Notes under the pieces: generated by a model
What the model was told of the DNA's origin: nothing
Seen by the model: the letters and a program-made list of their open reading frames with translations, nothing else
The model's database searches: none
Made by a program: the position numbers and the translations under genes
NCBI GenBank assembly: GCA_964409615.1
Contig: CAYPDT010000003.1
Coordinates: forward strand, 24,576 to 88,575
Direction: 5' to 3'
DNA: 64,000 bases
Source: an uncultured Candidatus Saccharibacteria bacterium
GTDB taxonomy: Bacteria > Patescibacteriota > Saccharimonadia > Saccharimonadales > AWTP1-31
In this document: piece by piece, positions 1 to 64,000 of the stretch
Layout: each line of letters starts with the position of its first letter
Numbering within the stretch: position 1 is the stretch's first letter

Positions 1-1
1 A

Positions 2-121
2 GAAAAAGAAGTCCTTGGGGACAAGGTGCTGGCAATTCGTTACAAGGCAAAGAAGCGTGTGCATAAAATCCACGGTCATCGCCAGCACAACGCCCACATC
101 AAAATCTCCAAAATTGCCTAA
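2..121 (+). CDS. rplU: 50S ribosomal protein L21 (bL21), 3' fragment; the 5' end lies outside the window
   Basis: Frame 2 is open from the window edge: EKEVLGDKVLAIRYKAKKRVHKIHGHRQHNAHIKISKIA*. This matches the conserved C-terminal K/R-rich ...GHRQ...KI... tail of L21. Confidence 0.8.
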   Translation, partial: EKEVLGDKVLAIRYKAKKRVHKIHGHRQHNAHIKISKIA

Positions 122-140
122 CCAGCAATGTCTTAATTGT

Positions 141-170
141 ACCCCTTACACTAAGGGGTATTTTTATTTG
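141..170 (+). terminator. Rho-independent terminator after rplU
   Basis: ACCCCTTA-cac-TAAGGGGT forms an 8-bp stem and is followed by ATTTTTATTT. It begins 20 nt after the rplU stop. Confidence 0.8.
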
Positions 171-271
171 TTAAGCACTAGCATTATGTAACTGGTACTA
201 AATGGCTAGTTTTGATTTATGGTTTGTCGTGGTGTCCGGCCTTTGCTTATGGTTTAATAGAGGCTGACTAG

Positions 272-1030
272 ATGAGTAAGATTATTGCAGTATTAAACCA
301 AAAGGGGGGAGTGGGTAAAACCACTACCACTATTAACATGGCTGCGTATTTAGCTAAACGCAACCACACAGTTTTGATAGTTGATCTCGACCCACAGGGA
401 AATGCCACGAGCGGTATTGGAGTTGACAAGCAAAATCTCGATACAACAATGTACGACGTACTGTTCGGAGCAGTTGATACGAGTAGTAGTATAAAAGAAA
501 CTTCTGTTGCAGGTTTGCATATCCTTCCATCGAATGCCCAGCTGGCTGCTGCCGAGGTGGACTTGGCTTCTGAAGCTGGGCGAGAATATAAACTCAAGCA
601 AGCACTTTCCGGACTAGAGTATGATTTCGTTCTCATAGATTGCCCACCATCTCTTGGTTTGCTGAGCATCAACGCATTAGCGGCAGCCGAGTCTGTGCTC
701 ATTCCTGTGCAAGCAGAGTACTATGCACTGGAAGGGCTCGGCCAATTACTTGATATTGTTCAGAGAGTTCGACAGGGAATTAACCCCTCCCTAGAGTTAT
801 TGGGCGTAGTAGTCACTATGTTCGACGGGCGAACCTCACTTTCTGAACAAGTACTGCAGGAGCTCAAAAAACATTTTGGTGCAAAGTTGCTAGAAACAAT
901 TATTCCGCGGAATGTACGTCTTGCCGAGGCCCCAAGTTTTGGCAAATCAATTCTTGAACACGATAAGTGGTCAAAAGGGGCGCGTGCGTATAAAAATTTG
1001 GCGAAGGAGGTCGAAAATCGTGTCAGCTAA
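272..1030 (+). CDS. parA: Chromosome partitioning ATPase ParA/Soj
   Basis: The N-terminus MSKIIAVLNQKGGVGKTTTTINMAAYLA carries the deviant Walker A motif. DLDPQGNATSG and the full 252-aa ParA architecture are present. An AGAGG sequence lies upstream. Confidence 0.95.
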   Translation: MSKIIAVLNQKGGVGKTTTTINMAAYLAKRNHTVLIVDLDPQGNATSGIGVDKQNLDTTMYDVLFGAVDTSSSIKETSVAGLHILPSNAQLAAAEVDLASEAGREYKLKQALSGLEYDFVLIDCPPSLGLLSINALAAAESVLIPVQAEYYALEGLGQLLDIVQRVRQGINPSLELLGVVVTMFDGRTSLSEQVLQELKKHFGAKLLETIIPRNVRLAEAPSFGKSILEHDKWSKGARAYKNLAKEVENRVS

Positions 1031-1886
1031 AACATCAAAACTAGGACGTGGCTTTGAATCGCTAATTCCCCAGAATTTCGACAATACTTTACTAACTGGA
1101 AGTGAAGAGAAGATAGTAAAGATGCCTGTTGGTGACCTCATGGCGAATCCAGAACAACCACGGCTAATCTTTGATGAAAGTGAACTTAGTGGACTGGCTA
1201 GTTCTATAAAAAGGCACGGAATCCTACAGCCTTTAGTTGTAACGCCTAATGCTGATAAATACTATATTATCGCTGGCGAGCGCCGCTGGCGAGCGGCAAA
1301 AATAGCTGGTCTTAAAACGGTTCCTGCTATTGTGCGTTCTAGTGAGCAGCTTGAACGTCTAGAATTAGCGCTTGTCGAGAATGTGCAACGGGTAAATCTC
1401 TCGCCTCTCGAACAGGCAGCTTCTATCCAATATTTACATGATCAGTTTAGTCTCGACTATAAAATTATTGGAGAACGCCTCGGTAAGGCGGCTACAACTG
1501 TCCAAAATACGGCACGCCTGCTGCTTTTACCCGAAGAAGCTCAAAGTGCTCTCAAGGCAAAACAGATTAGTGAAGGTCATGCGCGCGCCCTTCTTGCGCT
1601 TAAAGATAAGAAAGACCAGCTACAATTATTATCATTAATACTTCAGCATACATGGTCGGTGCGCCAGGCAGAGCGGTACGTGGTAGCGCACAGAGAGGGT
1701 GCTACTACTCCTACGGTTGCAAAAGCAAAAGTTGCGACTACAACTCCGCAGACTCAGAGGCTATCCAAAGTGTTGAGTACTCCTGTGGCGGTGCGCCGTA
1801 CAGCCAAGGGTGGTAAGCTGGAAATCTCCTTTACATCAGACGCCGAGCTGACACGCATTTTATCTGTAATTTCTGGTACGAAATAA
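1020..1886 (+). CDS. parB: Chromosome partitioning protein ParB/Spo0J
   Basis: LGRGFESLIP, the GERRWRAAKIAG box and an HTH region are present. I place the start at GTG 1020, 10 nt after AAGGAGG, overlapping the parA stop. The tracked ORF start at 912 would lie inside parA. Confidence 0.9.
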   Translation: MSAKTSKLGRGFESLIPQNFDNTLLTGSEEKIVKMPVGDLMANPEQPRLIFDESELSGLASSIKRHGILQPLVVTPNADKYYIIAGERRWRAAKIAGLKTVPAIVRSSEQLERLELALVENVQRVNLSPLEQAASIQYLHDQFSLDYKIIGERLGKAATTVQNTARLLLLPEEAQSALKAKQISEGHARALLALKDKKDQLQLLSLILQHTWSVRQAERYVVAHREGATTPTVAKAKVATTTPQTQRLSKVLSTPVAVRRTAKGGKLEISFTSDAELTRILSVISGTK

Positions 1887-1963
1887 GTATATCTGTAATA
1901 CAAATTGCAATACGCTACTTGCCATCTCTTGCCTCTAACTAATCGTCAGAAAATAAGCAGTAG

Positions 1964-2686
1964 CTAGAACTTTTGACCTTTACCGAACGGATATACACGT
2001 AAGGATAGCTTGCCAACTAAATCTTTCATAGGCACTGGCCCGAATGAACGTGAATCGAGTGATTGCGGGCGATTATCGCCGCAAACGTAAACAGAATCTT
2101 CGGGTACTGTGAGGTCGATATCACCACTAGTGGTAGTAATAACCTTACCATAAGGTGCTACTTCATCTGGTCTAAAACCTTCTGGGTTATCTGAATTATA
2201 GACGGTTATTATGCCGTCCTTAACTACGACACGTTCACCAGGGAGAGCAAGAACACGCTTGATGAGTTGTCGGGGTTTACTGCTGCCGAATTCTAGGCTA
2301 TCACGCCGGGTAAAGATAACAATTTCTCCACGTTTTGGCTGAAAGTTGTGTCCGGTTATTCGCGCTATAGTTCGGGGTAGCTTATATACAATTAAGCGGT
2401 CATGATTCTGAAGGGTGGTTTCCATACTCGGACCATCTACCTCATATGACTGAAATACAAACATAGTTAGACTAAGCGCAATTAATGGGGCGATAACTAG
2501 AATTGCGATAGTAGAAAAGATACTCTTTATGCCAGTCTTTTTATCGTTTTCGTCTTGGGTCGAAGAACCTTCACCCTGTGTTGAAACAATATTTTCTTGT
2601 AGATTGGGGTCGTTGTTTTGCGGTGCTTCAGGTGCTTCGGTAGCATCAACAATTACGGCTTTTGGTTGCTCGGTATTATCATCCAT
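1964..2686 (-). CDS. lepB: Signal peptidase I
   Basis: An N-terminal TM helix is followed by GPSMETTL (catalytic Ser), LIKRVLALPGE (catalytic Lys) and GDNRPQSLDSRSFGPV. Confidence 0.9.
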   Translation of the reverse strand: MDDNTEQPKAVIVDATEAPEAPQNNDPNLQENIVSTQGEGSSTQDENDKKTGIKSIFSTIAILVIAPLIALSLTMFVFQSYEVDGPSMETTLQNHDRLIVYKLPRTIARITGHNFQPKRGEIVIFTRRDSLEFGSSKPRQLIKRVLALPGERVVVKDGIITVYNSDNPEGFRPDEVAPYGKVITTTSGDIDLTVPEDSVYVCGDNRPQSLDSRSFGPVPMKDLVGKLSLRVYPFGKGQKF

Positions 2687-2790
2687 ACGTTCCTCACACT
2701 ATACTGCAAATGCTAATGACTGCCAACAATGTCACAAAATACCGAGACCTCAGCAAACTTTCAGTCAATTTGCTATAATTAATAAACGAA

Positions 2791-3546
2791 ATGGGACAAA
2801 TATCCGCCAAAATTAAACCTGCTGCTGGCTTTTCGCATATTATTCATATTGCATTAACCTGTTTGCTACCAACTCTTATGTTCGTATTGGTGCGACTTGG
2901 CTTTTTCCAGTTACAACTTGGGGTAGCTCTAATCATGCTCAGTAAGTGGCGTATGTTTGCAGTCAAGCCACGACACTGGTTTGCCAATATCCGTGCAAAC
3001 GCGGTAGATATTATCGTTGGCTTATCGGCACTTATCTTTATGATTCATACTGATTCCCAACTCTTCCAATTGCTTTGGGCGGTTATATATGGTGTGTGGT
3101 TGTTAGCATTAAAACCACGTTCTACACCTCTCGGAGTCTCGTTGCAGGCGTTCATGGCACAATCAGTTGGCTTAACGGCACTTTTAATTGCCTGGGGAGA
3201 TTCTCCACTCTTTATTTTAGTTATCGGAGCATGGCTTGTCAGTTATATGTCGGCTCGACACTTTTTTGCCAACTTTGAAGAATCTATGACACGCTTTCTT
3301 TCGTTGGTTTGGGCATATTTCTCAGCAGCTATGCTGTGGGTTCTTGGCCACTGGCTACTATTTTACGGCCCTGTAGCGCAGCCAGCATTACTGCTTTCTG
3401 TAATTAGTTTTGGGCTCGGGGGCATGTACTTCCTAGAAAAGTCCGACAGAATGTCAGTAGTTTTACGTCGTCAGCTAGTCTTTGTGATGTTCGCGGTTGT
3501 GATGATAGTTTTGACTTTCTCCGACTGGGGCGATAAGGCGATTTAG
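2791..3546 (+). CDS. Polytopic membrane protein, function unknown
   Basis: The 251-aa ORF has about 7 hydrophobic helices and TGCTATAAT just upstream. I recognise no family motif. Confidence 0.6.
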   Translation: MGQISAKIKPAAGFSHIIHIALTCLLPTLMFVLVRLGFFQLQLGVALIMLSKWRMFAVKPRHWFANIRANAVDIIVGLSALIFMIHTDSQLFQLLWAVIYGVWLLALKPRSTPLGVSLQAFMAQSVGLTALLIAWGDSPLFILVIGAWLVSYMSARHFFANFEESMTRFLSLVWAYFSAAMLWVLGHWLLFYGPVAQPALLLSVISFGLGGMYFLEKSDRMSVVLRRQLVFVMFAVVMIVLTFSDWGDKAI

Positions 3547-3579
3547 TACGCCACATTCAATAGATAAGGGGGGTATTTT

Positions 3580-4809
3580 ATGGATAACGAGACAGAGCCG
3601 ACAGTCATAAAACACGAGTTAATTAAGCCGTTAGCTGAGCCGGTTAAGGTGGCGTCGGCACCAATAAATAAACCCGAAAAACGCACAGGTAGTGCTAAGA
3701 CTGCTCTGTTGCTGCTCGCATGTTTAAGTCTGGGGTTCTTGGGCGGTTGGGCCGGTCGCAACAGTGATGCGAGTGGGACTAAGCAGACCAATCAAGTTCG
3801 TCAACAGATTGTCTCTAGTGAAAGCCAACTTATTAACGAGATTGCCAAGAACGTTGGACCGAGTGTTGTGTCAGTAAATGTCACCAGTACCGGTACTAGA
3901 AGTATATTTGGCGGCAGTGTCGAGCAACAAAGTGCCGGAACAGGTGTAATCATTAGTGAAGAGGGTATTATTATTACTAATCGTCACGTAGTACCTGCAG
4001 GTACTAACACCGTAAGTGTCACCTTATCGGATGGAACAGCCCTCAAAGATGTATCGGTAATTGGCCGAACAAGCGAGAGCGACCCGTTAGACGTAGCCTT
4101 CTTAAAGATTAATGACAAACAGGGTAAGAAGCTGACTGCAGCAAAGCTCGGTGATTCTAGTAAAGTTCAGGTTGGCGATAAAGTAGTTGCCATCGGGAAT
4201 GCTTTGGGTCAGTTCCAGAACACAGTAACTAGTGGTATTATCTCTGGTTTTGGTCGAAGTGTAGAGGCAGGAGACGAGAGTGGTGGAAATACTGAAACAC
4301 TACAGAACTTATTCCAGACAGACACAGCGATAAATCAGGGCAACTCAGGTGGTCCCTTGGTGAATATAAATGGTGAAGTCATTGGTATCAATACCGCAGT
4401 AGCGGGCAACGCCGAAAACATTGGTTTTGCAATCCCGCTAAATGACATCCAAGGCCTGGTAAAAAGTGTTCTGAAAGAAGGAAAATTACTTCGACCATAT
4501 CTAGGTGTTCGGTATCTTTCGCTCACAGATGACGTTGCGTATCAATACAGCTTAAGTGTCAAGAGGGGTGCATATCTAGCACCATCACAAGGACAATCGG
4601 TAGTGATTAGTGGTAGCCCGGCAGAAAAAGCTGGATTGAAAGAAAAGGACATTATCACCAAAATTGACGACGTTTCCATCGACGAGAATAATAGCCTGAC
4701 ATCAGTGTTAGGACGACATGCAGTTGGTGATAAAGTTACACTAACTGTTGTGCGTGACGGAAAAGAACAGAAGATTTCAGTTACGCTTGAAGCAGCTCCT
4801 ACACAGTAA
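3580..4809 (+). CDS. htrA: HtrA/DegP-family serine protease with a C-terminal PDZ domain
   Basis: TNRHVV (His), GNSGGPLVN (Ser), an N-terminal membrane anchor and a PDZ-like tail (GSPAEKAGLKEKDIITKIDD) are present. Confidence 0.88.
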   Translation: MDNETEPTVIKHELIKPLAEPVKVASAPINKPEKRTGSAKTALLLLACLSLGFLGGWAGRNSDASGTKQTNQVRQQIVSSESQLINEIAKNVGPSVVSVNVTSTGTRSIFGGSVEQQSAGTGVIISEEGIIITNRHVVPAGTNTVSVTLSDGTALKDVSVIGRTSESDPLDVAFLKINDKQGKKLTAAKLGDSSKVQVGDKVVAIGNALGQFQNTVTSGIISGFGRSVEAGDESGGNTETLQNLFQTDTAINQGNSGGPLVNINGEVIGINTAVAGNAENIGFAIPLNDIQGLVKSVLKEGKLLRPYLGVRYLSLTDDVAYQYSLSVKRGAYLAPSQGQSVVISGSPAEKAGLKEKDIITKIDDVSIDENNSLTSVLGRHAVGDKVTLTVVRDGKEQKISVTLEAAPTQ

Positions 4810-5605
4810 ATACCTGGATAAAGTCCTCGGTTTTAGTAAGTGTATAACCATGTTTTTTAGCGATAAAAGATAAATCTTGATGCTGAAAAAGCAGGCTCTC
4901 GGTAATCACGAATTTAGGTAGATTTTGGTATTCGCTAAATTGGCTAAAAAGTTTACGATACAAGGCCAGCCCGTCTTCGCCGCCAAACAATGCTAGTTTC
5001 GGTTCATGCAAAGCGGCTTCGTTAACTTCATAAGAGTCAGGTACATAGGGTAGGTTGGCCAAAATTATCGACCCAGATAATACTTCAGGCTCAATGGATT
5101 CGATAAGGTTGCCACAATAGGTATCAATCTGTGCGTGGAGTGTTTTGGCATTGGCATGCGCCACCTCTAAGCAGGCATTTTCGATATCGACGGCTATAAC
5201 CCGTGAGCCAGGCACTTCAAGTTTAGCAGTTATAGCTAGCGCCCCGGATCCTGTGCCAACATCGATGATGGTTGCAGTAGTGGGTAGTTTTTTAAGTTGG
5301 TCGATAATTGTTTCTGATTCTGGCCGCGGTACGAGCACATCATCATTAACCATAAAAGTCCGACCATAAAACTCGGCATGTCCACGAATGTAAGCAAGGG
5401 GGATGTGTTTTAGGCGGTCAGAAATTTTATTCGTCAGTAATGAAAGTTGTTCGCTGCTCAGTAAATCATCAAGATGGGCGAGTATCGATGCTCGGTTTTT
5501 ACCAAGAGTATCCTCCAGTAGTACCAGACAGTCTAAGCGGGCTGTTTGTATGTTGTTTGATTCGAGAAGGGAGGTGTTTTGGCTAAGCCAATTAGCTATT
5601 TTCAT
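4799..5605 (-). CDS. prmC: Release-factor glutamine N5-methyltransferase PrmC/HemK
   Basis: [10 protein letters not shown] (SAM motif I) and NLPYV (an NPPY variant) are present, and the gene lies directly downstream of prfA. I chose the start at ATG 5605 (MKIANWL...), which overlaps the prfA stop by 14 nt. The ORF extends to 5662. Confidence 0.85.
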
Positions 5606-6650
5606 CACTAATAATTTGTCGTTCTGCGTCTTGCAGTGCAGTAATGATGTCATCAATATCACCGCTCAGTGCACTTGGTATATTGCTGCGGCTATAACCA
5701 ATACGATGGTCGGTTATTCGGTCTTGTGGGAAGTTGTACGTTCGAATTTTTTCGCTTCTGTCGCCCGAGCCAATAAGCTTCTTGCGAGCATCGCTGAGTT
5801 GCTTTTGTTCTTCATCAATCTTGATTTGCAGCAATCGTGAACGAAGTACGCCCATGGCTTTATCCTTGTTCTTAATCTGCGACTTTTCATCTTGGCAGGT
5901 GACTACTAGTCCAGAAGGGATGTGGGTAATGCGCACTGCCGAGTCGGTGGTGTTTACGCTCTGGCCACCATGACCGCTACTACGATATACATCGATACGT
6001 AAATCGCTAGGGTTTATTTCGACATCAGTCTCTTCGGCCTCTGGCAGTACTGATACGGTTACAGTACTTGTATGAATACGACCCTGTGACTCTGTACTGG
6101 GTACACGTTGCACTCGATGTACACCAGCCTCAAACTTAAGGTCTTTGTATACATCCACTCCACGTACTGCAAAGATGACTTCTTTAAAACCACCAACTTC
6201 ACTGGGGTTTTCATCGATAAGTTCAACTTTAAAGTTCTTTGTTTCACACCAGCGGGTATACATGCGAAATAAATCACCTGCAAATAAACTAGCCTCATCA
6301 CCCCCAGCAGCACCGCGGATTTCTACAATAGCATCACGCTCATCGTTAGGGTCTTTAGGGGTGAGCAATTCAGCTAGCTCGGATTCGGTTGAAGCCTTTC
6401 GGGTGGCAATTTCACTCAGTTCATCTTTGGCCATGGCAGAAATTTCTGGATCACCGTCTTTACTGAGAAGTTCTGCTTCCTTTTCTTGCTTACGTAATGT
6501 AGATAAGCTATTAAACAAATCAATAGTCTTTTCGAGTTCGCTTTGCCGTTTAGCTAATTTAGGGTAGCGTGATGAACTAAAGATAGCCGGGTCTTGCAGC
6601 TCGTTCTGTAATTCAGCTAGTTCATTTCGGAGGGCTTGTTCTTTATTCAT
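5592..6650 (-). CDS. prfA: Peptide chain release factor 1
   Basis: The PST tripeptide ([13 protein letters not shown]) and GGQ ([24 protein letters not shown]) are present. Confidence 0.96.
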
Positions 6651-6662
6651 CTGTTCCTAGTA

Positions 6663-6700
6663 TAAAAGAAAACAGCCAGAAACATAGCTCTGGCTGTTTG
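6663..6700 (-). terminator. Rho-independent terminator after rpmE, read on the minus strand
   Basis: AACAGCCAGA / TCTGGCTGTT form a 10-bp stem (6671-6680 and 6689-6698). On the minus strand it is followed by TTTTCTTTTATA. Confidence 0.75.
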
Positions 6701-6713
6701 TTTAACGTACAAG

Positions 6714-7064
6714 TTATTTACTTGCTTCTGCTGCTTCTTTATCTGATTCAACGGTATCGCTGCTCTTGCGAACACGTACTTTGTTGGCCTTCTTCAGCGC
6801 AGCTTCTTTACGAGCAGCAGCAGCTTCTTGGCGAGCCTTGAAGCGGTCAACACGACCTTCTATGTCAATCATCTTCTCTTGACCAGTGAAGAATGGGTGT
6901 GATGCACTGCTAATGTGTACGGTTACCAGTGGATATTCTTTGCCATCGGTATATTTTACTGTTTCTTCGGTAGCTACAGTTGAGCGAGTCAGAAACATTT
7001 CGCCATTGTTGAGGTCTTTAAAAACAACAAAGCGGTAGTTCTTGGGGTGTAAATCTTTTTTCAT
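6714..7064 (-). CDS. rpmE: 50S ribosomal protein L31, type B (no CxxC), with a long charged C-terminal extension
   Basis: MKKDLHPKNYRFVVFKD...HPFFTGQEKMIDIEGRVDRF identifies L31. An alternative upstream start at 7085 (MYNHYLT-) has a GAAGG 7 nt before it. Confidence 0.85.
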   Translation of the reverse strand: MKKDLHPKNYRFVVFKDLNNGEMFLTRSTVATEETVKYTDGKEYPLVTVHISSASHPFFTGQEKMIDIEGRVDRFKARQEAAAARKEAALKKANKVRVRKSSDTVESDKEAAEASK

Positions 7065-7262
7065 AGTCAGGTAGTGATTATACACATCTGTTAGCCTTCG
7101 GTCAAGACGTTATGCTCCCTATGAGATAGCTCTTGTACGAACAGGGGTGGCATGTTACAATATGTTCACTATTTAATAAGCAGGTGTATAGAAAATCCTC
7201 CTTGTTTGCTCCGTGTAGGACAAATATAGGCAGCTATTCACCGAAGTGAAAGGATTACTACC

Positions 7263-7994
7263 ATGGCTACAGAAGTAGACATAAAACAACTATTAGCAGC
7301 GGGCGCGCATTTTGGTCACAAGACCAGTCGTTGGCATCCAAAGATGGCTCCGTACATCCACAGCAAGCGAGACGGTACTCACATCATCGATCTTACCAAG
7401 ACTGTTGATGCGCTTGAAGCAGTGCTACCATTTATTACTAAAACGGTATCCGAGGGTAAGCAGGTGCTTTTTGTAGGTACGAAGCGACAAGCCAAAGATA
7501 TTGTTAAGGCTGCCGCTTTAGAAGCTGGTATGCCATTTGTAACAGAGCGATGGCTCGGCGGTATGCTGACTAATAAGCAGACTATTGGTGAACGAATCAA
7601 GCACCTCAAAGACCTCGAAACCCGAATGGCAGCAGGTGCCCTAGATGCTAAATATAACAAGCTCGAAGTTCAGCGTTTCCAAGAAGAAATTGATCAAATG
7701 AACTTCTTGTATGGTGGCATCAAAGATCTCGCTGCTCGTCCGGGTGCAGTACTTGTAGTTGATGTTATCAACGAAGCAAATGCTCTCCGTGAAGCACGCA
7801 AGCTTGGTCTAAAGACCATTGCGATTGCAGACACTAATGTTGATCCGACAGACATCGATTTCCCAATTCCTGCTAACGATGATGCAATCAAAACTATTGA
7901 GCTCATCATGAGTTATGTAAAACAAGCCATTGAAGAAGGTAAAAGTAAGCAGAAGGCTACTAAGTCGGCTGATAAAACTGAAGGGGACAAATAA
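7263..7994 (+). CDS. rpsB: 30S ribosomal protein S2
   Basis: LLAAGAHFGHKTSRWHPKM and the full S2 architecture are present. A GAAAGGA sequence serves as SD. Confidence 0.96.
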   Translation: MATEVDIKQLLAAGAHFGHKTSRWHPKMAPYIHSKRDGTHIIDLTKTVDALEAVLPFITKTVSEGKQVLFVGTKRQAKDIVKAAALEAGMPFVTERWLGGMLTNKQTIGERIKHLKDLETRMAAGALDAKYNKLEVQRFQEEIDQMNFLYGGIKDLAARPGAVLVVDVINEANALREARKLGLKTIAIADTNVDPTDIDFPIPANDDAIKTIELIMSYVKQAIEEGKSKQKATKSADKTEGDK

Positions 7995-8590
7995 TGAACG
8001 TATCTATCGAAGATATTAAGCGACTTAAGAGCTTGTCTGGAGTTGGTTTGACTGACGCTAAAAAAGCGCTCGAAGAAGCAGATGGTGACTTTGATAAAGC
8101 CCTAGAAGCTATGCGTAAAAAAGGTCTAACCAAGGCAGAGAAGCGTGGTGAGCGCGAGGCTCGAGCTGGAGTTATCGGCACTTATAACCACGACAATCGT
8201 ATTGGTGTGTTGGTCGAAGTTAACTGTGAAACTGACTTTGTTGCCCGAACAGAAGGCTTTTCTGAGCTAGTTAAAGATGTTGCTATGCACATTGCTGCTG
8301 CTGCACCACTATATGTCTCTGCCGATGACATTCCAGCAGCAGATCAGGAAGCAAAAAAAGCTGAATTCACCGAGAAAGCCAAGGGTGAAGGCAAACCAGA
8401 GAACATGCTCGACAATATTGTCGAGGGGATGCTTAAGAAGTATTTTGCAGAACTATGCCTGGTAAACCAGCCGTTTGTTAAAAACCCTGACCAAACTGTC
8501 GGCGACCTAGTAAAAGAGGCAAATGCCCGACTTGGCGAGAACGTTGTTGTTCGTCGCTTTGAACGTCTTGCTCTTGGCGAAGTTGCTTAA
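7994..8590 (+). CDS. tsf: Elongation factor Ts (short form, 198 aa)
   Basis: IKRLKSLSGVGLTDAKKALEEADGDFDKALEAMRKKG (UBA-like N-terminus) and EVNCETDFVART are present. The start overlaps the rpsB stop by 1 nt. Confidence 0.95.
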   Translation: MNVSIEDIKRLKSLSGVGLTDAKKALEEADGDFDKALEAMRKKGLTKAEKRGEREARAGVIGTYNHDNRIGVLVEVNCETDFVARTEGFSELVKDVAMHIAAAAPLYVSADDIPAADQEAKKAEFTEKAKGEGKPENMLDNIVEGMLKKYFAELCLVNQPFVKNPDQTVGDLVKEANARLGENVVVRRFERLALGEVA

Positions 8591-8608
8591 GTAAGACTTT
8601 TTCCTATG

Positions 8609-8646
8609 AATCGACCACTAGTTATCTAGTGGTCGATTTTCTTTTT
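8609..8646. terminator. Strong hairpin terminator after tsf, overlapping the 3' end of the convergent ORF
   Basis: AATCGACCACTAG-ttat-CTAGTGGTCGATT is a 13-bp perfect stem followed by TTCTTTTT. The last 7 codons of the minus-strand ORF 8622-9455 are encoded by the distal arm. Confidence 0.85.
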
Positions 8647-9455
8647 GAAGCAACCCACAAAGCGCCCTGTACGATTTTTGATTTAGCACTAGGTATTTCT
8701 GTCGATTGAATACTTGAAGTCTGGTTTCTAAAATCTTTAGATAAAGTTGCCTTAATTCGGTCTTTTTTTGACGCTAGGCGATGAAGTGGCGTACTGCTTG
8801 ATTCAACAAACTTGCGCATACCATGCTCATCCATAACTCTCCCGTTCAACGTAGCGATATGATTGAACACGCCACTGACTATTTGTCGCGAAACCTCCAG
8901 AGGGGTAATCTCTAGTTCTTTGCAAGCATTGATAAGAAACTTGCCAACCATCTCTTCTGCTTGAGGTTGTCTGGTTTTACCAAACCATTTCAAATCACCA
9001 GTTAAAAGATGGATTATGATATTGGGCAGCTCATCAAGTCCAGCTTCTGACAGGGGTTTTCCAAGTTTTGTACGCTTATCATCGTCGCCTTTAACGTATA
9101 GCCCGTGCATACGTCGATAAGCATCGTCTGCTTCACGTGCTGCATCTTGTGTTTGTGTGCGGCCTTTGTACGAGCGAGATACATTGGGTAGGCCACGGTG
9201 GTCAGGGCCGAATACGCGGTCCCCTGCGTATAACAGGCCAGCATCAACACAGAGTTCAGCGACAGTGATAACACCCACACGTAGGGCATGTTTTAGGGAG
9301 TCCACCCGGGTAGGGTCGCGAAGAATCTCGAGCGGGCCATCGGCAGGTAATCCGTAATGCTCTTCAATAAGTTCATTCCATGAGAGTTCAGGCGAGACTA
9401 AGACAAGCTCAGGTGCTCCTAATGGGTTGATTGGTGATTGTTCTGGTGATTGCAT
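8622..9455 (-). CDS. Hypothetical protein (277 aa), orphan
   Basis: This is a long ORF with no motif I recognise. It is on the opposite strand to the surrounding operon and looks more GC-rich by eye. Confidence 0.55.
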   Translation of the reverse strand: MQSPEQSPINPLGAPELVLVSPELSWNELIEEHYGLPADGPLEILRDPTRVDSLKHALRVGVITVAELCVDAGLLYAGDRVFGPDHRGLPNVSRSYKGRTQTQDAAREADDAYRRMHGLYVKGDDDKRTKLGKPLSEAGLDELPNIIIHLLTGDLKWFGKTRQPQAEEMVGKFLINACKELEITPLEVSRQIVSGVFNHIATLNGRVMDEHGMRKFVESSSTPLHRLASKKDRIKATLSKDFRNQTSSIQSTEIPSAKSKIVQGALWVASKRKSTTR

Positions 9456-9670
9456 ATGGTAACTAATTCGTCGTTCGTCGACTCCTCAATTACAAAGAGG
9501 CAGCCGTGGGTTCGCTACTGGCTCCATATATCCCTAAGCGACCAATAATAGGATATACTTCAACGCTGACTGATTACAGATACATACAATAACATTATAA
9601 TATTTAATAGTCAATACTTACATCCGAGCCATGGGGCAATGGTATAATGATATAGAAATAAGGAGTTATT

Positions 9671-10234
9671 GTGAGCCCAAACCAAGTTGTTGATAAAACC
9701 AAGAGTAAGTTACAGGAAGCAGTCGCACATTTTACAGAAGAGTTGAAGCGACTTCGCACAGGCCGTGCCAGTGCAACCATGCTTGATGGGGTTATGGTCG
9801 AGGCATATGGCTCACCAATGCCGCTGAATCAGTTAGCAAATGTAACTGCACCAGAGGCGCAATTGCTGCAAATTACGCCATTTGACCCAAGCAACTTACA
9901 AGCAATCTCAAACGCTATTCGTGATAATCAAACGCTCGGGCTTAACCCGTCTGATGATGGTCGTGTTGTACGGGCAAGTGTTCCAGCACTTACCGAAGAA
10001 CGACGACGTGAAATAACAAAGCAAGTAGGCGTGAAGCTCGAAGAGTGCATGGTCCGCATGCGAGGAGTACGTCATGATGCCCTAGACGAATTTGAGCAAG
10101 CTAAAAAAGACAAAGATATTAGTGAAGACGATGCAAAGCGTTACACTGCGCAGGTCGAAGAGGCTATGAGCAAAGCAAAGGCAGAGGCCGAAGCAGTTGC
10201 TAAGGCAAAAGAACAAGAAATCATGACCGTTTAG
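9671..10234 (+). CDS. frr: Ribosome recycling factor
   Basis: GTG start 6 nt after AAGGAG. LRTGRASATMLDGVMVEAYGSPMPLNQLA and LTEERRRE are present. Confidence 0.95.
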   Translation: MSPNQVVDKTKSKLQEAVAHFTEELKRLRTGRASATMLDGVMVEAYGSPMPLNQLANVTAPEAQLLQITPFDPSNLQAISNAIRDNQTLGLNPSDDGRVVRASVPALTEERRREITKQVGVKLEECMVRMRGVRHDALDEFEQAKKDKDISEDDAKRYTAQVEEAMSKAKAEAEAVAKAKEQEIMTV

Positions 10235-10261
10235 GCCCTAATCCGGTATAATTAGCTGCAT

Positions 10262-10960
10262 ATGCCTACTACACATACCTCTGTACCTACTCATCTCGGA
10301 TTGATTCTCGACGGTAACCGTCGCTGGGCACGCGAACATGGCCTACCTACCATGGAAGGGCACAAGAAAGGATACGAAAACCTCAAAAATGTTGCTCAAT
10401 ACGCCTTCAAACAAGGAGTAAAGTACGTTTCGGCTTATGTGTTTTCTACCGAAAACTGGAAGCGTTCTGCAGAAGAAGTCGATTATCTGATGAAATTGCT
10501 TATTTGGGTGTCGCGACATGAAATTAAAGAGCTCGATAAAGAAAATATTCGAGTTCAATTCTTAGGAGAAGAAGAACGTTTAAGCCAAGACGTTATTAGC
10601 GCTATGGAAAGTGCTGAAGAGCGCACCAAAGATAATACCGGAGGCACACTGCTTATATGTCTTAACTACGGTGGTCACCAAGAAATAGCGACTGCTATGA
10701 ACAAAATTTTGATAAAGAATCCTGGTATCCAAGAAGTAAGCCAGGAAATGATAGAGAAGCATCTGTACAAGCCAGATGTTCCGGCTGTCGACATGATTAT
10801 TCGCACATCCGGCGAACAGCGAATAAGTAATTTTATGCTTTGGCGGGCAGCATATAGTGAGCTGTACTTTACTGATGTTCACTGGCCGGCATTTAGTGAG
10901 CAAGATTTACAACTTGCCCTTGATAATTTTGCGGCTAGGCAGCGCAGGTTTGGATCATAA
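10262..10960 (+). CDS. uppS: Undecaprenyl-diphosphate synthase (cis-prenyltransferase)
   Basis: HLGLILDGNRRWA, RTSGEQRISNFMLWRAAYSELYF and a terminal RRFG are present. Confidence 0.95.
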   Translation: MPTTHTSVPTHLGLILDGNRRWAREHGLPTMEGHKKGYENLKNVAQYAFKQGVKYVSAYVFSTENWKRSAEEVDYLMKLLIWVSRHEIKELDKENIRVQFLGEEERLSQDVISAMESAEERTKDNTGGTLLICLNYGGHQEIATAMNKILIKNPGIQEVSQEMIEKHLYKPDVPAVDMIIRTSGEQRISNFMLWRAAYSELYFTDVHWPAFSEQDLQLALDNFAARQRRFGS

Positions 10961-12084
10961 TGTCGATTATAATTTTGATTCTTGCTTTAGTAATGTTTGT
11001 TGGTCTTGTGGTCATTCACGAGCTGGGTCACTTTTTTGCTGCACGCAAGGGAGGAGTCGATGTCGAAGAGTTTGGGCTTGGCTTCCCGCCTAAAGCATGG
11101 GGAAAAACACTAAAGAGTGGATTGTTGTTTACTGTAAACTGGCTTCCACTTGGCGGTTTTGTTCGTTTGAAAGGTGAGCACGACTCTGCAAAAGCAAAGG
11201 GGAGTTTTGGGGCAGCACCACTTAAGACTAAGATTATTATTATGCTAGCTGGAGTAGGTGTTAATTTGGGTGCAGCATTTGTGTTACTAACTATTTTGGC
11301 ATGGATTGGTATGCCAAAACTGATTGACAATCAATTTACCGTTAGTAGCGACACAAAAGTATCTCAAAGTCGCGTCTATGTTGGTGCAGTGGAAGCTGGT
11401 TCACCGGCCGATAAAGCCGGTCTAAAAGCACGGGATCGACTCATTAGTCTTGCTGGTCAGGATACTAAAACTACTATCGCCTCCGCCGATTCATTCCCTG
11501 AGTTAACCAAGAAGAACGCTGGTCAAAAAGTGCTCATAACTATTGATCGTGGTGATGCCAAGCAGACGTTGACAGTTAATCTGCGCTCAGAAAAAGAAGT
11601 ATCGGACAGTAAAAAAACAGATAACCCCAAAGGTTACTTAGGAGTATCGCCGACTGAATTCACACTTCGCCGCTCAACATGGTCTGCCCCCATTGTTGCA
11701 GCAGGAACTATCAAACAGTTTACTGTTGAGACATTCAAAGGGCTGGGCAAAGCACTCTGGAATGCCTTACGTGGCCATGGGAAGCAGGCAAGCGAGCAAG
11801 TTGCCGGACCGGTCAGTATATTTGTACTCCTTAAAGATAGCAGTACTATCGGCTTCCAATTTATGTTGATGATTATTGCAATCATATCGCTTACATTGGC
11901 GATTATGAATGTGTTGCCAATTCCAGCTCTGGATGGTGGTCGATTATTCGTAACCTTGCTGTACCGTGTAGTGCTTCGTAAGCCCCTAACTCAAGAAACC
12001 GAAGAACGTATTCATGGTACTGGCTTCATGCTGCTTCTGGCACTCATGGCACTCATTACAATAGTCGATATAAAGAGGCTATAG
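10960..12084 (+). CDS. rseP: Site-2 (M50) intramembrane zinc metalloprotease RseP/RasP with PDZ domain
   Basis: HELGHFFAA (HExxH), a PDZ domain (GSPADKAGLKARDRLISL) and NVLPIPALDGG are present. Confidence 0.9.
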   Translation: MSIIILILALVMFVGLVVIHELGHFFAARKGGVDVEEFGLGFPPKAWGKTLKSGLLFTVNWLPLGGFVRLKGEHDSAKAKGSFGAAPLKTKIIIMLAGVGVNLGAAFVLLTILAWIGMPKLIDNQFTVSSDTKVSQSRVYVGAVEAGSPADKAGLKARDRLISLAGQDTKTTIASADSFPELTKKNAGQKVLITIDRGDAKQTLTVNLRSEKEVSDSKKTDNPKGYLGVSPTEFTLRRSTWSAPIVAAGTIKQFTVETFKGLGKALWNALRGHGKQASEQVAGPVSIFVLLKDSSTIGFQFMLMIIAIISLTLAIMNVLPIPALDGGRLFVTLLYRVVLRKPLTQETEERIHGTGFMLLLALMALITIVDIKRL

Positions 12085-12087
12085 AAC

Positions 12088-12945
12088 ATGTCTTTGTTAC
12101 AGATATTTGGTATTTCGAGCGGGGGCTGGATAGTCTCAGTTCTGTACCTGGCTGCAATCTACGGGTTTATAGCCTACTTTATGCAAAGCAAGGCAACAGA
12201 AAAGAGCCAAGTACGCTGGACACCGTTCGAGTCGGCCGGTGTCACACTCTTTGTATATTTCTTTAGTCAGCTTTTTGCCGGTATATCGCTATATATTATC
12301 CTGGGAGTTTTTGGCTGGGATGAGGCTCGCATAACAGATTGGTTCAGTAACGTCGTTGTGGGCCAGTTTGTTGTTACGGTGTGTATCGACGCGGTGACGC
12401 TGGGCCTATTGATACTATTCTTAAAGCGTCGTTCGGCAACTCTCAAGACTATTGGTTTAAAGGGCAGGCTGGCATTGCGTGATATAGGATACGCTGTTGG
12501 TGGCTACCTAATTTACATCGTTATATATATTGCCATTGCTTCAGTGGTCGGCAAGTTAATTCCGGCAATTAACCTTGATCAGAAACAGCAGTTGGGATTT
12601 GATAATGTTTCGTCATTACAATTACCGTTGGTATTCTTAAGCCTGGTTGTCATGCCACCAATTATTGAAGAACTGGTCATGCGAGGATTTCTATACACCG
12701 GTTTGCGAAATAAGCTGCCCAAGTGGACTGCGGCCCTATTAACAAGTGGGCTTTTTGCTGTGGCGCATCTTCAGGCAGGTAGCGGTGCCCCATTATTGTG
12801 GGTGGCCGCAATAGATACCTTCATCCTATCAATGGTCCTAATTGAGCTTAAAGAGCGTTCAGGCAGCCTGCGTGCACCGATTTTGCTCCATGCTTTAAAG
12901 AACCTCATCGCATTTCTGAGTCTGTTTGTTTTTCACCTTGTCTAG
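12088..12945 (+). CDS. CPBP-family (CAAX/Abi) intramembrane glutamic protease
   Basis: EELVMRGF (EExxxR), FAVAHL (FxxxH), LLHALKN and multiple TM helices are present. Confidence 0.8.
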   Translation: MSLLQIFGISSGGWIVSVLYLAAIYGFIAYFMQSKATEKSQVRWTPFESAGVTLFVYFFSQLFAGISLYIILGVFGWDEARITDWFSNVVVGQFVVTVCIDAVTLGLLILFLKRRSATLKTIGLKGRLALRDIGYAVGGYLIYIVIYIAIASVVGKLIPAINLDQKQQLGFDNVSSLQLPLVFLSLVVMPPIIEELVMRGFLYTGLRNKLPKWTAALLTSGLFAVAHLQAGSGAPLLWVAAIDTFILSMVLIELKERSGSLRAPILLHALKNLIAFLSLFVFHLV

Positions 12946-13065
12946 TTTCGATAACATAGTATAGTGGGGGTATGATTTACCATAAATCAACCACAGTCAT
13001 GATGCCGTTTATTCTACTCACGCAACGGAGGCTTGGCTAGACTATCTAAAAATAAAGATGATACG

Positions 13066-13087
13066 ACGGCCACCAGGCCGTTTTTTT
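13066..13087 (+). terminator. Small hairpin terminator in the CPBP-proS spacer
   Basis: ACGGCC-acca-GGCCGT is followed by TTTTTT. It lies about 120 nt after the CPBP stop and 36 nt before the proS ATG. Confidence 0.55.
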
Positions 13088-13122
13088 AGTAGAACTACTA
13101 ATTATTTACCAAGGAGACCACT

Positions 13123-14367
13123 ATGAAAATGACAAACCTCTTCACTAAAACCAGTAAGACGGCTCCTGCCGATGAGGCAGCAAAAAATGCCCAGCTTCTT
13201 ATTCAGGCTGGTTTTATTCATAAAGAAATGGCCGGGGTATACAGCTATCTACCACTAGGCCTAAGGGTTCTTAATAAGATTGCCAATATTGTCCGTGAAG
13301 AGATGGACGCTATTGGGGGGCAAGAACTCCAAATGCCAGCTTTGCAAGTTAAAGAACGATATCAACTGACAAACCGTTGGGATGACAAAGTTGTAGATAA
13401 CTGGTTTAAAACTACCTTGGCTAATGGCACCGAAGTTGGCCTTGGCTTCTCACACGAAGAGAACTTATCGCCAATCGTAAAGACGTACCTTACTTCATAC
13501 AAAGACGTTCCATTTGCGCCATACCAAATTCAGACAAAGTTTCGTAATGAACTTCGCTCAAAGAGCGGCTTGATGCGCGGTCGCGAGTTCTTAATGAAAG
13601 ACATGTATTCATATGCAACTTCACAAGACCAGCACGAAGAATTTTATGAAAAAGTTGCCGATGCATACGTAAGGGTTTATCAACGGCTTGGCATTGGCGA
13701 CAGGACTTTTCGCACATTCGCTAGCGGGGGTGTATTCAGCCAGTTTAGTCACGAATTTCAAACACTATCCGATGCAGGCGAGGACACAATTTACCTTAGT
13801 CGTGCCAAAAAAATTGCTATTAACAAGGAAGTTTTTACTGATGATGTTATAGCACAGCTCGGCTTAGATAAAGATGAACTTGAAGAAGCAAAAGCTATTG
13901 AAGTCGGTAATATTTTTAGCTTGGGAACCAAATTCACCAAACCTTTCGACATTACTGTAGATGATAAAGATGGCAAAAAGTTAGAAGTCATTATGGGTTG
14001 CTATGGTATTGGGGTTAGCAGGCTGGTAGGCACTATTGCAGAGCTATTGTGTGACGAAAAAGGACTTGTTTGGCCAGAGAATATCGCTCCTTTCAAGGTG
14101 TATTTAGCAACGATAGGAGAAGTGACTACTGAAGCACAGGGTATCTATGACAGTCTGACGAAGGCAGGTATAGAAGTGCTGTGGGATGACCGTGTCGTAC
14201 GGCCAGGAGAAAAATTTGGCGATGCCGATTTGATGGGTATTCCGTATCGTTTGGTAGTGAGTGATAAGACTGTGGCGAGCGGTAAGCACGAGCTTAAGGC
14301 ACGTACTGAAAACCAGCTACAGCTTCTTGCAGTAGATGATATACTAGAAGCCCTAGCCACGTCATGA
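13123..14367 (+). CDS. proS: Prolyl-tRNA synthetase (414 aa, no INS editing domain)
   Basis: The N-terminus ...AAKNAQLLIQAGFIHKEMAGVYSYLPLGLRVLNKI, class II motifs (FRNELRSKSGLMRGREF; GCYGIGVSR) and AAGGAG as SD are present. Confidence 0.9.
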   Translation: MKMTNLFTKTSKTAPADEAAKNAQLLIQAGFIHKEMAGVYSYLPLGLRVLNKIANIVREEMDAIGGQELQMPALQVKERYQLTNRWDDKVVDNWFKTTLANGTEVGLGFSHEENLSPIVKTYLTSYKDVPFAPYQIQTKFRNELRSKSGLMRGREFLMKDMYSYATSQDQHEEFYEKVADAYVRVYQRLGIGDRTFRTFASGGVFSQFSHEFQTLSDAGEDTIYLSRAKKIAINKEVFTDDVIAQLGLDKDELEEAKAIEVGNIFSLGTKFTKPFDITVDDKDGKKLEVIMGCYGIGVSRLVGTIAELLCDEKGLVWPENIAPFKVYLATIGEVTTEAQGIYDSLTKAGIEVLWDDRVVRPGEKFGDADLMGIPYRLVVSDKTVASGKHELKARTENQLQLLAVDDILEALATS

Positions 14368-14422
14368 GATTCCAGTAACGGCTAGCTAAACATAACGAAT
14401 AAGAAACTAGAAGGAGAAGATT

Positions 14423-14884
14423 ATGAAGAAAGAGTACTTACTAACTAAAGAAGGTGTACAAGAATTAGAGCAGGAGCATGCCGAGCTAGTTGGCCAACGG
14501 AGCGATCTTGCAGAACGTATTAAAACTGCTCGTGAATTTGGTGATCTCAGCGAAAATGCCGAATATAGTGCTGCGCGGCAAGAACAAGAGCGGGCCGAAA
14601 GTCGAATCGCAGAAATTGAAAATATTTTGCAGAATGTAAAGATTATCAGCAAACCAAAAGGCGATAGCAAGGTTCAAATTGGCTCACACGTAAAACTTAA
14701 AGGTGAAACCAATGGGACTAAAGAGTTTCAGGTAGTGGGTACCGTCGAAGCAGATCCGCTCAATGGAAAAATATCGGATGAATCACCAATTGGGCAAGCT
14801 CTTCTTGGCAAAAAAGAAGGGGAAGAAGTAGAAATAACTACTCCTGCCGAAACCTCGGTGTATAAGATTGTAGATATCTCCTAG
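14423..14884 (+). CDS. greA: Transcription elongation factor GreA
   Basis: REFGDLSENAEYSAARQEQ in the coiled coil and the C-terminal ...ISDESPIGQALLGKKEGEEV are present. Confidence 0.95.
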   Translation: MKKEYLLTKEGVQELEQEHAELVGQRSDLAERIKTAREFGDLSENAEYSAARQEQERAESRIAEIENILQNVKIISKPKGDSKVQIGSHVKLKGETNGTKEFQVVGTVEADPLNGKISDESPIGQALLGKKEGEEVEITTPAETSVYKIVDIS

Positions 14885-14917
14885 GAGTTAGGAACATACC
14901 TATCAAGGACTTTTTTG

Positions 14918-15250
14918 ATGATAAGCTACGACGATTTTGAAAAAGTTGATATTAGAGTAGGCACTATTATTGCAGTGGAAGATTTTCCTGAAGCAAGAAA
15001 GCCCGCGTACAAATTGACTATTGATTTCGGTAATGATCTTGGTGTTAAGAAGTCGAGTGCACAGCTGCCCGCAACCTATGATAAAGCAGAGCTAAAAGGC
15101 AAGCAGGTGCTTGCAGTAGTAAATTTTGCTCCACGGCAAATAGGGCCATTTATGAGTGAAGTACTTACACTTGGTATCCCTGATGGTTCTGGAAATTGCA
15201 TGTTAATCACTACTGATAAGGTGGTTCCCCTTGGCGGCAAACTGTATTAA
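14918..15250 (+). CDS. csaA: tRNA-binding (EMAP/CsaA-type OB fold) protein
   Basis: FEKVDIRVGTIIAVEDFPEARKPAYKLTIDFG...QVLAVVNFAPRQIG identifies the family. The tracked ORF starts at TTG 14915. Confidence 0.8.
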   Translation: MISYDDFEKVDIRVGTIIAVEDFPEARKPAYKLTIDFGNDLGVKKSSAQLPATYDKAELKGKQVLAVVNFAPRQIGPFMSEVLTLGIPDGSGNCMLITTDKVVPLGGKLY

Positions 15251-15268
15251 AGATATAATGGCGGGTAA

Positions 15269-16825
15269 ATGGCAACACTAAAAGAACTTCGTGATGAACG
15301 GCTGCGCAAGCTAGATGACCTTAAAAAACTTGGGGTTAATCCATTTCCAGCAGCATCAAACAGGAACATGTCAGTGCGTGATGCGCTTGTTCGATACGAA
15401 GAGCTAGAAAAGACAGCTGATATAATCACAGTCGCAGGCCGTATAACCAATATCCGCAAATTTGGAAAAATAGCTTTTATCGTAATACGTGATGTACAAG
15501 ATACTATCCAGCTATTTCTCAGTGCAGATGGTGTATCAAGGCCAGATTTTAATAAAAGTGAACTAGCATTCGAACATCTCAATCTGCTCGATGCCGGCGA
15601 TTTCATCGAAGTTAGTGGCATTGCGGCAACAACCAAAACAGGTGAGCGCTCAATTACTGTATCCAGGCTTCGTTTATTAACTAAAAGTTTGCGGCCGATG
15701 CCGACAGTACAAGATGGATTTACGAACAAAGAAGAGAGACTACGACGCCGTTACATCGATATGAACGTCAATCAGGACGTCTACCAGCGTTTTGTTCGCC
15801 GAAGTAAGTTCTGGCAAGCAACCCGCGATTTCCTGAATAAAGAAGGTTTTCTAGAAATAAACATTCCTGTTCTCGAGCATACTACTGGCGGGGCAGATGC
15901 AAACCCATTTGTCACTCACATGGATGCGATTGATCAAGATTTTTACCTAAGAATTAGTCATGAATTACCACTTAAGCGACTTGTAGGTGCGGGTTACGAG
16001 AAGGTCTACGACATTGGGCCACGTTTTCGTAACGAGAACTATACAGATGAGCATTTACCAGAACACATCGCAATGGAATGGTATGCCGCCTACTGGGATT
16101 GGCAAAAAGGCATTGAATTTATGACCAATATGTACCGCCATGTCCTAAAAGAAACTTTTGGTACACTGCAGTTCAAACTCGGCAATTTTGATATTGACCT
16201 CTCAAAAGAATGGGAGCAGTGGGATTATGCGGAAACTATCAAGAAACGGTACGGTATTGATGTTTTTGATTGCACAATTGATGAAGTGAAGAAGGCTCTA
16301 GCAGATAATAAACTCGAAGTTGAGCAGACTGAAAATAAAGCTCGTGGTATCGATAAGCTCTGGAAAAATATCCGCAAGGACGTAGCTGGTCCAGTCTGGC
16401 TTGTCAATACACCCCTATTCATTAGCCCGTTAGCTAAAACGAATCCTGATAATCCACATACGGTTCAACGATTTCAACCCGTTATTGCGGGAAGTGAACT
16501 AGGGAATGGCTTTAGTGAGCTTAATGACCCAATTGACCAGCTGCAACGTTTTCTTGAGCAACAAAACATGCGTGACTCTGGTGACGACGAAGCAATGATG
16601 CTTGATATCGATTACGTAGAAATGCTGGAATACGGTATGCCACCGGCCTGCGGCTGGGGTTTTAGCGAACGGGTATTTTGGATTTTCGAGGGAGTTACTG
16701 CTCGTGAAGGTGTACCATTTCCTCAATTACGCAGTGATGTTGACGAGGTGACTAAGGGTATCTATCCGGAAGTTTTTACTGCCTCGAGCTCGCCAGAGCA
16801 AAAGCCAGAGACTCAATCTACATAG
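15269..16825 (+). CDS. lysS: Lysyl-tRNA synthetase, class II
   Basis: An N-terminal OB domain (VAGRITNIRKFGKIAFIVIRD), FYLRISHELPLKRL, RFRNE and GWGFSERV are present. Confidence 0.95.
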   Translation: MATLKELRDERLRKLDDLKKLGVNPFPAASNRNMSVRDALVRYEELEKTADIITVAGRITNIRKFGKIAFIVIRDVQDTIQLFLSADGVSRPDFNKSELAFEHLNLLDAGDFIEVSGIAATTKTGERSITVSRLRLLTKSLRPMPTVQDGFTNKEERLRRRYIDMNVNQDVYQRFVRRSKFWQATRDFLNKEGFLEINIPVLEHTTGGADANPFVTHMDAIDQDFYLRISHELPLKRLVGAGYEKVYDIGPRFRNENYTDEHLPEHIAMEWYAAYWDWQKGIEFMTNMYRHVLKETFGTLQFKLGNFDIDLSKEWEQWDYAETIKKRYGIDVFDCTIDEVKKALADNKLEVEQTENKARGIDKLWKNIRKDVAGPVWLVNTPLFISPLAKTNPDNPHTVQRFQPVIAGSELGNGFSELNDPIDQLQRFLEQQNMRDSGDDEAMMLDIDYVEMLEYGMPPACGWGFSERVFWIFEGVTAREGVPFPQLRSDVDEVTKGIYPEVFTASSSPEQKPETQST

Positions 16826-16873
16826 TTTAATGATTCCTGGTGGTACTCCCTAGATGCCTGTATACTTAGGTAT

Positions 16874-17593
16874 ATGATAGAAGTTAAAGGTGTAGTTAAA
16901 AAGTACGGCAAAAAACATAATGTATTTACCGCACTTGCGGGCATTGATTTAAAGATTGCTCAAGGTTCAACAGTGGCAATTATTGGCAAGAGTGGTTCGG
17001 GTAAATCGACACTGATGCATGTAATGAGTGGCCTTGACCATCCAACTACAGGTACGATAAAGGTCAATGGAGTTGACCTGGCCGACATGAAGCAGAAAGC
17101 ACTCGATGCTTTCAGGGCAAAATCTATGAGCTTCATCTTCCAAGCATTTTTTGTAGAGGGTAATCAAACCTGTTATCAGAATGTGATGCTACCGCTAGAA
17201 ATTGCCAAAGTTGGGCGGCGAGACCGTCGAGCACGAGTGACAGAAGCTCTTGAAGCTGTTGATCTTGCAGACAAGATTGATGTAAAAGCTCGTAACTTGT
17301 CAGGCGGTCAGCGTCAACGCCTAGCAATAGCGCGGTCAATTGTTAATAAGCCGAAATTAATTTTTGCTGATGAACCAACTGGTAATCTTGACAGCGCAAC
17401 AGGTGATAAAATTATCAAATTACTCTTTGATTTAAATAAAAACTTGGGCAGTACGCTCGTAATTGTTACACATGACGAAGAGCTTGCATCGCGCTGTCAG
17501 ATTCAGATACAACTGAAAGACGGTAAAATTGTTTCCCAAACAACAAAACGGACTAGCTCCGCAAAACCTACTACTAGAAAGAGGAGCGCATAA
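16874..17593 (+). CDS. ABC transporter ATP-binding protein (MacB/LolD-like)
   Basis: Walker A GKSGSGKST, signature LSGGQRQRLAIA and Walker B LIFADEPT are present. Confidence 0.9.
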   Translation: MIEVKGVVKKYGKKHNVFTALAGIDLKIAQGSTVAIIGKSGSGKSTLMHVMSGLDHPTTGTIKVNGVDLADMKQKALDAFRAKSMSFIFQAFFVEGNQTCYQNVMLPLEIAKVGRRDRRARVTEALEAVDLADKIDVKARNLSGGQRQRLAIARSIVNKPKLIFADEPTGNLDSATGDKIIKLLFDLNKNLGSTLVIVTHDEELASRCQIQIQLKDGKIVSQTTKRTSSAKPTTRKRSA

Positions 17594-18975
17594 TGCACAT
17601 TAGCGACATCATTAGACGTAGTGGCCGTAGTCTTAAGTCGGCAAAGGCTCGCACAATACTGACCGCACTTGCTATTGCAGTAGGCGGCTTTACACTAACC
17701 GCCACATTAGCAGCAGGTAACGGTATCCGGAGTTATACCGACAAGCTTGTGGCCAGTAATTTTGATCCTGCAGAGTTGCTTGTTGGTCGCGATGCAGAGG
17801 TGGCAAATAGTGGTACGCCTAATCAGGAGCCAAAAGAGTACGATTCTTCCATATCATCAGTCAACTTTGGTCCTGGCGGGCAGGGCGGCTTACAGTTAAA
17901 GCAAGTTACCGATAAAGATGTGGCAGAGCTACGAAAGTTGCCATTCGTTGAGCAGGTTCGTGAGAACTACAGCTTACGACTTCGTTATATAACAACCGCT
18001 GGCCAGAAACGTTTTACTGCAAGTGCAGAAACTTTTAATCCTGCACAGAAGCCAGAGCTTGCCGCTGGAACATTGAATGCTAACGGCGGCATCGATAAGG
18101 GTACAGTCGTTTTGCCAGAAAACTACCTGTCGGTATTCAAGATAAAAGATGCCCAGTCGGCAGTTGGTAAGACGATACAAGTGAATATTCAAAAGCAATT
18201 TACACAAACCGATGCAAGTAGCGTGCTCGATGCAGTACGCAATGGAGTTGACCCAGCAACTCTTAATACGCTGGGTGATCAAACACTATCGTTCAAGGTG
18301 GTAGCAGTAAGCAAGAAGGCAGCAACAAGTATAAGCTTTGGTGCTTTACCGGTCTTGTTCTCAAATGACGATGCAAAAGTTATCTACGACTACACTACCA
18401 AAGGTTCTGCGGATTACCTACGATACTTCTATGTGTATGTGCGTGTGAAAGAAGGTGCAACAGATGCAAAGTTACGGGCAGCGCAAGACCAGCTCAAGGC
18501 AAAGCAATACTTTACGCAAAGTAGTAAAGATATACAGAAATCTATTACCCAAGTAGTTAATATATTGCAGGTTCTAGTGGGTGTTTTCGGTCTTATAACA
18601 CTCATGGCCTCTGTATTCGGCATTGTTAATACCCAGTACATTAGTGTACTAGAGAGAACTCGTGAAATTGGTCTCATGAAAGCCCTTGGAATGCGTAGTC
18701 GTGACATTCGCCGCTTGTTTATGCTCGAGGCGGGCTGGATTGGATTCTTGGGGGGATTCATTGGTGCGACGGTAGCTATTCTGGTCGGTATTCCCCTTAA
18801 TCCATGGATAAGTAAAAAACTTGATTTAGGCGCAGGTAATAGCTTGTTAATCTATCGTCCAGCACAAATCATCGCCCTGATGTTGGCATTAATCCTCATT
18901 GCAATGCTTGCCGGATTCTTGCCTGCGCGCAAAGCTGCAAAACTGGATCCTATTGAAGCACTGCGTACCGAGTAA
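17593..18975 (+). CDS. ABC transporter permease, FtsX/MacB type with a large extracytoplasmic domain
   Basis: An N-terminal TM helix, a loop of about 270 aa, then a 3-TM FtsX domain (REIGLMKALGMRSRDI...KLDPIEALR). The start overlaps the ATPase stop. Confidence 0.85.
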   Translation: MHISDIIRRSGRSLKSAKARTILTALAIAVGGFTLTATLAAGNGIRSYTDKLVASNFDPAELLVGRDAEVANSGTPNQEPKEYDSSISSVNFGPGGQGGLQLKQVTDKDVAELRKLPFVEQVRENYSLRLRYITTAGQKRFTASAETFNPAQKPELAAGTLNANGGIDKGTVVLPENYLSVFKIKDAQSAVGKTIQVNIQKQFTQTDASSVLDAVRNGVDPATLNTLGDQTLSFKVVAVSKKAATSISFGALPVLFSNDDAKVIYDYTTKGSADYLRYFYVYVRVKEGATDAKLRAAQDQLKAKQYFTQSSKDIQKSITQVVNILQVLVGVFGLITLMASVFGIVNTQYISVLERTREIGLMKALGMRSRDIRRLFMLEAGWIGFLGGFIGATVAILVGIPLNPWISKKLDLGAGNSLLIYRPAQIIALMLALILIAMLAGFLPARKAAKLDPIEALRTE

Positions 18976-19014
18976 CGAGCTACATTAAAGAAACATAACT
19001 AGGAGGAGACTGAT

Positions 19015-19317
19015 ATGAAAGCAATATGGAAAGACAAAGTGATTGCAGAGGCGGATCGCAAAGAGTTGATATATATCGAAGGAAATTGGTATTTTCCACC
19101 AGCATCAGTTAAGCAAGAATTCTTGAGCAAGAGTCCCACGCCTTACACATGCCCCTGGAAAGGTGTTTGCCAATATTTTAACGTAGGTACTGGCGACGAT
19201 ATTAGCCAAGACAACGCTTGGAGCTACCCGGAACCACTTCCTACTGCAATCGACCAAGTCAAGAAAGACTTTAGTAATTACGTCGCATTCTGGAAAGATG
19301 TCACTGTAAGCGAATAA
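19015..19317 (+). CDS. DUF427-family protein
   Basis: KVIAEADRKELIYIEGNWYFPPASV...TCPWKGVCQYFNV follows the DUF427 pattern. AGGAGGAG serves as SD. Confidence 0.7.
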   Translation: MKAIWKDKVIAEADRKELIYIEGNWYFPPASVKQEFLSKSPTPYTCPWKGVCQYFNVGTGDDISQDNAWSYPEPLPTAIDQVKKDFSNYVAFWKDVTVSE

Positions 19318-19326
19318 AATAGGAAT

Positions 19327-19863
19327 ATGACAGACACCAAAGACTTGCAATACATAACCCTTGGGGGTGGCTGTTTTTGGTGTCTTGATGCCGGGTTCCG
19401 TCTGATTAATGGGGTTACTAGTGTTGTGTCGGGTTATGCTGGAGGAGACGGTGAGGCAAGCTACTACGAAGTATCCAGTGGAAAAACTGGTCATGCAGAG
19501 GTGGTTAGAGTGGGTTTTGACACCTCGGTTATAGCACTAAAAGACATTTTAGATATCTTCTGGGCCATGCACAATCCAACAACTTTGAATTTTCAGGGCA
19601 ATGACCATGGTCCCCAATATCGCTCCATAATTTTATATGAGAATGACTTACAACGTCCTGTGATTGATGAGTCGATACAGCATGTAGCTAAACTGTGGGA
19701 CGACCCAATTGTCACGGAAGTTGTACGGTTGACCAAGTTTTACGAAGCAGAGCAGGAACATCAAGACTATTTTCAGAAACACCCAGAAGCTGCCTACTGC
19801 CAAGTTATTATTAATCCAAAACTCGCAAAATTACGTGCAAAGTTCCAGGCAAAATTACGTTGA
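19327..19863 (+). CDS. msrA: Peptide-methionine (S)-S-oxide reductase
   Basis: GGGCFWC is the active site, and GHAEVVRVGFD and DHGPQYRS are present. Confidence 0.95.
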   Translation: MTDTKDLQYITLGGGCFWCLDAGFRLINGVTSVVSGYAGGDGEASYYEVSSGKTGHAEVVRVGFDTSVIALKDILDIFWAMHNPTTLNFQGNDHGPQYRSIILYENDLQRPVIDESIQHVAKLWDDPIVTEVVRLTKFYEAEQEHQDYFQKHPEAAYCQVIINPKLAKLRAKFQAKLR

Positions 19864-19874
19864 AGATTAATTAG

Positions 19875-20537
19875 TTACAGTTGCTTCGCCTCAATCACGA
19901 AGCGCTTTGCGGTACTGCCAAGAGGATAGCAGGTATACATTGTTAGTTTTTTCGGTACATTCGGGTCGTTGTCTCTAATATCTACTTCGCTTGGCAACAC
20001 CGTTTTAGAGTTGTAGACCTCGTATTCATAGGTTTTATCTTGCCATCGTATATATATTTTTTGGCCATTTTTTAGTTCTGGGAGGCTATAAAACCAACCA
20101 CCATTCGTTGCGGTGTATAAGAACCGGTGCCCGGCTATAACAATGTTGCCATTTTCTGAAGGGTCAATTGTGCCTGTCTCTCTCCATACACCCTGGTTCT
20201 TACCAATAACATAGATGTTTGACCCGTCTATAACTTGTGCATCAACACCAATGCTTGGCAGGATAAGCCTATTGCCCGGTTTAGCTACTTCTGGGCTGCT
20301 CGGTCGACCGTTTTTAGTAGCTTGTGCTGCTGCTTGGTAGGACGTAGCATCTATTCTAGGGCGCTGTATAAGGAAACGTAGTCGTGGTAAATACGGCAGG
20401 ACTAGTAAGACAAGACTAACGATAGCAATACAGCAAAGCCCAAAAAGAATCACCCTTGTTTTTAAAGTGCGTTTCGGGCTTTTGTTCCTGCTACGGACTA
20501 TTGAGCTTCGTTGGGGAATTGATAGTTTAGATTTCAT
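19875..20537 (-). CDS. Sortase (membrane-anchored transpeptidase)
   Basis: A TM anchor, IAGHR (His), TMYTCYP (Cys) and a distal Arg are present. I chose the start at ATG 20537 (MKSKLSIPQ...). The ORF extends to 20621. Confidence 0.85.
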   Translation of the reverse strand: MKSKLSIPQRSSIVRSRNKSPKRTLKTRVILFGLCCIAIVSLVLLVLPYLPRLRFLIQRPRIDATSYQAAAQATKNGRPSSPEVAKPGNRLILPSIGVDAQVIDGSNIYVIGKNQGVWRETGTIDPSENGNIVIAGHRFLYTATNGGWFYSLPELKNGQKIYIRWQDKTYEYEVYNSKTVLPSEVDIRDNDPNVPKKLTMYTCYPLGSTAKRFVIEAKQL

Positions 20538-20578
20538 GATTCTTATGGTTAGTATATCACTCATGCCACTTTGATTTG

Positions 20579-20587
20579 TGGTATAGT
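20579..20587 (+). promoter_or_regulatory. Extended -10 element (TGgTATAGT) 6 nt upstream of the heliorhodopsin ATG
   Basis: The sequence is read directly. No SD lies between it and ATG 20594, which implies a leaderless transcript. Confidence 0.5.
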
Positions 20588-20593
20588 GCTGGT

Positions 20594-21397
20594 ATGAAAT
20601 TACGCAAAAAAACAGCTCCAACTATCACTACACAATCATTACATTCATGGAATAAGCGCCTGGCAGTCCTCCATGCACTGCAAGGAATTCTAGTTCTTGT
20701 ACTGAGTAAAGCAAACACTTGGCCTGTATCGACATCATTTTTGACTCTTGATTCAGCCGCATCTAAAATAGCGGGCAAGCCAGTTTTAGCTACTGCATCA
20801 CACCCAGTGTTTAACGTAAACCTAGCCTATCTTGTAGCTATTTTTTTCTTCATGTCGGCAATTGCACATACCGTTATTAGTACTAAATACCGGAAGACAT
20901 ATGAGCAGAATCTAAAGAAGGGAATTAACAAGGCTCGATGGATTGAATATAGCTTGAGCGCAAGTGTCATGATGGTCGCAATCGGACTTTTGAGCGGTAT
21001 TTACGACCTGTCATCGTTATTGATGATTTTTGTCTTAGACTTACTTATGAATAGTATGGGCTTGGTGATGGAGCTAAAGAATCAGGGCGCTAAAAAAATT
21101 GATTGGCTACCGTACAAGCTTGGCTGTCTTGCAGGTATCGTGCCGTGGATTGTTTTCGCAGTTTATGTAACTGGGACTAATGTATACGGCTCTGGCGGTA
21201 TACCAACATTTGTATACTTTATCTATGGCAGTATGTTCCTACTATTTAATAGCTTCGCCCTTAATATGTACTTGCAATACACCAAGAAGGGTAAATGGGC
21301 AGACTATCTTTATGGTGAGCGCGTGTATATGATTCTGAGCTTAGTAGCCAAAAGTCTGTTGGCTTGGCAGGTATTCTTTGGAGCTTTGCGTCCGTAG
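20594..21397 (+). CDS. Heliorhodopsin (7-TM retinal protein)
   Basis: Long colinear identity blocks match the prototype heliorhodopsin as I remember it: NKRLAVLHALQ, SAIAHTVIS, NKARWIEYSLSASVMMV, GCLAGIVPWIVF, FNSFALNMYLQYTKKGKWADYLYGERVYMILSLVAKSLLAWQVFFGALRP. Confidence 0.85.
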   Translation: MKLRKKTAPTITTQSLHSWNKRLAVLHALQGILVLVLSKANTWPVSTSFLTLDSAASKIAGKPVLATASHPVFNVNLAYLVAIFFFMSAIAHTVISTKYRKTYEQNLKKGINKARWIEYSLSASVMMVAIGLLSGIYDLSSLLMIFVLDLLMNSMGLVMELKNQGAKKIDWLPYKLGCLAGIVPWIVFAVYVTGTNVYGSGGIPTFVYFIYGSMFLLFNSFALNMYLQYTKKGKWADYLYGERVYMILSLVAKSLLAWQVFFGALRP

Positions 21398-21455
21398 CTC
21401 GACCTCCTATGTTACTACTAGACTGTGGTTGTGACACAAGAGATTACTAATAGTT

Positions 21456-22712
21456 ATGAAAAAACCCAGAGAAGTTGAGCTCGTAATTACTAAAATGGTT
21501 CATGGTGGCCAAGGTATGGGCACCCTAGAAGATGGCCGGAAAGCCTTTGTATGGGGCGCACTCCCTAATGAGCGTGTGCGGGTGATCCTGACTCGACAAA
21601 AAAAAGACTATGTTGAAGGGGTTGCCAACGAAATCCTAGAGGCTTCACCCAATAGAATCAATCCAAAAGAGTCCATATTTTTGGCAACTTCACCGTGGCA
21701 AAATATGACACTACAGGCAGAACATCAGGCTATGAAAGAAATTGTTTCCGAGGTGTATGCACGCGAGAAAATATCGCTTCCAGACTACGATGTAGTCAGT
21801 GATGGTAATGAGTTCGGTTACCGTAATAAGATTGAATTTTCCTTTTATGGTGATGACGCAGGTTTGCACTATGCTTTCTATAATCGTGGTACGCACCGAA
21901 AACAAATTGTCGAGGATAGCGCTCTAGCTCTTACCAGTATAAATACGGCTGCAACAGCATTACTAGAAGAACTGAATAATAAAAGTGTTCGTGCTGGAGA
22001 CCTCAAATCGGTTATTTTGCGGACTACCCAAGAAGGAAAAGTGGTTGCCGCCTTGTTCGTCAAGCCAACAGAATTCACCACACTGGCCCTACCGCAATCT
22101 CTAGCTGGTTTGAAAATATACCACTCAAATCCTAAGAGTCCCGCATCTGTAAAAACGCAACTTTTACATGAGATAGGTAACACAACACTGCAAGATAATT
22201 TGCTTGGCAGCACTTTAGAGTACGATGTAACTGGTTTTTTTCAGGTGAATCTTCCTGTATTTATTTTGGCACTCAAACGTATAGCTGACTTTACTAAGGA
22301 TTTAGCCCATAAAATAGACATGTATGCTGGTGTTGGTAGTATCGGCATACCCATTGGTGGTACGGAAGTGCTTGTAGAACTCGATGAAGCTAATGTTGAT
22401 ATGGCTACAAATAACGCACGCGGTAAAGATATACGTGTAGTTCAATCAAGTTCGGAGCAGGCATTAGATTATATACAATCTGATTGTTGCTTGATTGTTG
22501 ATCCCCCAAGGAGCGGGTTACATAAGGATGTTATTGACCGGATACTGAGCCAGTTGCCAGCCAGAGTTTGCTACCTATCATGCAATCCTGCTACACAGGC
22601 TCGGGATGTTGCTATGCTTTCAAGCGCTTACTCAATAAGCTTTTTCGAATGTTATAATTTTTTCCCGCGTACTCCACATATCGAGACTCTGATACTATTA
22701 GAAAAGAAATGA
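21456..22712 (+). CDS. RNA (uracil-5-)-methyltransferase, RlmD/TrmA family with an N-terminal TRAM-like domain
   Basis: VTKMVHGGQGMG...VWGALPNERVRV (TRAM), FFQVN, DMYAGVGSIG and VDPPRSGL are present, with a Cys near the C-terminus. Confidence 0.8.
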   Translation: MKKPREVELVITKMVHGGQGMGTLEDGRKAFVWGALPNERVRVILTRQKKDYVEGVANEILEASPNRINPKESIFLATSPWQNMTLQAEHQAMKEIVSEVYAREKISLPDYDVVSDGNEFGYRNKIEFSFYGDDAGLHYAFYNRGTHRKQIVEDSALALTSINTAATALLEELNNKSVRAGDLKSVILRTTQEGKVVAALFVKPTEFTTLALPQSLAGLKIYHSNPKSPASVKTQLLHEIGNTTLQDNLLGSTLEYDVTGFFQVNLPVFILALKRIADFTKDLAHKIDMYAGVGSIGIPIGGTEVLVELDEANVDMATNNARGKDIRVVQSSSEQALDYIQSDCCLIVDPPRSGLHKDVIDRILSQLPARVCYLSCNPATQARDVAMLSSAYSISFFECYNFFPRTPHIETLILLEKK

Positions 22713-23389
22713 AAATTCATAGATTTTACACACCAGAAATTCGTCTAGAGCATGGTTTTTGGTTGAAAGACGAAAGATTACTTCATCAATGGACCAAAGT
22801 CCTTCGCTTTCGAATAGGTCAGCAGGTGGTGCTTTTTAATGGGCTAGACACAGACAGGCTGTATAGTATTACCGAAATTAATAGCAATGAAGCGCATCTA
22901 GAGCTAGTTACTGACTATAGTCGGAAAGTGCCTAAGAAAGATATCTATCTATTCTGGTCACTCTTAAAAAAAGATAAGAATGACTGGGTACTACAAAAAT
23001 GCACTGAACTAGGAGTGAGTCATTTTATTCCGTTGTTGTCGGATAGGTCAGAAAAAACCGGTTTTAATATCGAACGTGCTCAAAAAATAGTCATTGAAGC
23101 TTCTGAGCAGTGCGGCCGGAGTGATATCCCCACACTCAGAGAGCCAATGCATGTCGGTACGGCACTTGAGCAGTATGCCAAAAAAGTCACCATATATATT
23201 TGCGAACAAGACTCTAATGATAGCGGAGTGACTACTGATAAGGTTGGTGTGTTGATTGGACCTGAGGGTGGGTGGAGCGACGACGAAAAAGCCTTATTTC
23301 AACAACTAGGGCTTAAGCATTTGAGTCTGCACGATTTTACGTTACGCGCCGAGACGGCCAGCGTGGCTGCAATTACAAAACTGAACTAG
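22709..23389 (+). CDS. rsmE: 16S rRNA (uracil1498-N3)-methyltransferase
   Basis: MKIHRFY..., LIGPEGGWSDDE and the SPOUT tail LRAETASVAAI are present. The start overlaps the upstream stop by 4 nt. Confidence 0.85.
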   Translation: MKIHRFYTPEIRLEHGFWLKDERLLHQWTKVLRFRIGQQVVLFNGLDTDRLYSITEINSNEAHLELVTDYSRKVPKKDIYLFWSLLKKDKNDWVLQKCTELGVSHFIPLLSDRSEKTGFNIERAQKIVIEASEQCGRSDIPTLREPMHVGTALEQYAKKVTIYICEQDSNDSGVTTDKVGVLIGPEGGWSDDEKALFQQLGLKHLSLHDFTLRAETASVAAITKLN

Positions 23390-23429
23390 TAATATGCGCA
23401 GGTGCGGCCGGTAATGGTAGACTAGAGAG

Positions 23430-24221
23430 ATGAGTTATTGGAGGGAGCGCAGCCAACCTTACTCGCCAGGTCAGACGGCGCCATTTAAGGTCAGCCGTAG
23501 TAAGATTGAACTATTTGTGCAATGTCCTCGTTGTTTTTGGCTGGATGTTCGATACAAAATTACTCGGCCTAACAGCCCCCCGTTTAATATAAACAAAGCG
23601 ATTGATGAGCTATTTAAGAAAGAGTTTGATGTTCACCGCAAGGCTGGTACTCAGCACCCACTGCAGGTAAAATTTAAAATCTCCGCAAAGCCTTATGACC
23701 ATAAGGATATTGATACCTGGCGAGAGAATTTTGTAGGAGTGTTCACCGTCCATGAACCAACAAATTTACACGTTTTTGGAGCAGTTGACGATGTTTGGGT
23801 AAACGAACAAGGTGAATTGATTGTTGTTGATTATAAGGCTACTGCCAAAGACAAGGAAATAACTAGCTTAGGGCCTGTTGGTAGTTGGCAAGATAGTTAT
23901 CGCAGACAGATGGAAACATACCAGTGGCTTCTGCGTGCAAATGGGCATAAAGTCAGTGATACGGGCTATTTTGTATATGCTAATGGTGACGCTAGTAAAG
24001 ATGCATTTAATGATGTGGTTGAGTTTCGCACTAACGTTTTTCCGCATCACGGAAGCGATGCTTGGGTGGAAGACACTCTGGCAAGTATGAAGGCTTGCAT
24101 GGAGGGAGATATGCCGGCAGTTGGTCAGGCTGCAATGGGCGGGCCGTGTGATTTCTGTATGTATGCGCGTCAGCGAACTGAACTGACGCTCGAATATATG
24201 CAGTCAGCAAAGAAAAGGTAA
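23430..24221 (+). CDS. PD-(D/E)XK nuclease-superfamily protein (Cas4/RecB-like core with two CxxC pairs)
   Basis: CPRCFW is at the N-terminus, followed by GAVDDVWV...LIVVDYKAT (D...D-x-K) and CDFCMY near the C-terminus. Confidence 0.7.
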   Translation: MSYWRERSQPYSPGQTAPFKVSRSKIELFVQCPRCFWLDVRYKITRPNSPPFNINKAIDELFKKEFDVHRKAGTQHPLQVKFKISAKPYDHKDIDTWRENFVGVFTVHEPTNLHVFGAVDDVWVNEQGELIVVDYKATAKDKEITSLGPVGSWQDSYRRQMETYQWLLRANGHKVSDTGYFVYANGDASKDAFNDVVEFRTNVFPHHGSDAWVEDTLASMKACMEGDMPAVGQAAMGGPCDFCMYARQRTELTLEYMQSAKKR

Positions 24222-24243
24222 CACGTACTATAAGCGACTCAGG

Positions 24244-24249
24244 TATAAT
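24244..24249 (+). promoter_or_regulatory. Consensus -10 (TATAAT) 6 nt upstream of the serS ATG
   Basis: The sequence reads caggTATAATggttgtATG, with no SD. Confidence 0.5.
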
Positions 24250-24255
24250 GGTTGT

Positions 24256-25551
24256 ATGTTAGATATCCAGTTTGTCAGAGAAAATCCAGAACTAGTCCAA
24301 GAAAAATCCAAACAAAAAGGTTATGCCGTTGATGTGGCCGCGTTGCTTAAACTCGACGAAGAACGCCGCAATCTGCTGGTTGAACTCGAGGAAGCTCGTG
24401 CAAAACGAAATGAACATTCAAATAGCCTAAAGCAAGGACGACCAACAGAAGAACAAATCGAGAAGGGCAAGCAGCTTAAAGAAACAGTTACGCTTCTTGA
24501 GCAAAAACTCACTCCGCTTGATGATGATGTTATTAGGATTTTAAAATCAATTCCGAATATGCCGCTAGACAGTGTTCCTATTGGTGCGTCTGAAGAAGAG
24601 AATGTGATTAGTAGGACGGTAGGGGAACCAACTACATTCAGTTTTAAGCCCAAGAATCATGCCGAAATAGCTGAAGCAAAGGGTTGGCTTGATAAAGAGC
24701 GTGCAGCTAAAGTGGCGGGATCACGCTTTGCGTATCTAAAAGGCGACCTCGTAATGCTTGATTGGGCTATGAATATGTTTGCCTTATCAAAACTGACCGA
24801 CAAGACTTGGATTGCTCAGTTGATTACCGATAATAAACTTGAGTTAGCAGATACTGCATTCGTGCCGGTTCAGCCGCCAGCAGTTGCCAAGACAGATGTT
24901 TACGAGGCGACTGGTCGCCTAAACAAAGAGGAGCAAACCTACAAACTTGCCGACGATGACCTTTGGCTGAACGCTAGTGCAGAGCATGTTCTGGCACCTA
25001 TGTATCTCAACGAAATACTGCCAGAGTCTCAGTTACCAATCCGCTATGTTGGCTACACAACTGCATTCCGTCGCGAAGCAGGTACTTACGGCAAAGACAT
25101 GGAAGGCATCTTGCGTCTTCATCAGTTCAACAAACTCGAGATGGAGTGTTTCTCGACGCCAGAAACATCTCTCCAGGAGCACTATTTGATGGTCGCAATT
25201 CAGGAAGAACTCATGAAGCTACTAGGCTTGCCATATCGAGTAGTCGCTAAGTGTACTGCAGATATTGGTGGACCAAACGCCAGCGGAGTAGATATTGACG
25301 TTTGGTTACCGGGTCAGGATAAGTATCGAGAAACCCATACTGCCGACCTGATAACAGATTATCAAACCCGTCGTATGCAAACTCGAATCAGGCGCAGTGA
25401 TGGTACGTTAGCGTTGGCCCATACTAATGATGCGACAGCATTATCACAGAGACCATTGATTGCTATTATCGAAAATTATCAGACAGAGAACGGTGATGTA
25501 ATAATCCCAGAGGTCTTACGACCATTTATGGGTGGAAGGACACAAATATGA
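24256..25551 (+). CDS. serS: Seryl-tRNA synthetase
   Basis: MLDIQFVRENPE..., an N-terminal coiled coil, FRREAGTYGKD and TLALSQRPLIAIIENYQ are present. Confidence 0.95.
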   Translation: MLDIQFVRENPELVQEKSKQKGYAVDVAALLKLDEERRNLLVELEEARAKRNEHSNSLKQGRPTEEQIEKGKQLKETVTLLEQKLTPLDDDVIRILKSIPNMPLDSVPIGASEEENVISRTVGEPTTFSFKPKNHAEIAEAKGWLDKERAAKVAGSRFAYLKGDLVMLDWAMNMFALSKLTDKTWIAQLITDNKLELADTAFVPVQPPAVAKTDVYEATGRLNKEEQTYKLADDDLWLNASAEHVLAPMYLNEILPESQLPIRYVGYTTAFRREAGTYGKDMEGILRLHQFNKLEMECFSTPETSLQEHYLMVAIQEELMKLLGLPYRVVAKCTADIGGPNASGVDIDVWLPGQDKYRETHTADLITDYQTRRMQTRIRRSDGTLALAHTNDATALSQRPLIAIIENYQTENGDVIIPEVLRPFMGGRTQI

Positions 25552-25919
25552 TTCAAAAAATTGAAATCAATGGCATACATACCGAAGTCACTGAAGATTT
25601 GCATAAATATATATCAAAAAAAATTGGTAAACTCGACCAGTATATGTCTCCACATGCGCGACAGTCTGCACATGCCGAAGTTAAACTTAAAGAACAAAAG
25701 AGCAAACAACGAGTTAGTTGTACTTGTGAGGTGATAATGCACCTCCCCAAGGAAACGATTGCAACAAAAGAGACGACCGTTAATATGTTTGCAGCCGTTG
25801 ATGTAGTTGAGGAAAAATTAAAAAATCAGCTTACAAAGTATAAGCAAAAACATGGTTCAGGGCGCTTGCACCACCGTATTTTGGCTCGCGTAAAGCGGGC
25901 AGTAACTAACGCCAATTAG
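25548..25919 (+). CDS. hpf: Ribosome hibernation promoting factor / RaiA family (short form)
   Basis: IEINGIHTEVTEDLHKYISKKIGKLDQY... and DMFAAVDVVEEKLKNQL-type motifs are present. The gene sits directly upstream of secA, as in Bacillus. Confidence 0.85.
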   Translation: MIQKIEINGIHTEVTEDLHKYISKKIGKLDQYMSPHARQSAHAEVKLKEQKSKQRVSCTCEVIMHLPKETIATKETTVNMFAAVDVVEEKLKNQLTKYKQKHGSGRLHHRILARVKRAVTNAN

Positions 25920-26031
25920 GGTTGTTAGATTAACGTAAAAATTACTTCTGATACCCGACAGAAGTGCGTTACAATATAAGCTGCGAATCAACAAATTTAT
26001 TGACTGCATGGATGTGGAGGATTGGTAGCGA

Positions 26032-28635
26032 ATGAATAAGGTCTTAAAGAAAGTATTGGGCGACCCACAGGCTAAGACGGTAAAGCGTCTGCAAAAGCGT
26101 GTTAAAGATATTAACGCTCTGTCCGATAAGTATAAGAAGTTATCAGATAAAGCATTGCGTGAGCAAACCGATGTCTTAAAGAAACGATTAGAAAAAGAAT
26201 CTCTTGATAAAATACTTCCCGATGCATTTGCTGTTATCAGAGAGGCCGCCTCGCGCGCGATTGGCCAGCGGCACTTCGACGTACAGCTTATAAGTGGTAT
26301 GGCAATTCACGAAGGTAGTGTCGCTGAAATGAAAACCGGTGAGGGTAAGACACTGATGTCTACGGCACCGGTCTATCTAAATGCGCTTACTGGTAAGGGT
26401 GTGCATGTAGTAACTGTTAACGACTACCTGGCGCAGCGTGATGCTGGATGGATGGGCCAGATTTTTGACTTTCTTGGTATGAGTACTGGCGCAATCATTG
26501 CCGATGAATCCTATATTTTCGATGCCAGCTTCATCAATAAAAACCACTCGGACAAGCGTATGCAACACCTTAAGCCATGCACTCGGCAAGAAGCCTATGC
26601 TGCCGATGTGACCTATGGAACTAACAATGAGTTTGGTTTTGACTATTTACGCGACAACATGGTTCGAGAACTTGATCAGTTGCGACAAAGAGAACTTCAT
26701 TTTGCTATCGTTGACGAATGTGACTCAATTTTGATTGACGAAGCCAGAACACCACTTATTATTTCCGCTCCAGCAGCGACAAGTGGAAACGCCTATGCTC
26801 AATTCGCAAAAGTTGCTCGCCAGCTTAAGGCGGACAAGCATTTTGAAATTGACGAGAAGCGTAAAGCAGTTATTTTGACTGACGATGGCGTGGAGCATGT
26901 CGAGAAACTCCTCGGCATCGACCATCTATATGGTAGTGATAACATCCGAACTATCTACCATCTCGACCAAGCACTTAAGGCGCAGGCATTGTTTAAAAAA
27001 GACAAAGATTACGTTATTACCAGCGATGGAGAGGTGGTGATTGTCGACGAATTTACTGGGCGCCTACTAAAAGGGCGACGCTATAACGAAGGTCTTCATC
27101 AGGCAATAGAGGCCAAAGAAGGCGTCGAGGTGCAAGAAGAGTCTATGACATTGGCAACCATTACATTCCAGAATTACTTCCGTCTATACGACAAACTTTC
27201 TGGCATGACTGGAACCGCCGAAACGGAAAGTGAAGAGTTCCATCAGATTTATAAACTCGATGTACTGCAGATTCCATCCAATCGTCCTCTAATACGCGTC
27301 GACCGTCCAGATCGTATTTATAAGACAGAAAAAGGTAAGTTCCAGGCCATTGCCAAAGAGATAAAAGTGCTCCACCAAAAAGGTCAGCCAGTGTTGATTG
27401 GTACAGTTTCAATCGAGAAGAACGAAGAGTTGGGTCGTCTATTGTCTAAGGCGGGGGTACCGCATCAGGTACTTAATGCCAAGAATAACGAAAAAGAGGC
27501 CGACACAGTCGCAAAAGCAGGACAGAAGGGTGCTGTTACGCTTGCCACTAACATTGCTGGTCGTGGTACCGACATTGTTTTAGACGAAGAGGTAAAGAAG
27601 CTCGGTGGACTATTTGTACTCGGTTCAGAGCGGCACGAATCACGACGTATCGATAATCAGCTGCGCGGACGTTCTGGTCGGCAGGGTGACCCTGGTGTGA
27701 CCCAGTTCTTTGTAAGTACCGAAGACGATTTAATGCGTATCTTTGGCGGTGAGCGCATCGCAAGCGTCATGGAACGTTTGAATGTTGACGATGAAACTCC
27801 TATCGAGAATCGAATCATTAGCAAAAGTCTAGAAGGAGCACAGAAGAAAGTAGAAGGTCATAACTTTGATCAACGCAAGAATGTGGTTCAGTACGACGAT
27901 GTGATGAACCGACATCGTAAGGCGACCTACGCCATGCGGCGTGAGATTCTCCACCAGACCGATATTAGTAAGCGTATAAAGCTATATATCGAAGAAGAGG
28001 TTAAAGCGCTGGCAAATTCCGAACTCGCCACGACCGATAAATATGAGGCACTCCTCAAAGAAGTATTTCCGTTTAGTGAAACTACTCTGGATGAGTTGTT
28101 CGATACTCCTGCCGAAAACTTTGAGCAGGCCCTGCTTGAGCAGGCTAAGAAGTTGTACGAAGAGCGTACCGAAACATTTGGCGTCGAGGCTATGCGTAAA
28201 ATTGAAAGAGACATATACCTGCAAATTCTTGATAATCTTTGGATGCAACATCTCGAGAATATGGACCATTTGCGAGAAGGTATCCACTGGATTAGCGTTG
28301 GGCAACGAGACCCGCTTGTAGAATACCGACGACAAGGCCAACACATGTTCGAAGAAATGCAAGATGAACTTCGCCACGATGTTATGCGCGCTGTTTTCAA
28401 TGCTGAACCGAGTGATGTGACCGAACAGCCCACAGAGACCGAGTTGACACGAGCTGCCCGAAAGTCAGTTGATAACGCAGATAAAATCATCGAAGCAGAT
28501 GAATTTACCGAAGACGATTTTGTAAGTACGGCCAGCGCCCCTAAGGGTGGATCTAAAAAACTCGTTAGCGCAAATAAGCGCAAAAAAGCGCATAAAGTGG
28601 AGCGAAAGCGACGCAAACAGGGCAAGAAGCGTTAA
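26032..28635 (+). CDS. secA: Preprotein translocase ATPase SecA
   Basis: MKTGEGKTL, TVNDYLAQRD, AIVDECDSILIDEARTPLIIS and TNIAGRGTDI are present. The K/R-rich tail has no zinc finger. Confidence 0.97.
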   Translation: MNKVLKKVLGDPQAKTVKRLQKRVKDINALSDKYKKLSDKALREQTDVLKKRLEKESLDKILPDAFAVIREAASRAIGQRHFDVQLISGMAIHEGSVAEMKTGEGKTLMSTAPVYLNALTGKGVHVVTVNDYLAQRDAGWMGQIFDFLGMSTGAIIADESYIFDASFINKNHSDKRMQHLKPCTRQEAYAADVTYGTNNEFGFDYLRDNMVRELDQLRQRELHFAIVDECDSILIDEARTPLIISAPAATSGNAYAQFAKVARQLKADKHFEIDEKRKAVILTDDGVEHVEKLLGIDHLYGSDNIRTIYHLDQALKAQALFKKDKDYVITSDGEVVIVDEFTGRLLKGRRYNEGLHQAIEAKEGVEVQEESMTLATITFQNYFRLYDKLSGMTGTAETESEEFHQIYKLDVLQIPSNRPLIRVDRPDRIYKTEKGKFQAIAKEIKVLHQKGQPVLIGTVSIEKNEELGRLLSKAGVPHQVLNAKNNEKEADTVAKAGQKGAVTLATNIAGRGTDIVLDEEVKKLGGLFVLGSERHESRRIDNQLRGRSGRQGDPGVTQFFVSTEDDLMRIFGGERIASVMERLNVDDETPIENRIISKSLEGAQKKVEGHNFDQRKNVVQYDDVMNRHRKATYAMRREILHQTDISKRIKLYIEEEVKALANSELATTDKYEALLKEVFPFSETTLDELFDTPAENFEQALLEQAKKLYEERTETFGVEAMRKIERDIYLQILDNLWMQHLENMDHLREGIHWISVGQRDPLVEYRRQGQHMFEEMQDELRHDVMRAVFNAEPSDVTEQPTETELTRAARKSVDNADKIIEADEFTEDDFVSTASAPKGGSKKLVSANKRKKAHKVERKRRKQGKKR

Positions 28636-28653
28636 ACCGCGGCGGCTGCGAGT

Positions 28654-29946
28654 ATGAAGCATACGGTACACCAGGTTAAATTAGCTAATGGAACAGAAGG
28701 ACTACTTATTCATGTTCCTGACGCAAGTGTCATGACATTTGAGCTCAATTTCCGAGCAGGGGAATACCTGGTTGAAAAAACCAAGTGGGAGACTGCGCAT
28801 ATAATGGAGCACATGCTCCTTGGTGCTAACCAAATGATTCCAAAAGCGCGTGCCTTTCAGGCTGAGTTTGAAAAAAATGGAGCATACTCCAACGCCTCAA
28901 CAGGTAGTTACGATATTATTTACGAAGCTGAATGTGCAGATTTTGAGTGGGATAGGGTGTTTGGGCTTTTGCTGACTGCTGTGACCAAACCGTTATTCTT
29001 GGCAGAAGAATTCGAAGCTGAATTTGGGAATGTACGTGAAGAACTTACGGCCCGATCGAATAACCACTTTAGACATCTCAGCCTAGCCTTGCGCAAGAAG
29101 TATGGCTTCCATGTGCTCACCGATCAAGACCGTTTACAGATTATGGATAACGTCACCATCCAGGATATAACCAAACACTATCAAACGACTCATACCAGTA
29201 GTAATCTGCGCTTTGTGATTGCCGGTAACTTGTTGGCCTCACGACGCAAAACAATTGAGCAGCTACTCGAAAATATAGAGTTGCCACGCGGGAATGGCCG
29301 GACTGATTTACCTGATGAGTTACCAAAAAAGTTACGAGAACCATTATTCATTCACAACGACACCGTGGAGAATCTCTACTTTTACCTTGATACCTTTGCA
29401 GGACATCGACTGACCGATAGAGAGTCGGATAACCTAAGTCTCATTAACACCATGTTGACGGAGACTCTGTATTCAAAAATTTTGGGTGCCGCCCGCGAGC
29501 GCGGTCTGGTGTATAGCATGAGTTCAGGCATAGGTCAGTCAAAAAATAGTGCAAACTGGTGGTTTGGTGCCCAGGTTATGCCCAAGAACGCGCCGGCACT
29601 ATTCGACATTATGGTTCATGAGTTATCAGAAGTTTTCGCTGGTAATCTTTCGGATGAGGATATCGAATCAGCAAAACAGTATGCTCTTGGTCGTTACCAG
29701 CGGAGTGGGCAGACGGTTGGCGGAACCGCCAACGGCTATAGTTTTAGATATTTCTTTGATGATCAAATAGATGATTACTACAAGATACCCGAGCGTATTG
29801 ATGCCATTACAAAAAAAGGTATTGTCGCCGTTAGTTCAGCAATGTTTTCGGATAATATTTGGGGTGTTGGCGCACTCGGTAATGCCACTCCAGCCTTTGT
29901 TAAAGAACTGCAGTCACAGGCAACCGGACTCTGGAATAATAAATAG
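28654..29946 (+). CDS. M16-family (pitrilysin/insulinase-like) zinc peptidase
   Basis: HIMEHMLLG carries the inverted zinc motif HxxEH. The protein is 430 aa with a two-lobed M16 layout. Confidence 0.8.
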   Translation: MKHTVHQVKLANGTEGLLIHVPDASVMTFELNFRAGEYLVEKTKWETAHIMEHMLLGANQMIPKARAFQAEFEKNGAYSNASTGSYDIIYEAECADFEWDRVFGLLLTAVTKPLFLAEEFEAEFGNVREELTARSNNHFRHLSLALRKKYGFHVLTDQDRLQIMDNVTIQDITKHYQTTHTSSNLRFVIAGNLLASRRKTIEQLLENIELPRGNGRTDLPDELPKKLREPLFIHNDTVENLYFYLDTFAGHRLTDRESDNLSLINTMLTETLYSKILGAARERGLVYSMSSGIGQSKNSANWWFGAQVMPKNAPALFDIMVHELSEVFAGNLSDEDIESAKQYALGRYQRSGQTVGGTANGYSFRYFFDDQIDDYYKIPERIDAITKKGIVAVSSAMFSDNIWGVGALGNATPAFVKELQSQATGLWNNK

Positions 29947-29984
29947 TCGTTATTCCAGAGGTGACAAGCAGACAGAGGATAACC

Positions 29985-29990
29985 TATACT
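29985..29990 (+). promoter_or_regulatory. -10-like TATACT 7 nt upstream of the prfB ATG
   Basis: The sequence reads aaccTATACTtagcctaATG, with no SD within 15 nt. Confidence 0.4.
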
Positions 29991-29997
29991 TAGCCTA

Positions 29998-31083
29998 ATG
30001 GATGATCTTACCAAGCGGATTACTTTAGTAAAGAAAGAGTACGACGTAGCTGTCGAGCGTTTGCGTATTGCCGAACTGAAGCATGAGCTTGAAGCTGTTA
30101 CTGAACAGACACAGAATGCCGACTTCTGGAGCGATAATCGTGTTGCACAGGAAGTTATGAAAAAGCAATCGAACTTACAGTCTCGGATAGACCCGTGGCA
30201 AAAGCTAGGGCAAGAAATAAACGATGTATTAGAGCTTGTCACGCTTGAGGACTCAAGTTTAGAAAAAGATTTACTTCTTCAAACTGATTCGATTGTATCG
30301 ACATTCAACGAGCTTAAAGAAGAGCTGAAGTTTAGCGGCCCGTATGATGACCACGACGCCATACTTACTTTATCGGCTGGGGCAGGCGGTACGGATGCCC
30401 AAGACTGGACTGCCATGTTGCTCCGGATGTACACCAGATGGGCAGAGGCCGAAAATTTTAGCGTGTCCCTTGTTGAAGAGTCTGCAGGTGAAGAAGCGGG
30501 TTTGAAGCGGGCTACACTTGAAATATTAGGAAATTTTGCTTTTGGGAAGCTTCTATCAGAAGCTGGAGTTCACAGACTAGTTCGGCTTAGCCCCTTTAAC
30601 TCAGATAGTTTACGACAGACTAGCTTTGCTAAGGTTGAGGTACTGCCTAAGATAGATAGTCCCTCTGAACTAGAGATAGACAGTAAAGACCTTAAAATTG
30701 ATGTCTACCGGGCTGGTGGTCATGGTGGCCAAAGTGTTAATACCACCGATTCTGCTGTGCGTATCACGCATCTACCAACAGGAGTTACAGTTGCTATTCA
30801 GAATGAACGTTCACAGCTGCAGAATAAAGAAGTCGCTATGACTATCTTGCGGTCACGGCTCGCAGTCATGCAGTTACAACAGCATAAAGAACAATTGAGT
30901 GAACTTAAAGGGCCAAACCAGTCAGCGGAGTGGGGTAATCAAATTAGGAGCTACGTACTACACCCATATAAGCAAGTCAAAGATCTTCGCACACAGTACG
31001 AAACAAGTGACGCGGAAGGTGTTTTAGACGGCAAACTACAGCCTTTTATTGATGCATATCTAGAACAAAATATCGGTTCTTAA
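29998..31083 (+). CDS. prfB: Peptide chain release factor 2, encoded in one continuous frame
   Basis: SPF (VRLSPFNSD) and GGQ ([24 protein letters not shown]) are present. The N-terminal 25 aa are in frame, so no programmed +1 frameshift is needed. Confidence 0.95.
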   Translation: MDDLTKRITLVKKEYDVAVERLRIAELKHELEAVTEQTQNADFWSDNRVAQEVMKKQSNLQSRIDPWQKLGQEINDVLELVTLEDSSLEKDLLLQTDSIVSTFNELKEELKFSGPYDDHDAILTLSAGAGGTDAQDWTAMLLRMYTRWAEAENFSVSLVEESAGEEAGLKRATLEILGNFAFGKLLSEAGVHRLVRLSPFNSDSLRQTSFAKVEVLPKIDSPSELEIDSKDLKIDVYRAGGHGGQSVNTTDSAVRITHLPTGVTVAIQNERSQLQNKEVAMTILRSRLAVMQLQQHKEQLSELKGPNQSAEWGNQIRSYVLHPYKQVKDLRTQYETSDAEGVLDGKLQPFIDAYLEQNIGS

Positions 31084-31119
31084 CCCATTACCACGAGCAG
31101 TTTGGTATAATGGGAAGAC

Positions 31120-31800
31120 ATGATTTTATTGGACAGGGTAACTAAGAAATATAATCGGTACGGACCAGCACTTGAGCGGATTAGTCTCCATGTTGAACCA
31201 AAAGAGTTTGTAATTATTGTCGGTCCCAGTGGAGCGGGGAAATCAACGCTACTTAAGTTACTCACCCGAGAAGAGAAACCAACGAGTGGCAAGATTATTG
31301 TCGGGGGAATCGATTACGAGACGCTCCGTGATAAAGAAATCCCTTTGCTGCGTAGGAAAATCGGTGTTGTGTTCCAGGATTTCAAGCTATTACCCAACAA
31401 GACAGTTTTTGAAAATGTCGCCTTTGCCCTTGAAATTGTAGGTATGGGGAATAAAGAAATTGCTCATACTGTACCGCGCGTTCTGGATATCGTGGGATTA
31501 AAAAATAAAGAAAAACGAATGCCCCGCGAGCTATCGGGCGGGGAAAGACAGCGTGTTGCAATCGCCCGGGCGATTGTTCGGCAGCCCCGTATACTTATTG
31601 CTGATGAGCCGACTGGTAATCTTGATCCCAAGCACGCATGGGATGTGATTCGGGTTCTAGAAAAGATTAATCGCTTTGGTACAACCGTCTTACTGACCAC
31701 TCACAACCAGGAAATTGTTAACAAGCTCAAACGGCGAGTTATTACAATGCAAGATGGTAATATCGTTAGCGACAGAGCTAATGCGGAGTATCATTCGTGA
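31120..31800 (+). CDS. ftsE: Cell-division ABC ATPase FtsE
   Basis: GPSGAGKSTLLKLL, LSGGERQRVAIARA and ILIADEPTGNLD are present. TATAAT lies 8 nt upstream. Confidence 0.9.
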   Translation: MILLDRVTKKYNRYGPALERISLHVEPKEFVIIVGPSGAGKSTLLKLLTREEKPTSGKIIVGGIDYETLRDKEIPLLRRKIGVVFQDFKLLPNKTVFENVAFALEIVGMGNKEIAHTVPRVLDIVGLKNKEKRMPRELSGGERQRVAIARAIVRQPRILIADEPTGNLDPKHAWDVIRVLEKINRFGTTVLLTTHNQEIVNKLKRRVITMQDGNIVSDRANAEYHS

Positions 31801-32747
31801 ACGTGCGTCGCAGTTTCATTATGTTCCGTAGAATTGTACGCACCGGTGTACTAAATTTCGTACGTAATGCCTGGCTTGGTATCGCTGCCATTGCAGTAAT
31901 GGTAATAACGCTGACTATTATCTTATTTTCGATTATTGCTAATGCAACTTTCTCTAACACCGTCCAAACCATTACCGACAAGATAGATATCTCGGTCTAC
32001 CTAAAAGATAGCGTCACCCCAAAAGAACGAGACACCTTAATAGAGCAGCTAAAAACGTTGGATAATGTGAAGTCGGTATCTTTTGTTACAAAAGAAGAGG
32101 CTTTAAAAAAATACCGTGAGCAAAACAAGGACAATCAAGAGTTACTCGATGCAATCTCTCAGACGGATAACCCCTTATCTGTTAGTCTACAAATTAAACC
32201 AAGAGACCCAAATAAGATTGAGGACATCAAGGCATTTCTAGAAAAGAAAGAAATAAAAAATCAACAATCCGATGAAACTTCTTACTCGGGTGATCGCAAA
32301 GAAGCGATTGATAAAATAACCAGTGCCACGAGCTTCTTTCGGCGGGCAGGTGTAGCTGGAGTGATTGTCTTTGCAGTTATTTCAATGCTAATTATCTTCA
32401 ATACTATTCAGATGGCTATTTTTAACCGTCGTGACGAACTGACAATTATGCGACTACTTGGGGCCAGTACCAATTTTATTCGAGGTCCATTTATCGTTGA
32501 AAGTATTATGTACGGATTGGTTTCGGGAATACTATCAATCGCTATTGTCCGAACAATATTTTCGATATCAGCCAAAACCTTCGAAGCAAGTAGCTTAGGC
32601 TTGCTCGATATTAACTTCTCAAACCAATACTTTAGTAGTCATTTTTGGGCATTTGTAGGGTTACAGCTGTGTGCCGGAATACTTATTGGTGCAATGTCGT
32701 CGCTGATTGCGACAAGACGGTACCTGAAATTCAAGACCAGCAGGTAG
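31797..32747 (+). CDS. ftsX: Cell-division permease-like protein FtsX
   Basis: GTG start overlapping the ftsE stop. An N-terminal TM helix, an extracellular domain and a 3-TM FtsX domain (MRLLGASTNFIRGPF) are present. Confidence 0.85.
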   Translation: MNVRRSFIMFRRIVRTGVLNFVRNAWLGIAAIAVMVITLTIILFSIIANATFSNTVQTITDKIDISVYLKDSVTPKERDTLIEQLKTLDNVKSVSFVTKEEALKKYREQNKDNQELLDAISQTDNPLSVSLQIKPRDPNKIEDIKAFLEKKEIKNQQSDETSYSGDRKEAIDKITSATSFFRRAGVAGVIVFAVISMLIIFNTIQMAIFNRRDELTIMRLLGASTNFIRGPFIVESIMYGLVSGILSIAIVRTIFSISAKTFEASSLGLLDINFSNQYFSSHFWAFVGLQLCAGILIGAMSSLIATRRYLKFKTSR

Positions 32748-32778
32748 GGCAATCTTGAAAAGTCTAGTCAGGAGTGGT

Positions 32779-33930
32779 ATGATAATAGTGGTTATGATAA
32801 AACAAAAACTCCAAAAAATAATAAAATCACGACCAGTTCTTGTAACGGCCTTGCTAGTACTTGTTATGGTATTGGGTCTGGGGACTATTCCTCATTACCG
32901 GACGCAAGCGTTATCAATACAAGAGCAAATTGCAGCTTTAGAGCGTGAGAACGCCGCTAACAAGCGGGCAGTTAACGACTTACGGAATCAGGCAACAAGT
33001 TACCAAGATGCCATAAATAAGCTACAAGCGCAGATTGATACATTACAAGCGCAGATTAATGCTAACACTGCTGAGCAACAACGCTTACAGGGTGAAATAA
33101 CGGCTGCCGAGTTAGAACTTGCCAAACAGAAAAAAGTTTTAGGCGAAAACATTAAGACTATGTACCTAGAAGGCCAGATTAGTACTCTCGAGATGTTGGC
33201 CTCTAGCAAAAACTTGAGCGACTTTGTAGATAAGCAGCAGTACCGAAACTCGGTGCAAAGCAAAATCAAGACAACACTAGAAAAAATTACGACTCTTAAA
33301 TTTGAACTGACAGCAAAAAAAGAGAGTGTCGAGAAGCTCCTGAAAGAACAGCAGGGTCAGCAGGATCAACTTTCGGGGAGTCGAACCGAGCAGGCAAATT
33401 TGCTAGCTTACAACGAGAGTCAGCAGGCTGACTTTAACTCAAAAACTAAGGATAACCAAAGCAAGATAGATGCCCTAATTGCTTCACAGCGACAAGCTAA
33501 CTTTAGCCCTGACGGCGGCTACTATTTCTTGCGTTTCCCAGGTGCTGTTAACGGCTTTAACCCCGATAACTATCCATACCGTAATGCGGGATTTGGAATG
33601 AGTCCAGGGCCAGGTTGTGTCGATAATGATGGTCCGGATGCTTGGGGCTATTGCACTCGACAGTGTGTTTCGTATACTGCCTGGGCTGTCTTGGCTTCGG
33701 GTCGTACTCCACCAATGTATTATGGCAATGCGCGAGATTGGGTGTCTGCTGCTTACTCTCGTGGAATCACCGTTTCACGCTCACCAGAGCCCGGCGATGT
33801 TGCTATTAGTACTGCCGGCTACTGGGGTCATGCAATGTATGTTGAATCTGTTTCTGGCAATACCTTTACCACTACCGAATACAACACGTACCTAACCGGT
33901 ACATTGAGCCGACAAACCAGATCCTTTTAA
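32779..33930 (+). CDS. PcsB-like secreted peptidoglycan hydrolase: signal anchor, long coiled coil and C-terminal CHAP domain
   Basis: About 200 aa are heptad-rich and Q/L/K/E-rich. The CHAP domain follows, with Cys in TRQCVSYTAWAV and His in GHAMYVESV. AGGAG lies before ATG 32779. The ORF extends to 32755. Confidence 0.75.
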   Translation: MIIVVMIKQKLQKIIKSRPVLVTALLVLVMVLGLGTIPHYRTQALSIQEQIAALERENAANKRAVNDLRNQATSYQDAINKLQAQIDTLQAQINANTAEQQRLQGEITAAELELAKQKKVLGENIKTMYLEGQISTLEMLASSKNLSDFVDKQQYRNSVQSKIKTTLEKITTLKFELTAKKESVEKLLKEQQGQQDQLSGSRTEQANLLAYNESQQADFNSKTKDNQSKIDALIASQRQANFSPDGGYYFLRFPGAVNGFNPDNYPYRNAGFGMSPGPGCVDNDGPDAWGYCTRQCVSYTAWAVLASGRTPPMYYGNARDWVSAAYSRGITVSRSPEPGDVAISTAGYWGHAMYVESVSGNTFTTTEYNTYLTGTLSRQTRSF

Positions 33931-33995
33931 CAAAAGACAAGCGTAATCAGGTAACGGTCGTGTACAATAAGAGTTGCTAACTTTTAGGAGGGTGT

Positions 33996-35219
33996 GTGTC
34001 AAAAAACAGTCCAGTAGAGACGCCGGTTGTAAAGCAGAGAGAATTCAGTACGAGGCAGAAATTAGCGGCACTCTTACTCGCGGGGCTTGTTTTTCTAGCA
34101 GGTTTTCAGACGGGGCAGGGAGGCTTCAGGTTACTTGGTAGTGGCTTGAAGACGACTCAGAAGAATCTGCCGGTGAATCTTGATTATACAAGTGTAGAAC
34201 AGGTATATGATGAGCTGCGGGCAAACTACGATGGAAAGCTCGACGTTAATAAGCTCATGGATGGCCTCAAGCAGGGCCTGGTTGCTGCGAGCGGCGACCC
34301 ATATACAGAATATATGAGCCCTGAAAAAGCCAAAGAATTTCAGAGTCAGCTCGACGGGTCATTCGAGGGTATCGGTGCACAGCTTGGCAAGAACGATGCT
34401 GGCAATGTCATTATAGTCTCCCCAATCGATGGTTTTCCGGCTAAAAAGGCTGGTCTACTGCCAAACGATGTGATTGCCCAGGTTGACGGCAAAGATACCA
34501 CAGGTTGGACAGTTGATGAGGCACGGGATAAAATCCGGGGGCCTAAAGGCACCGTAGTCAAGCTTCGTATTATCCGAGGCGGTAACGAGGATTTATCATT
34601 CGACATAACCCGAGCACAGATTGATATACCAAGCGTAGAATCGAAGGTGCTAGATGGCGGTATTGGGTATATAAAAATATCGCAGTTTGGCGATGATACA
34701 TCTAAGCTCACGCAAGAAGCTGCAAATAATCTAAAGAACCAGAATATTAAGAGTGTGATTCTTGACCTTCGAGGTAACCCCGGCGGTTATCTCAACTCGG
34801 CGGTTGATGTCTCGAGCCTATGGCTCAACAATAAGACTGTACTTGAAGAGAAGCGTGACAATGTCACCATAAAGACCTATAAGTCTCAAGGCGAGGCAGT
34901 CTTGGCTGGGCTACCGACGGTCGTACTAATAGACGGGGGCAGTGCCAGCGCTAGCGAGATTACGGCAGGAGCACTGCATGACAACGGGGTTGCATCACTT
35001 GTTGGAGTTAAGAGCTTCGGTAAGGGTAGTGTACAGCAACCAGAGACACTCAAGAATGGTGGGCTGCTCAAAGTGACTATTGCTCGTTGGTTTACTCCAA
35101 AAGGTAAGAATATCGACAAAGAAGGTATTACTCCAGACCTAAAGGTTGGGCGAAGTGCCGACGATGCCAAGAATAACCGTGACCCACAGCTGGATGCTGC
35201 CATAAAGCGTTTGCAGTAA
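33996..35219 (+). CDS. S41 C-terminal processing (tail-specific) peptidase with PDZ domain
   Basis: GTG start after AGGAGGG. A PDZ domain (GFPAKKAGLLPNDVIAQVDG), LDLRGNPGG, GGSASASEI (Ser) and SFGKGSVQ (Lys) are present. Confidence 0.9.
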   Translation: MSKNSPVETPVVKQREFSTRQKLAALLLAGLVFLAGFQTGQGGFRLLGSGLKTTQKNLPVNLDYTSVEQVYDELRANYDGKLDVNKLMDGLKQGLVAASGDPYTEYMSPEKAKEFQSQLDGSFEGIGAQLGKNDAGNVIIVSPIDGFPAKKAGLLPNDVIAQVDGKDTTGWTVDEARDKIRGPKGTVVKLRIIRGGNEDLSFDITRAQIDIPSVESKVLDGGIGYIKISQFGDDTSKLTQEAANNLKNQNIKSVILDLRGNPGGYLNSAVDVSSLWLNNKTVLEEKRDNVTIKTYKSQGEAVLAGLPTVVLIDGGSASASEITAGALHDNGVASLVGVKSFGKGSVQQPETLKNGGLLKVTIARWFTPKGKNIDKEGITPDLKVGRSADDAKNNRDPQLDAAIKRLQ

Positions 35220-35288
35220 AAAATAACTTTGCAATTGTCGTAAGTGGAATAATCTGGTAGACTCGTTAGGTATAAAAAAGGGGGATGT

Positions 35289-36890
35289 GTGTTGGCTAAG
35301 CAGCCTAAGTATATCTTTGTTACAGGTGGAGTGCTTTCCGGTCTCGGAAAGGGTATTACCGCCGCCTCAATCGGCAATATACTTCAAGCCCGCGGTCTTA
35401 GTGTCAACATTCAGAAACTCGATCCTTATCTCAACGTCGACGCTGGAACACTGAATCCGGCAGAGCACGGCGAGTGTTTTGTTACGCATGATGGTGCTGA
35501 AACTGATTTAGATTTAGGACATTACGAGCGTTTCCTGAACATCCAACTGACCAATAAAAGTTCTATTATGAGTGGCCGTATCCTTCGACAGCTTATTGAA
35601 GACGAGCGGGCTGGTAAGTTTCTTGGTAAGACGGTCCAGGTAGTACCACACTTTACTGGTGAGATTATGAAAGCAGTCGAAGCTGCAGCCGATGGTTTTG
35701 ATGTGCATATTGTTGAAATTGGTGGCACGGTTGGCGACTACGAAAGTCCTGCATTCTTCGAGGCAATTCGTGAGCTGGGTTACAAAGTTGGTTCCGAAAA
35801 TAGTCTATTTGTGCAGGTTGTATATATGCCATACCTATCAACTAGCAAAGAGATTAAGACTAAGCCGGCACAAAATGCGGCACGAGACTTACGCAGCATG
35901 GGCATTGTACCTAATGTACTAGTTGCTCGAAGTGAAGTACCAACAAATGGCAATACACGGGCTAAGTTGAGTGCTTTTTGTGGCGTACCTGAGGCAGGTG
36001 TAGCAATTTTGCCAAATGCAAAAACAGTATACGAAGTACCTCTAACACTTGAAGAGCAAGGTATTGGTAATTTTATTGTCGAGCGGCTTGGCCTTACCGT
36101 ACACGAGCCAAAACTTGATGACTGGAAGACCCTTGTAGAAAGTATCTTAGTTGATAAAAAGACAAAACTACGTATCGGTGTTGTGGCAAAATATATGGAC
36201 AACCAGGATACGTACATGTCAGTCTTTGAAGCGCTGCGTGCGGCTTCGTGGTCACACAAGGTTGCTTTGGATATCGAATGGGTAGATGCAGAGAAATTAA
36301 CGGATAGTAATGCTGCTCAGATGCTCGAAGGGCTTAATGGTATCGTTGTCCCTGGTGGTTTCGGTACACGAGGAGTAGAAGGCAAGATTAGTGCCGCTCG
36401 CTATGCTCTGAAGAGTAATTTGCCATATCTCGGACTGTGTTTAGGCATGCAGGTAGGAGTTATCGCCGCAGCACGTAACGCTGGATTAACAAACGCCAGC
36501 TCGGAAGAACTAGACCCTAAAGGCTCCGATTTAGTCATTGCTACTATGAATGATCAAAAAGGTAAAGAGAATACTGGTGGCACAATGCGGCTTGGGGATT
36601 ACCCTTGCGTAATCACAAAAGACAGTCTGTCGGCAAAGCTCTATGGCACGACAACTATTACCGAACGACATCGACACCGCTATGAAGCCAACAATGCATA
36701 TGTAGACCAGTATGAAGCTTGGGGCATTAAGCCAGTCGGAAAATCACCAGATGGAAACCTGGTTGAAATGATTGAAGCAATTAACCACCCATTTTTTGTA
36801 GCAAGTCAGTTCCATCCTGAATTTCTTTCACGACCAAACGTGCCACACCCTATGTTCGTAGGCTTCATCGAGAGCCTTATTGCATCGTAG
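35289..36890 (+). CDS. pyrG: CTP synthase
   Basis: KYIFVTGGVLSGLGKGITAASIG, the GATase Cys in LGLCLGMQ and QFHPEF are present. The start is GTG 35289 or TTG 35292. Confidence 0.95.
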   Translation: MLAKQPKYIFVTGGVLSGLGKGITAASIGNILQARGLSVNIQKLDPYLNVDAGTLNPAEHGECFVTHDGAETDLDLGHYERFLNIQLTNKSSIMSGRILRQLIEDERAGKFLGKTVQVVPHFTGEIMKAVEAAADGFDVHIVEIGGTVGDYESPAFFEAIRELGYKVGSENSLFVQVVYMPYLSTSKEIKTKPAQNAARDLRSMGIVPNVLVARSEVPTNGNTRAKLSAFCGVPEAGVAILPNAKTVYEVPLTLEEQGIGNFIVERLGLTVHEPKLDDWKTLVESILVDKKTKLRIGVVAKYMDNQDTYMSVFEALRAASWSHKVALDIEWVDAEKLTDSNAAQMLEGLNGIVVPGGFGTRGVEGKISAARYALKSNLPYLGLCLGMQVGVIAAARNAGLTNASSEELDPKGSDLVIATMNDQKGKENTGGTMRLGDYPCVITKDSLSAKLYGTTTITERHRHRYEANNAYVDQYEAWGIKPVGKSPDGNLVEMIEAINHPFFVASQFHPEFLSRPNVPHPMFVGFIESLIAS

Positions 36891-36939
36891 CAGTCTATAG
36901 TAGTTGCCAAGGTCACGGTAATATATTAGTATAAGCACT

Positions 36940-37344
36940 ATGGATGAACCAATAACTAATACAGCGCCAACAAAACAGTATAAGATTCTTCTCGTTGAAG
37001 ATGACGATGCACTAGCAAGTGTTTATCAGACACGTCTGCAAGCAGAAGGCTTCGATGTAAAGCGCGTGCCCAATGGGGAAGATGCCCTTGCTGGTGCCCT
37101 AGAGTACAAGCCAGACTTAATTGTATTAGATGTCATGATGCCTAAGGTCAGTGGGTTTGATGTGCTCGACATACTTCGAAATACACCAGAGACAGCTAAA
37201 GTAAAAGTCGTCATGCTAACAGCCTTGAGCCAAGATAGCGACAAAGAACGCGCCCAGAAGCTTGGTGCAGATGACTACTTAGTAAAATCGCAAGTTGTTA
37301 TTGCGGATGTTGTAGAGCGAATCAAGCATCACCTAACAGCATAG
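36940..37344 (+). CDS. Stand-alone response-regulator receiver domain (CheY-like), canonical
   Basis: LLVEDDD, LIVLDVMMP (phospho-Asp), VVMLTAL (Thr) and DYLVKS (Lys) are present. Confidence 0.9.
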   Translation: MDEPITNTAPTKQYKILLVEDDDALASVYQTRLQAEGFDVKRVPNGEDALAGALEYKPDLIVLDVMMPKVSGFDVLDILRNTPETAKVKVVMLTALSQDSDKERAQKLGADDYLVKSQVVIADVVERIKHHLTA

Positions 37345-37353
37345 CCATAGCCT

Positions 37354-37388
37354 AAAAAGCAATACCGTAAAACGTTATTGCTTTTTTT
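37354..37388 (+). terminator. Rho-independent terminator after the receiver gene
   Basis: AAAAAGCAATA...TATTGCTTTTTTT forms a GCAATA/TATTGC core stem flanked by A and T tracts. Confidence 0.7.
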
Positions 37389-37442
37389 AGTATTTTGTGT
37401 TAGTATACTGGATACAACTAGCTAAATAAAAACACCAAAAAC

Positions 37443-38693
37443 ATGGCTAATCCAGAAAAACTAACACCCCACGAACCTGTACAAATTGGACCCCTCGATA
37501 GGGTTAGGCTTGGTGGTGATGAAGCTGCAATCTGTGCAGCGTTTGACCTTACCCCAACATATGAAGGAGAAGAGCCATCACCACGTATGATATTGATGGA
37601 TGTTGGTTTTCGTAAAGATGGCAACGGGCAATTCGGGCCTTACGATTTAGATGGCAGTGGCGAAAAACGTACATTTAGCAGCAGTTACGTTATGATGACT
37701 CAGCGCAAAGACAGGGATGGCAATGCTGTTTCATATTTTGCTGAGGTACCCGTGGGTAAACAGATAGAGCTAGGTAGAGAATCTGCCATTGCGCAACAAC
37801 TTGGTTATTCTGAGGACACGACTGTTTCTCGTAGGCACGCTAAATTAACCATTGATGGTGAATGGGGAAATATCACCCTAGAAGACCAGGGTTCTCTGAA
37901 TGGTACTGGTAAGCCTTTGTCACTCGAGCGCGTTTTGCATGCAGACCGCAAGTCGGATTTTGGTTACACTGTTAATATCCGTGAAAACGTAAGCCAGGCT
38001 GGAAAGGGTAGATTCTATCAACCACCCGAAACAGAGAGGGGCTGGGGTCATGGAGTATACGGTGATCGACCCATTATTGCACGTGACACACCTATTAACG
38101 GAGGCGTTTACCCTGTAGGTCACCGTGACGGTGAGGCTTTGGTTATCGATGATGTGAAGTATCCAGCAGCTTACGAAAAACTGTATGGCAAACTTGAAGA
38201 AGTTTTGCGTACTGGAGATATCGCTAAGTTTAGTCTTGGGGCGTTAAAGAGACGAATTGGCGCCGAATACAGTAGTCAGGAAATGGGGGTTGTAAAGGCA
38301 ACGCTCGACTTAGTCATGGACACGCTGCGCTACAGTATCCCCGAGACTGACGCTCTCGCAAGTCGCGGCCAAAAGATTGAGTTATCTATGTATATCCAGA
38401 AAGGTGTTGGAGTGTGTAGAACGCAGGCAGCGCTCTCTGCCTACTTGGTCGAAAGACTGATAAAGAGTGGCAAACTGGATGGTCGTGTTTCTATAGACCG
38501 TAACATGTCCCAGACTATTAATGGTGAAAGGGGCGGTCACGCTTGGGCGCGCTATACATCTGCAAGCGGCCAGGTTTATATAATCGACCCTGCACAGCGT
38601 TTTGCCGGCACTCTTGCCGATGCGCAAAACAATCCACGTTCATGGGATTATCGTAGGACAGAAGACCTCACAAGAGAGTTGATGGTAGCCTAG
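37443..38693 (+). CDS. FHA-domain protein fused to a C-terminal transglutaminase-like (Cys-His-Asp) domain
   Basis: The FHA domain reads VGKQIELGRES...TTVSRRHAKLTIDGEWGNITLEDQGSLNGTG. The TGase-like core reads GVGVCRTQAALSAYL...GGHAWARYT...VYIIDPA. I see no signal peptide. Confidence 0.7.
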   Translation: MANPEKLTPHEPVQIGPLDRVRLGGDEAAICAAFDLTPTYEGEEPSPRMILMDVGFRKDGNGQFGPYDLDGSGEKRTFSSSYVMMTQRKDRDGNAVSYFAEVPVGKQIELGRESAIAQQLGYSEDTTVSRRHAKLTIDGEWGNITLEDQGSLNGTGKPLSLERVLHADRKSDFGYTVNIRENVSQAGKGRFYQPPETERGWGHGVYGDRPIIARDTPINGGVYPVGHRDGEALVIDDVKYPAAYEKLYGKLEEVLRTGDIAKFSLGALKRRIGAEYSSQEMGVVKATLDLVMDTLRYSIPETDALASRGQKIELSMYIQKGVGVCRTQAALSAYLVERLIKSGKLDGRVSIDRNMSQTINGERGGHAWARYTSASGQVYIIDPAQRFAGTLADAQNNPRSWDYRRTEDLTRELMVA

Positions 38694-38704
38694 GAATCGA
38701 ATTA

Positions 38705-38977
38705 TTATTCGACGGTAACTTCGGTGCGGCGGACTGATTTGCCGCTAAAAAGTCGTACTTTTCGAGATTTGAAAGCAACAACACCATCTTTGGCAGCATG
38801 GATTGTAAAGTTTCGGCTCAGCTTAGTACCAACACCAGCACGCTTAGTAAGGCCTACCTGACGAACGATGATGTCGCCGACTTTAACTTTTTCGCCACCG
38901 AAAAGTTTAACACCGAGTCGTTGACCCTGGCTATCTCTGTTGTTTTTACTGGTACCACCAGCTTTAACGTGTGACAT
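38705..38977 (-). CDS. rpmA: 50S ribosomal protein L27
   Basis: MSHVKAGGTSKNNRDSQGQRLGVKLFGGEKVKVGDIIVRQ identifies L27. Confidence 0.95.
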   Translation of the reverse strand: MSHVKAGGTSKNNRDSQGQRLGVKLFGGEKVKVGDIIVRQVGLTKRAGVGTKLSRNFTIHAAKDGVVAFKSRKVRLFSGKSVRRTEVTVE

Positions 38978-39062
38978 ATGAATCCTCTTACCAATCTAAC
39001 TACCAACACCTTATAACTATAAGGAGCAATTGAGACTGGGTTGTTAATAAATTTATATCCTT

Positions 39063-40280
39063 TTAAATTCTCGAAAGGACAACTAGTTCACGGGCGACCA
39101 CTTGGCCTTCGCGGTGGTAGATTATATCCTCCTGCCGAGCGTGAACAAATTCTATACGATTATACCCAAGTTCATCGAGAATATCAAGTGTTTTAAGGTG
39201 TTTGAACCCCTGTGGGGTTTTCCAGGCAGGTACCGCGATGCACATCTTGAACCCTGGGGGAGTTTGACGAGCGACATTTTGTAAAAATTTCTTGTGAATG
39301 TGGTTTACATCTTGCATTACTTCTTGCAGAGTAGAAGCTTCGGGTTGCGAGGAGAACGGTCGGCCAAGATAGGTCTCGCAGGCGATAACATCAAAGGGTT
39401 CCCAACTAAACTTAGTAGCATCACCTTGTGACAAGTTGTAGTTAGGGAAGCCGTCATCTAGTCTTTCGACAAGCCACGCCATATTATCCTTAGAATATTC
39501 AATCATACGAGTTTCAAGATCAGTACCGTAGGCTTCGTACCCCATCAAGAGCGCTTCTTGTAGAATTACTCCAGTTCCACAGAAGGGGTCGAGAAGTTTT
39601 GTGATACGACCTGCCTTAGAATGATCAATTTGCTCGGGAGTCGGTTTTTTCCCATCAACAAGATGGCTGCCGGCTAAGTTGATAATAATCTGTGCAAGTT
39701 TTGGTGGCAGCATACCCACTTTTGAATCGCGCTTCGGGCGACCTTGGTCGCGGGCAGCGTAGGCATCGATATCTTGTTCGGCAACTGTCTGGGCCAGGAT
39801 TGCGCTATGACCATGACGAACTACGACCAGTTCTATGCCAAGAGGGGAGGTCAGCTGATTGTATAACACCTGTGCGCTGTTCAAGGCCTTTTCGTTGTTT
39901 GGGACGACACGTACCGAACGACCACAGGATTTGACGATTTTTTTAAGTCGCAGAGCACTTCGACTCACTGCTGCTCCATCTACATCGATTTCGTAGGCAC
40001 TTATGCCGAACTTAATTTTACCCTCGGGCATAGTAGCTACCAGACGAGGCAGTTCTTTTTCGATGTGATTAACAATTTTAGGCCATTGAGCAGCAGGTAT
40101 TGTTGCTATAACTTTCGCTAATTTCATGCTGCCGCCAAGCGTGAACCGTACTTCTGATGTTGGGACATCTAGTAAGACTGCCTGGAGTCCGACTGGCGTT
40201 AGGGCGTCTGCACCAAAGCGGCTTTCAAGTTCTGCTAGGCCAAGTGCCGGCTGTCTCCCGAGAATTAAGAGTGATTGCAT
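39063..40280 (-). CDS. Class I SAM-dependent methyltransferase, Trm11/Trm-G10-like (putative RNA m2G methylase) with an N-terminal THUMP-like region
   Basis: RPKRDSKVGMLPPKLAQIIINLA and LLDPFCGTGVILQEALLMGYEAYGTDLE are present. Motif IV reads IACETYLGRPF instead of DPPYG. The start is at ATG 40280 (MQSLLILGRQP). Confidence 0.7.
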   Translation of the reverse strand: MQSLLILGRQPALGLAELESRFGADALTPVGLQAVLLDVPTSEVRFTLGGSMKLAKVIATIPAAQWPKIVNHIEKELPRLVATMPEGKIKFGISAYEIDVDGAAVSRSALRLKKIVKSCGRSVRVVPNNEKALNSAQVLYNQLTSPLGIELVVVRHGHSAILAQTVAEQDIDAYAARDQGRPKRDSKVGMLPPKLAQIIINLAGSHLVDGKKPTPEQIDHSKAGRITKLLDPFCGTGVILQEALLMGYEAYGTDLETRMIEYSKDNMAWLVERLDDGFPNYNLSQGDATKFSWEPFDVIACETYLGRPFSSQPEASTLQEVMQDVNHIHKKFLQNVARQTPPGFKMCIAVPAWKTPQGFKHLKTLDILDELGYNRIEFVHARQEDIIYHREGQVVARELVVLSRI

Positions 40281-40312
40281 ACAGGCTATTATATAGGTAA
40301 CTGCCGTAAGAT

Positions 40313-40330
40313 CACCAAAAACACCAAAAA
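40313..40330. repeat. Tandem 9-mer CACCAAAAA x2 in a divergent intergenic region
   Basis: Read directly. The same 9-mer or 8-mer recurs at 37433-37441 and 56861-56869, immediately upstream of start codons. Confidence 0.6.
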
Positions 40331-40349
40331 TGGTACTATAAGAGAATAT

Positions 40350-41381
40350 ATGAGTCAGCAATCAAAAGCCCAATGGAAGATAATATTAAACATCGCCACA
40401 TTTACGGGCTTACTTGTGCTTATCTTCGCTATACGAGGCCAAATTGCAGAAAGTTTTCGTACTATCGGGCACATCAGATGGTGGTGGTTGTTGCTATTAC
40501 CGGTCTGGCAGTTGCTGAATTACGATGCTTATGCCAGACAGAATAGGGACTTATTTGCAATCCTTGGTAAAAAGATAAGTTACAAGTTTTTAATAAAGGT
40601 AAATTTAGAGCTCAACTTTGTTAATCACGTATTCCCTAGTGGAGGGGTGTCGGGCTTTTCGTACTTCAGCTTACGTTTAAAAGATAAGAACATTAGCGGG
40701 GCGCAAGCATCACTAGTGCAGTTGTTGCGATTTGTACTTGTCTATATAGCATTTATGGCGCTGTTAATTATGGCGCTAATTATGCTGAGTTTTAGCGGGC
40801 ATGTTAATCGCTTTGTACTGTTGGCCGGTGGCTCCATCTCTACACTTATCGTAATGGCCACGTTGATGATGGCTTTTGTTATTGGTAGCCAACGTCGGAT
40901 TAATGCTTTCTTTGGGTTTATTACCAAAACGCTCAATCGTCTTATTCATATTGTTCGGCCAAAGCATCCCGAGACTATTAATGTGCAGCGCGCAAAAGAT
41001 GCATTTGAAGATTTGCACCAAAATTACGCAATCATCAAAAACGATTACAAAGTACTCAAATGGCCTCTAATATGGTCTTTGGTAGCCAACGTCACAGAAA
41101 TTCTCACTGTCTATACAGTCTACTTGGCTTTTGACCACATCGTTAACCCTGGGGCAATCATTCTGGCTTATGCACTAGCAAATATGGCGGGATTCCTATC
41201 CGTATTACCAAGTGGGGTGGGCGTTTATGAAGCACTCATGACGGCCGTTTTAGCTATAGGTGGAGTATCGCCAGCAATTAGCATTCCGGTTACCGTGATG
41301 TACCGTGTGCTTAGTATGATAATTCAGCTGGTACCTGGGTATTACTTCTATCAGCGACGCATGCGACAATCCAAGTCATGA
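40350..41381 (+). CDS. Polytopic membrane protein, UPF0104 / MprF-flippase-like family (tentative)
   Basis: The protein has about 8 TM helices and an N-terminal pattern (...IFAIRGQIAESFRTIGHIRWWWLLLLPVWQLLNY) typical of lysylphosphatidylglycerol-synthase-TM-region proteins. The start is at ATG 40350. Confidence 0.55.
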   Translation: MSQQSKAQWKIILNIATFTGLLVLIFAIRGQIAESFRTIGHIRWWWLLLLPVWQLLNYDAYARQNRDLFAILGKKISYKFLIKVNLELNFVNHVFPSGGVSGFSYFSLRLKDKNISGAQASLVQLLRFVLVYIAFMALLIMALIMLSFSGHVNRFVLLAGGSISTLIVMATLMMAFVIGSQRRINAFFGFITKTLNRLIHIVRPKHPETINVQRAKDAFEDLHQNYAIIKNDYKVLKWPLIWSLVANVTEILTVYTVYLAFDHIVNPGAIILAYALANMAGFLSVLPSGVGVYEALMTAVLAIGGVSPAISIPVTVMYRVLSMIIQLVPGYYFYQRRMRQSKS

Positions 41382-42490
41382 ACAACGAAGTTATTTTTTC
41401 TGTTAGTGACTTTGTTGCTGTTTTCAACCAGACAATTGAATATGTTTATCCGACTGTATCAATAGTCGGTGAACTTAGTAATTTTAAAATCAGCAAGGGC
41501 AAATGGATATACTTTGACTTAAAAGATGAACAGTCGAGCGTTCGTTTTTTTGGTACTACCTATGCACTACCGGGCCCACTCGAAGACGGCATGGTCGTAC
41601 AGGTAACAGGTACGCCACGACTACATAATACTTTTGGCTTTTCTGTAAACGTAAAAACTATCCGTCCTATTGGGGAAGGAGCTTTGAAGCGTGCAGCCGA
41701 CTTACTTCGCGCCAAACTTCGAGCAGAGGGTCTTTTCGCTGCAGAGCGTAAGCAGGCTTTGCCGTACCCACCACAAAGAATTGGATTGGTGGCTTCGGGG
41801 GAGTCTGCGGCCTATGCCGATTTTTTGAAAATTTTGAATGCTCGCTGGGGAGGCATTGAGATACTGCACGCAGAATCACAAGTGCAAGGCGAAGCGGCAG
41901 TGGGGCAAATTGTGGCAGCGCTAGACATGCTGAATGCCATGGGCAACCTTGACGTTATTGTGATTACTCGAGGAGGTGGTAGTGCAGATGACCTAGCAGC
42001 ATTTAGCACGGAGCAGGTAGTACGGACAATCGCAGCTAGTCGAGTACCAACTCTTGTTGCCATTGGGCATGAGATTGATGAAAGCCTATCTGAACTTGTT
42101 GCCGACATGCGAGCAAGTACTCCAAGTAATGCTGCTGAGTTATTAACACCTGATCGGACGGCTGTACTATTACAAAGCCAGCGTGATTTACAGATGGCCC
42201 GAACACATATACTGCACACAATTAGCCAACAAAAAAGTAATCAGCAGGAAGTTATCAAAAGCCTGAGTACTTCGTTGACCGCTACTTTTCAGGAGCTTTA
42301 CCAGGAAATTAATCAAGCTCAGACACAACTTAATGCCTACGACCCACGGAGAATCCTACGTAATGGCTATGCTGCACTTCGTAAAGGTAATCATACCATC
42401 ACCTCTATTAAGCAATTACATGTAGGTGAGCAGGTAGACCTCCGGCTGGGCGACGGCTCGGTCTCGGCAACTGTAAACAAGGTATACTAG
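41378..42490 (+). CDS. xseA: Exodeoxyribonuclease VII large subunit
   Basis: An N-terminal OB domain (SVSDFVAVFNQTIE...VSIVGELSNFK), ITRGGGSADDLAAF and VAIGHEIDESL are present. Confidence 0.9.
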   Translation: MNNEVIFSVSDFVAVFNQTIEYVYPTVSIVGELSNFKISKGKWIYFDLKDEQSSVRFFGTTYALPGPLEDGMVVQVTGTPRLHNTFGFSVNVKTIRPIGEGALKRAADLLRAKLRAEGLFAAERKQALPYPPQRIGLVASGESAAYADFLKILNARWGGIEILHAESQVQGEAAVGQIVAALDMLNAMGNLDVIVITRGGGSADDLAAFSTEQVVRTIAASRVPTLVAIGHEIDESLSELVADMRASTPSNAAELLTPDRTAVLLQSQRDLQMARTHILHTISQQKSNQQEVIKSLSTSLTATFQELYQEINQAQTQLNAYDPRRILRNGYAALRKGNHTITSIKQLHVGEQVDLRLGDGSVSATVNKVY

Positions 42491-42494
42491 AGCT

Positions 42495-42680
42495 ATGGCC
42501 ACCAAAAAATACATAGACATACAAGCAGAGCTAACTGATATCTTGCAGTGGTTCGAAAAAGATAACCTAGATATAGATGAAGCAATAGCTAAATACGAAG
42601 AAGCCATAAAACTTACTAAACAGCTTGAGTCTTACCTCAAGCAGGCCGAGAACAAAGTAAAGAAAATACAAGCCTCATAG
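42495..42680 (+). CDS. xseB: Exodeoxyribonuclease VII small subunit
   Basis: This 61-aa helical protein (LDIDEAIAKYEEAIKLTKQLESYL) lies directly after xseA. Confidence 0.85.
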   Translation: MATKKYIDIQAELTDILQWFEKDNLDIDEAIAKYEEAIKLTKQLESYLKQAENKVKKIQAS

Positions 42681-42720
42681 CCGTTGGCTCAAAGTATAAT
42701 CTTGTGCTACCATTAGCGTT

Positions 42721-43383
42721 ATGAAGAAGTTAAATCAACAGGGTTCAGTCGACTCGTGGCTTGTTGCCTTTGTTTTAACCTTAGTACTACTTCTCGGGTC
42801 ACTCGGTTTTGGGTTTGCTATGTTCTCGTCGCGTCAGGATTATAAGAACAATGTTGACCAGAAGATTTCTGATGCCGTTGGATCTGCACAAGAGACTCTG
42901 ACGCAAAAAAAGGAAGCAGAGTTTTTAGAGCGTGAAAAACAGCCACTTCGAACGTACACCGGACCTGCTGCATACGGAAGTCTAGCCATAAGTTACCCGA
43001 AAACCTGGGCTGCGTATATTGACGAGTCGGGCAAGTCGAGTAGCCCTGTTGATGGTTATCTAAACCCGGCTTTTGTACCTGGTTTGCAAGACAATCCAAT
43101 TGTGGCATTGCGATTTCAGGTAATCGACACTGCCTATGCACAGGCTATAAAGAATCTTGAACCACAGGTAAAGCTCGGAAAGATTAAGACTGTTCCATTT
43201 GTGGCTGCTAAGGTACCAAGCATTACTGGTGTACGTGTTGACGGTGAAGTTGCAGTAAAGAAAACTGGTGCAATGATAATCTTACCGTTGCGCGACAAGA
43301 CGCTTAAGATATGGACAGAGTCACCACAGTTTGTTCCAGACTTTAACGACATTATTCTAACTAATCTTACGTTCGTCCCTTAG
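42721..43383 (+). CDS. Membrane-anchored hypothetical protein
   Basis: A single N-terminal TM helix (WLVAFVLTLVLLLGSLGFGFAMF) precedes a 170-aa extracytoplasmic domain. I recognise no motif. Confidence 0.6.
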   Translation: MKKLNQQGSVDSWLVAFVLTLVLLLGSLGFGFAMFSSRQDYKNNVDQKISDAVGSAQETLTQKKEAEFLEREKQPLRTYTGPAAYGSLAISYPKTWAAYIDESGKSSSPVDGYLNPAFVPGLQDNPIVALRFQVIDTAYAQAIKNLEPQVKLGKIKTVPFVAAKVPSITGVRVDGEVAVKKTGAMIILPLRDKTLKIWTESPQFVPDFNDIILTNLTFVP

Positions 43384-43463
43384 TGAGGCGTGGTTAAAAC
43401 TAAAACACGCGTATCCTGATCGCTAGGGTATACTACGGATAGCTAAGTGAGGGTATTGCTGGC

Positions 43464-44192
43464 ATGGTGTTGCGAGATGATCAAAAAAGTTATACAGATA
43501 ATGAAGAGGCTCGACTCTTTTCAGTGCTGGCACAAAGCCTTCAGCAGCCGTTTATGACCATTGCTCGCACGGCAGAATTGCTTTCAAACCAGCCAGACAG
43601 TGCGTTGGCTGAGAACATCCAACATACTGCCGACTCGGCTGTTGCACTACTTGATCATTACTTGTTGGGGATACGCCTACAACAGGCAGATTCGGAGATG
43701 TTCTTAGTGCCGGTTTCTCTAGCGGCAAGTTTGTCTGATGTAGCTCATCAGCTTGAACATGCAGCCAAGCGTTACGACTGTGATGTAGAATTACATCTCG
43801 CCGGTAAGTACGGGCCGATTATGGCTCATGGTGGAGGTTTAACTGCCGCATTGCTTGATGTGGGGACTGCTTTTCTTGAGAGTCAGGGGCAGAGAACACA
43901 CACTAAAAGACCTGTTATAAAATTAGCAGCCCACCGAACGCGTCATGGTATCGTGGCGGGTGCTTTCACTGATATTGATGGCTTGAGCGTTGACATGTTT
44001 CGTCGTGCCAAGACGCTGTACGGCCAGTCGAATGCTCCCATATCTCAATTAACTGCTATGCCTGGTGCTGGCCTGTTCGTGGCTGACTCTTTGCTAAGAA
44101 GCATGTCTGGAGGTTTACGAGTGGCACATCATCAAAGAATGACTGGACTAGCTGCCACCTTTGCTCCCAGTCAGCAATTATCATTAGTGTAA
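43464..44192 (+). CDS. Soluble histidine-kinase-like protein (DHp plus CA-like fold) lacking the phospho-accepting His and the N-box Asn
   Basis: The H-box region FSVLAQSLQQPFMTIARTAELL aligns to F..a.SHELRTPLtsI.gyaELL with Gln in place of His. The G2-like element is MPGAGLFVADSLLRSMSGGLRV. No NxxxNA box is visible. Confidence 0.6.
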   Translation: MVLRDDQKSYTDNEEARLFSVLAQSLQQPFMTIARTAELLSNQPDSALAENIQHTADSAVALLDHYLLGIRLQQADSEMFLVPVSLAASLSDVAHQLEHAAKRYDCDVELHLAGKYGPIMAHGGGLTAALLDVGTAFLESQGQRTHTKRPVIKLAAHRTRHGIVAGAFTDIDGLSVDMFRRAKTLYGQSNAPISQLTAMPGAGLFVADSLLRSMSGGLRVAHHQRMTGLAATFAPSQQLSLV

Positions 44193-44566
44193 TGGCGCGC
44201 ATCCTGCTTATCGAACCTGATTACGCACTGAGTGAACTGTATCGAGTGCATCTCGAAAGTGAAGGGTATGAAGTACTGCAAAGAAAAACTGCCGAAAGTG
44301 CTGTTATGGCACTCGATGAACAGTCTGTTCAGCTAGTAATCTTAGAGCTCCAGTTGGCAGTTCATAACGGAGTTGAATTTTTGTATGAAATTCGGTCTTA
44401 TCCAGAATGGCAGGGTTTACCGGTACTGCTGCATACTAATGTACGTAAAAATGCGCTGCCACAAGACGCACTGCAACGCTTAGGCATTACAAAATATATG
44501 TACAAACCGACATCAAATCTACAAGACTTGTCTAAGGCAATTAAAAAGATATTGTCAGCGTCATGA
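44192..44566 (+). CDS. Receiver-domain protein with Glu at the phospho-acceptor position (pseudo-receiver)
   Basis: ILLIEPD replaces the DD pair. QLVILELQLA replaces DlvllDl.mP, giving D to E at the acceptor. Thr (LLHTN) and Lys (YMYKP) are retained. The start overlaps the upstream stop by 1 nt. Confidence 0.7.
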   Translation: MARILLIEPDYALSELYRVHLESEGYEVLQRKTAESAVMALDEQSVQLVILELQLAVHNGVEFLYEIRSYPEWQGLPVLLHTNVRKNALPQDALQRLGITKYMYKPTSNLQDLSKAIKKILSAS

Positions 44567-45252
44567 AGCAGCAGGTGACCACTGGTATTGTTTTGTCGCG
44601 TACTAATTATGGTGAAGCCGATAGGATACTGACTGTTTTGTCGAACAGCCAAGGCAAAATTAAATTATTAGCTAAGGGTGTTCGAAAAATAAAAAGCAGG
44701 CTTGCAGGGGGTATCGAGCTTTTTAGTGTGAACGACTTGACATATATAGAAGGTCGAAGTGAGCTACACACCCTTATTTCTTCACGCTTACAGAAAAATT
44801 ATGGTGACATTGTTAAAGACGTAAATCGTACAATGTATGCTTATGAGGTGCTTAAGTTGATGCATAAAATGACCGAAGAATCGCCGGAGCCAGAATACTT
44901 TGACGTACTACAACTAACGCTAGCTACTATTAATGATGCCGCCGTAGACCTTGACTATATTAGGCTCTGGTTAGCGCTCAGATTACTAGAGCTTAGTGGT
45001 CACTCGCCAAATTTTATAACTGACGAAACGGGCGCACCATTGAAAATAGAGGAGCAGTACAATTTTAGTTTTGATGACATGTGTTTTACAGTTGGGCGTA
45101 ACGGTGGCTTCGATAGTCATCACATTAAAATATTGCGGCTCGCTCAAGGCATGGCGCCGGCAAAACTCGTCCAGATAACGGATATAAATCAACATATTGC
45201 ACCACTTGTTCAATTGACCCGCACGATGCTCAAACAGTATGCCAGAAGTTAG
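44563..45252 (+). CDS. recO: DNA repair protein RecO
   Basis: TTGIVLSRTNYGEADRILTVLSNSQGKIKLLAKGVRKIKSRLAGGIELFS identifies RecO. The ATGA overlaps the upstream stop. Confidence 0.85.
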   Translation: MKQQVTTGIVLSRTNYGEADRILTVLSNSQGKIKLLAKGVRKIKSRLAGGIELFSVNDLTYIEGRSELHTLISSRLQKNYGDIVKDVNRTMYAYEVLKLMHKMTEESPEPEYFDVLQLTLATINDAAVDLDYIRLWLALRLLELSGHSPNFITDETGAPLKIEEQYNFSFDDMCFTVGRNGGFDSHHIKILRLAQGMAPAKLVQITDINQHIAPLVQLTRTMLKQYARS

Positions 45253-45302
45253 CCCATAGCCAAGCGTCTTATATCTGATAACATCTGGTATAATATGCAC
45301 AA

Positions 45303-46646
45303 ATGAGTAATACAAAATTAGAAGATATTGTTAGTTTGTGTAAGCGGCGCGGTTTTATGTATCAAGGTAGTGATATATACGGTGGCCTGGCTGGTACTTG
45401 GGACTACGGTCCGCTGGGTGTTCAGCTGAAGCGCAATATTGTAAATGCATGGTGGGATTTTTTCGTAGATAGTCGTGACGATGTTTACGGCATTGATGCG
45501 GCTATTTTAATGAATCAAAAAGTCTGGCAGGCCAGTGGCCACGTCGATGGCTTCAACGATCCACTCGTCGAAGACACTAAGACCAAAAAACGGTACCGTG
45601 CAGATAATCTACTTGAAGACTTGGGTATTGAAGGTGTCGCGTCAATGTCTATTGAGCAGATGGACGCAGTGATTAAAGAGCAGGGCATCAAAAGCCCCGA
45701 TGGAAATCCGCTGAGTGAGATTCGCCAATTTAACATGATGTTTAAGACTGCTATTGGTGTCACGGAAGACGAGAACGCCGTAAGTTATCTGCGGCCAGAA
45801 ACTGCACAAGGTATGTTTGTTAACTTCAAGAATGTTGTCGACAGCTTTAGTCCAAATATTCCTTTTGCATTAGCGCAAGTGGGCAAGGCCTTCCGAAACG
45901 AGATTAGCCCCCGTGATTTTATTTTCCGAGTTCGTGAATTGGAGCAAATGGAAATAGAGCTTTTTATTCACCCTGATAGTTGGAAAGAGCAATTCGAGAA
46001 ATGGCTCCAGCTGCAGCAGGATTTTTATGTAAGCTTAGGGTTACCTGTTGATAAAATTCACAAGGTAGAAGTTCCAGCTGAAGACAGAGCGCATTACAGT
46101 AAGCATTCTATTGATACTGAATTTGATTTTGCTATTGGCCAGAAAGAACTTGGTGGCTGTGCATATCGCACTAATCATGATCTTTCGGCACATGCCAAAA
46201 TGTCTGGCAAAAATCTAAAGTATATTCCAAAAGATGGTAGCGAAGCTTATATCCCACATGTGATTGAGCCAACATTCGGGCTCGACCGCCTAGTGCTCGC
46301 AGTGATAGATAGTTCGTATTCAGAGGACGAGCAGAACGGTGAAATCCGCACGGTGTTGAAGTTACCGGAGCATCTTGCGCCTGTTAAGATGGCGGTTTCA
46401 CCGCTGTTAAAGAATAAGCCAGAGCTTGTTGAAAAGGCGCGAGAAGTATACGCAGCTATGAAGAAAAAATATGGCTCAGTACTTTGGGATGATAATGGGA
46501 ACATCGGTAAACGTTATCGCCGGCAAGACGAAATTGGTACACCAAAATGTGTAACTATTGATTTTCAGACACTTGAAGATGGTACGGTTACTGTGCGCGA
46601 CCGCGATACAACGGCGCAAACTAGAGTTGCAATAGAGGAGCTGTAA
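45303..46646 (+). CDS. glyQS: Glycyl-tRNA synthetase (alpha2 dimeric type)
   Basis: IVSLCKRRGFMYQGSDIYGGLAGTWDYGPLG, FRNEISPR and an anticodon-binding tail are present. Confidence 0.95.
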   Translation: MSNTKLEDIVSLCKRRGFMYQGSDIYGGLAGTWDYGPLGVQLKRNIVNAWWDFFVDSRDDVYGIDAAILMNQKVWQASGHVDGFNDPLVEDTKTKKRYRADNLLEDLGIEGVASMSIEQMDAVIKEQGIKSPDGNPLSEIRQFNMMFKTAIGVTEDENAVSYLRPETAQGMFVNFKNVVDSFSPNIPFALAQVGKAFRNEISPRDFIFRVRELEQMEIELFIHPDSWKEQFEKWLQLQQDFYVSLGLPVDKIHKVEVPAEDRAHYSKHSIDTEFDFAIGQKELGGCAYRTNHDLSAHAKMSGKNLKYIPKDGSEAYIPHVIEPTFGLDRLVLAVIDSSYSEDEQNGEIRTVLKLPEHLAPVKMAVSPLLKNKPELVEKAREVYAAMKKKYGSVLWDDNGNIGKRYRRQDEIGTPKCVTIDFQTLEDGTVTVRDRDTTAQTRVAIEEL

Positions 46647-47020
46647 TGGGCTCGATGGTGGAACTTAATGACACGTTGCGGATTACAAAAGAGCAGGGGT
46701 TTCCTGTAAAACTAGATATTGTAAAACATCTTAAAACGCCCTATTCACTAAGCGATGTTGCTGACCAAATATTTACTTTTAGTGCTAAGCCTAAAATTAG
46801 AGTCTATCAGCAGCCACCTGTACGTAATTTTCTGGCCGAAGACCTCGATGGAAAATGGATTTACTGGGGACAGTGCCATATTTTAGAGATTCACCACGAC
46901 TATACTACTGGAATGACCAGCGGAAAGTATAAGATTATCCGACTTAATACTCCCGAAGAAATGCGACAAATGTTTGCACAGACTGACTCACGACCAGATT
47001 TCAACTACTTCGAAAATTAA
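46646..47020 (+). CDS. Hypothetical protein (124 aa), translationally coupled to glyQS
   Basis: A TAATG stop/start overlap links it to glyQS. I recognise no motif. Confidence 0.55.
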   Translation: MGSMVELNDTLRITKEQGFPVKLDIVKHLKTPYSLSDVADQIFTFSAKPKIRVYQQPPVRNFLAEDLDGKWIYWGQCHILEIHHDYTTGMTSGKYKIIRLNTPEEMRQMFAQTDSRPDFNYFEN

Positions 47021-47040
47021 AAAACTAATACAGGAAAATC

Positions 47041-48189
47041 ATGAAAAGTCCTAAGATGGGCAGGGATATACGGTTATTGTTTGTAGAGTCAGCACTCACA
47101 AGCTTCATATTGTTTATGCCCGTGGCCTACTTACTGTTTAAGAATCTTGGTATGAACCAATTTCAAATTGGTTTGACTCAGTTTGTTTTTGCAGCAACTC
47201 TTTTGTTGTTTGAGGTACCTACTGGTTATTTTGCAGACAGGGTCAGTAGGCGCATTAGTAACGCAAGTGGCGATATTTTTATTGCAGCAGCAGTATTAAT
47301 ATATTTTGTAGCTACAGGATTCTGGCATGCTGTTATTGCGGAGGTTTTATTCGGCATTGGTATGAGTCTGACTGGTGGAGCAGACAGTGCCTTACTTAAG
47401 GCGCATGCTGAAAAACAGAAACTATCTTACCTTAAGTTAGCTTCACGTATGCAGAGCATAAATTTTGTTGCCAACGGAATCGGGGCGATAGTCGGTGGTT
47501 TTATTGGAGCATACAACATCCGTTGGGTATTTTTAATTCAGGCAATAGTCTTTCTGTCTGCAGCGATACTTGCATTTCAGATAAAAAACGCAGGCACTAT
47601 GCGGAAAACAACTGTGCACCCGCTGAAAGATATAAGTAGCATCATTCGGTATTGCTTGCGTGGTCACCCAAAGTTGGCATGGAGGATGGTTTTAGGTGCC
47701 TGCTTGATGGGTTCTACTATGATGATGGTTTGGTTTATGACGCCATCTTTTCTTGCAGCAGGAATAGACATAAAGTTCCATGGATTACTTTTCGCAGCAA
47801 TTTCAATTATTGCAATCGGCGGCAGCGAACTGGTGGGCAATAATCGAAAGATACATCCTACGACACCTTTGCTCGTTGCGGCAGTGGCATACTTTACGCT
47901 TGGGTGGCAGATTAGTCTGGCAACAGTTTTAATTTTCCTACTAACAAGCTTTGCAAGGGGTATTAATACTGCACGGGTTAAACCGTATATTCAGGAAGTT
48001 GTACCAGACGACATACAGGCGACAGCGATTTCCGTATATGGCATGCTTTACAGAGTGGTCAGTAGCTGTCTGGTGCTAACAGTAAACTATATTGGAAACT
48101 TTAAGCTATCGTTCGGTCTTATTGCTTCGGGGCTAATTTGTATTGCTATGTGGTTAGTTTTTCGATTGAATCAAGCAAAGTATGTCTAG
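47041..48189 (+). CDS. MFS transporter
   Basis: The protein has about 12 TM helices and a GYFADRVSRR loop 2-3 motif. Confidence 0.8.
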   Translation: MKSPKMGRDIRLLFVESALTSFILFMPVAYLLFKNLGMNQFQIGLTQFVFAATLLLFEVPTGYFADRVSRRISNASGDIFIAAAVLIYFVATGFWHAVIAEVLFGIGMSLTGGADSALLKAHAEKQKLSYLKLASRMQSINFVANGIGAIVGGFIGAYNIRWVFLIQAIVFLSAAILAFQIKNAGTMRKTTVHPLKDISSIIRYCLRGHPKLAWRMVLGACLMGSTMMMVWFMTPSFLAAGIDIKFHGLLFAAISIIAIGGSELVGNNRKIHPTTPLLVAAVAYFTLGWQISLATVLIFLLTSFARGINTARVKPYIQEVVPDDIQATAISVYGMLYRVVSSCLVLTVNYIGNFKLSFGLIASGLICIAMWLVFRLNQAKYV

Positions 48190-48236
48190 CATAAGCAGGT
48201 TGCTTAAAACTCAAATACCCGTAAAATAGGCAGGGC

Positions 48237-48962
48237 ATGAGTAAGAAAATAGTCCGTGGGTATTTCTTTGAATCAACAGCTAAGCAGCATCGTAAAGAGC
48301 TGGTATGTTACGCCGTTGGGTTTACTGGCAGGGTCAGCCAGTTTAAGTATTCCATTGGCAAACTTAATAGGCGGGGCTACGATGTTTTGGCATTCGAATA
48401 CGATAACGATATTCTTTTGAAAGGTGACCCACAGCTCGTTCTTGATGCTATTGAGTATATTGTCGACCAGACAAGCGATAAGGCCGAAGGATACGAGTCT
48501 GTTATATGTATGGGTGTAAGCCTTGGTGCTTTTATCGCATTTAACGTGCAACGGCAATTACCACTCGCTTCGATTGGTGCGTATGCTACGGCAGGTATTG
48601 CGGTGTCGGAAGGTATATTCTGGATGAAGGCTTTTGAACCCGTAAAAGATGCATTTTTAAAGAATGGGTTTACCCAAGAAAAACTAGCAGAAGTTTGGCA
48701 AGACGTTGAAATTGCAGATAAAGATCCACTTTTGCAGGATAAGTCGTTGGTAATTGTTAACGGACGAGTAGACAGGGTAGTAGACCACCGCAAAGCAACG
48801 GTACAAATGGGAAGATGGAAGCGAGATGGTGTGCCGGTAAAGATGTACAAGAAGCAGCTCATGGGCCACACCATGACAATCCTATGGTACATATTTAATA
48901 CTGATAAAATGCTCGATAGAGCACTTTCGAATCACTCAAAAGCTATCAGTGCTAAGGCATAA
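48237..48962 (+). CDS. Alpha/beta-fold hydrolase
   Basis: The nucleophile elbow GVSLGA (GxSxG) is followed later by Asp (GRVDRVVD) and His (LMGHTM). Confidence 0.65.
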   Translation: MSKKIVRGYFFESTAKQHRKELVCYAVGFTGRVSQFKYSIGKLNRRGYDVLAFEYDNDILLKGDPQLVLDAIEYIVDQTSDKAEGYESVICMGVSLGAFIAFNVQRQLPLASIGAYATAGIAVSEGIFWMKAFEPVKDAFLKNGFTQEKLAEVWQDVEIADKDPLLQDKSLVIVNGRVDRVVDHRKATVQMGRWKRDGVPVKMYKKQLMGHTMTILWYIFNTDKMLDRALSNHSKAISAKA

Positions 48963-48985
48963 CGCTCGACTACTAGAAATACTAG

Positions 48986-49429
48986 CTAATTGGTATAGCT
49001 GACAATTTCGACTGGTTTCTTACGGTAGTCTTTAAAGTCTACGGATTGTAAAAAAGTTGGTAACACGGTGTGTTTACTTGCATCCAGAAAATCCACAGAC
49101 TCAATCTCTAGATGCCCATGGCTTGTGTTGGCTAAATCTAAGTCTATATAATCTGCGGCATTGGTTATGTCAAAAAAGAATTCAAGATGATCTGTGTGTT
49201 CATCGTGAAACTGTTGAATGAATAATAACTGCCCAACTAATGGGGCAACACCAAGTTCTTCTATGAGTTCACGTTCTAAGGCTGGGACGAGGGCTTCTTG
49301 TGAGTCAACGCCACCTCCAGGTAAGCACCAAAAGTCTGAACGCTGGGCTCCATGATAGGGCTTGAGTTTGACACAAAGTAATTGACCATCGTCCACAATA
49401 ATTCCTCGCACAGCTACTCTTCTATTCAT
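48986..49429 (-). CDS. NUDIX hydrolase
   Basis: The Nudix box GGGVDSQEALVPALERELIEELGV is present. Confidence 0.85.
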   Translation of the reverse strand: MNRRVAVRGIIVDDGQLLCVKLKPYHGAQRSDFWCLPGGGVDSQEALVPALERELIEELGVAPLVGQLLFIQQFHDEHTDHLEFFFDITNAADYIDLDLANTSHGHLEIESVDFLDASKHTVLPTFLQSVDFKDYRKKPVEIVSYTN

Positions 49430-49460
49430 ACCGGCAGTATACCTGATACTATTATCAGAG

Positions 49461-50006
49461 ATGAAATTACTACGCCGTACTCAATTTGGGAACCCAATAT
49501 TAAGAACTCCTACTCACCGACTTTCACAAGACGAAATTCTGAGCCCAGAGATACAGGGCCTCATAAAAAATATGTACCACACTGTTGACCATAAAAATTA
49601 CGGAGTAGGGCTAGCAGCGCCGCAAGTCGGCAGGTCAGTTGCGATTGCGGTGATTGCCATAAAACCAACACCAACTCGACCTGACCTTGTGCCACAGAAA
49701 CTAACAATAATAAATCCAGAAGTTATATCTAGTTCTTCAGTAAAAAAATCAATGTGGGAAGCTTGTATTAGTTTTGGCGGAACAAGCAACACTCCGTATG
49801 CTCAAGCGGTACGGCATACTCAAATTCGACTACGCTGGCACAATGAATCTGGGCACACGCAAGAAGCTGACTTTGATGGCTTTATGGCACAAGTTATACA
49901 ACATGAAGTCGACCACCTAAACGGTATACTATTTGTTGATAGAGTAGAGGATACACACACATTCATGACATTAAGTGAATATAAAAATATGAGGAAAAAT
50001 ACATGA
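49461..50006 (+). CDS. def: Peptide deformylase
   Basis: GVGLAAPQVG, EACISF (an EGCLS variant) and QHEVDHLNG are present. Confidence 0.9.
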   Translation: MKLLRRTQFGNPILRTPTHRLSQDEILSPEIQGLIKNMYHTVDHKNYGVGLAAPQVGRSVAIAVIAIKPTPTRPDLVPQKLTIINPEVISSSSVKKSMWEACISFGGTSNTPYAQAVRHTQIRLRWHNESGHTQEADFDGFMAQVIQHEVDHLNGILFVDRVEDTHTFMTLSEYKNMRKNT

Positions 50007-50425
50007 TAACTTATTACACTGACGGCAGTTGTAGCCCTAATCCTGGCCCTGGTGGTTTCGCTGTGATTCGTGATATGCAGCCTGCTGTTTTAGGTCGTGA
50101 TATCGACACGACAAACATACGTATGGAAGGTTTGGCAATCATTGCCGCTTTAGAAAATGCTAGCGGGGAACAATGCAGAATTTATACAGACAGTGAATTT
50201 TGGATTAATGTTATTACTAAATGGGCACCAGGATGGGCTGCAAACGGTTGGAAGAAAAAATCTGGTCCTATAAAAAATCTAGATATTGTACAGGCGGTCT
50301 TGCCGCTGTACGAAGAGGCGAATGCAGAACTTATTTGGGTGCGTGGCCATGCCGAAGACCCAGGTAATGAGCTGGCCGATGAGTGGGCTAACAAAGCTCG
50401 TGAGGGAGCTACTATTGAAGCTTGA
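50003..50425 (+). CDS. rnhA: Ribonuclease HI
   Basis: YTDGSCSPNPGPGGFA, YTDSEF and the C-terminal GHAEDPGNELADEWA are present. Confidence 0.9.
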   Translation: MITYYTDGSCSPNPGPGGFAVIRDMQPAVLGRDIDTTNIRMEGLAIIAALENASGEQCRIYTDSEFWINVITKWAPGWAANGWKKKSGPIKNLDIVQAVLPLYEEANAELIWVRGHAEDPGNELADEWANKAREGATIEA

Positions 50426-51089
50426 TAATACTCAGACTGTTATCTGGGATTTAGACGGCACTCTACTGGATAGTTTTGGGATATTTAGTGAGGTGCTTCG
50501 AGAGGCAGCAGCTACACGAAAACTTTTTGTGCCCGAAGATACGGAGTTGGCCAAGCATTTTCATGGTAGTCTGCGTGACTCGATAGCTTCAGCGCTAGGT
50601 GGCTTGTCTGGCAAGTTGCTCGATGATATAGAGGCAGACTTCTTGAGCTTTCAGAACAAACATTATGAGGTACTCGAGCATCATCTTTTCCAGGATTCGC
50701 TTAGATTAGCCCAAGTATTTCACAGGCATGGGTTTACGCAGATTATTGTAACTAATCGTGATCATGAAGGCAGGCTCAATGCTAGCCCGCGAAGTATTGT
50801 CGAGAAATCAAGCTTAGCTCCATTGATAAGTCATGTCATAGCCGGAGATGACGGGCAGCATCGTAAACCAGAAATGGCAGTTTTGGGAGACTATCAACTT
50901 CAAGGCAAAACCATAGTAGTGGGGGACCAGTTTGTAGACATTGCTTTCGCCTATAATCTGGGTGTAGATGCAATTATCGTCAATCGCTCTGGTGAAGAAA
51001 TGCATGGTGTAGATTCACTAACTCATGATTGGCAATCCCATACTCGAGTTGTTACGTCACTCGACGAAATTACAACAGAACTAGGCTAA
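50415..51089 (+). CDS. HAD-superfamily hydrolase (phosphatase)
   Basis: VIWDLDGTLLDS is motif I (DxD), VTNR is motif II and GDQFVDIAFAYNLG is motif IV. The start is tentatively TTG 50415, overlapping the rnhA stop. The ORF is open from 50286. Confidence 0.72.
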   Translation: MKLDNTQTVIWDLDGTLLDSFGIFSEVLREAAATRKLFVPEDTELAKHFHGSLRDSIASALGGLSGKLLDDIEADFLSFQNKHYEVLEHHLFQDSLRLAQVFHRHGFTQIIVTNRDHEGRLNASPRSIVEKSSLAPLISHVIAGDDGQHRKPEMAVLGDYQLQGKTIVVGDQFVDIAFAYNLGVDAIIVNRSGEEMHGVDSLTHDWQSHTRVVTSLDEITTELG

Positions 51090-51168
51090 AACGACAATTT
51101 TACATTACATAGCATTATAAATTTCAGGTAGAATAGAGCAGTTATCTAGCATCTAATGAGGGCATAGT

Positions 51169-52173
51169 ATGGATGAAGAGCAGGCGGCGGCAGTAGCTGA
51201 TGAGAAACAACAAGACAAGCGAACGGATGTTTTCTTATGGGCAAATAACCTTGTTCCAATCAAAGAAGAACTTGAGATTGACTTATTTTTGTTTAACAAA
51301 AATTATGTTGTATACCGTACAAAAGTGAGTAAAGATTTGACTCGATCATACCAGCCATTATTGATTGATGGCTTGTTGGAATATGTACTCCAGGGTGCTG
51401 GGGAAGGCATGGAAGTACGTGATTTTGAAGACGGTGAAGCCGAAGAAAACGTCTTGCAACGGACTACACTTGATAAAGTACAAAAAGCTCAAGAGTTACT
51501 GAACTGGGTGAAAACCCAAGAGGCTGAAATCGAGACCTTTGTAGAAGAAGAGCATGATTTGAAACGGGTCAAAGGTGTTTTGGCACGTTGCCGACATGCA
51601 GATATCCCAACACCTTTCTACATAATCAAGCTTTTACCAGGAAGCATGGTTATGAAGGGTGCATCTTCATGGATGCTGAAAGCAGGTAAGTTTGTACCGT
51701 TTGATGCAGAAGGTGGAGTACGTATTCCGCCAGACAATCAATTGTTGATCCTCGAGAATGACATCTACGCTTTCAGCCAGCCAAAACTAGAGCAACTCTT
51801 TGGGTATAATGCTAAGAAGTACGGTATTGCCGTAAAGAAAATGAAAGAAATTCAAGCAAACTTTACTTTTAATTTTGATGAAGGTTTAAGCTGGGAGAAT
51901 CTTGTACAGGGTCAAAAGAGTTTGGTCAACAAATTACAAAAGATTGAAGTTGGTGAAGTAAAACAAGAGGAATTAATGAATCAGGCAGAAGAATTGGGCC
52001 TGAATTTAATGACCGATAATGACGGGGCCATAATTATTATGGACACCAAAGATTTAAACACATTTGTGAATTTGCTCAACGAAGATTATATGGAATCAGC
52101 AATCACTGGTAAGCGCTACGAAATAATTAGCAAGCGCCCCTTGAAGATAAAAGAGGAAGAACCACAAGAATAA
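51169..52173 (+). CDS. Uncharacterised 334-aa soluble protein, possibly DUF4868 / KwaB-like (unverified)
   Basis: GAGGG SD lies 6 nt upstream. Both termini are acidic. The segments IDLFLFNKNYVVYRTKV, ILENDIYAFSQPKLEQLFGY and FVNLLNEDYMESAITGKRYEIISKR resemble the DUF4868 layout as I remember it. The family call is low confidence. Confidence 0.6.
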   Translation: MDEEQAAAVADEKQQDKRTDVFLWANNLVPIKEELEIDLFLFNKNYVVYRTKVSKDLTRSYQPLLIDGLLEYVLQGAGEGMEVRDFEDGEAEENVLQRTTLDKVQKAQELLNWVKTQEAEIETFVEEEHDLKRVKGVLARCRHADIPTPFYIIKLLPGSMVMKGASSWMLKAGKFVPFDAEGGVRIPPDNQLLILENDIYAFSQPKLEQLFGYNAKKYGIAVKKMKEIQANFTFNFDEGLSWENLVQGQKSLVNKLQKIEVGEVKQEELMNQAEELGLNLMTDNDGAIIIMDTKDLNTFVNLLNEDYMESAITGKRYEIISKRPLKIKEEEPQE

Positions 52174-52193
52174 GTGGTATCATAGGCGTAACT

Positions 52194-52769
52194 ATGAAGA
52201 CCTCATCTACGACAGGTAATTTTGCCTTTATCGATAATCAAAACCTGAACCTTGGTGTCCGTAAACTCGGCTGGAAAATGGATTGGCGTAAGTTTAGGAA
52301 ATTCTTACTTGATGAGTATAACGTTACTAACGCCTACATGTTCATCGGGCATATGCCTGAGCATGAGGACATGTATCTGCAGCTACATGATGCAGGTTAT
52401 CTGATTGTCCTTAAGCCAACATTCGATATGAGTAAGCCTCAAAAAGTTGAAGAACCAAAAGATGAAGAAAAACCTGAAGATAAAAAACCAGTTAAAGGCA
52501 ATGTCGATGCCGAGCTGGTTCTATGGGCAGTAAAAGAGATGCCCAATTATCAAAAAGCTGTAATTGTGAGTGGTGATGGTGATTTTTATAGTCTTGTTGA
52601 ATATCTAGAATCGCAGAAGAAACTATTACACTTACTTGCACCTAACTCGCACTACTCTAATTTATATAACAAATACGAAGCCTACATCCAGCGGATAGAT
52701 AAGCACCGAAGAGAACTATCCTATAGGGTTTACAAGAAGTCTACAAAGCCAACAACCGGGGATAAATAA
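52194..52769 (+). CDS. NYN (LabA-like, PIN-related) ribonuclease-domain protein with a K/E/P-rich insertion
   Basis: FAFIDNQNLNLGVRKLGWKMDWRKFRKFL, GNVDAELVLWAV and AVIVSGDGDFYSLVEYL are present. TGgTATCAT lies 10 nt upstream of the ATG. Confidence 0.8.
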   Translation: MKTSSTTGNFAFIDNQNLNLGVRKLGWKMDWRKFRKFLLDEYNVTNAYMFIGHMPEHEDMYLQLHDAGYLIVLKPTFDMSKPQKVEEPKDEEKPEDKKPVKGNVDAELVLWAVKEMPNYQKAVIVSGDGDFYSLVEYLESQKKLLHLLAPNSHYSNLYNKYEAYIQRIDKHRRELSYRVYKKSTKPTTGDK

Positions 52770-52777
52770 GGTATTAA

Positions 52778-53029
52778 ATGAAAATTACAGAACGACTTGA
52801 TGCAATTGAAGTACGCAATCAAAAAGTCGAACTGGATAAAGCGTGGGAAACCAGTTGGACGAGACGCATTTCAATTGCCGCTCTAACGTATATAGTAGTA
52901 CTACTATTCCTAACTGTAATTGGTAACGATAAACCTATTATTAATGCTCTTGTACCACCGGCAGGGTTTTTATTGTCAACGCTAGCTATGAAGCGGATAC
53001 GTATATTTTGGCAAAAGCATCATATATAG
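52778..53029 (+). CDS. Small membrane protein (83 aa, two TM helices)
   Basis: An N-terminal amphipathic helix with VELDKAWETSWTRR precedes two hydrophobic helices. The gene starts 8 nt after the NYN gene. Confidence 0.6.
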   Translation: MKITERLDAIEVRNQKVELDKAWETSWTRRISIAALTYIVVLLFLTVIGNDKPIINALVPPAGFLLSTLAMKRIRIFWQKHHI

Positions 53030-53064
53030 GGCGTACAATAGACTTGTAACTAGAGGATGGTGTT

Positions 53065-53796
53065 ATGGCAGAGCAAACTACAAAGTACGATGATTTAACG
53101 GCAGTTTTTATTAACTGTACTCTCACAAAGTCACCGGCAATCAGTCATACTGGATTACTGGTTGAGGTTAGTCGGAAGATTATGGAAAAACAGGGTGTAA
53201 AGACCAAAGTGATTCGTGCTGTTGACCATGATATTGCCAGTGGGGTGTACCCAGACATGACTACTAAAGGGTGGGACAAGGATGAGTGGCCCACTTTAAG
53301 TAAAGAGATTCTGGCAGCCGATATACTCGTGTTAGCTGGTCCAATTTGGCTCGGTGACAACAGTAGTGAAATGAAAAAAATAATTGAGCGATTGTATGCA
53401 CTTTCTGGTGAGCTGAACGATAAAGGACAGTGGATTTATTATGGAAAAACAGGTGGTTGCCTAATAACTGGCAACGAAGACGGCATTAAGCACTGTGCCA
53501 TGAATGTCCTATATAGCTTGCAGCATATTGGCTATGCCATTCCACCACAAGCAGATGCCGGCTGGATTGGCGAAGCGGGCCCCGGTCCTAGCTATGGAGA
53601 TAAGAACCCAGATGGTAAGGGTAGAGTGGGTATGGATAACGATTTTACTAATCGTAATACAACCTTTATGACCTGGAATTTATTACACATGGCCCGCATG
53701 CTCAAAGATGCGGGTGGTATGCCGGCATTCGGCAATCAGCGCAAGGAGTGGGATGCTGGTTCGCGTTTTGACTTTGAAAACCCCGAATACCGTTAA
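53065..53796 (+). CDS. Flavodoxin-like fold NAD(P)H-dependent FMN reductase family protein
   Basis: VFINCTLTKSP...VIRAVDHDIASGVYPDM...ADILVLAGPIWLGDNSSEMKKIIERLY identifies the family. Confidence 0.8.
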   Translation: MAEQTTKYDDLTAVFINCTLTKSPAISHTGLLVEVSRKIMEKQGVKTKVIRAVDHDIASGVYPDMTTKGWDKDEWPTLSKEILAADILVLAGPIWLGDNSSEMKKIIERLYALSGELNDKGQWIYYGKTGGCLITGNEDGIKHCAMNVLYSLQHIGYAIPPQADAGWIGEAGPGPSYGDKNPDGKGRVGMDNDFTNRNTTFMTWNLLHMARMLKDAGGMPAFGNQRKEWDAGSRFDFENPEYR

Positions 53797-53824
53797 TGCT
53801 CAAGTGTAGGTATAATACATAGCA

Positions 53825-55105
53825 ATGAGTAAAAATGTTTTTCCCAAAAGTTTTTACTGGGGAGCCAGTACCGCAAGTCATCAAGTGGAGGGTAGCACTG
53901 TAAACCAATGGACTGAATGGGAACTTGCGCACGCCAGTGAGTTAGCGCGCACGGCTAAAAAGCGGCTTCAGCACGTAGTGGCTGATTGGGATGCTATACA
54001 AAAACAGGCAGAAAACCCTAATAACTATGTATCTGGCCGAGGGGTCAATCACTATACTCGCTATCAAGAAGATTTCGATATCCTCAAGAGTCTCAATATG
54101 ACTGCTTTTCGATTTAGTATCGAATGGTCGCGCATTGAGCCGAAAGAGGGTGAATGGAACGAAGACGAAGTTGACCACTATCGTGATTACATTCGTCAGC
54201 TCAAGAAGCGTGGCATTGAGCCATTCTTAAACATATGGCACTGGACCATGCCCACCTGGTTTACGGCAAAGGGCGGCTTCCAGAAAAGTAGTAATTTAAA
54301 GTATTGGCGACGGTTCATACAAAAAATATCCGACGAGTACTCGAGTGAACTCAAATACATCATCACATTGAATGAGCCTAACGTGTATGCCACATTCGGT
54401 TACTTAATAGGTGAGTGGGTACCTGAGCAGAAGAATCCACTAGCATTTGGAGCAGTCTATTACAATTTAGCTCGCGCTCACCGGCAGGCATATAAGATAT
54501 TACGAGCAAACAGCCCAATGCTACGCATCGGTATTGCGCCAGCACTTGCAAATATACAATCTAAGCGACCAAATAATCCAATTGATATCATTGCTACTAC
54601 CTGGATGCGGTACTTTTGGAACTGGTGGTTTATGAATCGTGTTAAACGTAAAATTGATTTTGTAGGGTTTAATTACTATTTCTCGGATTACTACAAGACG
54701 GGGCGGATAGATAATCCTGACGCACCAGTAAATGACCTCGGATGGTATATGGAACCCGAGGGCCTGCACCCGCTACTTACAAGAGTTTGGGCGCACTATA
54801 AAAAACCCATATTTATTACAGAAAATGGCGTTGCTGATAGTAATGACCAGTATCGCCAGTGGTGGCTCGAAGAGACGATGGTTGCCATGGAGCGCGCCTT
54901 GAGTGAAGGCGTTGACCTGAGAGGGTACTTCCATTGGAGCCTTCTCGATAACTTTGAGTGGAAATATGGCTGGTGGCCTAAGTTTGGGCTGGTGCATGTT
55001 GATAGGGAGCATGGTATGAAGCGGACCCCTCGGCCGAGTGCATTATGGTTTGCAAAAAAGATTGCCTCGCTGCGACAGGGCGACCTTCCCACCAAAGATA
55101 TCTAA
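53825..55105 (+). CDS. Glycoside hydrolase family 1 beta-glucosidase
   Basis: FPKSFYWGASTASHQVEG, the acid/base Glu in TLNEPN and the nucleophile Glu in ITENG are present. Confidence 0.92.
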   Translation: MSKNVFPKSFYWGASTASHQVEGSTVNQWTEWELAHASELARTAKKRLQHVVADWDAIQKQAENPNNYVSGRGVNHYTRYQEDFDILKSLNMTAFRFSIEWSRIEPKEGEWNEDEVDHYRDYIRQLKKRGIEPFLNIWHWTMPTWFTAKGGFQKSSNLKYWRRFIQKISDEYSSELKYIITLNEPNVYATFGYLIGEWVPEQKNPLAFGAVYYNLARAHRQAYKILRANSPMLRIGIAPALANIQSKRPNNPIDIIATTWMRYFWNWWFMNRVKRKIDFVGFNYYFSDYYKTGRIDNPDAPVNDLGWYMEPEGLHPLLTRVWAHYKKPIFITENGVADSNDQYRQWWLEETMVAMERALSEGVDLRGYFHWSLLDNFEWKYGWWPKFGLVHVDREHGMKRTPRPSALWFAKKIASLRQGDLPTKDI

Positions 55106-55116
55106 CGCACCTAATA

Positions 55117-55145
55117 TTGACAAAAACGCTAATGTTTGCTATAGT
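55117..55145 (+). promoter_or_regulatory. Near-consensus sigma-70-type promoter: TTGACA, 17 nt, TATAGT
   Basis: TTGACA is at 55117-55122, followed by a 17-nt spacer and TATAGT at 55140-55145. ATG codons lie 0 and 6 nt downstream. Confidence 0.65.
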
Positions 55146-55151
55146 ATGACC

Positions 55152-55883
55152 ATGGCAATAAGCAGATACGATATAGACAAAGACGGAAACGAAGTCGAAG
55201 CAGATGAGCGAATGCAGCGTGGCGGCATGCGCCCTAATTTCACGCGTCGACAAGTACTAGGCGGATTAGCAGCTAGTGCAGCTACTGCGCTGTTAGCGGC
55301 TTCTATTGTATCTGATCGCAATGCAACAGAGCAGAGGATTTATGGACCAGAGCGTAGGGATGCTAAAGAGTGGCTTACTGAAAAAGGCCCTCGAATGCTC
55401 CCTGTAGTACTTAAGATTGACTCTCGTGTTGCGACTCGTGAAACTCCCGACATTTACAATTCAGATCACCATGGAAATGGTGATGATAACAGGGCCGGCA
55501 TTCTTACTGAAAAAGGTAAATTCTTGGTGGTACGTAACCCAATCGTATCTGGTGATTTTTATGGATTCATGGACCCAACTAACCCGGTAGTTGCTGAAGA
55601 GTTTGCATCTATAACTGATAAAGACGAACGCGCAACATATATTGCTGATCACACTTTGTGGGTAGCGTCATTTGCTGGTGACAGCGAGAACCAGCTGATT
55701 CACGTATATGAAGACCCACGTGCCACAGCAGAGCAATTAAGTGGTCAAGACAAGATGCATACCACAATCGGTGAAGATGGCCAGTTTTACTCTGCACTTG
55801 GTGGTAACGCAGGCTTAGCGCAAATTCTCGAAGCTCAAGAAGCTGACTTCGCACTGGGTATGTTACGAGAACGTATCCAGTAG
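55152..55883 (+). CDS. Hypothetical exported protein with a twin-arginine-like signal
   Basis: ...NFTRRQVLGGLAASAATALLAASIV lies after an acidic n-region of about 30 aa. The start is either ATG 55152 (a leaderless fit to the promoter) or ATG 55146. The ORF is open from 55038 inside the GH1 gene. Confidence 0.6.
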   Translation: MAISRYDIDKDGNEVEADERMQRGGMRPNFTRRQVLGGLAASAATALLAASIVSDRNATEQRIYGPERRDAKEWLTEKGPRMLPVVLKIDSRVATRETPDIYNSDHHGNGDDNRAGILTEKGKFLVVRNPIVSGDFYGFMDPTNPVVAEEFASITDKDERATYIADHTLWVASFAGDSENQLIHVYEDPRATAEQLSGQDKMHTTIGEDGQFYSALGGNAGLAQILEAQEADFALGMLRERIQ

Positions 55884-55908
55884 ATACTTTTAGCCTAGTG
55901 TGTTAAAC

Positions 55909-55950
55909 GGGAGTTATCCACCATATGTTGTGTGGATAACTCCTTTTTTG
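55909..55950 (+). terminator. Rho-independent terminator whose stem is built from two DnaA-box-like sequences
   Basis: GGAGTTATCCAC-catatgttgt-GTGGATAACTCC is a 12-bp stem followed by TTTTTTG. It begins 26 nt after the upstream stop. Confidence 0.7.
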
Positions 55951-55965
55951 TATAACTGTGGATAA
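55914..55965. promoter_or_regulatory. Cluster of three DnaA-box-like 9-mers
   Basis: TTATCCACc is at 55914-55922 (8 of 9 matches). TGTGGATAA is at 55931-55939 and again at 55957-55965, each a perfect reverse complement of TTATCCACA. All three share GTGGATAACT. Confidence 0.5.
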
Positions 55966-56008
55966 CTTTGGCGTGAAGAGGTGCATTTTAGGTAAAAAGT
56001 GCTTGCTT

Positions 56009-56056
56009 GTGGGTAGCAGTGGGTAGTATGCTCATGTTAGTGGGTAATCGTGGGTA
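56009..56056 (+). promoter_or_regulatory. Four direct GTGGGTA repeats in helical phase, a candidate MraZ operator or Pmra region
   Basis: GTGGGTA occurs at 56009, 56019, 56040 and 56050, giving spacings of 10, 21 and 10 nt. TAGTAT (56024-56029) between them is -10-like. The mraZ ATG is 87 nt downstream. Confidence 0.55.
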
Positions 56057-56142
56057 AGCCTCAAATAACATTAGGCTTGCTATCAGGACAAACCGCGGCA
56101 CTTCAAAAACAAAAACATCAAATTGGTAATGTGAAAGGTGAG

Positions 56143-56502
56143 ATGGCTACCGTCGATTATTTCGAGCGTAAACTTGATGACAAGCGCAGGTTAACAATTC
56201 CTGTTGAGCTTCGTGATGAGTTTGTGAGCGGAGTAGTGATGACCAAGGGCTTCTCAAAGTATCTTCACATGTATCCCAAAGCAGTTTGGGACGAACAGGT
56301 TGAACCACAATTACAAGGAAACATTCTTGATGAAAAAGTGGCTGACCTAAACGTTCAATTCCGCACAGGGAAGAGTGAAAGTCCGCTTGATCAAAAGCAA
56401 GGACGAATCACTATAGAACCAGCACTGCTCGAGTTCGCCGGCATAGACCGTGCGGTAGTCGCTGTACGAGCTGGCCGATATTGGCGTTTATTAGCTGCAT
56501 AG
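56143..56502 (+). CDS. mraZ: Transcriptional regulator MraZ
   Basis: Two SpoVT/AbrB-like halves are present: KLDDKRRLTIPVELRDEF and LDQKQGRITIEPALLEFAGI. The start is ATG 56143, after GAAAGGTGAG. The tracked ORF start at 56050 lies in the repeat array. Confidence 0.85.
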   Translation: MATVDYFERKLDDKRRLTIPVELRDEFVSGVVMTKGFSKYLHMYPKAVWDEQVEPQLQGNILDEKVADLNVQFRTGKSESPLDQKQGRITIEPALLEFAGIDRAVVAVRAGRYWRLLAA

Positions 56503-56804
56503 CCCTGATCTTTAACAACTCAAGCAAGCACAAACTACGAATATATAATTTTTGATATAACATCGAGATTAGCTATTCGGCAGTCAACAAGTGGATAGAA
56601 GGTAACCACTATAAAACCTTAGAACATTTCTCAAAAAAACACCTCCCAAAACTCCACCTCACACATAAGTCTCTCAAACTTAGTTAAAGATTTGAGGAGC
56701 GTTTTACAGGGCAACCTGCACCAAACAACTCCTCGTTCAATCTCTAACAAACAAAAACAAAAACACCCCACAAAAATAAAAAGTTGACTGCTGATTAGGT
56801 GATC

Positions 56805-56835
56805 TTGAACAAACCAAACAAAAGTATGCTAAAAT
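56805..56835 (+). promoter_or_regulatory. Possible promoter for rsmH: TTGAAC, 19 nt, TGcTAAAAT
   Basis: Read directly. The spacer is long but there is an extended -10. It would give an A/C-rich, SD-less leader of about 32 nt. Confidence 0.35.
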
Positions 56836-56873
56836 GCTTATGTTAGGTAAAAAACAAAAACACCAAAACAAAA

Positions 56874-57758
56874 ATGACAGACAAGACAACCGCGTTGCAC
56901 GTGCCGGTACTATTTACCGAGACATTAGAGTATCTTGCACCACAGGTCGGGGAAACATACCTTGATTTAACTGCAGGATACGGTGGGCATGCCTCGGCAG
57001 TGCAGGAAGCAACACAGACACGCGTAACTCTTGTTGATCGAGATCAAATGGCGGTTAGTCGTTTGCGAGAACGCTTTACCCCCGAACAGGCTGAGATTGT
57101 ACATTCAGACTTCCTGGATGCAAGCAAACAGCTGGTCCGAGAAGGTAGAACGTTCGATATAATCTTAGCCGATCTCGGCGTTTCGTCACCGCACCTTAAT
57201 ATTGCAAGCAGAGGATTCGCATTTCAACAGGATGGACCGTTGGATATGCGGATGGATCAGACTCAAGAATTAACAGCTGACTATATAGTCAATTACTATT
57301 CTGAGGAGGATTTTGTGCGCATACTACGTGAATATGGGGAAGAGCCACGGGCTTTTACCATCGCCCGAGCGATTATTAATGCTCGGCCAATCACTGGTAC
57401 AGCGCAGCTTGCGCAAGTTGTCGCCCGAACATTTCGGGGCCACAGCAAAACACATCCAGCCACACGGACCTTCCAAGCGCTCCGTATAGCTGTGAATGAT
57501 GAGCTGGGGCAGGTGCAAGAAGCGCTACCATTGTGGTTGCAGCTTTTGAAACCCGGTGGACGACTTGCTGTAATAAGTTTTCATAGTCTCGAAGACCGCA
57601 TTGTAAAGAATGCATTTGCTGAACGAGCAGGGAACACATACGATGCCGAACTACGACTTCTGACCAAACGACCAGTCGTAGCGGGCGATTCCGAATTAGT
57701 TTCTAATCCGCGTGCACGTAGCGCCAAGCTACGGGTCGCAGTGAAAATAAAAAAATAA
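56874..57758 (+). CDS. rsmH: 16S rRNA (cytosine1402-N4)-methyltransferase
   Basis: HVPVLFTETLEYL, DLTAGYGGHA, ILADLGVSSPHL and FHSLEDRIVK are present. Confidence 0.95.
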   Translation: MTDKTTALHVPVLFTETLEYLAPQVGETYLDLTAGYGGHASAVQEATQTRVTLVDRDQMAVSRLRERFTPEQAEIVHSDFLDASKQLVREGRTFDIILADLGVSSPHLNIASRGFAFQQDGPLDMRMDQTQELTADYIVNYYSEEDFVRILREYGEEPRAFTIARAIINARPITGTAQLAQVVARTFRGHSKTHPATRTFQALRIAVNDELGQVQEALPLWLQLLKPGGRLAVISFHSLEDRIVKNAFAERAGNTYDAELRLLTKRPVVAGDSELVSNPRARSAKLRVAVKIKK

Positions 57759-57774
57759 CAGAAAGGGGATAGAC

Positions 57775-57834
57775 ATGCCTATTCAGGTCAAAAGTCAGTC
57801 CCGAGCTTACAAGGTCAAAGTAAAAGTCCTGTAA
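57775..57834 (+). CDS. Candidate 19-codon mini-ORF (MPIQVKSQSRAYKVKVKVL)
   Basis: AAGGGG SD lies 6 nt before the ATG, the best SD in this neighbourhood. The ORF is very short and unsupported otherwise. Confidence 0.2.
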   Translation: MPIQVKSQSRAYKVKVKVL

Positions 57835-57913
57835 GCGCCAAAATCAAGCTGGTCCCGCAATTTGCGGGACCGCTTGAACCAAAGACAAACATAAAGAAAA
57901 ACAAACATTATCA

Positions 57914-58261
57914 ATGACATACTCACACTCCCTAGCTTCAAGCCGTCAACGGTTTGTGGCTAATAATCAAAACACCACTAAATTTCGTACCAACGAGACA
58001 ACACTCGGGCCGGTAAGTAACACAATTGTACTTATTGTATTGGCTTGTGTGCTTGGTTTGTTGTATCTAACACAAGTAACAAAAACAAACGCCTACGGTT
58101 ATAAAATAAACTCCCTCACCACGCAGGCGACTGAATTGCAGCAAGAACATGACGAGCTCGAAGTTGCATCTGCACGATTACAGGCGTTAGATCGCGTAAA
58201 AAACAGTGAAGTAGCTAAGAATCTGGTTTCTGCAACTCCGGCAGGTACTCTCTCTAATTAG
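57914..58261 (+). CDS. FtsL/DivIC-like septum formation protein
   Basis: The 115-aa protein has one TM helix (IVLIVLACVLGLLYL) followed by a coiled coil (LTTQATELQQEHDELEVASARLQAL). It lies between rsmH and ftsI. Confidence 0.55.
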   Translation: MTYSHSLASSRQRFVANNQNTTKFRTNETTLGPVSNTIVLIVLACVLGLLYLTQVTKTNAYGYKINSLTTQATELQQEHDELEVASARLQALDRVKNSEVAKNLVSATPAGTLSN

Positions 58262-58285
58262 CCAAAAGCGGTATACTAGGTACAG

Positions 58286-60055
58286 GTGAATCAAAGACAA
58301 ATAACCCGACCTTCATTTAATCATGTCCAGCGTGTTCGTGTTTGGTACGGTGCGCTCTTAGTAGTGATGGCTATTTTTGGTATCCGTTTATTTTACCTAC
58401 AGATAATTCGTCACGATTATTACAAAAAAACCGCATTGTCAGGGCAACTGAAGCAGTATCAAATTACTGCCGACAGGGGAATAATTGAAGCTCACGATGG
58501 TGATTCTGTAGTTCCTATAGTGCTCAATGAAAAACGCTATACCTTGTTTGCAGACCCAAAGTACATCAAAGATGCGGAGCCAGTTGCTGCCAAAATCCAA
58601 AAAATTATCGGAGGCGACCAAACTGACATCGAAAAGAAACTCAAGCTTAAAACACGCTATTCGATATTGGCCAAAAAACTACCCAAGAATCAGAAAGACC
58701 AACTCGACAAGCTTGAACTTAAAGGTGTTGGAACCAGAGAGGAATCGATTCGTACCTATCCACAAGGTGACCTAGCAGCTCAGCTATTAGGTTTTGTTGA
58801 TGACGAGGGTGTCGGCAAGTACGGAGTTGAACAGGCGCTAAACAAGGAGCTGAAAGGCACACCGGGACAGTTAAAGGCTATTACTGACGCCCGAGGGGTG
58901 CCATTGGTTGCTAACACTGATAATATCGTCACCAAGCCTAAAGCTGGCGATAGAGTGTTGCTGACGGTTGATGTGTCGATGCAGCGTCAACTAGAAGATG
59001 TCTTGAAGTCGGGTCTTGATGCTGCTAAATCAAAATCCGGCAGCGCCTTGATTATGGATCCATATACCGGAGCCATCAAAGCTATGGCTAATTACCCAAC
59101 ATATAATCCGGCTGAATTTTACAAAGTTGAAAACGGCGAAACTTTCAATAATGCAGCTGTCAGCTCTCCGTTAGAGGTCGGTTCAATTATGAAGCCATTA
59201 ACTGCAGCAGCAGCTCTGAACAAAGGGGTTGTGAATCCGAATTCAAGTTATTATGATCCCAGCTTTTATAAGATTGGCGATGCCAAGATTACAAATATCG
59301 AAGAAGATGGTGGGGCCGGTACGCGAACTGTTGCTGATATTTTAGAAATGTCACTGAACACTGGTGCTACTTGGTTGTTAATGCAAATGGGCGGTGGTGA
59401 AGTGAACAAGCAGGCACGCGAGACGTGGCATGATTACATGGTTAATCATTACCGTTTTGGCCAGTCTACTGGAATTGAGCAAGGCTATGAAGCTGATGGC
59501 AGCGTACCTGATCCAAACGATGGATTCGGACTTAACATCCAATATGCCAATACCTCGTTTGGCCAGGGAATGACAGCCACGCCACTGCAAATGGGGGCGG
59601 CATTGAGCGCAGTTATTAATGGTGGTACCTACTACAAGCCCTTTCTGGTTGATAAATCTACGGATTCAGCCGGGAAATTAACAACTCATAAACCACAGAT
59701 TGTTAAATTGGACGTTGTAAGCCCGCAGGTTAGCTCTGAAATGCAAACACTGATGAAAGGTGTAGTCGATAAGAATTACCGCTTATACGGCTTCAATGAG
59801 CGTCCTACTAACTACCTAGTTGGTGGTAAGACTGGTACAGCAGAAATTACAAAACCTGGGGGCGGCTACTACGAAGATCGATTCAACGGTACCTTTATGG
59901 GATTTGTTGGTGGCGACAAACCAGAGTATGTGATTGTAGTACGCGTAAACGAACCTGGCATCAAAGGCTACGCGGGGTCTAAGGCAGCAGCGCCAATATT
60001 CACTAATCTTACAAATATGCTTATTAATAATTTTAATGTTAGTCCACGCTCATAA
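58286..60055 (+). CDS. ftsI: Class B penicillin-binding protein (FtsI/PBP2-type transpeptidase)
   Basis: GTG start. A TM anchor, SIMK (SxxK), SLN (SxN) and KTGT are present. Confidence 0.9.
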   Translation: MNQRQITRPSFNHVQRVRVWYGALLVVMAIFGIRLFYLQIIRHDYYKKTALSGQLKQYQITADRGIIEAHDGDSVVPIVLNEKRYTLFADPKYIKDAEPVAAKIQKIIGGDQTDIEKKLKLKTRYSILAKKLPKNQKDQLDKLELKGVGTREESIRTYPQGDLAAQLLGFVDDEGVGKYGVEQALNKELKGTPGQLKAITDARGVPLVANTDNIVTKPKAGDRVLLTVDVSMQRQLEDVLKSGLDAAKSKSGSALIMDPYTGAIKAMANYPTYNPAEFYKVENGETFNNAAVSSPLEVGSIMKPLTAAAALNKGVVNPNSSYYDPSFYKIGDAKITNIEEDGGAGTRTVADILEMSLNTGATWLLMQMGGGEVNKQARETWHDYMVNHYRFGQSTGIEQGYEADGSVPDPNDGFGLNIQYANTSFGQGMTATPLQMGAALSAVINGGTYYKPFLVDKSTDSAGKLTTHKPQIVKLDVVSPQVSSEMQTLMKGVVDKNYRLYGFNERPTNYLVGGKTGTAEITKPGGGYYEDRFNGTFMGFVGGDKPEYVIVVRVNEPGIKGYAGSKAAAPIFTNLTNMLINNFNVSPRS

Positions 60056-60099
60056 AGCTATAATGATGAAAGTTCTTATGATAAAAACTACAGTACATC

Positions 60100-61362
60100 A
60101 TGCGAGTCAGAGGGTTTATGGACGCTAGAGCACAACGTCGAAGGCCAGTTATCGAGAAAGCTCGTCGCAAACATAAACCAGATTACATCTTATTATTATT
60201 GAGCCTAGTCCTACTATCTCTCGGTTTAGTTGTTGTGTATGCAATTAGTCCAGGCTTGAGTGCGCAGAAGGGCGTCGGTGAAAATTATTATGTCGGGAAA
60301 CAGCTGATTGCTGTTGTCTTGGGTATTGTGGCTTTTCTGGTCACGTCTAATGTACCAACTTCGTGGTGGCGGCGTTTTGAACAGCCACTCATCATAGCTG
60401 CAGTCATTGCTTCAATTGCTGTGCGTTTTGTGGGGGAGCGGGTGAACGGTGCGTACCGTTGGGTCCAGGTGGGTGGCTTATCATTTCAGGCAGCAGAGCT
60501 GATTAAATTTGCACTGCTCATTTGGTTAGCAGGCTTTTTGGTCGATAGGCTTCGGCGAGGCGAGATTGCCGATGAAAAACGGACTTTTAAGCCAATCTTG
60601 ATTGCCTTGGCACTTATCGCGTTAGTTGTAGCAAAAATACAGAGTGATTTAGGCTCTACCGGCGTGATGGTGATGATAATGGCTAGTATGATTTTTGTGG
60701 TAGGACTACCCCTGAAGAAAATACTGATGATTGGCGGAATTATCGCAATCGGAACTACCTTACTTATTGCTTCTTCAAGTTATCGCCGTGACCGCTTCGA
60801 GACGTTTCTGAACCCGGCGCGAGATTGTCAGACCACCGGCTATCAGGCGTGTCAGGCACTTATCGCCGTTGGGTCTGGTGGAATAACGGGGTTGGGATTG
60901 GGCCGTGGCGTACAAGCCTATGGATATTTGCCAGAAGCAGCTAATGATTCGATATTTGCTATCTTTGCAGAGAAATTCGGCTTTATTGGTGTGAGTGTTC
61001 TATTGGCATTTTTTATAGCCTTTTTTGCACGGCTAAAAAATATAATCGAACGAACCTCAGATGATTTCAGTCGTTTGTTGGTTGTTGGTGTACTGGCATG
61101 GCTTAGTACACAGACAATGATTAATATCGGGGCTATGATTGGGTTGTTGCCGCTCAAGGGCATCACACTCCCATTTATCAGCTACGGTGGCACCAGTATT
61201 ATATTTATTACAGCTGCAATTGGTATCGTATTCCAGATTTCACGGTATACTAGCTATAGCGTTATTACAGATCAAGGTACTGAGGGAACAAGCGATGAAA
61301 ATATTCCTAGTCGGCGGCGGATCCGGGGGGCATATCACCCCAACTCTGGCGGTCGCGGCTGA
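60100..61362 (+). CDS. ftsW: SEDS-family peptidoglycan glycosyltransferase FtsW/RodA
   Basis: About 10 TM helices, LPEAANDSIFAIFAEKFGFIG and LPLKGITLPFISYGGTS are present. Confidence 0.9.
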   Translation: MRVRGFMDARAQRRRPVIEKARRKHKPDYILLLLSLVLLSLGLVVVYAISPGLSAQKGVGENYYVGKQLIAVVLGIVAFLVTSNVPTSWWRRFEQPLIIAAVIASIAVRFVGERVNGAYRWVQVGGLSFQAAELIKFALLIWLAGFLVDRLRRGEIADEKRTFKPILIALALIALVVAKIQSDLGSTGVMVMIMASMIFVVGLPLKKILMIGGIIAIGTTLLIASSSYRRDRFETFLNPARDCQTTGYQACQALIAVGSGGITGLGLGRGVQAYGYLPEAANDSIFAIFAEKFGFIGVSVLLAFFIAFFARLKNIIERTSDDFSRLLVVGVLAWLSTQTMINIGAMIGLLPLKGITLPFISYGGTSIIFITAAIGIVFQISRYTSYSVITDQGTEGTSDENIPSRRRIRGAYHPNSGGRG

Positions 61363-62467
61363 GCTAAAAAAACAGGCAAAAGACTGCGAACTGGTCTACG
61401 TTATCGGTAAGGGTGACCGATTAGACGATGTCGTTGCTGGCAATTCTAGCGTGGACCGTACGTTCAGTATCCATTCCGGCAAATTACGACGGTACCACGG
61501 CGAAGGGCTGCGCCAAATATTTGACCTACCGACCACTGTTAAAAATATTAGAGATGTATTTTTAGTGATGGCTGGTATTGTTGAATCATTCTTTTTACTA
61601 CGTCGAGAAAAGCCGGATATCATATTCCTAAAAGGTGGCTTTGTAGGCGTACCCATTGGGCTCGTGGCGGCAGCTATGCACATTCCGTATATAACTCATG
61701 ATTCCGATGCATTGCCAGGTTTGGCTAATCGACTCATCGCTCGATGGGCGGTTGCACATGCTGTAGCTATGCCAAAAGATGCGTACTCGTACCCGAAGGC
61801 AAAGACGTACCAAACTGGAGTGCCAATTTCTGCAGACTATAGTTTAGTCACGGCAGCTAAGCAGGCTGGCTTTAAGAAGTCCTTCAACTTAGATAGATCT
61901 AATCCAGTACTTTGTATAACTGGTGGGGGGTTGGGTGCTCTTCGGCTCAATGATTCTATAGTGCATATTGCCAAGGCTTTGTTATCACGACACCCACAAC
62001 TTCATATACTACATTTGGCAGGGCGGGGGAAGGCGACTGCTCTCAGTGAGGCATACCGAAAGGCCTTGGGTGCTAAAGCGGTACAGGTAGACGTTAAGGA
62101 ATTTGTAGAAGACTTCTACCGATATAGCGGTGCAGCAGATGTAATTGTTGCAAGGGCAGGGGCAAATAGTCTAGCTGAATTCGCTGCTCAGGCAAAAGCC
62201 TGCATTATCGTCCCGAATCAACAATTGACGGGTGGGCATCAGCTTAAGAATGCCCAAGTGCTCGAAGACAGTCGTGCCATAGTTTGCGTACCCGATGAAT
62301 CGGTTCAGAAAAATCCTGAAATCTTACTGCAACAAATCGAAATGCTACTGAGCGAGCCAAAGCGTAGACTTGAACTTGCCCGGAACCTGCACGCCACTGC
62401 CGATGCTAAGGCCGCTGAGAAAATCGCTGATTTAATCTTAGATTCGATGCAGAAGGTACGGAACTAA
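61295..62467 (+). CDS. murG: UDP-GlcNAc:lipid I N-acetylglucosaminyltransferase MurG
   Basis: MKIFLVGGGSGGHITPTLAVAAEL identifies the N-terminus, and a G-loop and C-terminal GT-B half are present. The start at ATG 61295 overlaps the ftsW 3' end by 68 nt. The tracked ORF is open from 61139. Confidence 0.9.
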   Translation: MKIFLVGGGSGGHITPTLAVAAELKKQAKDCELVYVIGKGDRLDDVVAGNSSVDRTFSIHSGKLRRYHGEGLRQIFDLPTTVKNIRDVFLVMAGIVESFFLLRREKPDIIFLKGGFVGVPIGLVAAAMHIPYITHDSDALPGLANRLIARWAVAHAVAMPKDAYSYPKAKTYQTGVPISADYSLVTAAKQAGFKKSFNLDRSNPVLCITGGGLGALRLNDSIVHIAKALLSRHPQLHILHLAGRGKATALSEAYRKALGAKAVQVDVKEFVEDFYRYSGAADVIVARAGANSLAEFAAQAKACIIVPNQQLTGGHQLKNAQVLEDSRAIVCVPDESVQKNPEILLQQIEMLLSEPKRRLELARNLHATADAKAAEKIADLILDSMQKVRN

Positions 62468-63402
62468 TGGCTTTTGGCCGGAACGCTAAGAATAGTCAGG
62501 CTCGTCAGCCAAGACGGCAAGTTGCTCCGCAAGCCCCCCGGCAAGAGTTTTTTTCGTACCATGCCAATAGACGACCAGCAAGCCAGCCCCAGGCCAAAAA
62601 TACGGGTCAGCGCCGACCTCTCCTCGATGCTAAAGCTCAAGAGCGTATGGCTCGTCATTTATCCAAAGAACGACTACCAGTAGTCCTTGCGCTTCTGGTG
62701 CTCGGCGCAAGCTTACTATATATGACCACCTTGTCCTCAGTTCCCAAGATTGTAATCGACGGTGGAGCAGACTTTAAAGTGCTACGAAAAGTAGAAGTGT
62801 ACCAGGATGCGGCCACCGAGATTCTACAGTCTTCAGTTGGTAATAAAAGTAAGCTAACCCTTAACAATACCGCAGTTAGTCAAGCTATGCAGCGGCAGTT
62901 TCCAGAACTCAGTCATATCGAAGTAGTCTTGCCACTAACAGGCCATAGACCAGTAATCCAGGCGATATCAGAGAGGCCGGCGCTACTATTGGCTACCCAA
63001 CAAGGTGTCTTCGTGATTGGTGAAAGTGGTAAAGCGCTGATGAAGGTTTCTGACGCTACAAACATACCCGACAAACTGCCGACGGTTCGTGATGATGCCA
63101 ATTTGACCGTCAAGCCAGGTAAGGGAGTACTATCTGGTCAGGATGTAATATTTATTACAACACTCACTCAACAGTTTGAAGCGAAAAATATAGATATATC
63201 CTCGATGACCCTCCCGGCTCTTGCTGCTGAATTACATGTTCGTATTGCCGATAAACCATACTATATAAAATTTAGTTTACTGTCTGACCCGCGCATCGCA
63301 GCAGGGCAGTACTTCGCTCTACAGAAGAAACTTGAGGCTGATAAGGTTAGCCCTGCCGAATATGTCGATTCACGTGTAGAAGAACGTATCTACTACAAGT
63401 AG
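62467..63402 (+). CDS. ftsQ: FtsQ/DivIB-like cell division protein
   Basis: A basic N-terminal tail, one TM helix (VVLALLVLGASLLYM) and a POTRA-like region follow one another. The gene lies after murG. Confidence 0.6.
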   Translation: MAFGRNAKNSQARQPRRQVAPQAPRQEFFSYHANRRPASQPQAKNTGQRRPLLDAKAQERMARHLSKERLPVVLALLVLGASLLYMTTLSSVPKIVIDGGADFKVLRKVEVYQDAATEILQSSVGNKSKLTLNNTAVSQAMQRQFPELSHIEVVLPLTGHRPVIQAISERPALLLATQQGVFVIGESGKALMKVSDATNIPDKLPTVRDDANLTVKPGKGVLSGQDVIFITTLTQQFEAKNIDISSMTLPALAAELHVRIADKPYYIKFSLLSDPRIAAGQYFALQKKLEADKVSPAEYVDSRVEERIYYK

Positions 63403-63533
63403 AATAACCCACTAGATAGTGGGTAGACATAAGAAGATGTCCCCCGTCACCCTTCTCTCATGTTCGCAAAATGTTCAGTTATCGATAAATGGTTATAACT
63501 CCAAAAAATATATAGAACAATACATAGCAGGGT

Positions 63534-63637
63534 AAAAGTCAAATTTATCAAATATTGACGAGTGCAGGGGAAAACTATAAAAACATATAAAAGGAAACAA
63601 AAGTCAAATATTGCAAATCGTGCTGTGGAAAACTATC
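63534..63637. repeat. Two imperfect direct repeat modules in an AT-rich non-coding region
   Basis: 63534-63578 reads AAAAGTCAAATttatcaaatattgacgaGTGCaGgGGAAAACTAT. 63599-63637 reads AAAAGTCAAATattgcaaatcGTGCtGtGGAAAACTAT. Confidence 0.45.
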
Positions 63638-63800
63638 TGTGGATGATGATTCAGTATGTGTAGAAATAATGGACCATACCTGGAACGGCATTAAAAGAAT
63701 GTTAATACAAACAATAGCGCAGCTGCAGGTGGAGTTATAACGCACACATGGTAACATTCATTATTTATCCCCTGCAGGAGGGGTATACATACTCATCTTT

Positions 63801-64000
63801 ATGCAGCATATAAGAGTCGCAAAATATACATTGTGCGACGTTGAATGTGCAGCCTTTTGTTTTGATAGGATTTCAGTACAACTGACTTTCGTTCTATTGT
63901 TTGGCCTGCTTTGTTTATTTTTTGCACTGCCTGCCCTCATGTTCTGGCATTCAAAATTCTGGCCTGTGTTAGAGCTGTGTTCTAAGCCTTGCGTCAAATC
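63801..64000 (+). CDS. Possible 5' fragment of a Cys-rich membrane protein running off the window
   Basis: The frame is open from ATG 63801 to the window end: MQHIRVAKYTLCDVECAAFCFDRISVQLTFVLLFGLLCLFFALPALMFWHSKFWPV.... It contains one clear TM helix. There is no good SD, and a competing antisense ORF exists. Confidence 0.25.
   Translation, partial: MQHIRVAKYTLCDVECAAFCFDRISVQLTFVLLFGLLCLFFALPALMFWHSKFWPVLELCSKPCVK

Follow-up and report, generated by a model that had tools for sequence, protein, structure and literature searches.

What does a heliorhodopsin (HeR) do in a cell that most likely cannot make its own retinal, and do the genes beside it point to an answer? A 64,000-nucleotide stretch of Saccharibacteria DNA (the window, below) raises this question. 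A sequence-only reading had placed a heliorhodopsin gene in it, divergent from a sortase gene and following genes for DUF427 and MsrA. The features of the locus are listed in Table 1.

The open reading frame is an intact heliorhodopsin, as that reading had proposed, and belongs to Saccharibacteria (Saccharimonadia, CPR/Patescibacteria). Its product matches the full lengths of PF18761 (Pfam; E = 2.4e-88, 296 bits vs 26.7, profile positions 1–242 of 242) and the NCBIfam equivalog NF038020, “heliorhodopsin HeR” (302.3 bits, cutoff 100, positions 1–244 of 244), and it matches the PDB sequences 6is6 (E = 6e-62) and 6su3 (E = 4e-51). In the 6su3/9ljj alignment residues 9–267 are colinear with residues 4–255 of the prototype 48C12; every peptide block quoted in the earlier reading is present in the translation, and the lysine, glutamate and two histidines that it singled out are at homologous positions, with H27, H92, E118, S249 and K253 in the columns of 48C12 H23, H80, E107, S237 and K241, respectively. 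S249-L-V-A-K253 is the helix-7 SxxxK motif with the retinal Schiff-base lysine, and a single helix-3 glutamate counterion (E118) and a histidine pair (H27, H92), both characteristic of heliorhodopsins, are present. Among 20 aligned relatives K253, E118, H27 and H92 never vary, and the catalytic and pocket residues are all invariant across relatives. Comparison with five orthologues gave pN values of 0.11–0.19 against a saturated pS of ~0.8, which indicates purifying selection; selection is expressed here as pN and pS in place of dN/dS, since saturation of the synonymous sites makes the latter not computable.

Table 1. Features of the heliorhodopsin locus (window coordinates; position 1 is the first nucleotide of the window).
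Feature	Position	Strand	Basis
MacB-type ABC ATPase, upstream of DUF427-msrA pair	16874–17593	+	family searches
MacB_PCD/FtsX permease, upstream of DUF427-msrA pair	17593–18975	+	family searches
DUF427 (NTP_transf_9) protein, 100 aa	19015–19317	+	PF04248, E = 1.4e-22
MsrA, peptide-methionine (S)-S-oxide reductase, 178 aa, GCFWC active-site motif	19327–19863	+	PF01625, E = 3.9e-55
Membrane-anchored sortase, 220 aa	19875–20537	−	PF04203, E = 1.5e-24
Divergent sortase-HeR intergenic spacer, 56 bp	20538–20593		sequence; sortase start 20537
Extended −10 element TGGTATAGT	20579–20587	+	read from sequence, conserved across loci
Heliorhodopsin (HeR) CDS, 267 aa	20594–21397	+	PF18761, NF038020, PDB matches, AF2/Foldseek
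HeR codon H27	20672–20674	+	residue alignment to 48C12
HeR codon H92	20867–20869	+	residue alignment to 48C12
HeR counterion codon E118	20945–20947	+	residue alignment to 48C12
HeR Schiff-base codon K253, in S249-L-V-A-K253 motif	21350–21352	+	residue alignment to 48C12
RlmD/TrmA-like RNA uracil-C5 methyltransferase, 3' of HeR	21456–22712	+	family searches
RsmE, 3' of RlmD/TrmA-like gene	22709–23389	+	family searches

The AF2 model of the protein (pLDDT 83.4, pTM 0.80) has seven helices (residues 13–37, 77–96, 113–133, 139–162, 172–198, 205–230 and 242–264) and a beta-hairpin in the A-B loop (strands 43–52 and 65–75). Its top Foldseek matches are TaHeR and 48C12 (TM 0.82–0.85, with TaHeR at 0.85), whereas type-1 rhodopsins reach TM values of only 0.5–0.6 at 8–16% identity; the predicted fold, with its seven helices and A-B hairpin, is closer to the solved heliorhodopsins than to type-1 rhodopsins. 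Assignment to the type-1 microbial rhodopsins was rejected on that low identity, on the absence of any PF01036 (Bac_rhodopsin) match at E ≤ 0.01, on the motif (SLVAK, not DxxxK) and on a charge bias that predicts a cytoplasmic N-terminus: there are 14 lysines and arginines on the predicted cytoplasmic side (N-tail and loops 2, 4 and 6) and 4 outside (loops 1, 3 and 5 and the C-tail), a distribution that fits the inverted topology. The lateral-fenestration motif, which is also the proposed carotenoid-binding-site motif, consists, in 48C12 numbering, of two aromatics that face each other (162 and 206), small side chains at 166 and 210, Gly169 and Asn207 (Shihoya 2019; preprint 10.1101/2025.11.27.691015); it is complete here (Y174 and F218, C178 and A222, G181, N219) and marks a putative site of ligand entry.

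Where would the retinal come from? Pfam scans of nearly all open reading frames of at least ~115 aa in the 64-kb window, which covers less than a tenth of what a Saccharibacteria genome usually measures, detected no Blh (PF15461), CrtB, CrtI, CrtY, CrtE or type-1 rhodopsin, in agreement with the earlier statement that the window holds no blh or crt genes, and its sole prenyltransferase is UppS (10262–10960). This organism is most likely unable to synthesize retinal. Saccharibacteria that have rhodopsins are without blh, and exogenous retinal is taken up rapidly by HeR (PMC9296517); the sequence-only reading had argued that the chromophore would have to be imported, which agrees with this work and with the intact fenestration motif. 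That reading had also noted that heliorhodopsins are reported to be restricted to monoderm-type cells, and indirect evidence makes the present organism such a single-membrane cell: its nearest HeR relatives are named Candidatus Saccharibacteria or Saccharimonadales, the envelope genes of the window include those for the sortase, FtsEX with a PcsB-like CHAP hydrolase, a PBP, FtsW and MurG, and no outer-membrane biogenesis family is among all Pfam matches in the window.

The DUF427, MsrA, sortase and HeR genes have the order and coordinates originally claimed for all four (Pfam). MsrA scores 163.8 bits against TIGR00401 (cutoff 108.1). The DUF427 gene is preceded by a strong Shine-Dalgarno sequence (taggaggag) and ends 9 bp 5' of msrA, in two related loci (L088 and L091) DUF427 directly adjoins or overlaps PMSR, and the two genes probably form an operon. 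The sortase has complete catalytic motifs (His in AGHR, a TxxTC-type Cys in LTMYTC and Arg in AKRF) and scores 64.7 bits against TIGR01076 (cutoff 39.35); no class-specific sortase model reached its cutoff, and a crude regular-expression search found no LPXTG-type sortase substrates in the window. This sortase is an enzyme of the monoderm envelope. The 56-bp divergent spacer described earlier holds if the sortase starts at the ATG at 20537, which is the start favored by ortholog N-termini (MKxKLxIxQR...); several automatic gene calls use the ATG at 20564, which shortens the spacer to 29 bp.

Within this spacer the extended −10 element TGGTATAGT stops 6 nt 5' of the HeR ATG, which has no Shine-Dalgarno sequence before it; because of these two features the HeR transcript is predicted to be leaderless, with a start at ~20594. 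The element was found by direct reading and comparison across loci rather than by generic scan: TGnTAnnnT occurs 5–8 nt 5' of an in-frame ATG in 45 of 86 HeR loci, compared with 1 and 0 in two off-frame controls, and a generic sigma-70 scan of 18800–21700 returned no −35/−10 pair in the HeR-sortase spacer. This promoter is present even in loci where MsrA abuts HeR (L054 and L078). A terminator scan of the same interval found none after HeR, the gap to the downstream methyltransferase gene is 58 bp and neither downstream gene has its own −10 or Shine-Dalgarno sequence; both RNA methyltransferase genes may be co-transcribed with HeR. HeR is flanked by the divergent sortase upstream and the RNA methyltransferases downstream, the sole ABC system is three genes away in a separate unit, and HeR does not share an operon with any of the ten partner groups of Cho et al. 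2024 (PMC11109279).

How general is this arrangement? There are more than 575 HeR relatives in species-representative genomes, the best 80 of which are almost all from Saccharibacteria, and at least 80 species-level genomes encode a relative with 55–82% identity. HeR occupies a fixed site in the block HisRS-GreA-LysRS ... HeR ... PDDEXK-SerRS-HPF-SecA in 47 of the 54 species-level loci that have at least 6 kb on each side of the gene, and it is at the same site in 6 of 7 PDDEXK-anchored relatives. HeR is retained at this locus in dozens of species and is a long-standing member, by vertical descent, of a conserved housekeeping block. Conservation of the HeR-sortase-msrA neighborhood, which the sequence-only reading had left to be checked, holds for one neighbor and fails for the other: of 72 species-level loci, 33 have MsrA no more than 1.2 kb upstream of HeR (12 of them no more than 300 bp away), but the sortase adjoins HeR in 17 of the 72, all in one subclade, and its adjacency looks incidental. 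Adjacency of MsrA/DUF427 to HeR occurs only within the syntenic block, and none of 7 non-syntenic HeR loci has MsrA. One syntenic locus (L090) retains MsrA at the block site without HeR, of which tblastn found no remnant there, and another (L092) has HeR without MsrA; where MsrA is inverted (L067, L089 and L093) it still adjoins HeR. The HeR-MsrA neighborhood is conserved, yet it cannot count as separate support for a functional link, since it belongs to a single inherited block, MsrA persists without HeR in L090 and HeR has its own promoter. Non-orthologous replacement of MsrA (identity classes of 35–42% and 47–69%) was also considered as a sign of selection for adjacency and was rejected, as the classes form a near-continuum in one homology cluster. 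The recurrent neighbors at non-syntenic HeR loci are phosphoketolase, PNPase, an HxlR-type regulator, GluRS and small membrane proteins; labeled by reading of their sequences, none of these offers a photobiology lead.

The earlier suggestion that this neighborhood could link HeR to light or oxidative stress corresponds to a photo-oxidative repair module, in which lit HeR would bind or up-regulate MsrA and methionine sulfoxide repair would rise. The frequency of the adjacency and its persistence when MsrA is inverted are in its favor, as are a published hypothesis that ties HeRs to oxidative-stress mitigation (PMC8612252, PMC9166423), the regulation of soluble enzymes by HeRs, as cited in PMC11109279, and the analogy with the published HeR-glutamine synthetase and HeR-photolyase cases. 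It is nonetheless unlikely: the adjacency is confined to one vertically inherited block, each gene occurs there without the other (L090 and L092), HeR keeps its own promoter even beside MsrA, the divergent sortase separates the two in the window, and MsrA is outside the ten recurrent HeR-neighbor groups (PMC11109279). Term look-ups found no “methionine sulfoxide” in Bulzu 2021 (PMC8612252), and no msrA, sortase or DUF427 in either that paper or Cho 2024 (PMC11109279). We are equally doubtful of the wider proposition that in Saccharimonadia HeR is coupled to DUF427-MsrA, such that light sensing with scavenged retinal switches on the repair of photo-oxidized methionine. A comparable argument from position can be made for the MacB-type ABC transporter, which lit HeR might modulate as OcHeR does the OmrDE multidrug exporter: its ATPase and MacB_PCD/FtsX permease genes lie 1.6–3.7 kb upstream of HeR, 18 of 72 loci have MacB no more than 2.5 kb from HeR, and HeR-ABC regulation has a precedent (PMC11109279). 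But this is another ABC class (a separate MacB-type ATPase and permease rather than a heterodimeric fused exporter), three genes and a strand switch intervene, and only a quarter of loci have MacB near HeR; both genes are in the same variable cassette region of the syntenic block, so descent explains their co-location, and we rate such modulation as highly improbable.

Two further readings concern the protein itself. The main role of HeR could lie in bioenergetics, ion transport or light harvesting, either as a V2HeR3-like light-gated proton conductor or as a “two-antenna” rhodopsin that recruits exogenous xanthophylls. The full fenestration/carotenoid-site motif would suit the latter, and xanthophylls could be accessible to an episymbiont on pigmented hosts. 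Also in favor, conventional proton-motive-force generation is missing in CPR cells (PMC9296517). Against this, 48C12 and TaHeR, the characterized bacterial and archaeal HeRs and the nearest solved relatives of this one (44–48% identity), are not known to transport ions. Light-harvesting Saccharibacteria use separate type-1 DTS pumps (PMC9296517); in addition, the transporting viral subfamily is placed among the motif-less HeRs (preprint 10.1101/2025.11.27.691015), and the antenna idea comes from docking and a preprint only. We regard this reading as very unlikely. Finally, the lack of retinal and carotenoid genes in the window and a reduced, symbiotic genome might suggest a decaying or non-functional relic whose chromophore the cell cannot make. 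This is almost certainly wrong: the gene has an uninterrupted reading frame of normal length, its catalytic and pocket residues are invariant, the pN and pS values above denote strong purifying selection, the promoter is conserved, and the gene stays at the same locus in dozens of species, data by which the relic reading is already contradicted.

HeR is most likely a retinal-scavenging light sensor or regulator that works with a partner protein; HeRs have been described as sensory switches in monoderms (PMC8612252) and partner proteins regulated by them are known (PMC11109279). The gene's own extended −10 would give rise to a leaderless mRNA, which may extend into the RNA methyltransferase genes downstream, and the seven-helix protein would insert with its N-terminus in the cytoplasm. 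All-trans retinal from the host or the surroundings would pass between helices 5 and 6 by way of the lateral fenestration (Y174, C178, G181, F218, N219 and A222) and form a covalent, protonated Schiff base with K253, for which E118 would be the counterion. Light would then isomerize the retinal and drive a slow photocycle without net ion transport, and a partner on the cytoplasmic face would read the long-lived state; the output might plausibly tune stress-protection or housekeeping activities. For the binding and uptake of retinal, the slow photocycle that pumps nothing and the control of a partner, this account draws on characterized homologues. Histidine kinases, glutamine synthetase, photolyase and the other published partner classes are absent from the HeR transcription unit, so the output pathway is a guess, and “sensor” is not the sole reading of the protein, because proton transport is known from some viral HeRs and a role as carotenoid-antenna light harvesters has been argued for HeRs in a 2025 preprint (10.1101/2025.11.27.691015). 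The account as a whole (a functional HeR with scavenged retinal, a non-pumping sensor acting via a partner, a vertically inherited block gene with its own promoter) is in our judgment probable. What the present analysis itself supplies is the family, the conserved residues, the predicted fold, the topology read from charges, the synteny, the conserved promoter and the purifying selection.

Much of this is already known: the occurrence of HeRs in Saccharimonadia, the SLVAK motif that they carry and the hypothesis of a role in oxidative stress have been published (PMC9166423, PMC8612252), as have the lack of blh and the dependence on borrowed retinal in Saccharibacteria (PMC9296517), and for that reason the finding of this gene, another orthologue among the catalogued Saccharimonadia heliorhodopsins, is correct but ordinary. 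New are the constant place of the gene in the chromosome, its leaderless extended −10 promoter and the counts of MsrA, DUF427 and sortase neighbors. They present HeR in Saccharimonadia as a stable part of a core block, passed on vertically, and not as a mobile accessory gene, and the conserved promoter of its own argues against simple operon-based prediction of partners. MsrA and DUF427, the most recurrent HeR neighbors, are a testable candidate output of CPR heliorhodopsins. If true, HeR-MsrA coupling would bear on the question of what heliorhodopsins do; it would add a new HeR partner class, give DUF427 its first physiological context and amount to light-switched methionine repair in an ultra-small, host-attached cell.

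Among known systems, the closest solved structure is TaHeR from a Thermoplasmatales archaeon (PDB 6IS6, 7U55; 47.7% identity over 241 aligned residues), which shares the counterion glutamate, the histidine pair, the SxxxK lysine, the A-B loop beta-hairpin and the fenestration tyrosine (Y174 here, Y164 in TaHeR). As cited in PMC9296517, its host lacks retinal synthesis and TaHeR takes up exogenous retinal quickly. TaHeR is archaeal, whereas the present protein is from a CPR bacterium, is known from sequence, and differs by an extended A-B loop and by five residues inserted in the helix 5–6 region. The prototype 48C12, from an actinobacterial fosmid (PDB 6SU3, 6UH3), is colinear over its whole length at 43.6% identity; its R104, W105, Y108, E149, P172, W173, N207 and W246 are also matched, and the present protein has M225 for Q213 (as in TaHeR), D149 for N138, A123 for S112 and Y174 for F162. 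Chiriac et al. 2022 catalogued 80 HeRs in Saccharimonadia and found SLVAK to be the most common CPR motif (PMC9166423); the present HeR has the same lineage, motif and predicted orientation, and is no different in kind from the proteins of Saccharibacteria MAGs that NCBI annotates as “heliorhodopsin HeR”. The SacRs, type-1 DTS-motif proton pumps of Saccharibacteria (PMC9296517), share with it the host lineage, the dependence on external retinal and the idea of uptake through a fenestration, but they are of another family: HeR has SxxxK rather than DxxxK and the opposite topology, and is not expected to pump. Pfam found no SacR gene in the 64-kb window. The HeRs known to regulate partners (OcHeR with the OmrDE ABC exporter, HeR-glutamine synthetase and HeR-photolyase; PMC11109279) differ in that none of their ten neighbor classes is co-transcribed here, the nearby ABC system being MacB-type and in another transcription unit. 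This HeR nevertheless probably acts as they do, by a slow photocycle and protein contact at its basic cytoplasmic loops (14 K/R).

Pfam searches recovered all four genes that the sequence-only reading had called in this neighbourhood (see the table), and the product of one of them is a heliorhodopsin (HeR): it covers the entire PF18761 profile and reaches 302 bits (cut-off 100) with the NCBI equivalog naming model NF038020 ("heliorhodopsin HeR"), so a standard annotation pipeline would already give the gene this name. Its only PDB sequence matches (phmmer) are heliorhodopsins, TaHeR (6is6, E=6e-62) and 48C12 (6su3, E=4e-51), with which it is colinear at 47.7% and 43.6% identity, respectively. 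The counterion Glu, two His and Schiff-base Lys that had been described as conserved are indeed at the homologous 48C12 positions (E118=E107, H27=H23, H92=H80 and K253=K241, along with S249=S237), and R115, W116, Y119, E160, P184, W185, N219 and W258 are shared as well. The lateral fenestration motif, which in 48C12 numbering calls for aromatic residues at 162 and 206, small ones at 166 and 210, G169 and N207, is entire, as Y174, F218, C178, A222, G181 and N219.

Features of the window discussed in the text
Feature	Position	Strand	Match or remark
Undecaprenyl-diphosphate synthase	10262-10960		sole isoprenoid enzyme of the window
LysRS, class II	15269-16825		PF00152
DUF427 protein, 100 aa	19015-19317	+	Pfam PF04248, E=1.4e-22
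MsrA	19327-19863	+	Pfam PF01625, E=3.9e-55
Sortase	19875-20537	-	Pfam PF04203, E=1.5e-24; opposite strand to HeR
TGGTATAGT	20579-20587		directly 5' of the HeR ATG
Heliorhodopsin, 267 aa	20594-21397	+	PF18761, E=2.4e-88
Stand-alone receiver protein	36940-37344		response regulator; region 36940-38693
FHA-domain protein	37443-38693		
Methyltransferase, 432 aa	39063-40361	-	PADLOC 'mad2' (MADS system), E=1.9e-16
Stand-alone receiver protein	44192-44566		response regulator; region 43464-44566
Class-II aminoacyl-tRNA synthetase	45303-46646		
KwaB-like (DUF4868) protein, then NYN-domain nuclease	51169-52769		Pfam E=2.6e-10; PADLOC KwaB E=4e-11

An AlphaFold2 model built from an alignment of 20 relatives (pLDDT 83.4, pTM 0.80) has seven helices, and its A-B loop forms the beta-hairpin that is characteristic of HeRs with solved structures. 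Its top Foldseek matches are TaHeR and 48C12 (TM 0.82-0.85, identity 40-44%), whereas type-1 rhodopsins match far less well (TM ~0.5-0.6, identity 8-16%). The N-tail and the even-numbered loops together bear 14 Lys and Arg, and the opposite side 4, a distribution consistent with the inverted, N-in topology. The N-terminus is only a short basic tail (MKLRKKTAPT), unlike that of the 313-326 aa orthologues of many Saccharimonadia (among the numbered loci of relatives, L087 7090-8037, L089 7080-8024, L091 934-1914 and L093 1803-2744, and also L045, L047, L048, L059 and L062), whose extra length is a long, Lys/Ala/Thr/Ser-rich, low-complexity extension predicted to be cytoplasmic. One Saccharibacteria MAG carries a tandem pair of HeR genes (L025 8001-9700).

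Eighteen contigs, all sharing one gene order, encode exactly this protein. It has 7,286 database matches at E<1e-10, the closest named of which are from "Candidatus Saccharibacteria" or "Saccharimonadales", several already labelled "heliorhodopsin HeR" by NCBI. More than 575 relatives are present in species-representative genomes, and the best 80 of these (55-82% identity) are nearly all from Saccharibacteria MAGs, with a few from Dojkabacteria. The rest of the window encodes ParAB, ribosomal and translation proteins, many aminoacyl-tRNA synthetases, SecA, the dcw cluster, the sortase and FtsEX with a PcsB-like CHAP hydrolase, and Pfam scans found no outer-membrane families among its ORFs, all of which fits a reduced monoderm CPR genome. 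HeRs are reported to be restricted to monoderms (PMC8612252), and the sortase, itself a monoderm hallmark, is consistent with this. Saccharibacteria-like HeRs (59-61% identity) also lie on short contigs binned as Magnetospirillaceae (L064, 3.3 kb), a diderm proteobacterial MAG, and Methanofastidiosum (L081, 1.6 kb), a methanogen MAG. Misbinning is the most likely explanation, and errors of this sort could obscure the "monoderm-only" distribution of HeRs.

Two sets of loci served for comparison of the neighbourhood: 80 species-level loci with HeR, and a further 7 for which the downstream PDDEXK nuclease was the anchor. The block runs HisRS, GreA, LysRS, a variable cassette, HeR, a second variable cassette, PDDEXK, SerRS, HPF and SecA. 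PDDEXK lies downstream of HeR in 47 of the 54 loci that extend 6 kb or more to both sides, and HeR occupies the same slot in 6 of the 7 PDDEXK-anchored relatives; HeR is thus an old, vertically inherited resident of a conserved housekeeping block, not a mobile accessory gene. Read from the sequences, other cassette genes encode class-I LysRS, a small zinc-protease-like protein, an HdeD-like membrane protein and pilin-like proteins, and, downstream of HeR, a HAD phosphatase. The LysRS after GreA is class II in some Saccharimonadia, as in the window, and class I (PF01921) in others (L089 2692-4227, L090 2866-4398, and cluster c18 in L011, L020, L023, L040, L044 and L046), which looks like in-situ non-orthologous displacement.

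The sequence TGGTATAGT ends 6 nt ahead of the HeR start codon and there is no Shine-Dalgarno sequence ahead of the ATG, an arrangement that predicts a leaderless mRNA. TGnTAnnnT lies 5-8 nt ahead of an in-frame ATG in 45 of 86 HeR loci, and two off-frame controls gave 1 and 0. HeR is not special in having this extended -10 arrangement, the organism's standard type of promoter, which also precedes many other genes in the window, among them SerRS, PDDEXK, FtsE and the class-II aminoacyl-tRNA synthetase gene. (TGn)TAnnnT ending 5-8 nt before a start without a Shine-Dalgarno sequence is found at 23430, 24256, 31120, 42721, 45303, 49461 and other window starts, pointing to leaderless mRNAs as a common feature of this genome; other genes, such as DUF427, HisRS and GreA, have a strong Shine-Dalgarno sequence instead. 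A scan found no terminator 3' of HeR. Both a -10 and a Shine-Dalgarno sequence are lacking from the two genes that follow, which encode an RlmD/TrmA-like methyltransferase and RsmE, and in relatives the gene 3' of HeR often abuts or overlaps it; read-through from HeR is plausible and would reflect genome compaction. The 56-bp sortase-HeR spacer stands, as orthologue N-termini back the sortase start at 20537.

Is HeR functionally coupled to its neighbours? In the variable cassette upstream of HeR, counted over the 72 loci that reach 2.5 kb or more in that direction, MsrA is the commonest recurrent neighbour and lies no more than 1.2 kb away in 33 loci (no more than 300 bp in 12). DUF427 lies within 2.5 kb in 24, and a divergent sortase adjoins HeR in 17, every one in the subclade nearest the window; the sortase adjacency looks incidental. 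MsrA adjacency is kept in both orientations (L067, L089, L093). The case for a functional link is nevertheless weakened by several observations. The adjacency is confined to the syntenic block: MsrA is near HeR in none of the 7 HeR loci outside it. In addition, L090 (Logan ERR4682460 contig, 7921-9279) has the same block with MsrA at its usual site, after which come an ORF of 64 aa and a HAD hydrolase gene, with no HeR or HeR remnant detected; L092 has HeR and no MsrA; and HeR retains a separate promoter even at loci where MsrA directly adjoins it. The MsrA adjacency is therefore real but explained by descent, a lead and not evidence of coupling, and we consider coupling to MsrA/DUF427 unlikely. 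The two published analyses of HeR neighbourhoods (PMC8612252 and PMC11109279) do not mention MsrA, DUF427 or sortase. DUF427 and msrA are themselves a tight pair, 9 bp apart in the window (19015-19863) and with abutting or overlapping stop and start codons at L088 5592-6424 and L091 1-754, which suggests a putative operon.

Judging from characterised homologues and the literature, the window HeR would bind scavenged all-trans retinal at K253, have a slow photocycle without pumping, and signal by way of a basic cytoplasmic face that contacts other proteins. It is very unlikely to serve in transport or as an antenna. Signalling by such contact has been shown in the case of an ABC exporter, and there are reports of it for glutamine synthetase and photolyase (PMC11109279). 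A MacB-type ABC protein is encoded within 2.5 kb upstream of HeR in 18 of the same 72 loci, and coupling to it is highly improbable. That the gene is a relic is hardly credible, since non-synonymous divergence from five orthologues is 0.11-0.19 per site against a saturated synonymous value of ~0.8; it is under strong purifying selection. The claim that retinal-synthesis genes are missing from the window was borne out, as Pfam scans covering practically every sizeable ORF of the 64 kb gave no match to Blh, CrtB, CrtI, CrtY, CrtE, a carotenoid oxygenase or a type-1 rhodopsin.

Several other loci of the window merit mention. The KwaB-like gene follows a HAD hydrolase gene, with no recognisable KwaA upstream, and may belong to a Kiwa-like defence locus that is incomplete or of a variant type. 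Near the 'mad2'-like methyltransferase, no further MADS components were noted. The receiver and FHA proteins lie 15-23 kb from HeR, and no histidine kinase was detected in the window. Sizeable ORFs at 2791-3546, 42721-43383, 43464-44192, 46646-47020, 57914-58261 and 62467-63402 have no Pfam match.

The finding of this HeR is accurate but already known. HeRs have been published in Saccharimonadia (80 occurrences, with SLVAK the commonest motif), and mitigation of oxidative stress has been proposed for them (PMC9166423). Rhodopsin-bearing Saccharibacteria without retinal synthesis are also published, and the absence of such genes from the window agrees with Jaffe et al. 2022, who did not find blh in them (PMC9296517). 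What is added here is incremental: the constant position of HeR in the syntenic block, the conservation of its leaderless promoter, and counts of its neighbours together with controls. The signalling role suggested by homologues would be consistent with the hypothesis that HeR is a "light-dependent switch against photo-oxidative stress" (PMC8612252, PMC9166423).
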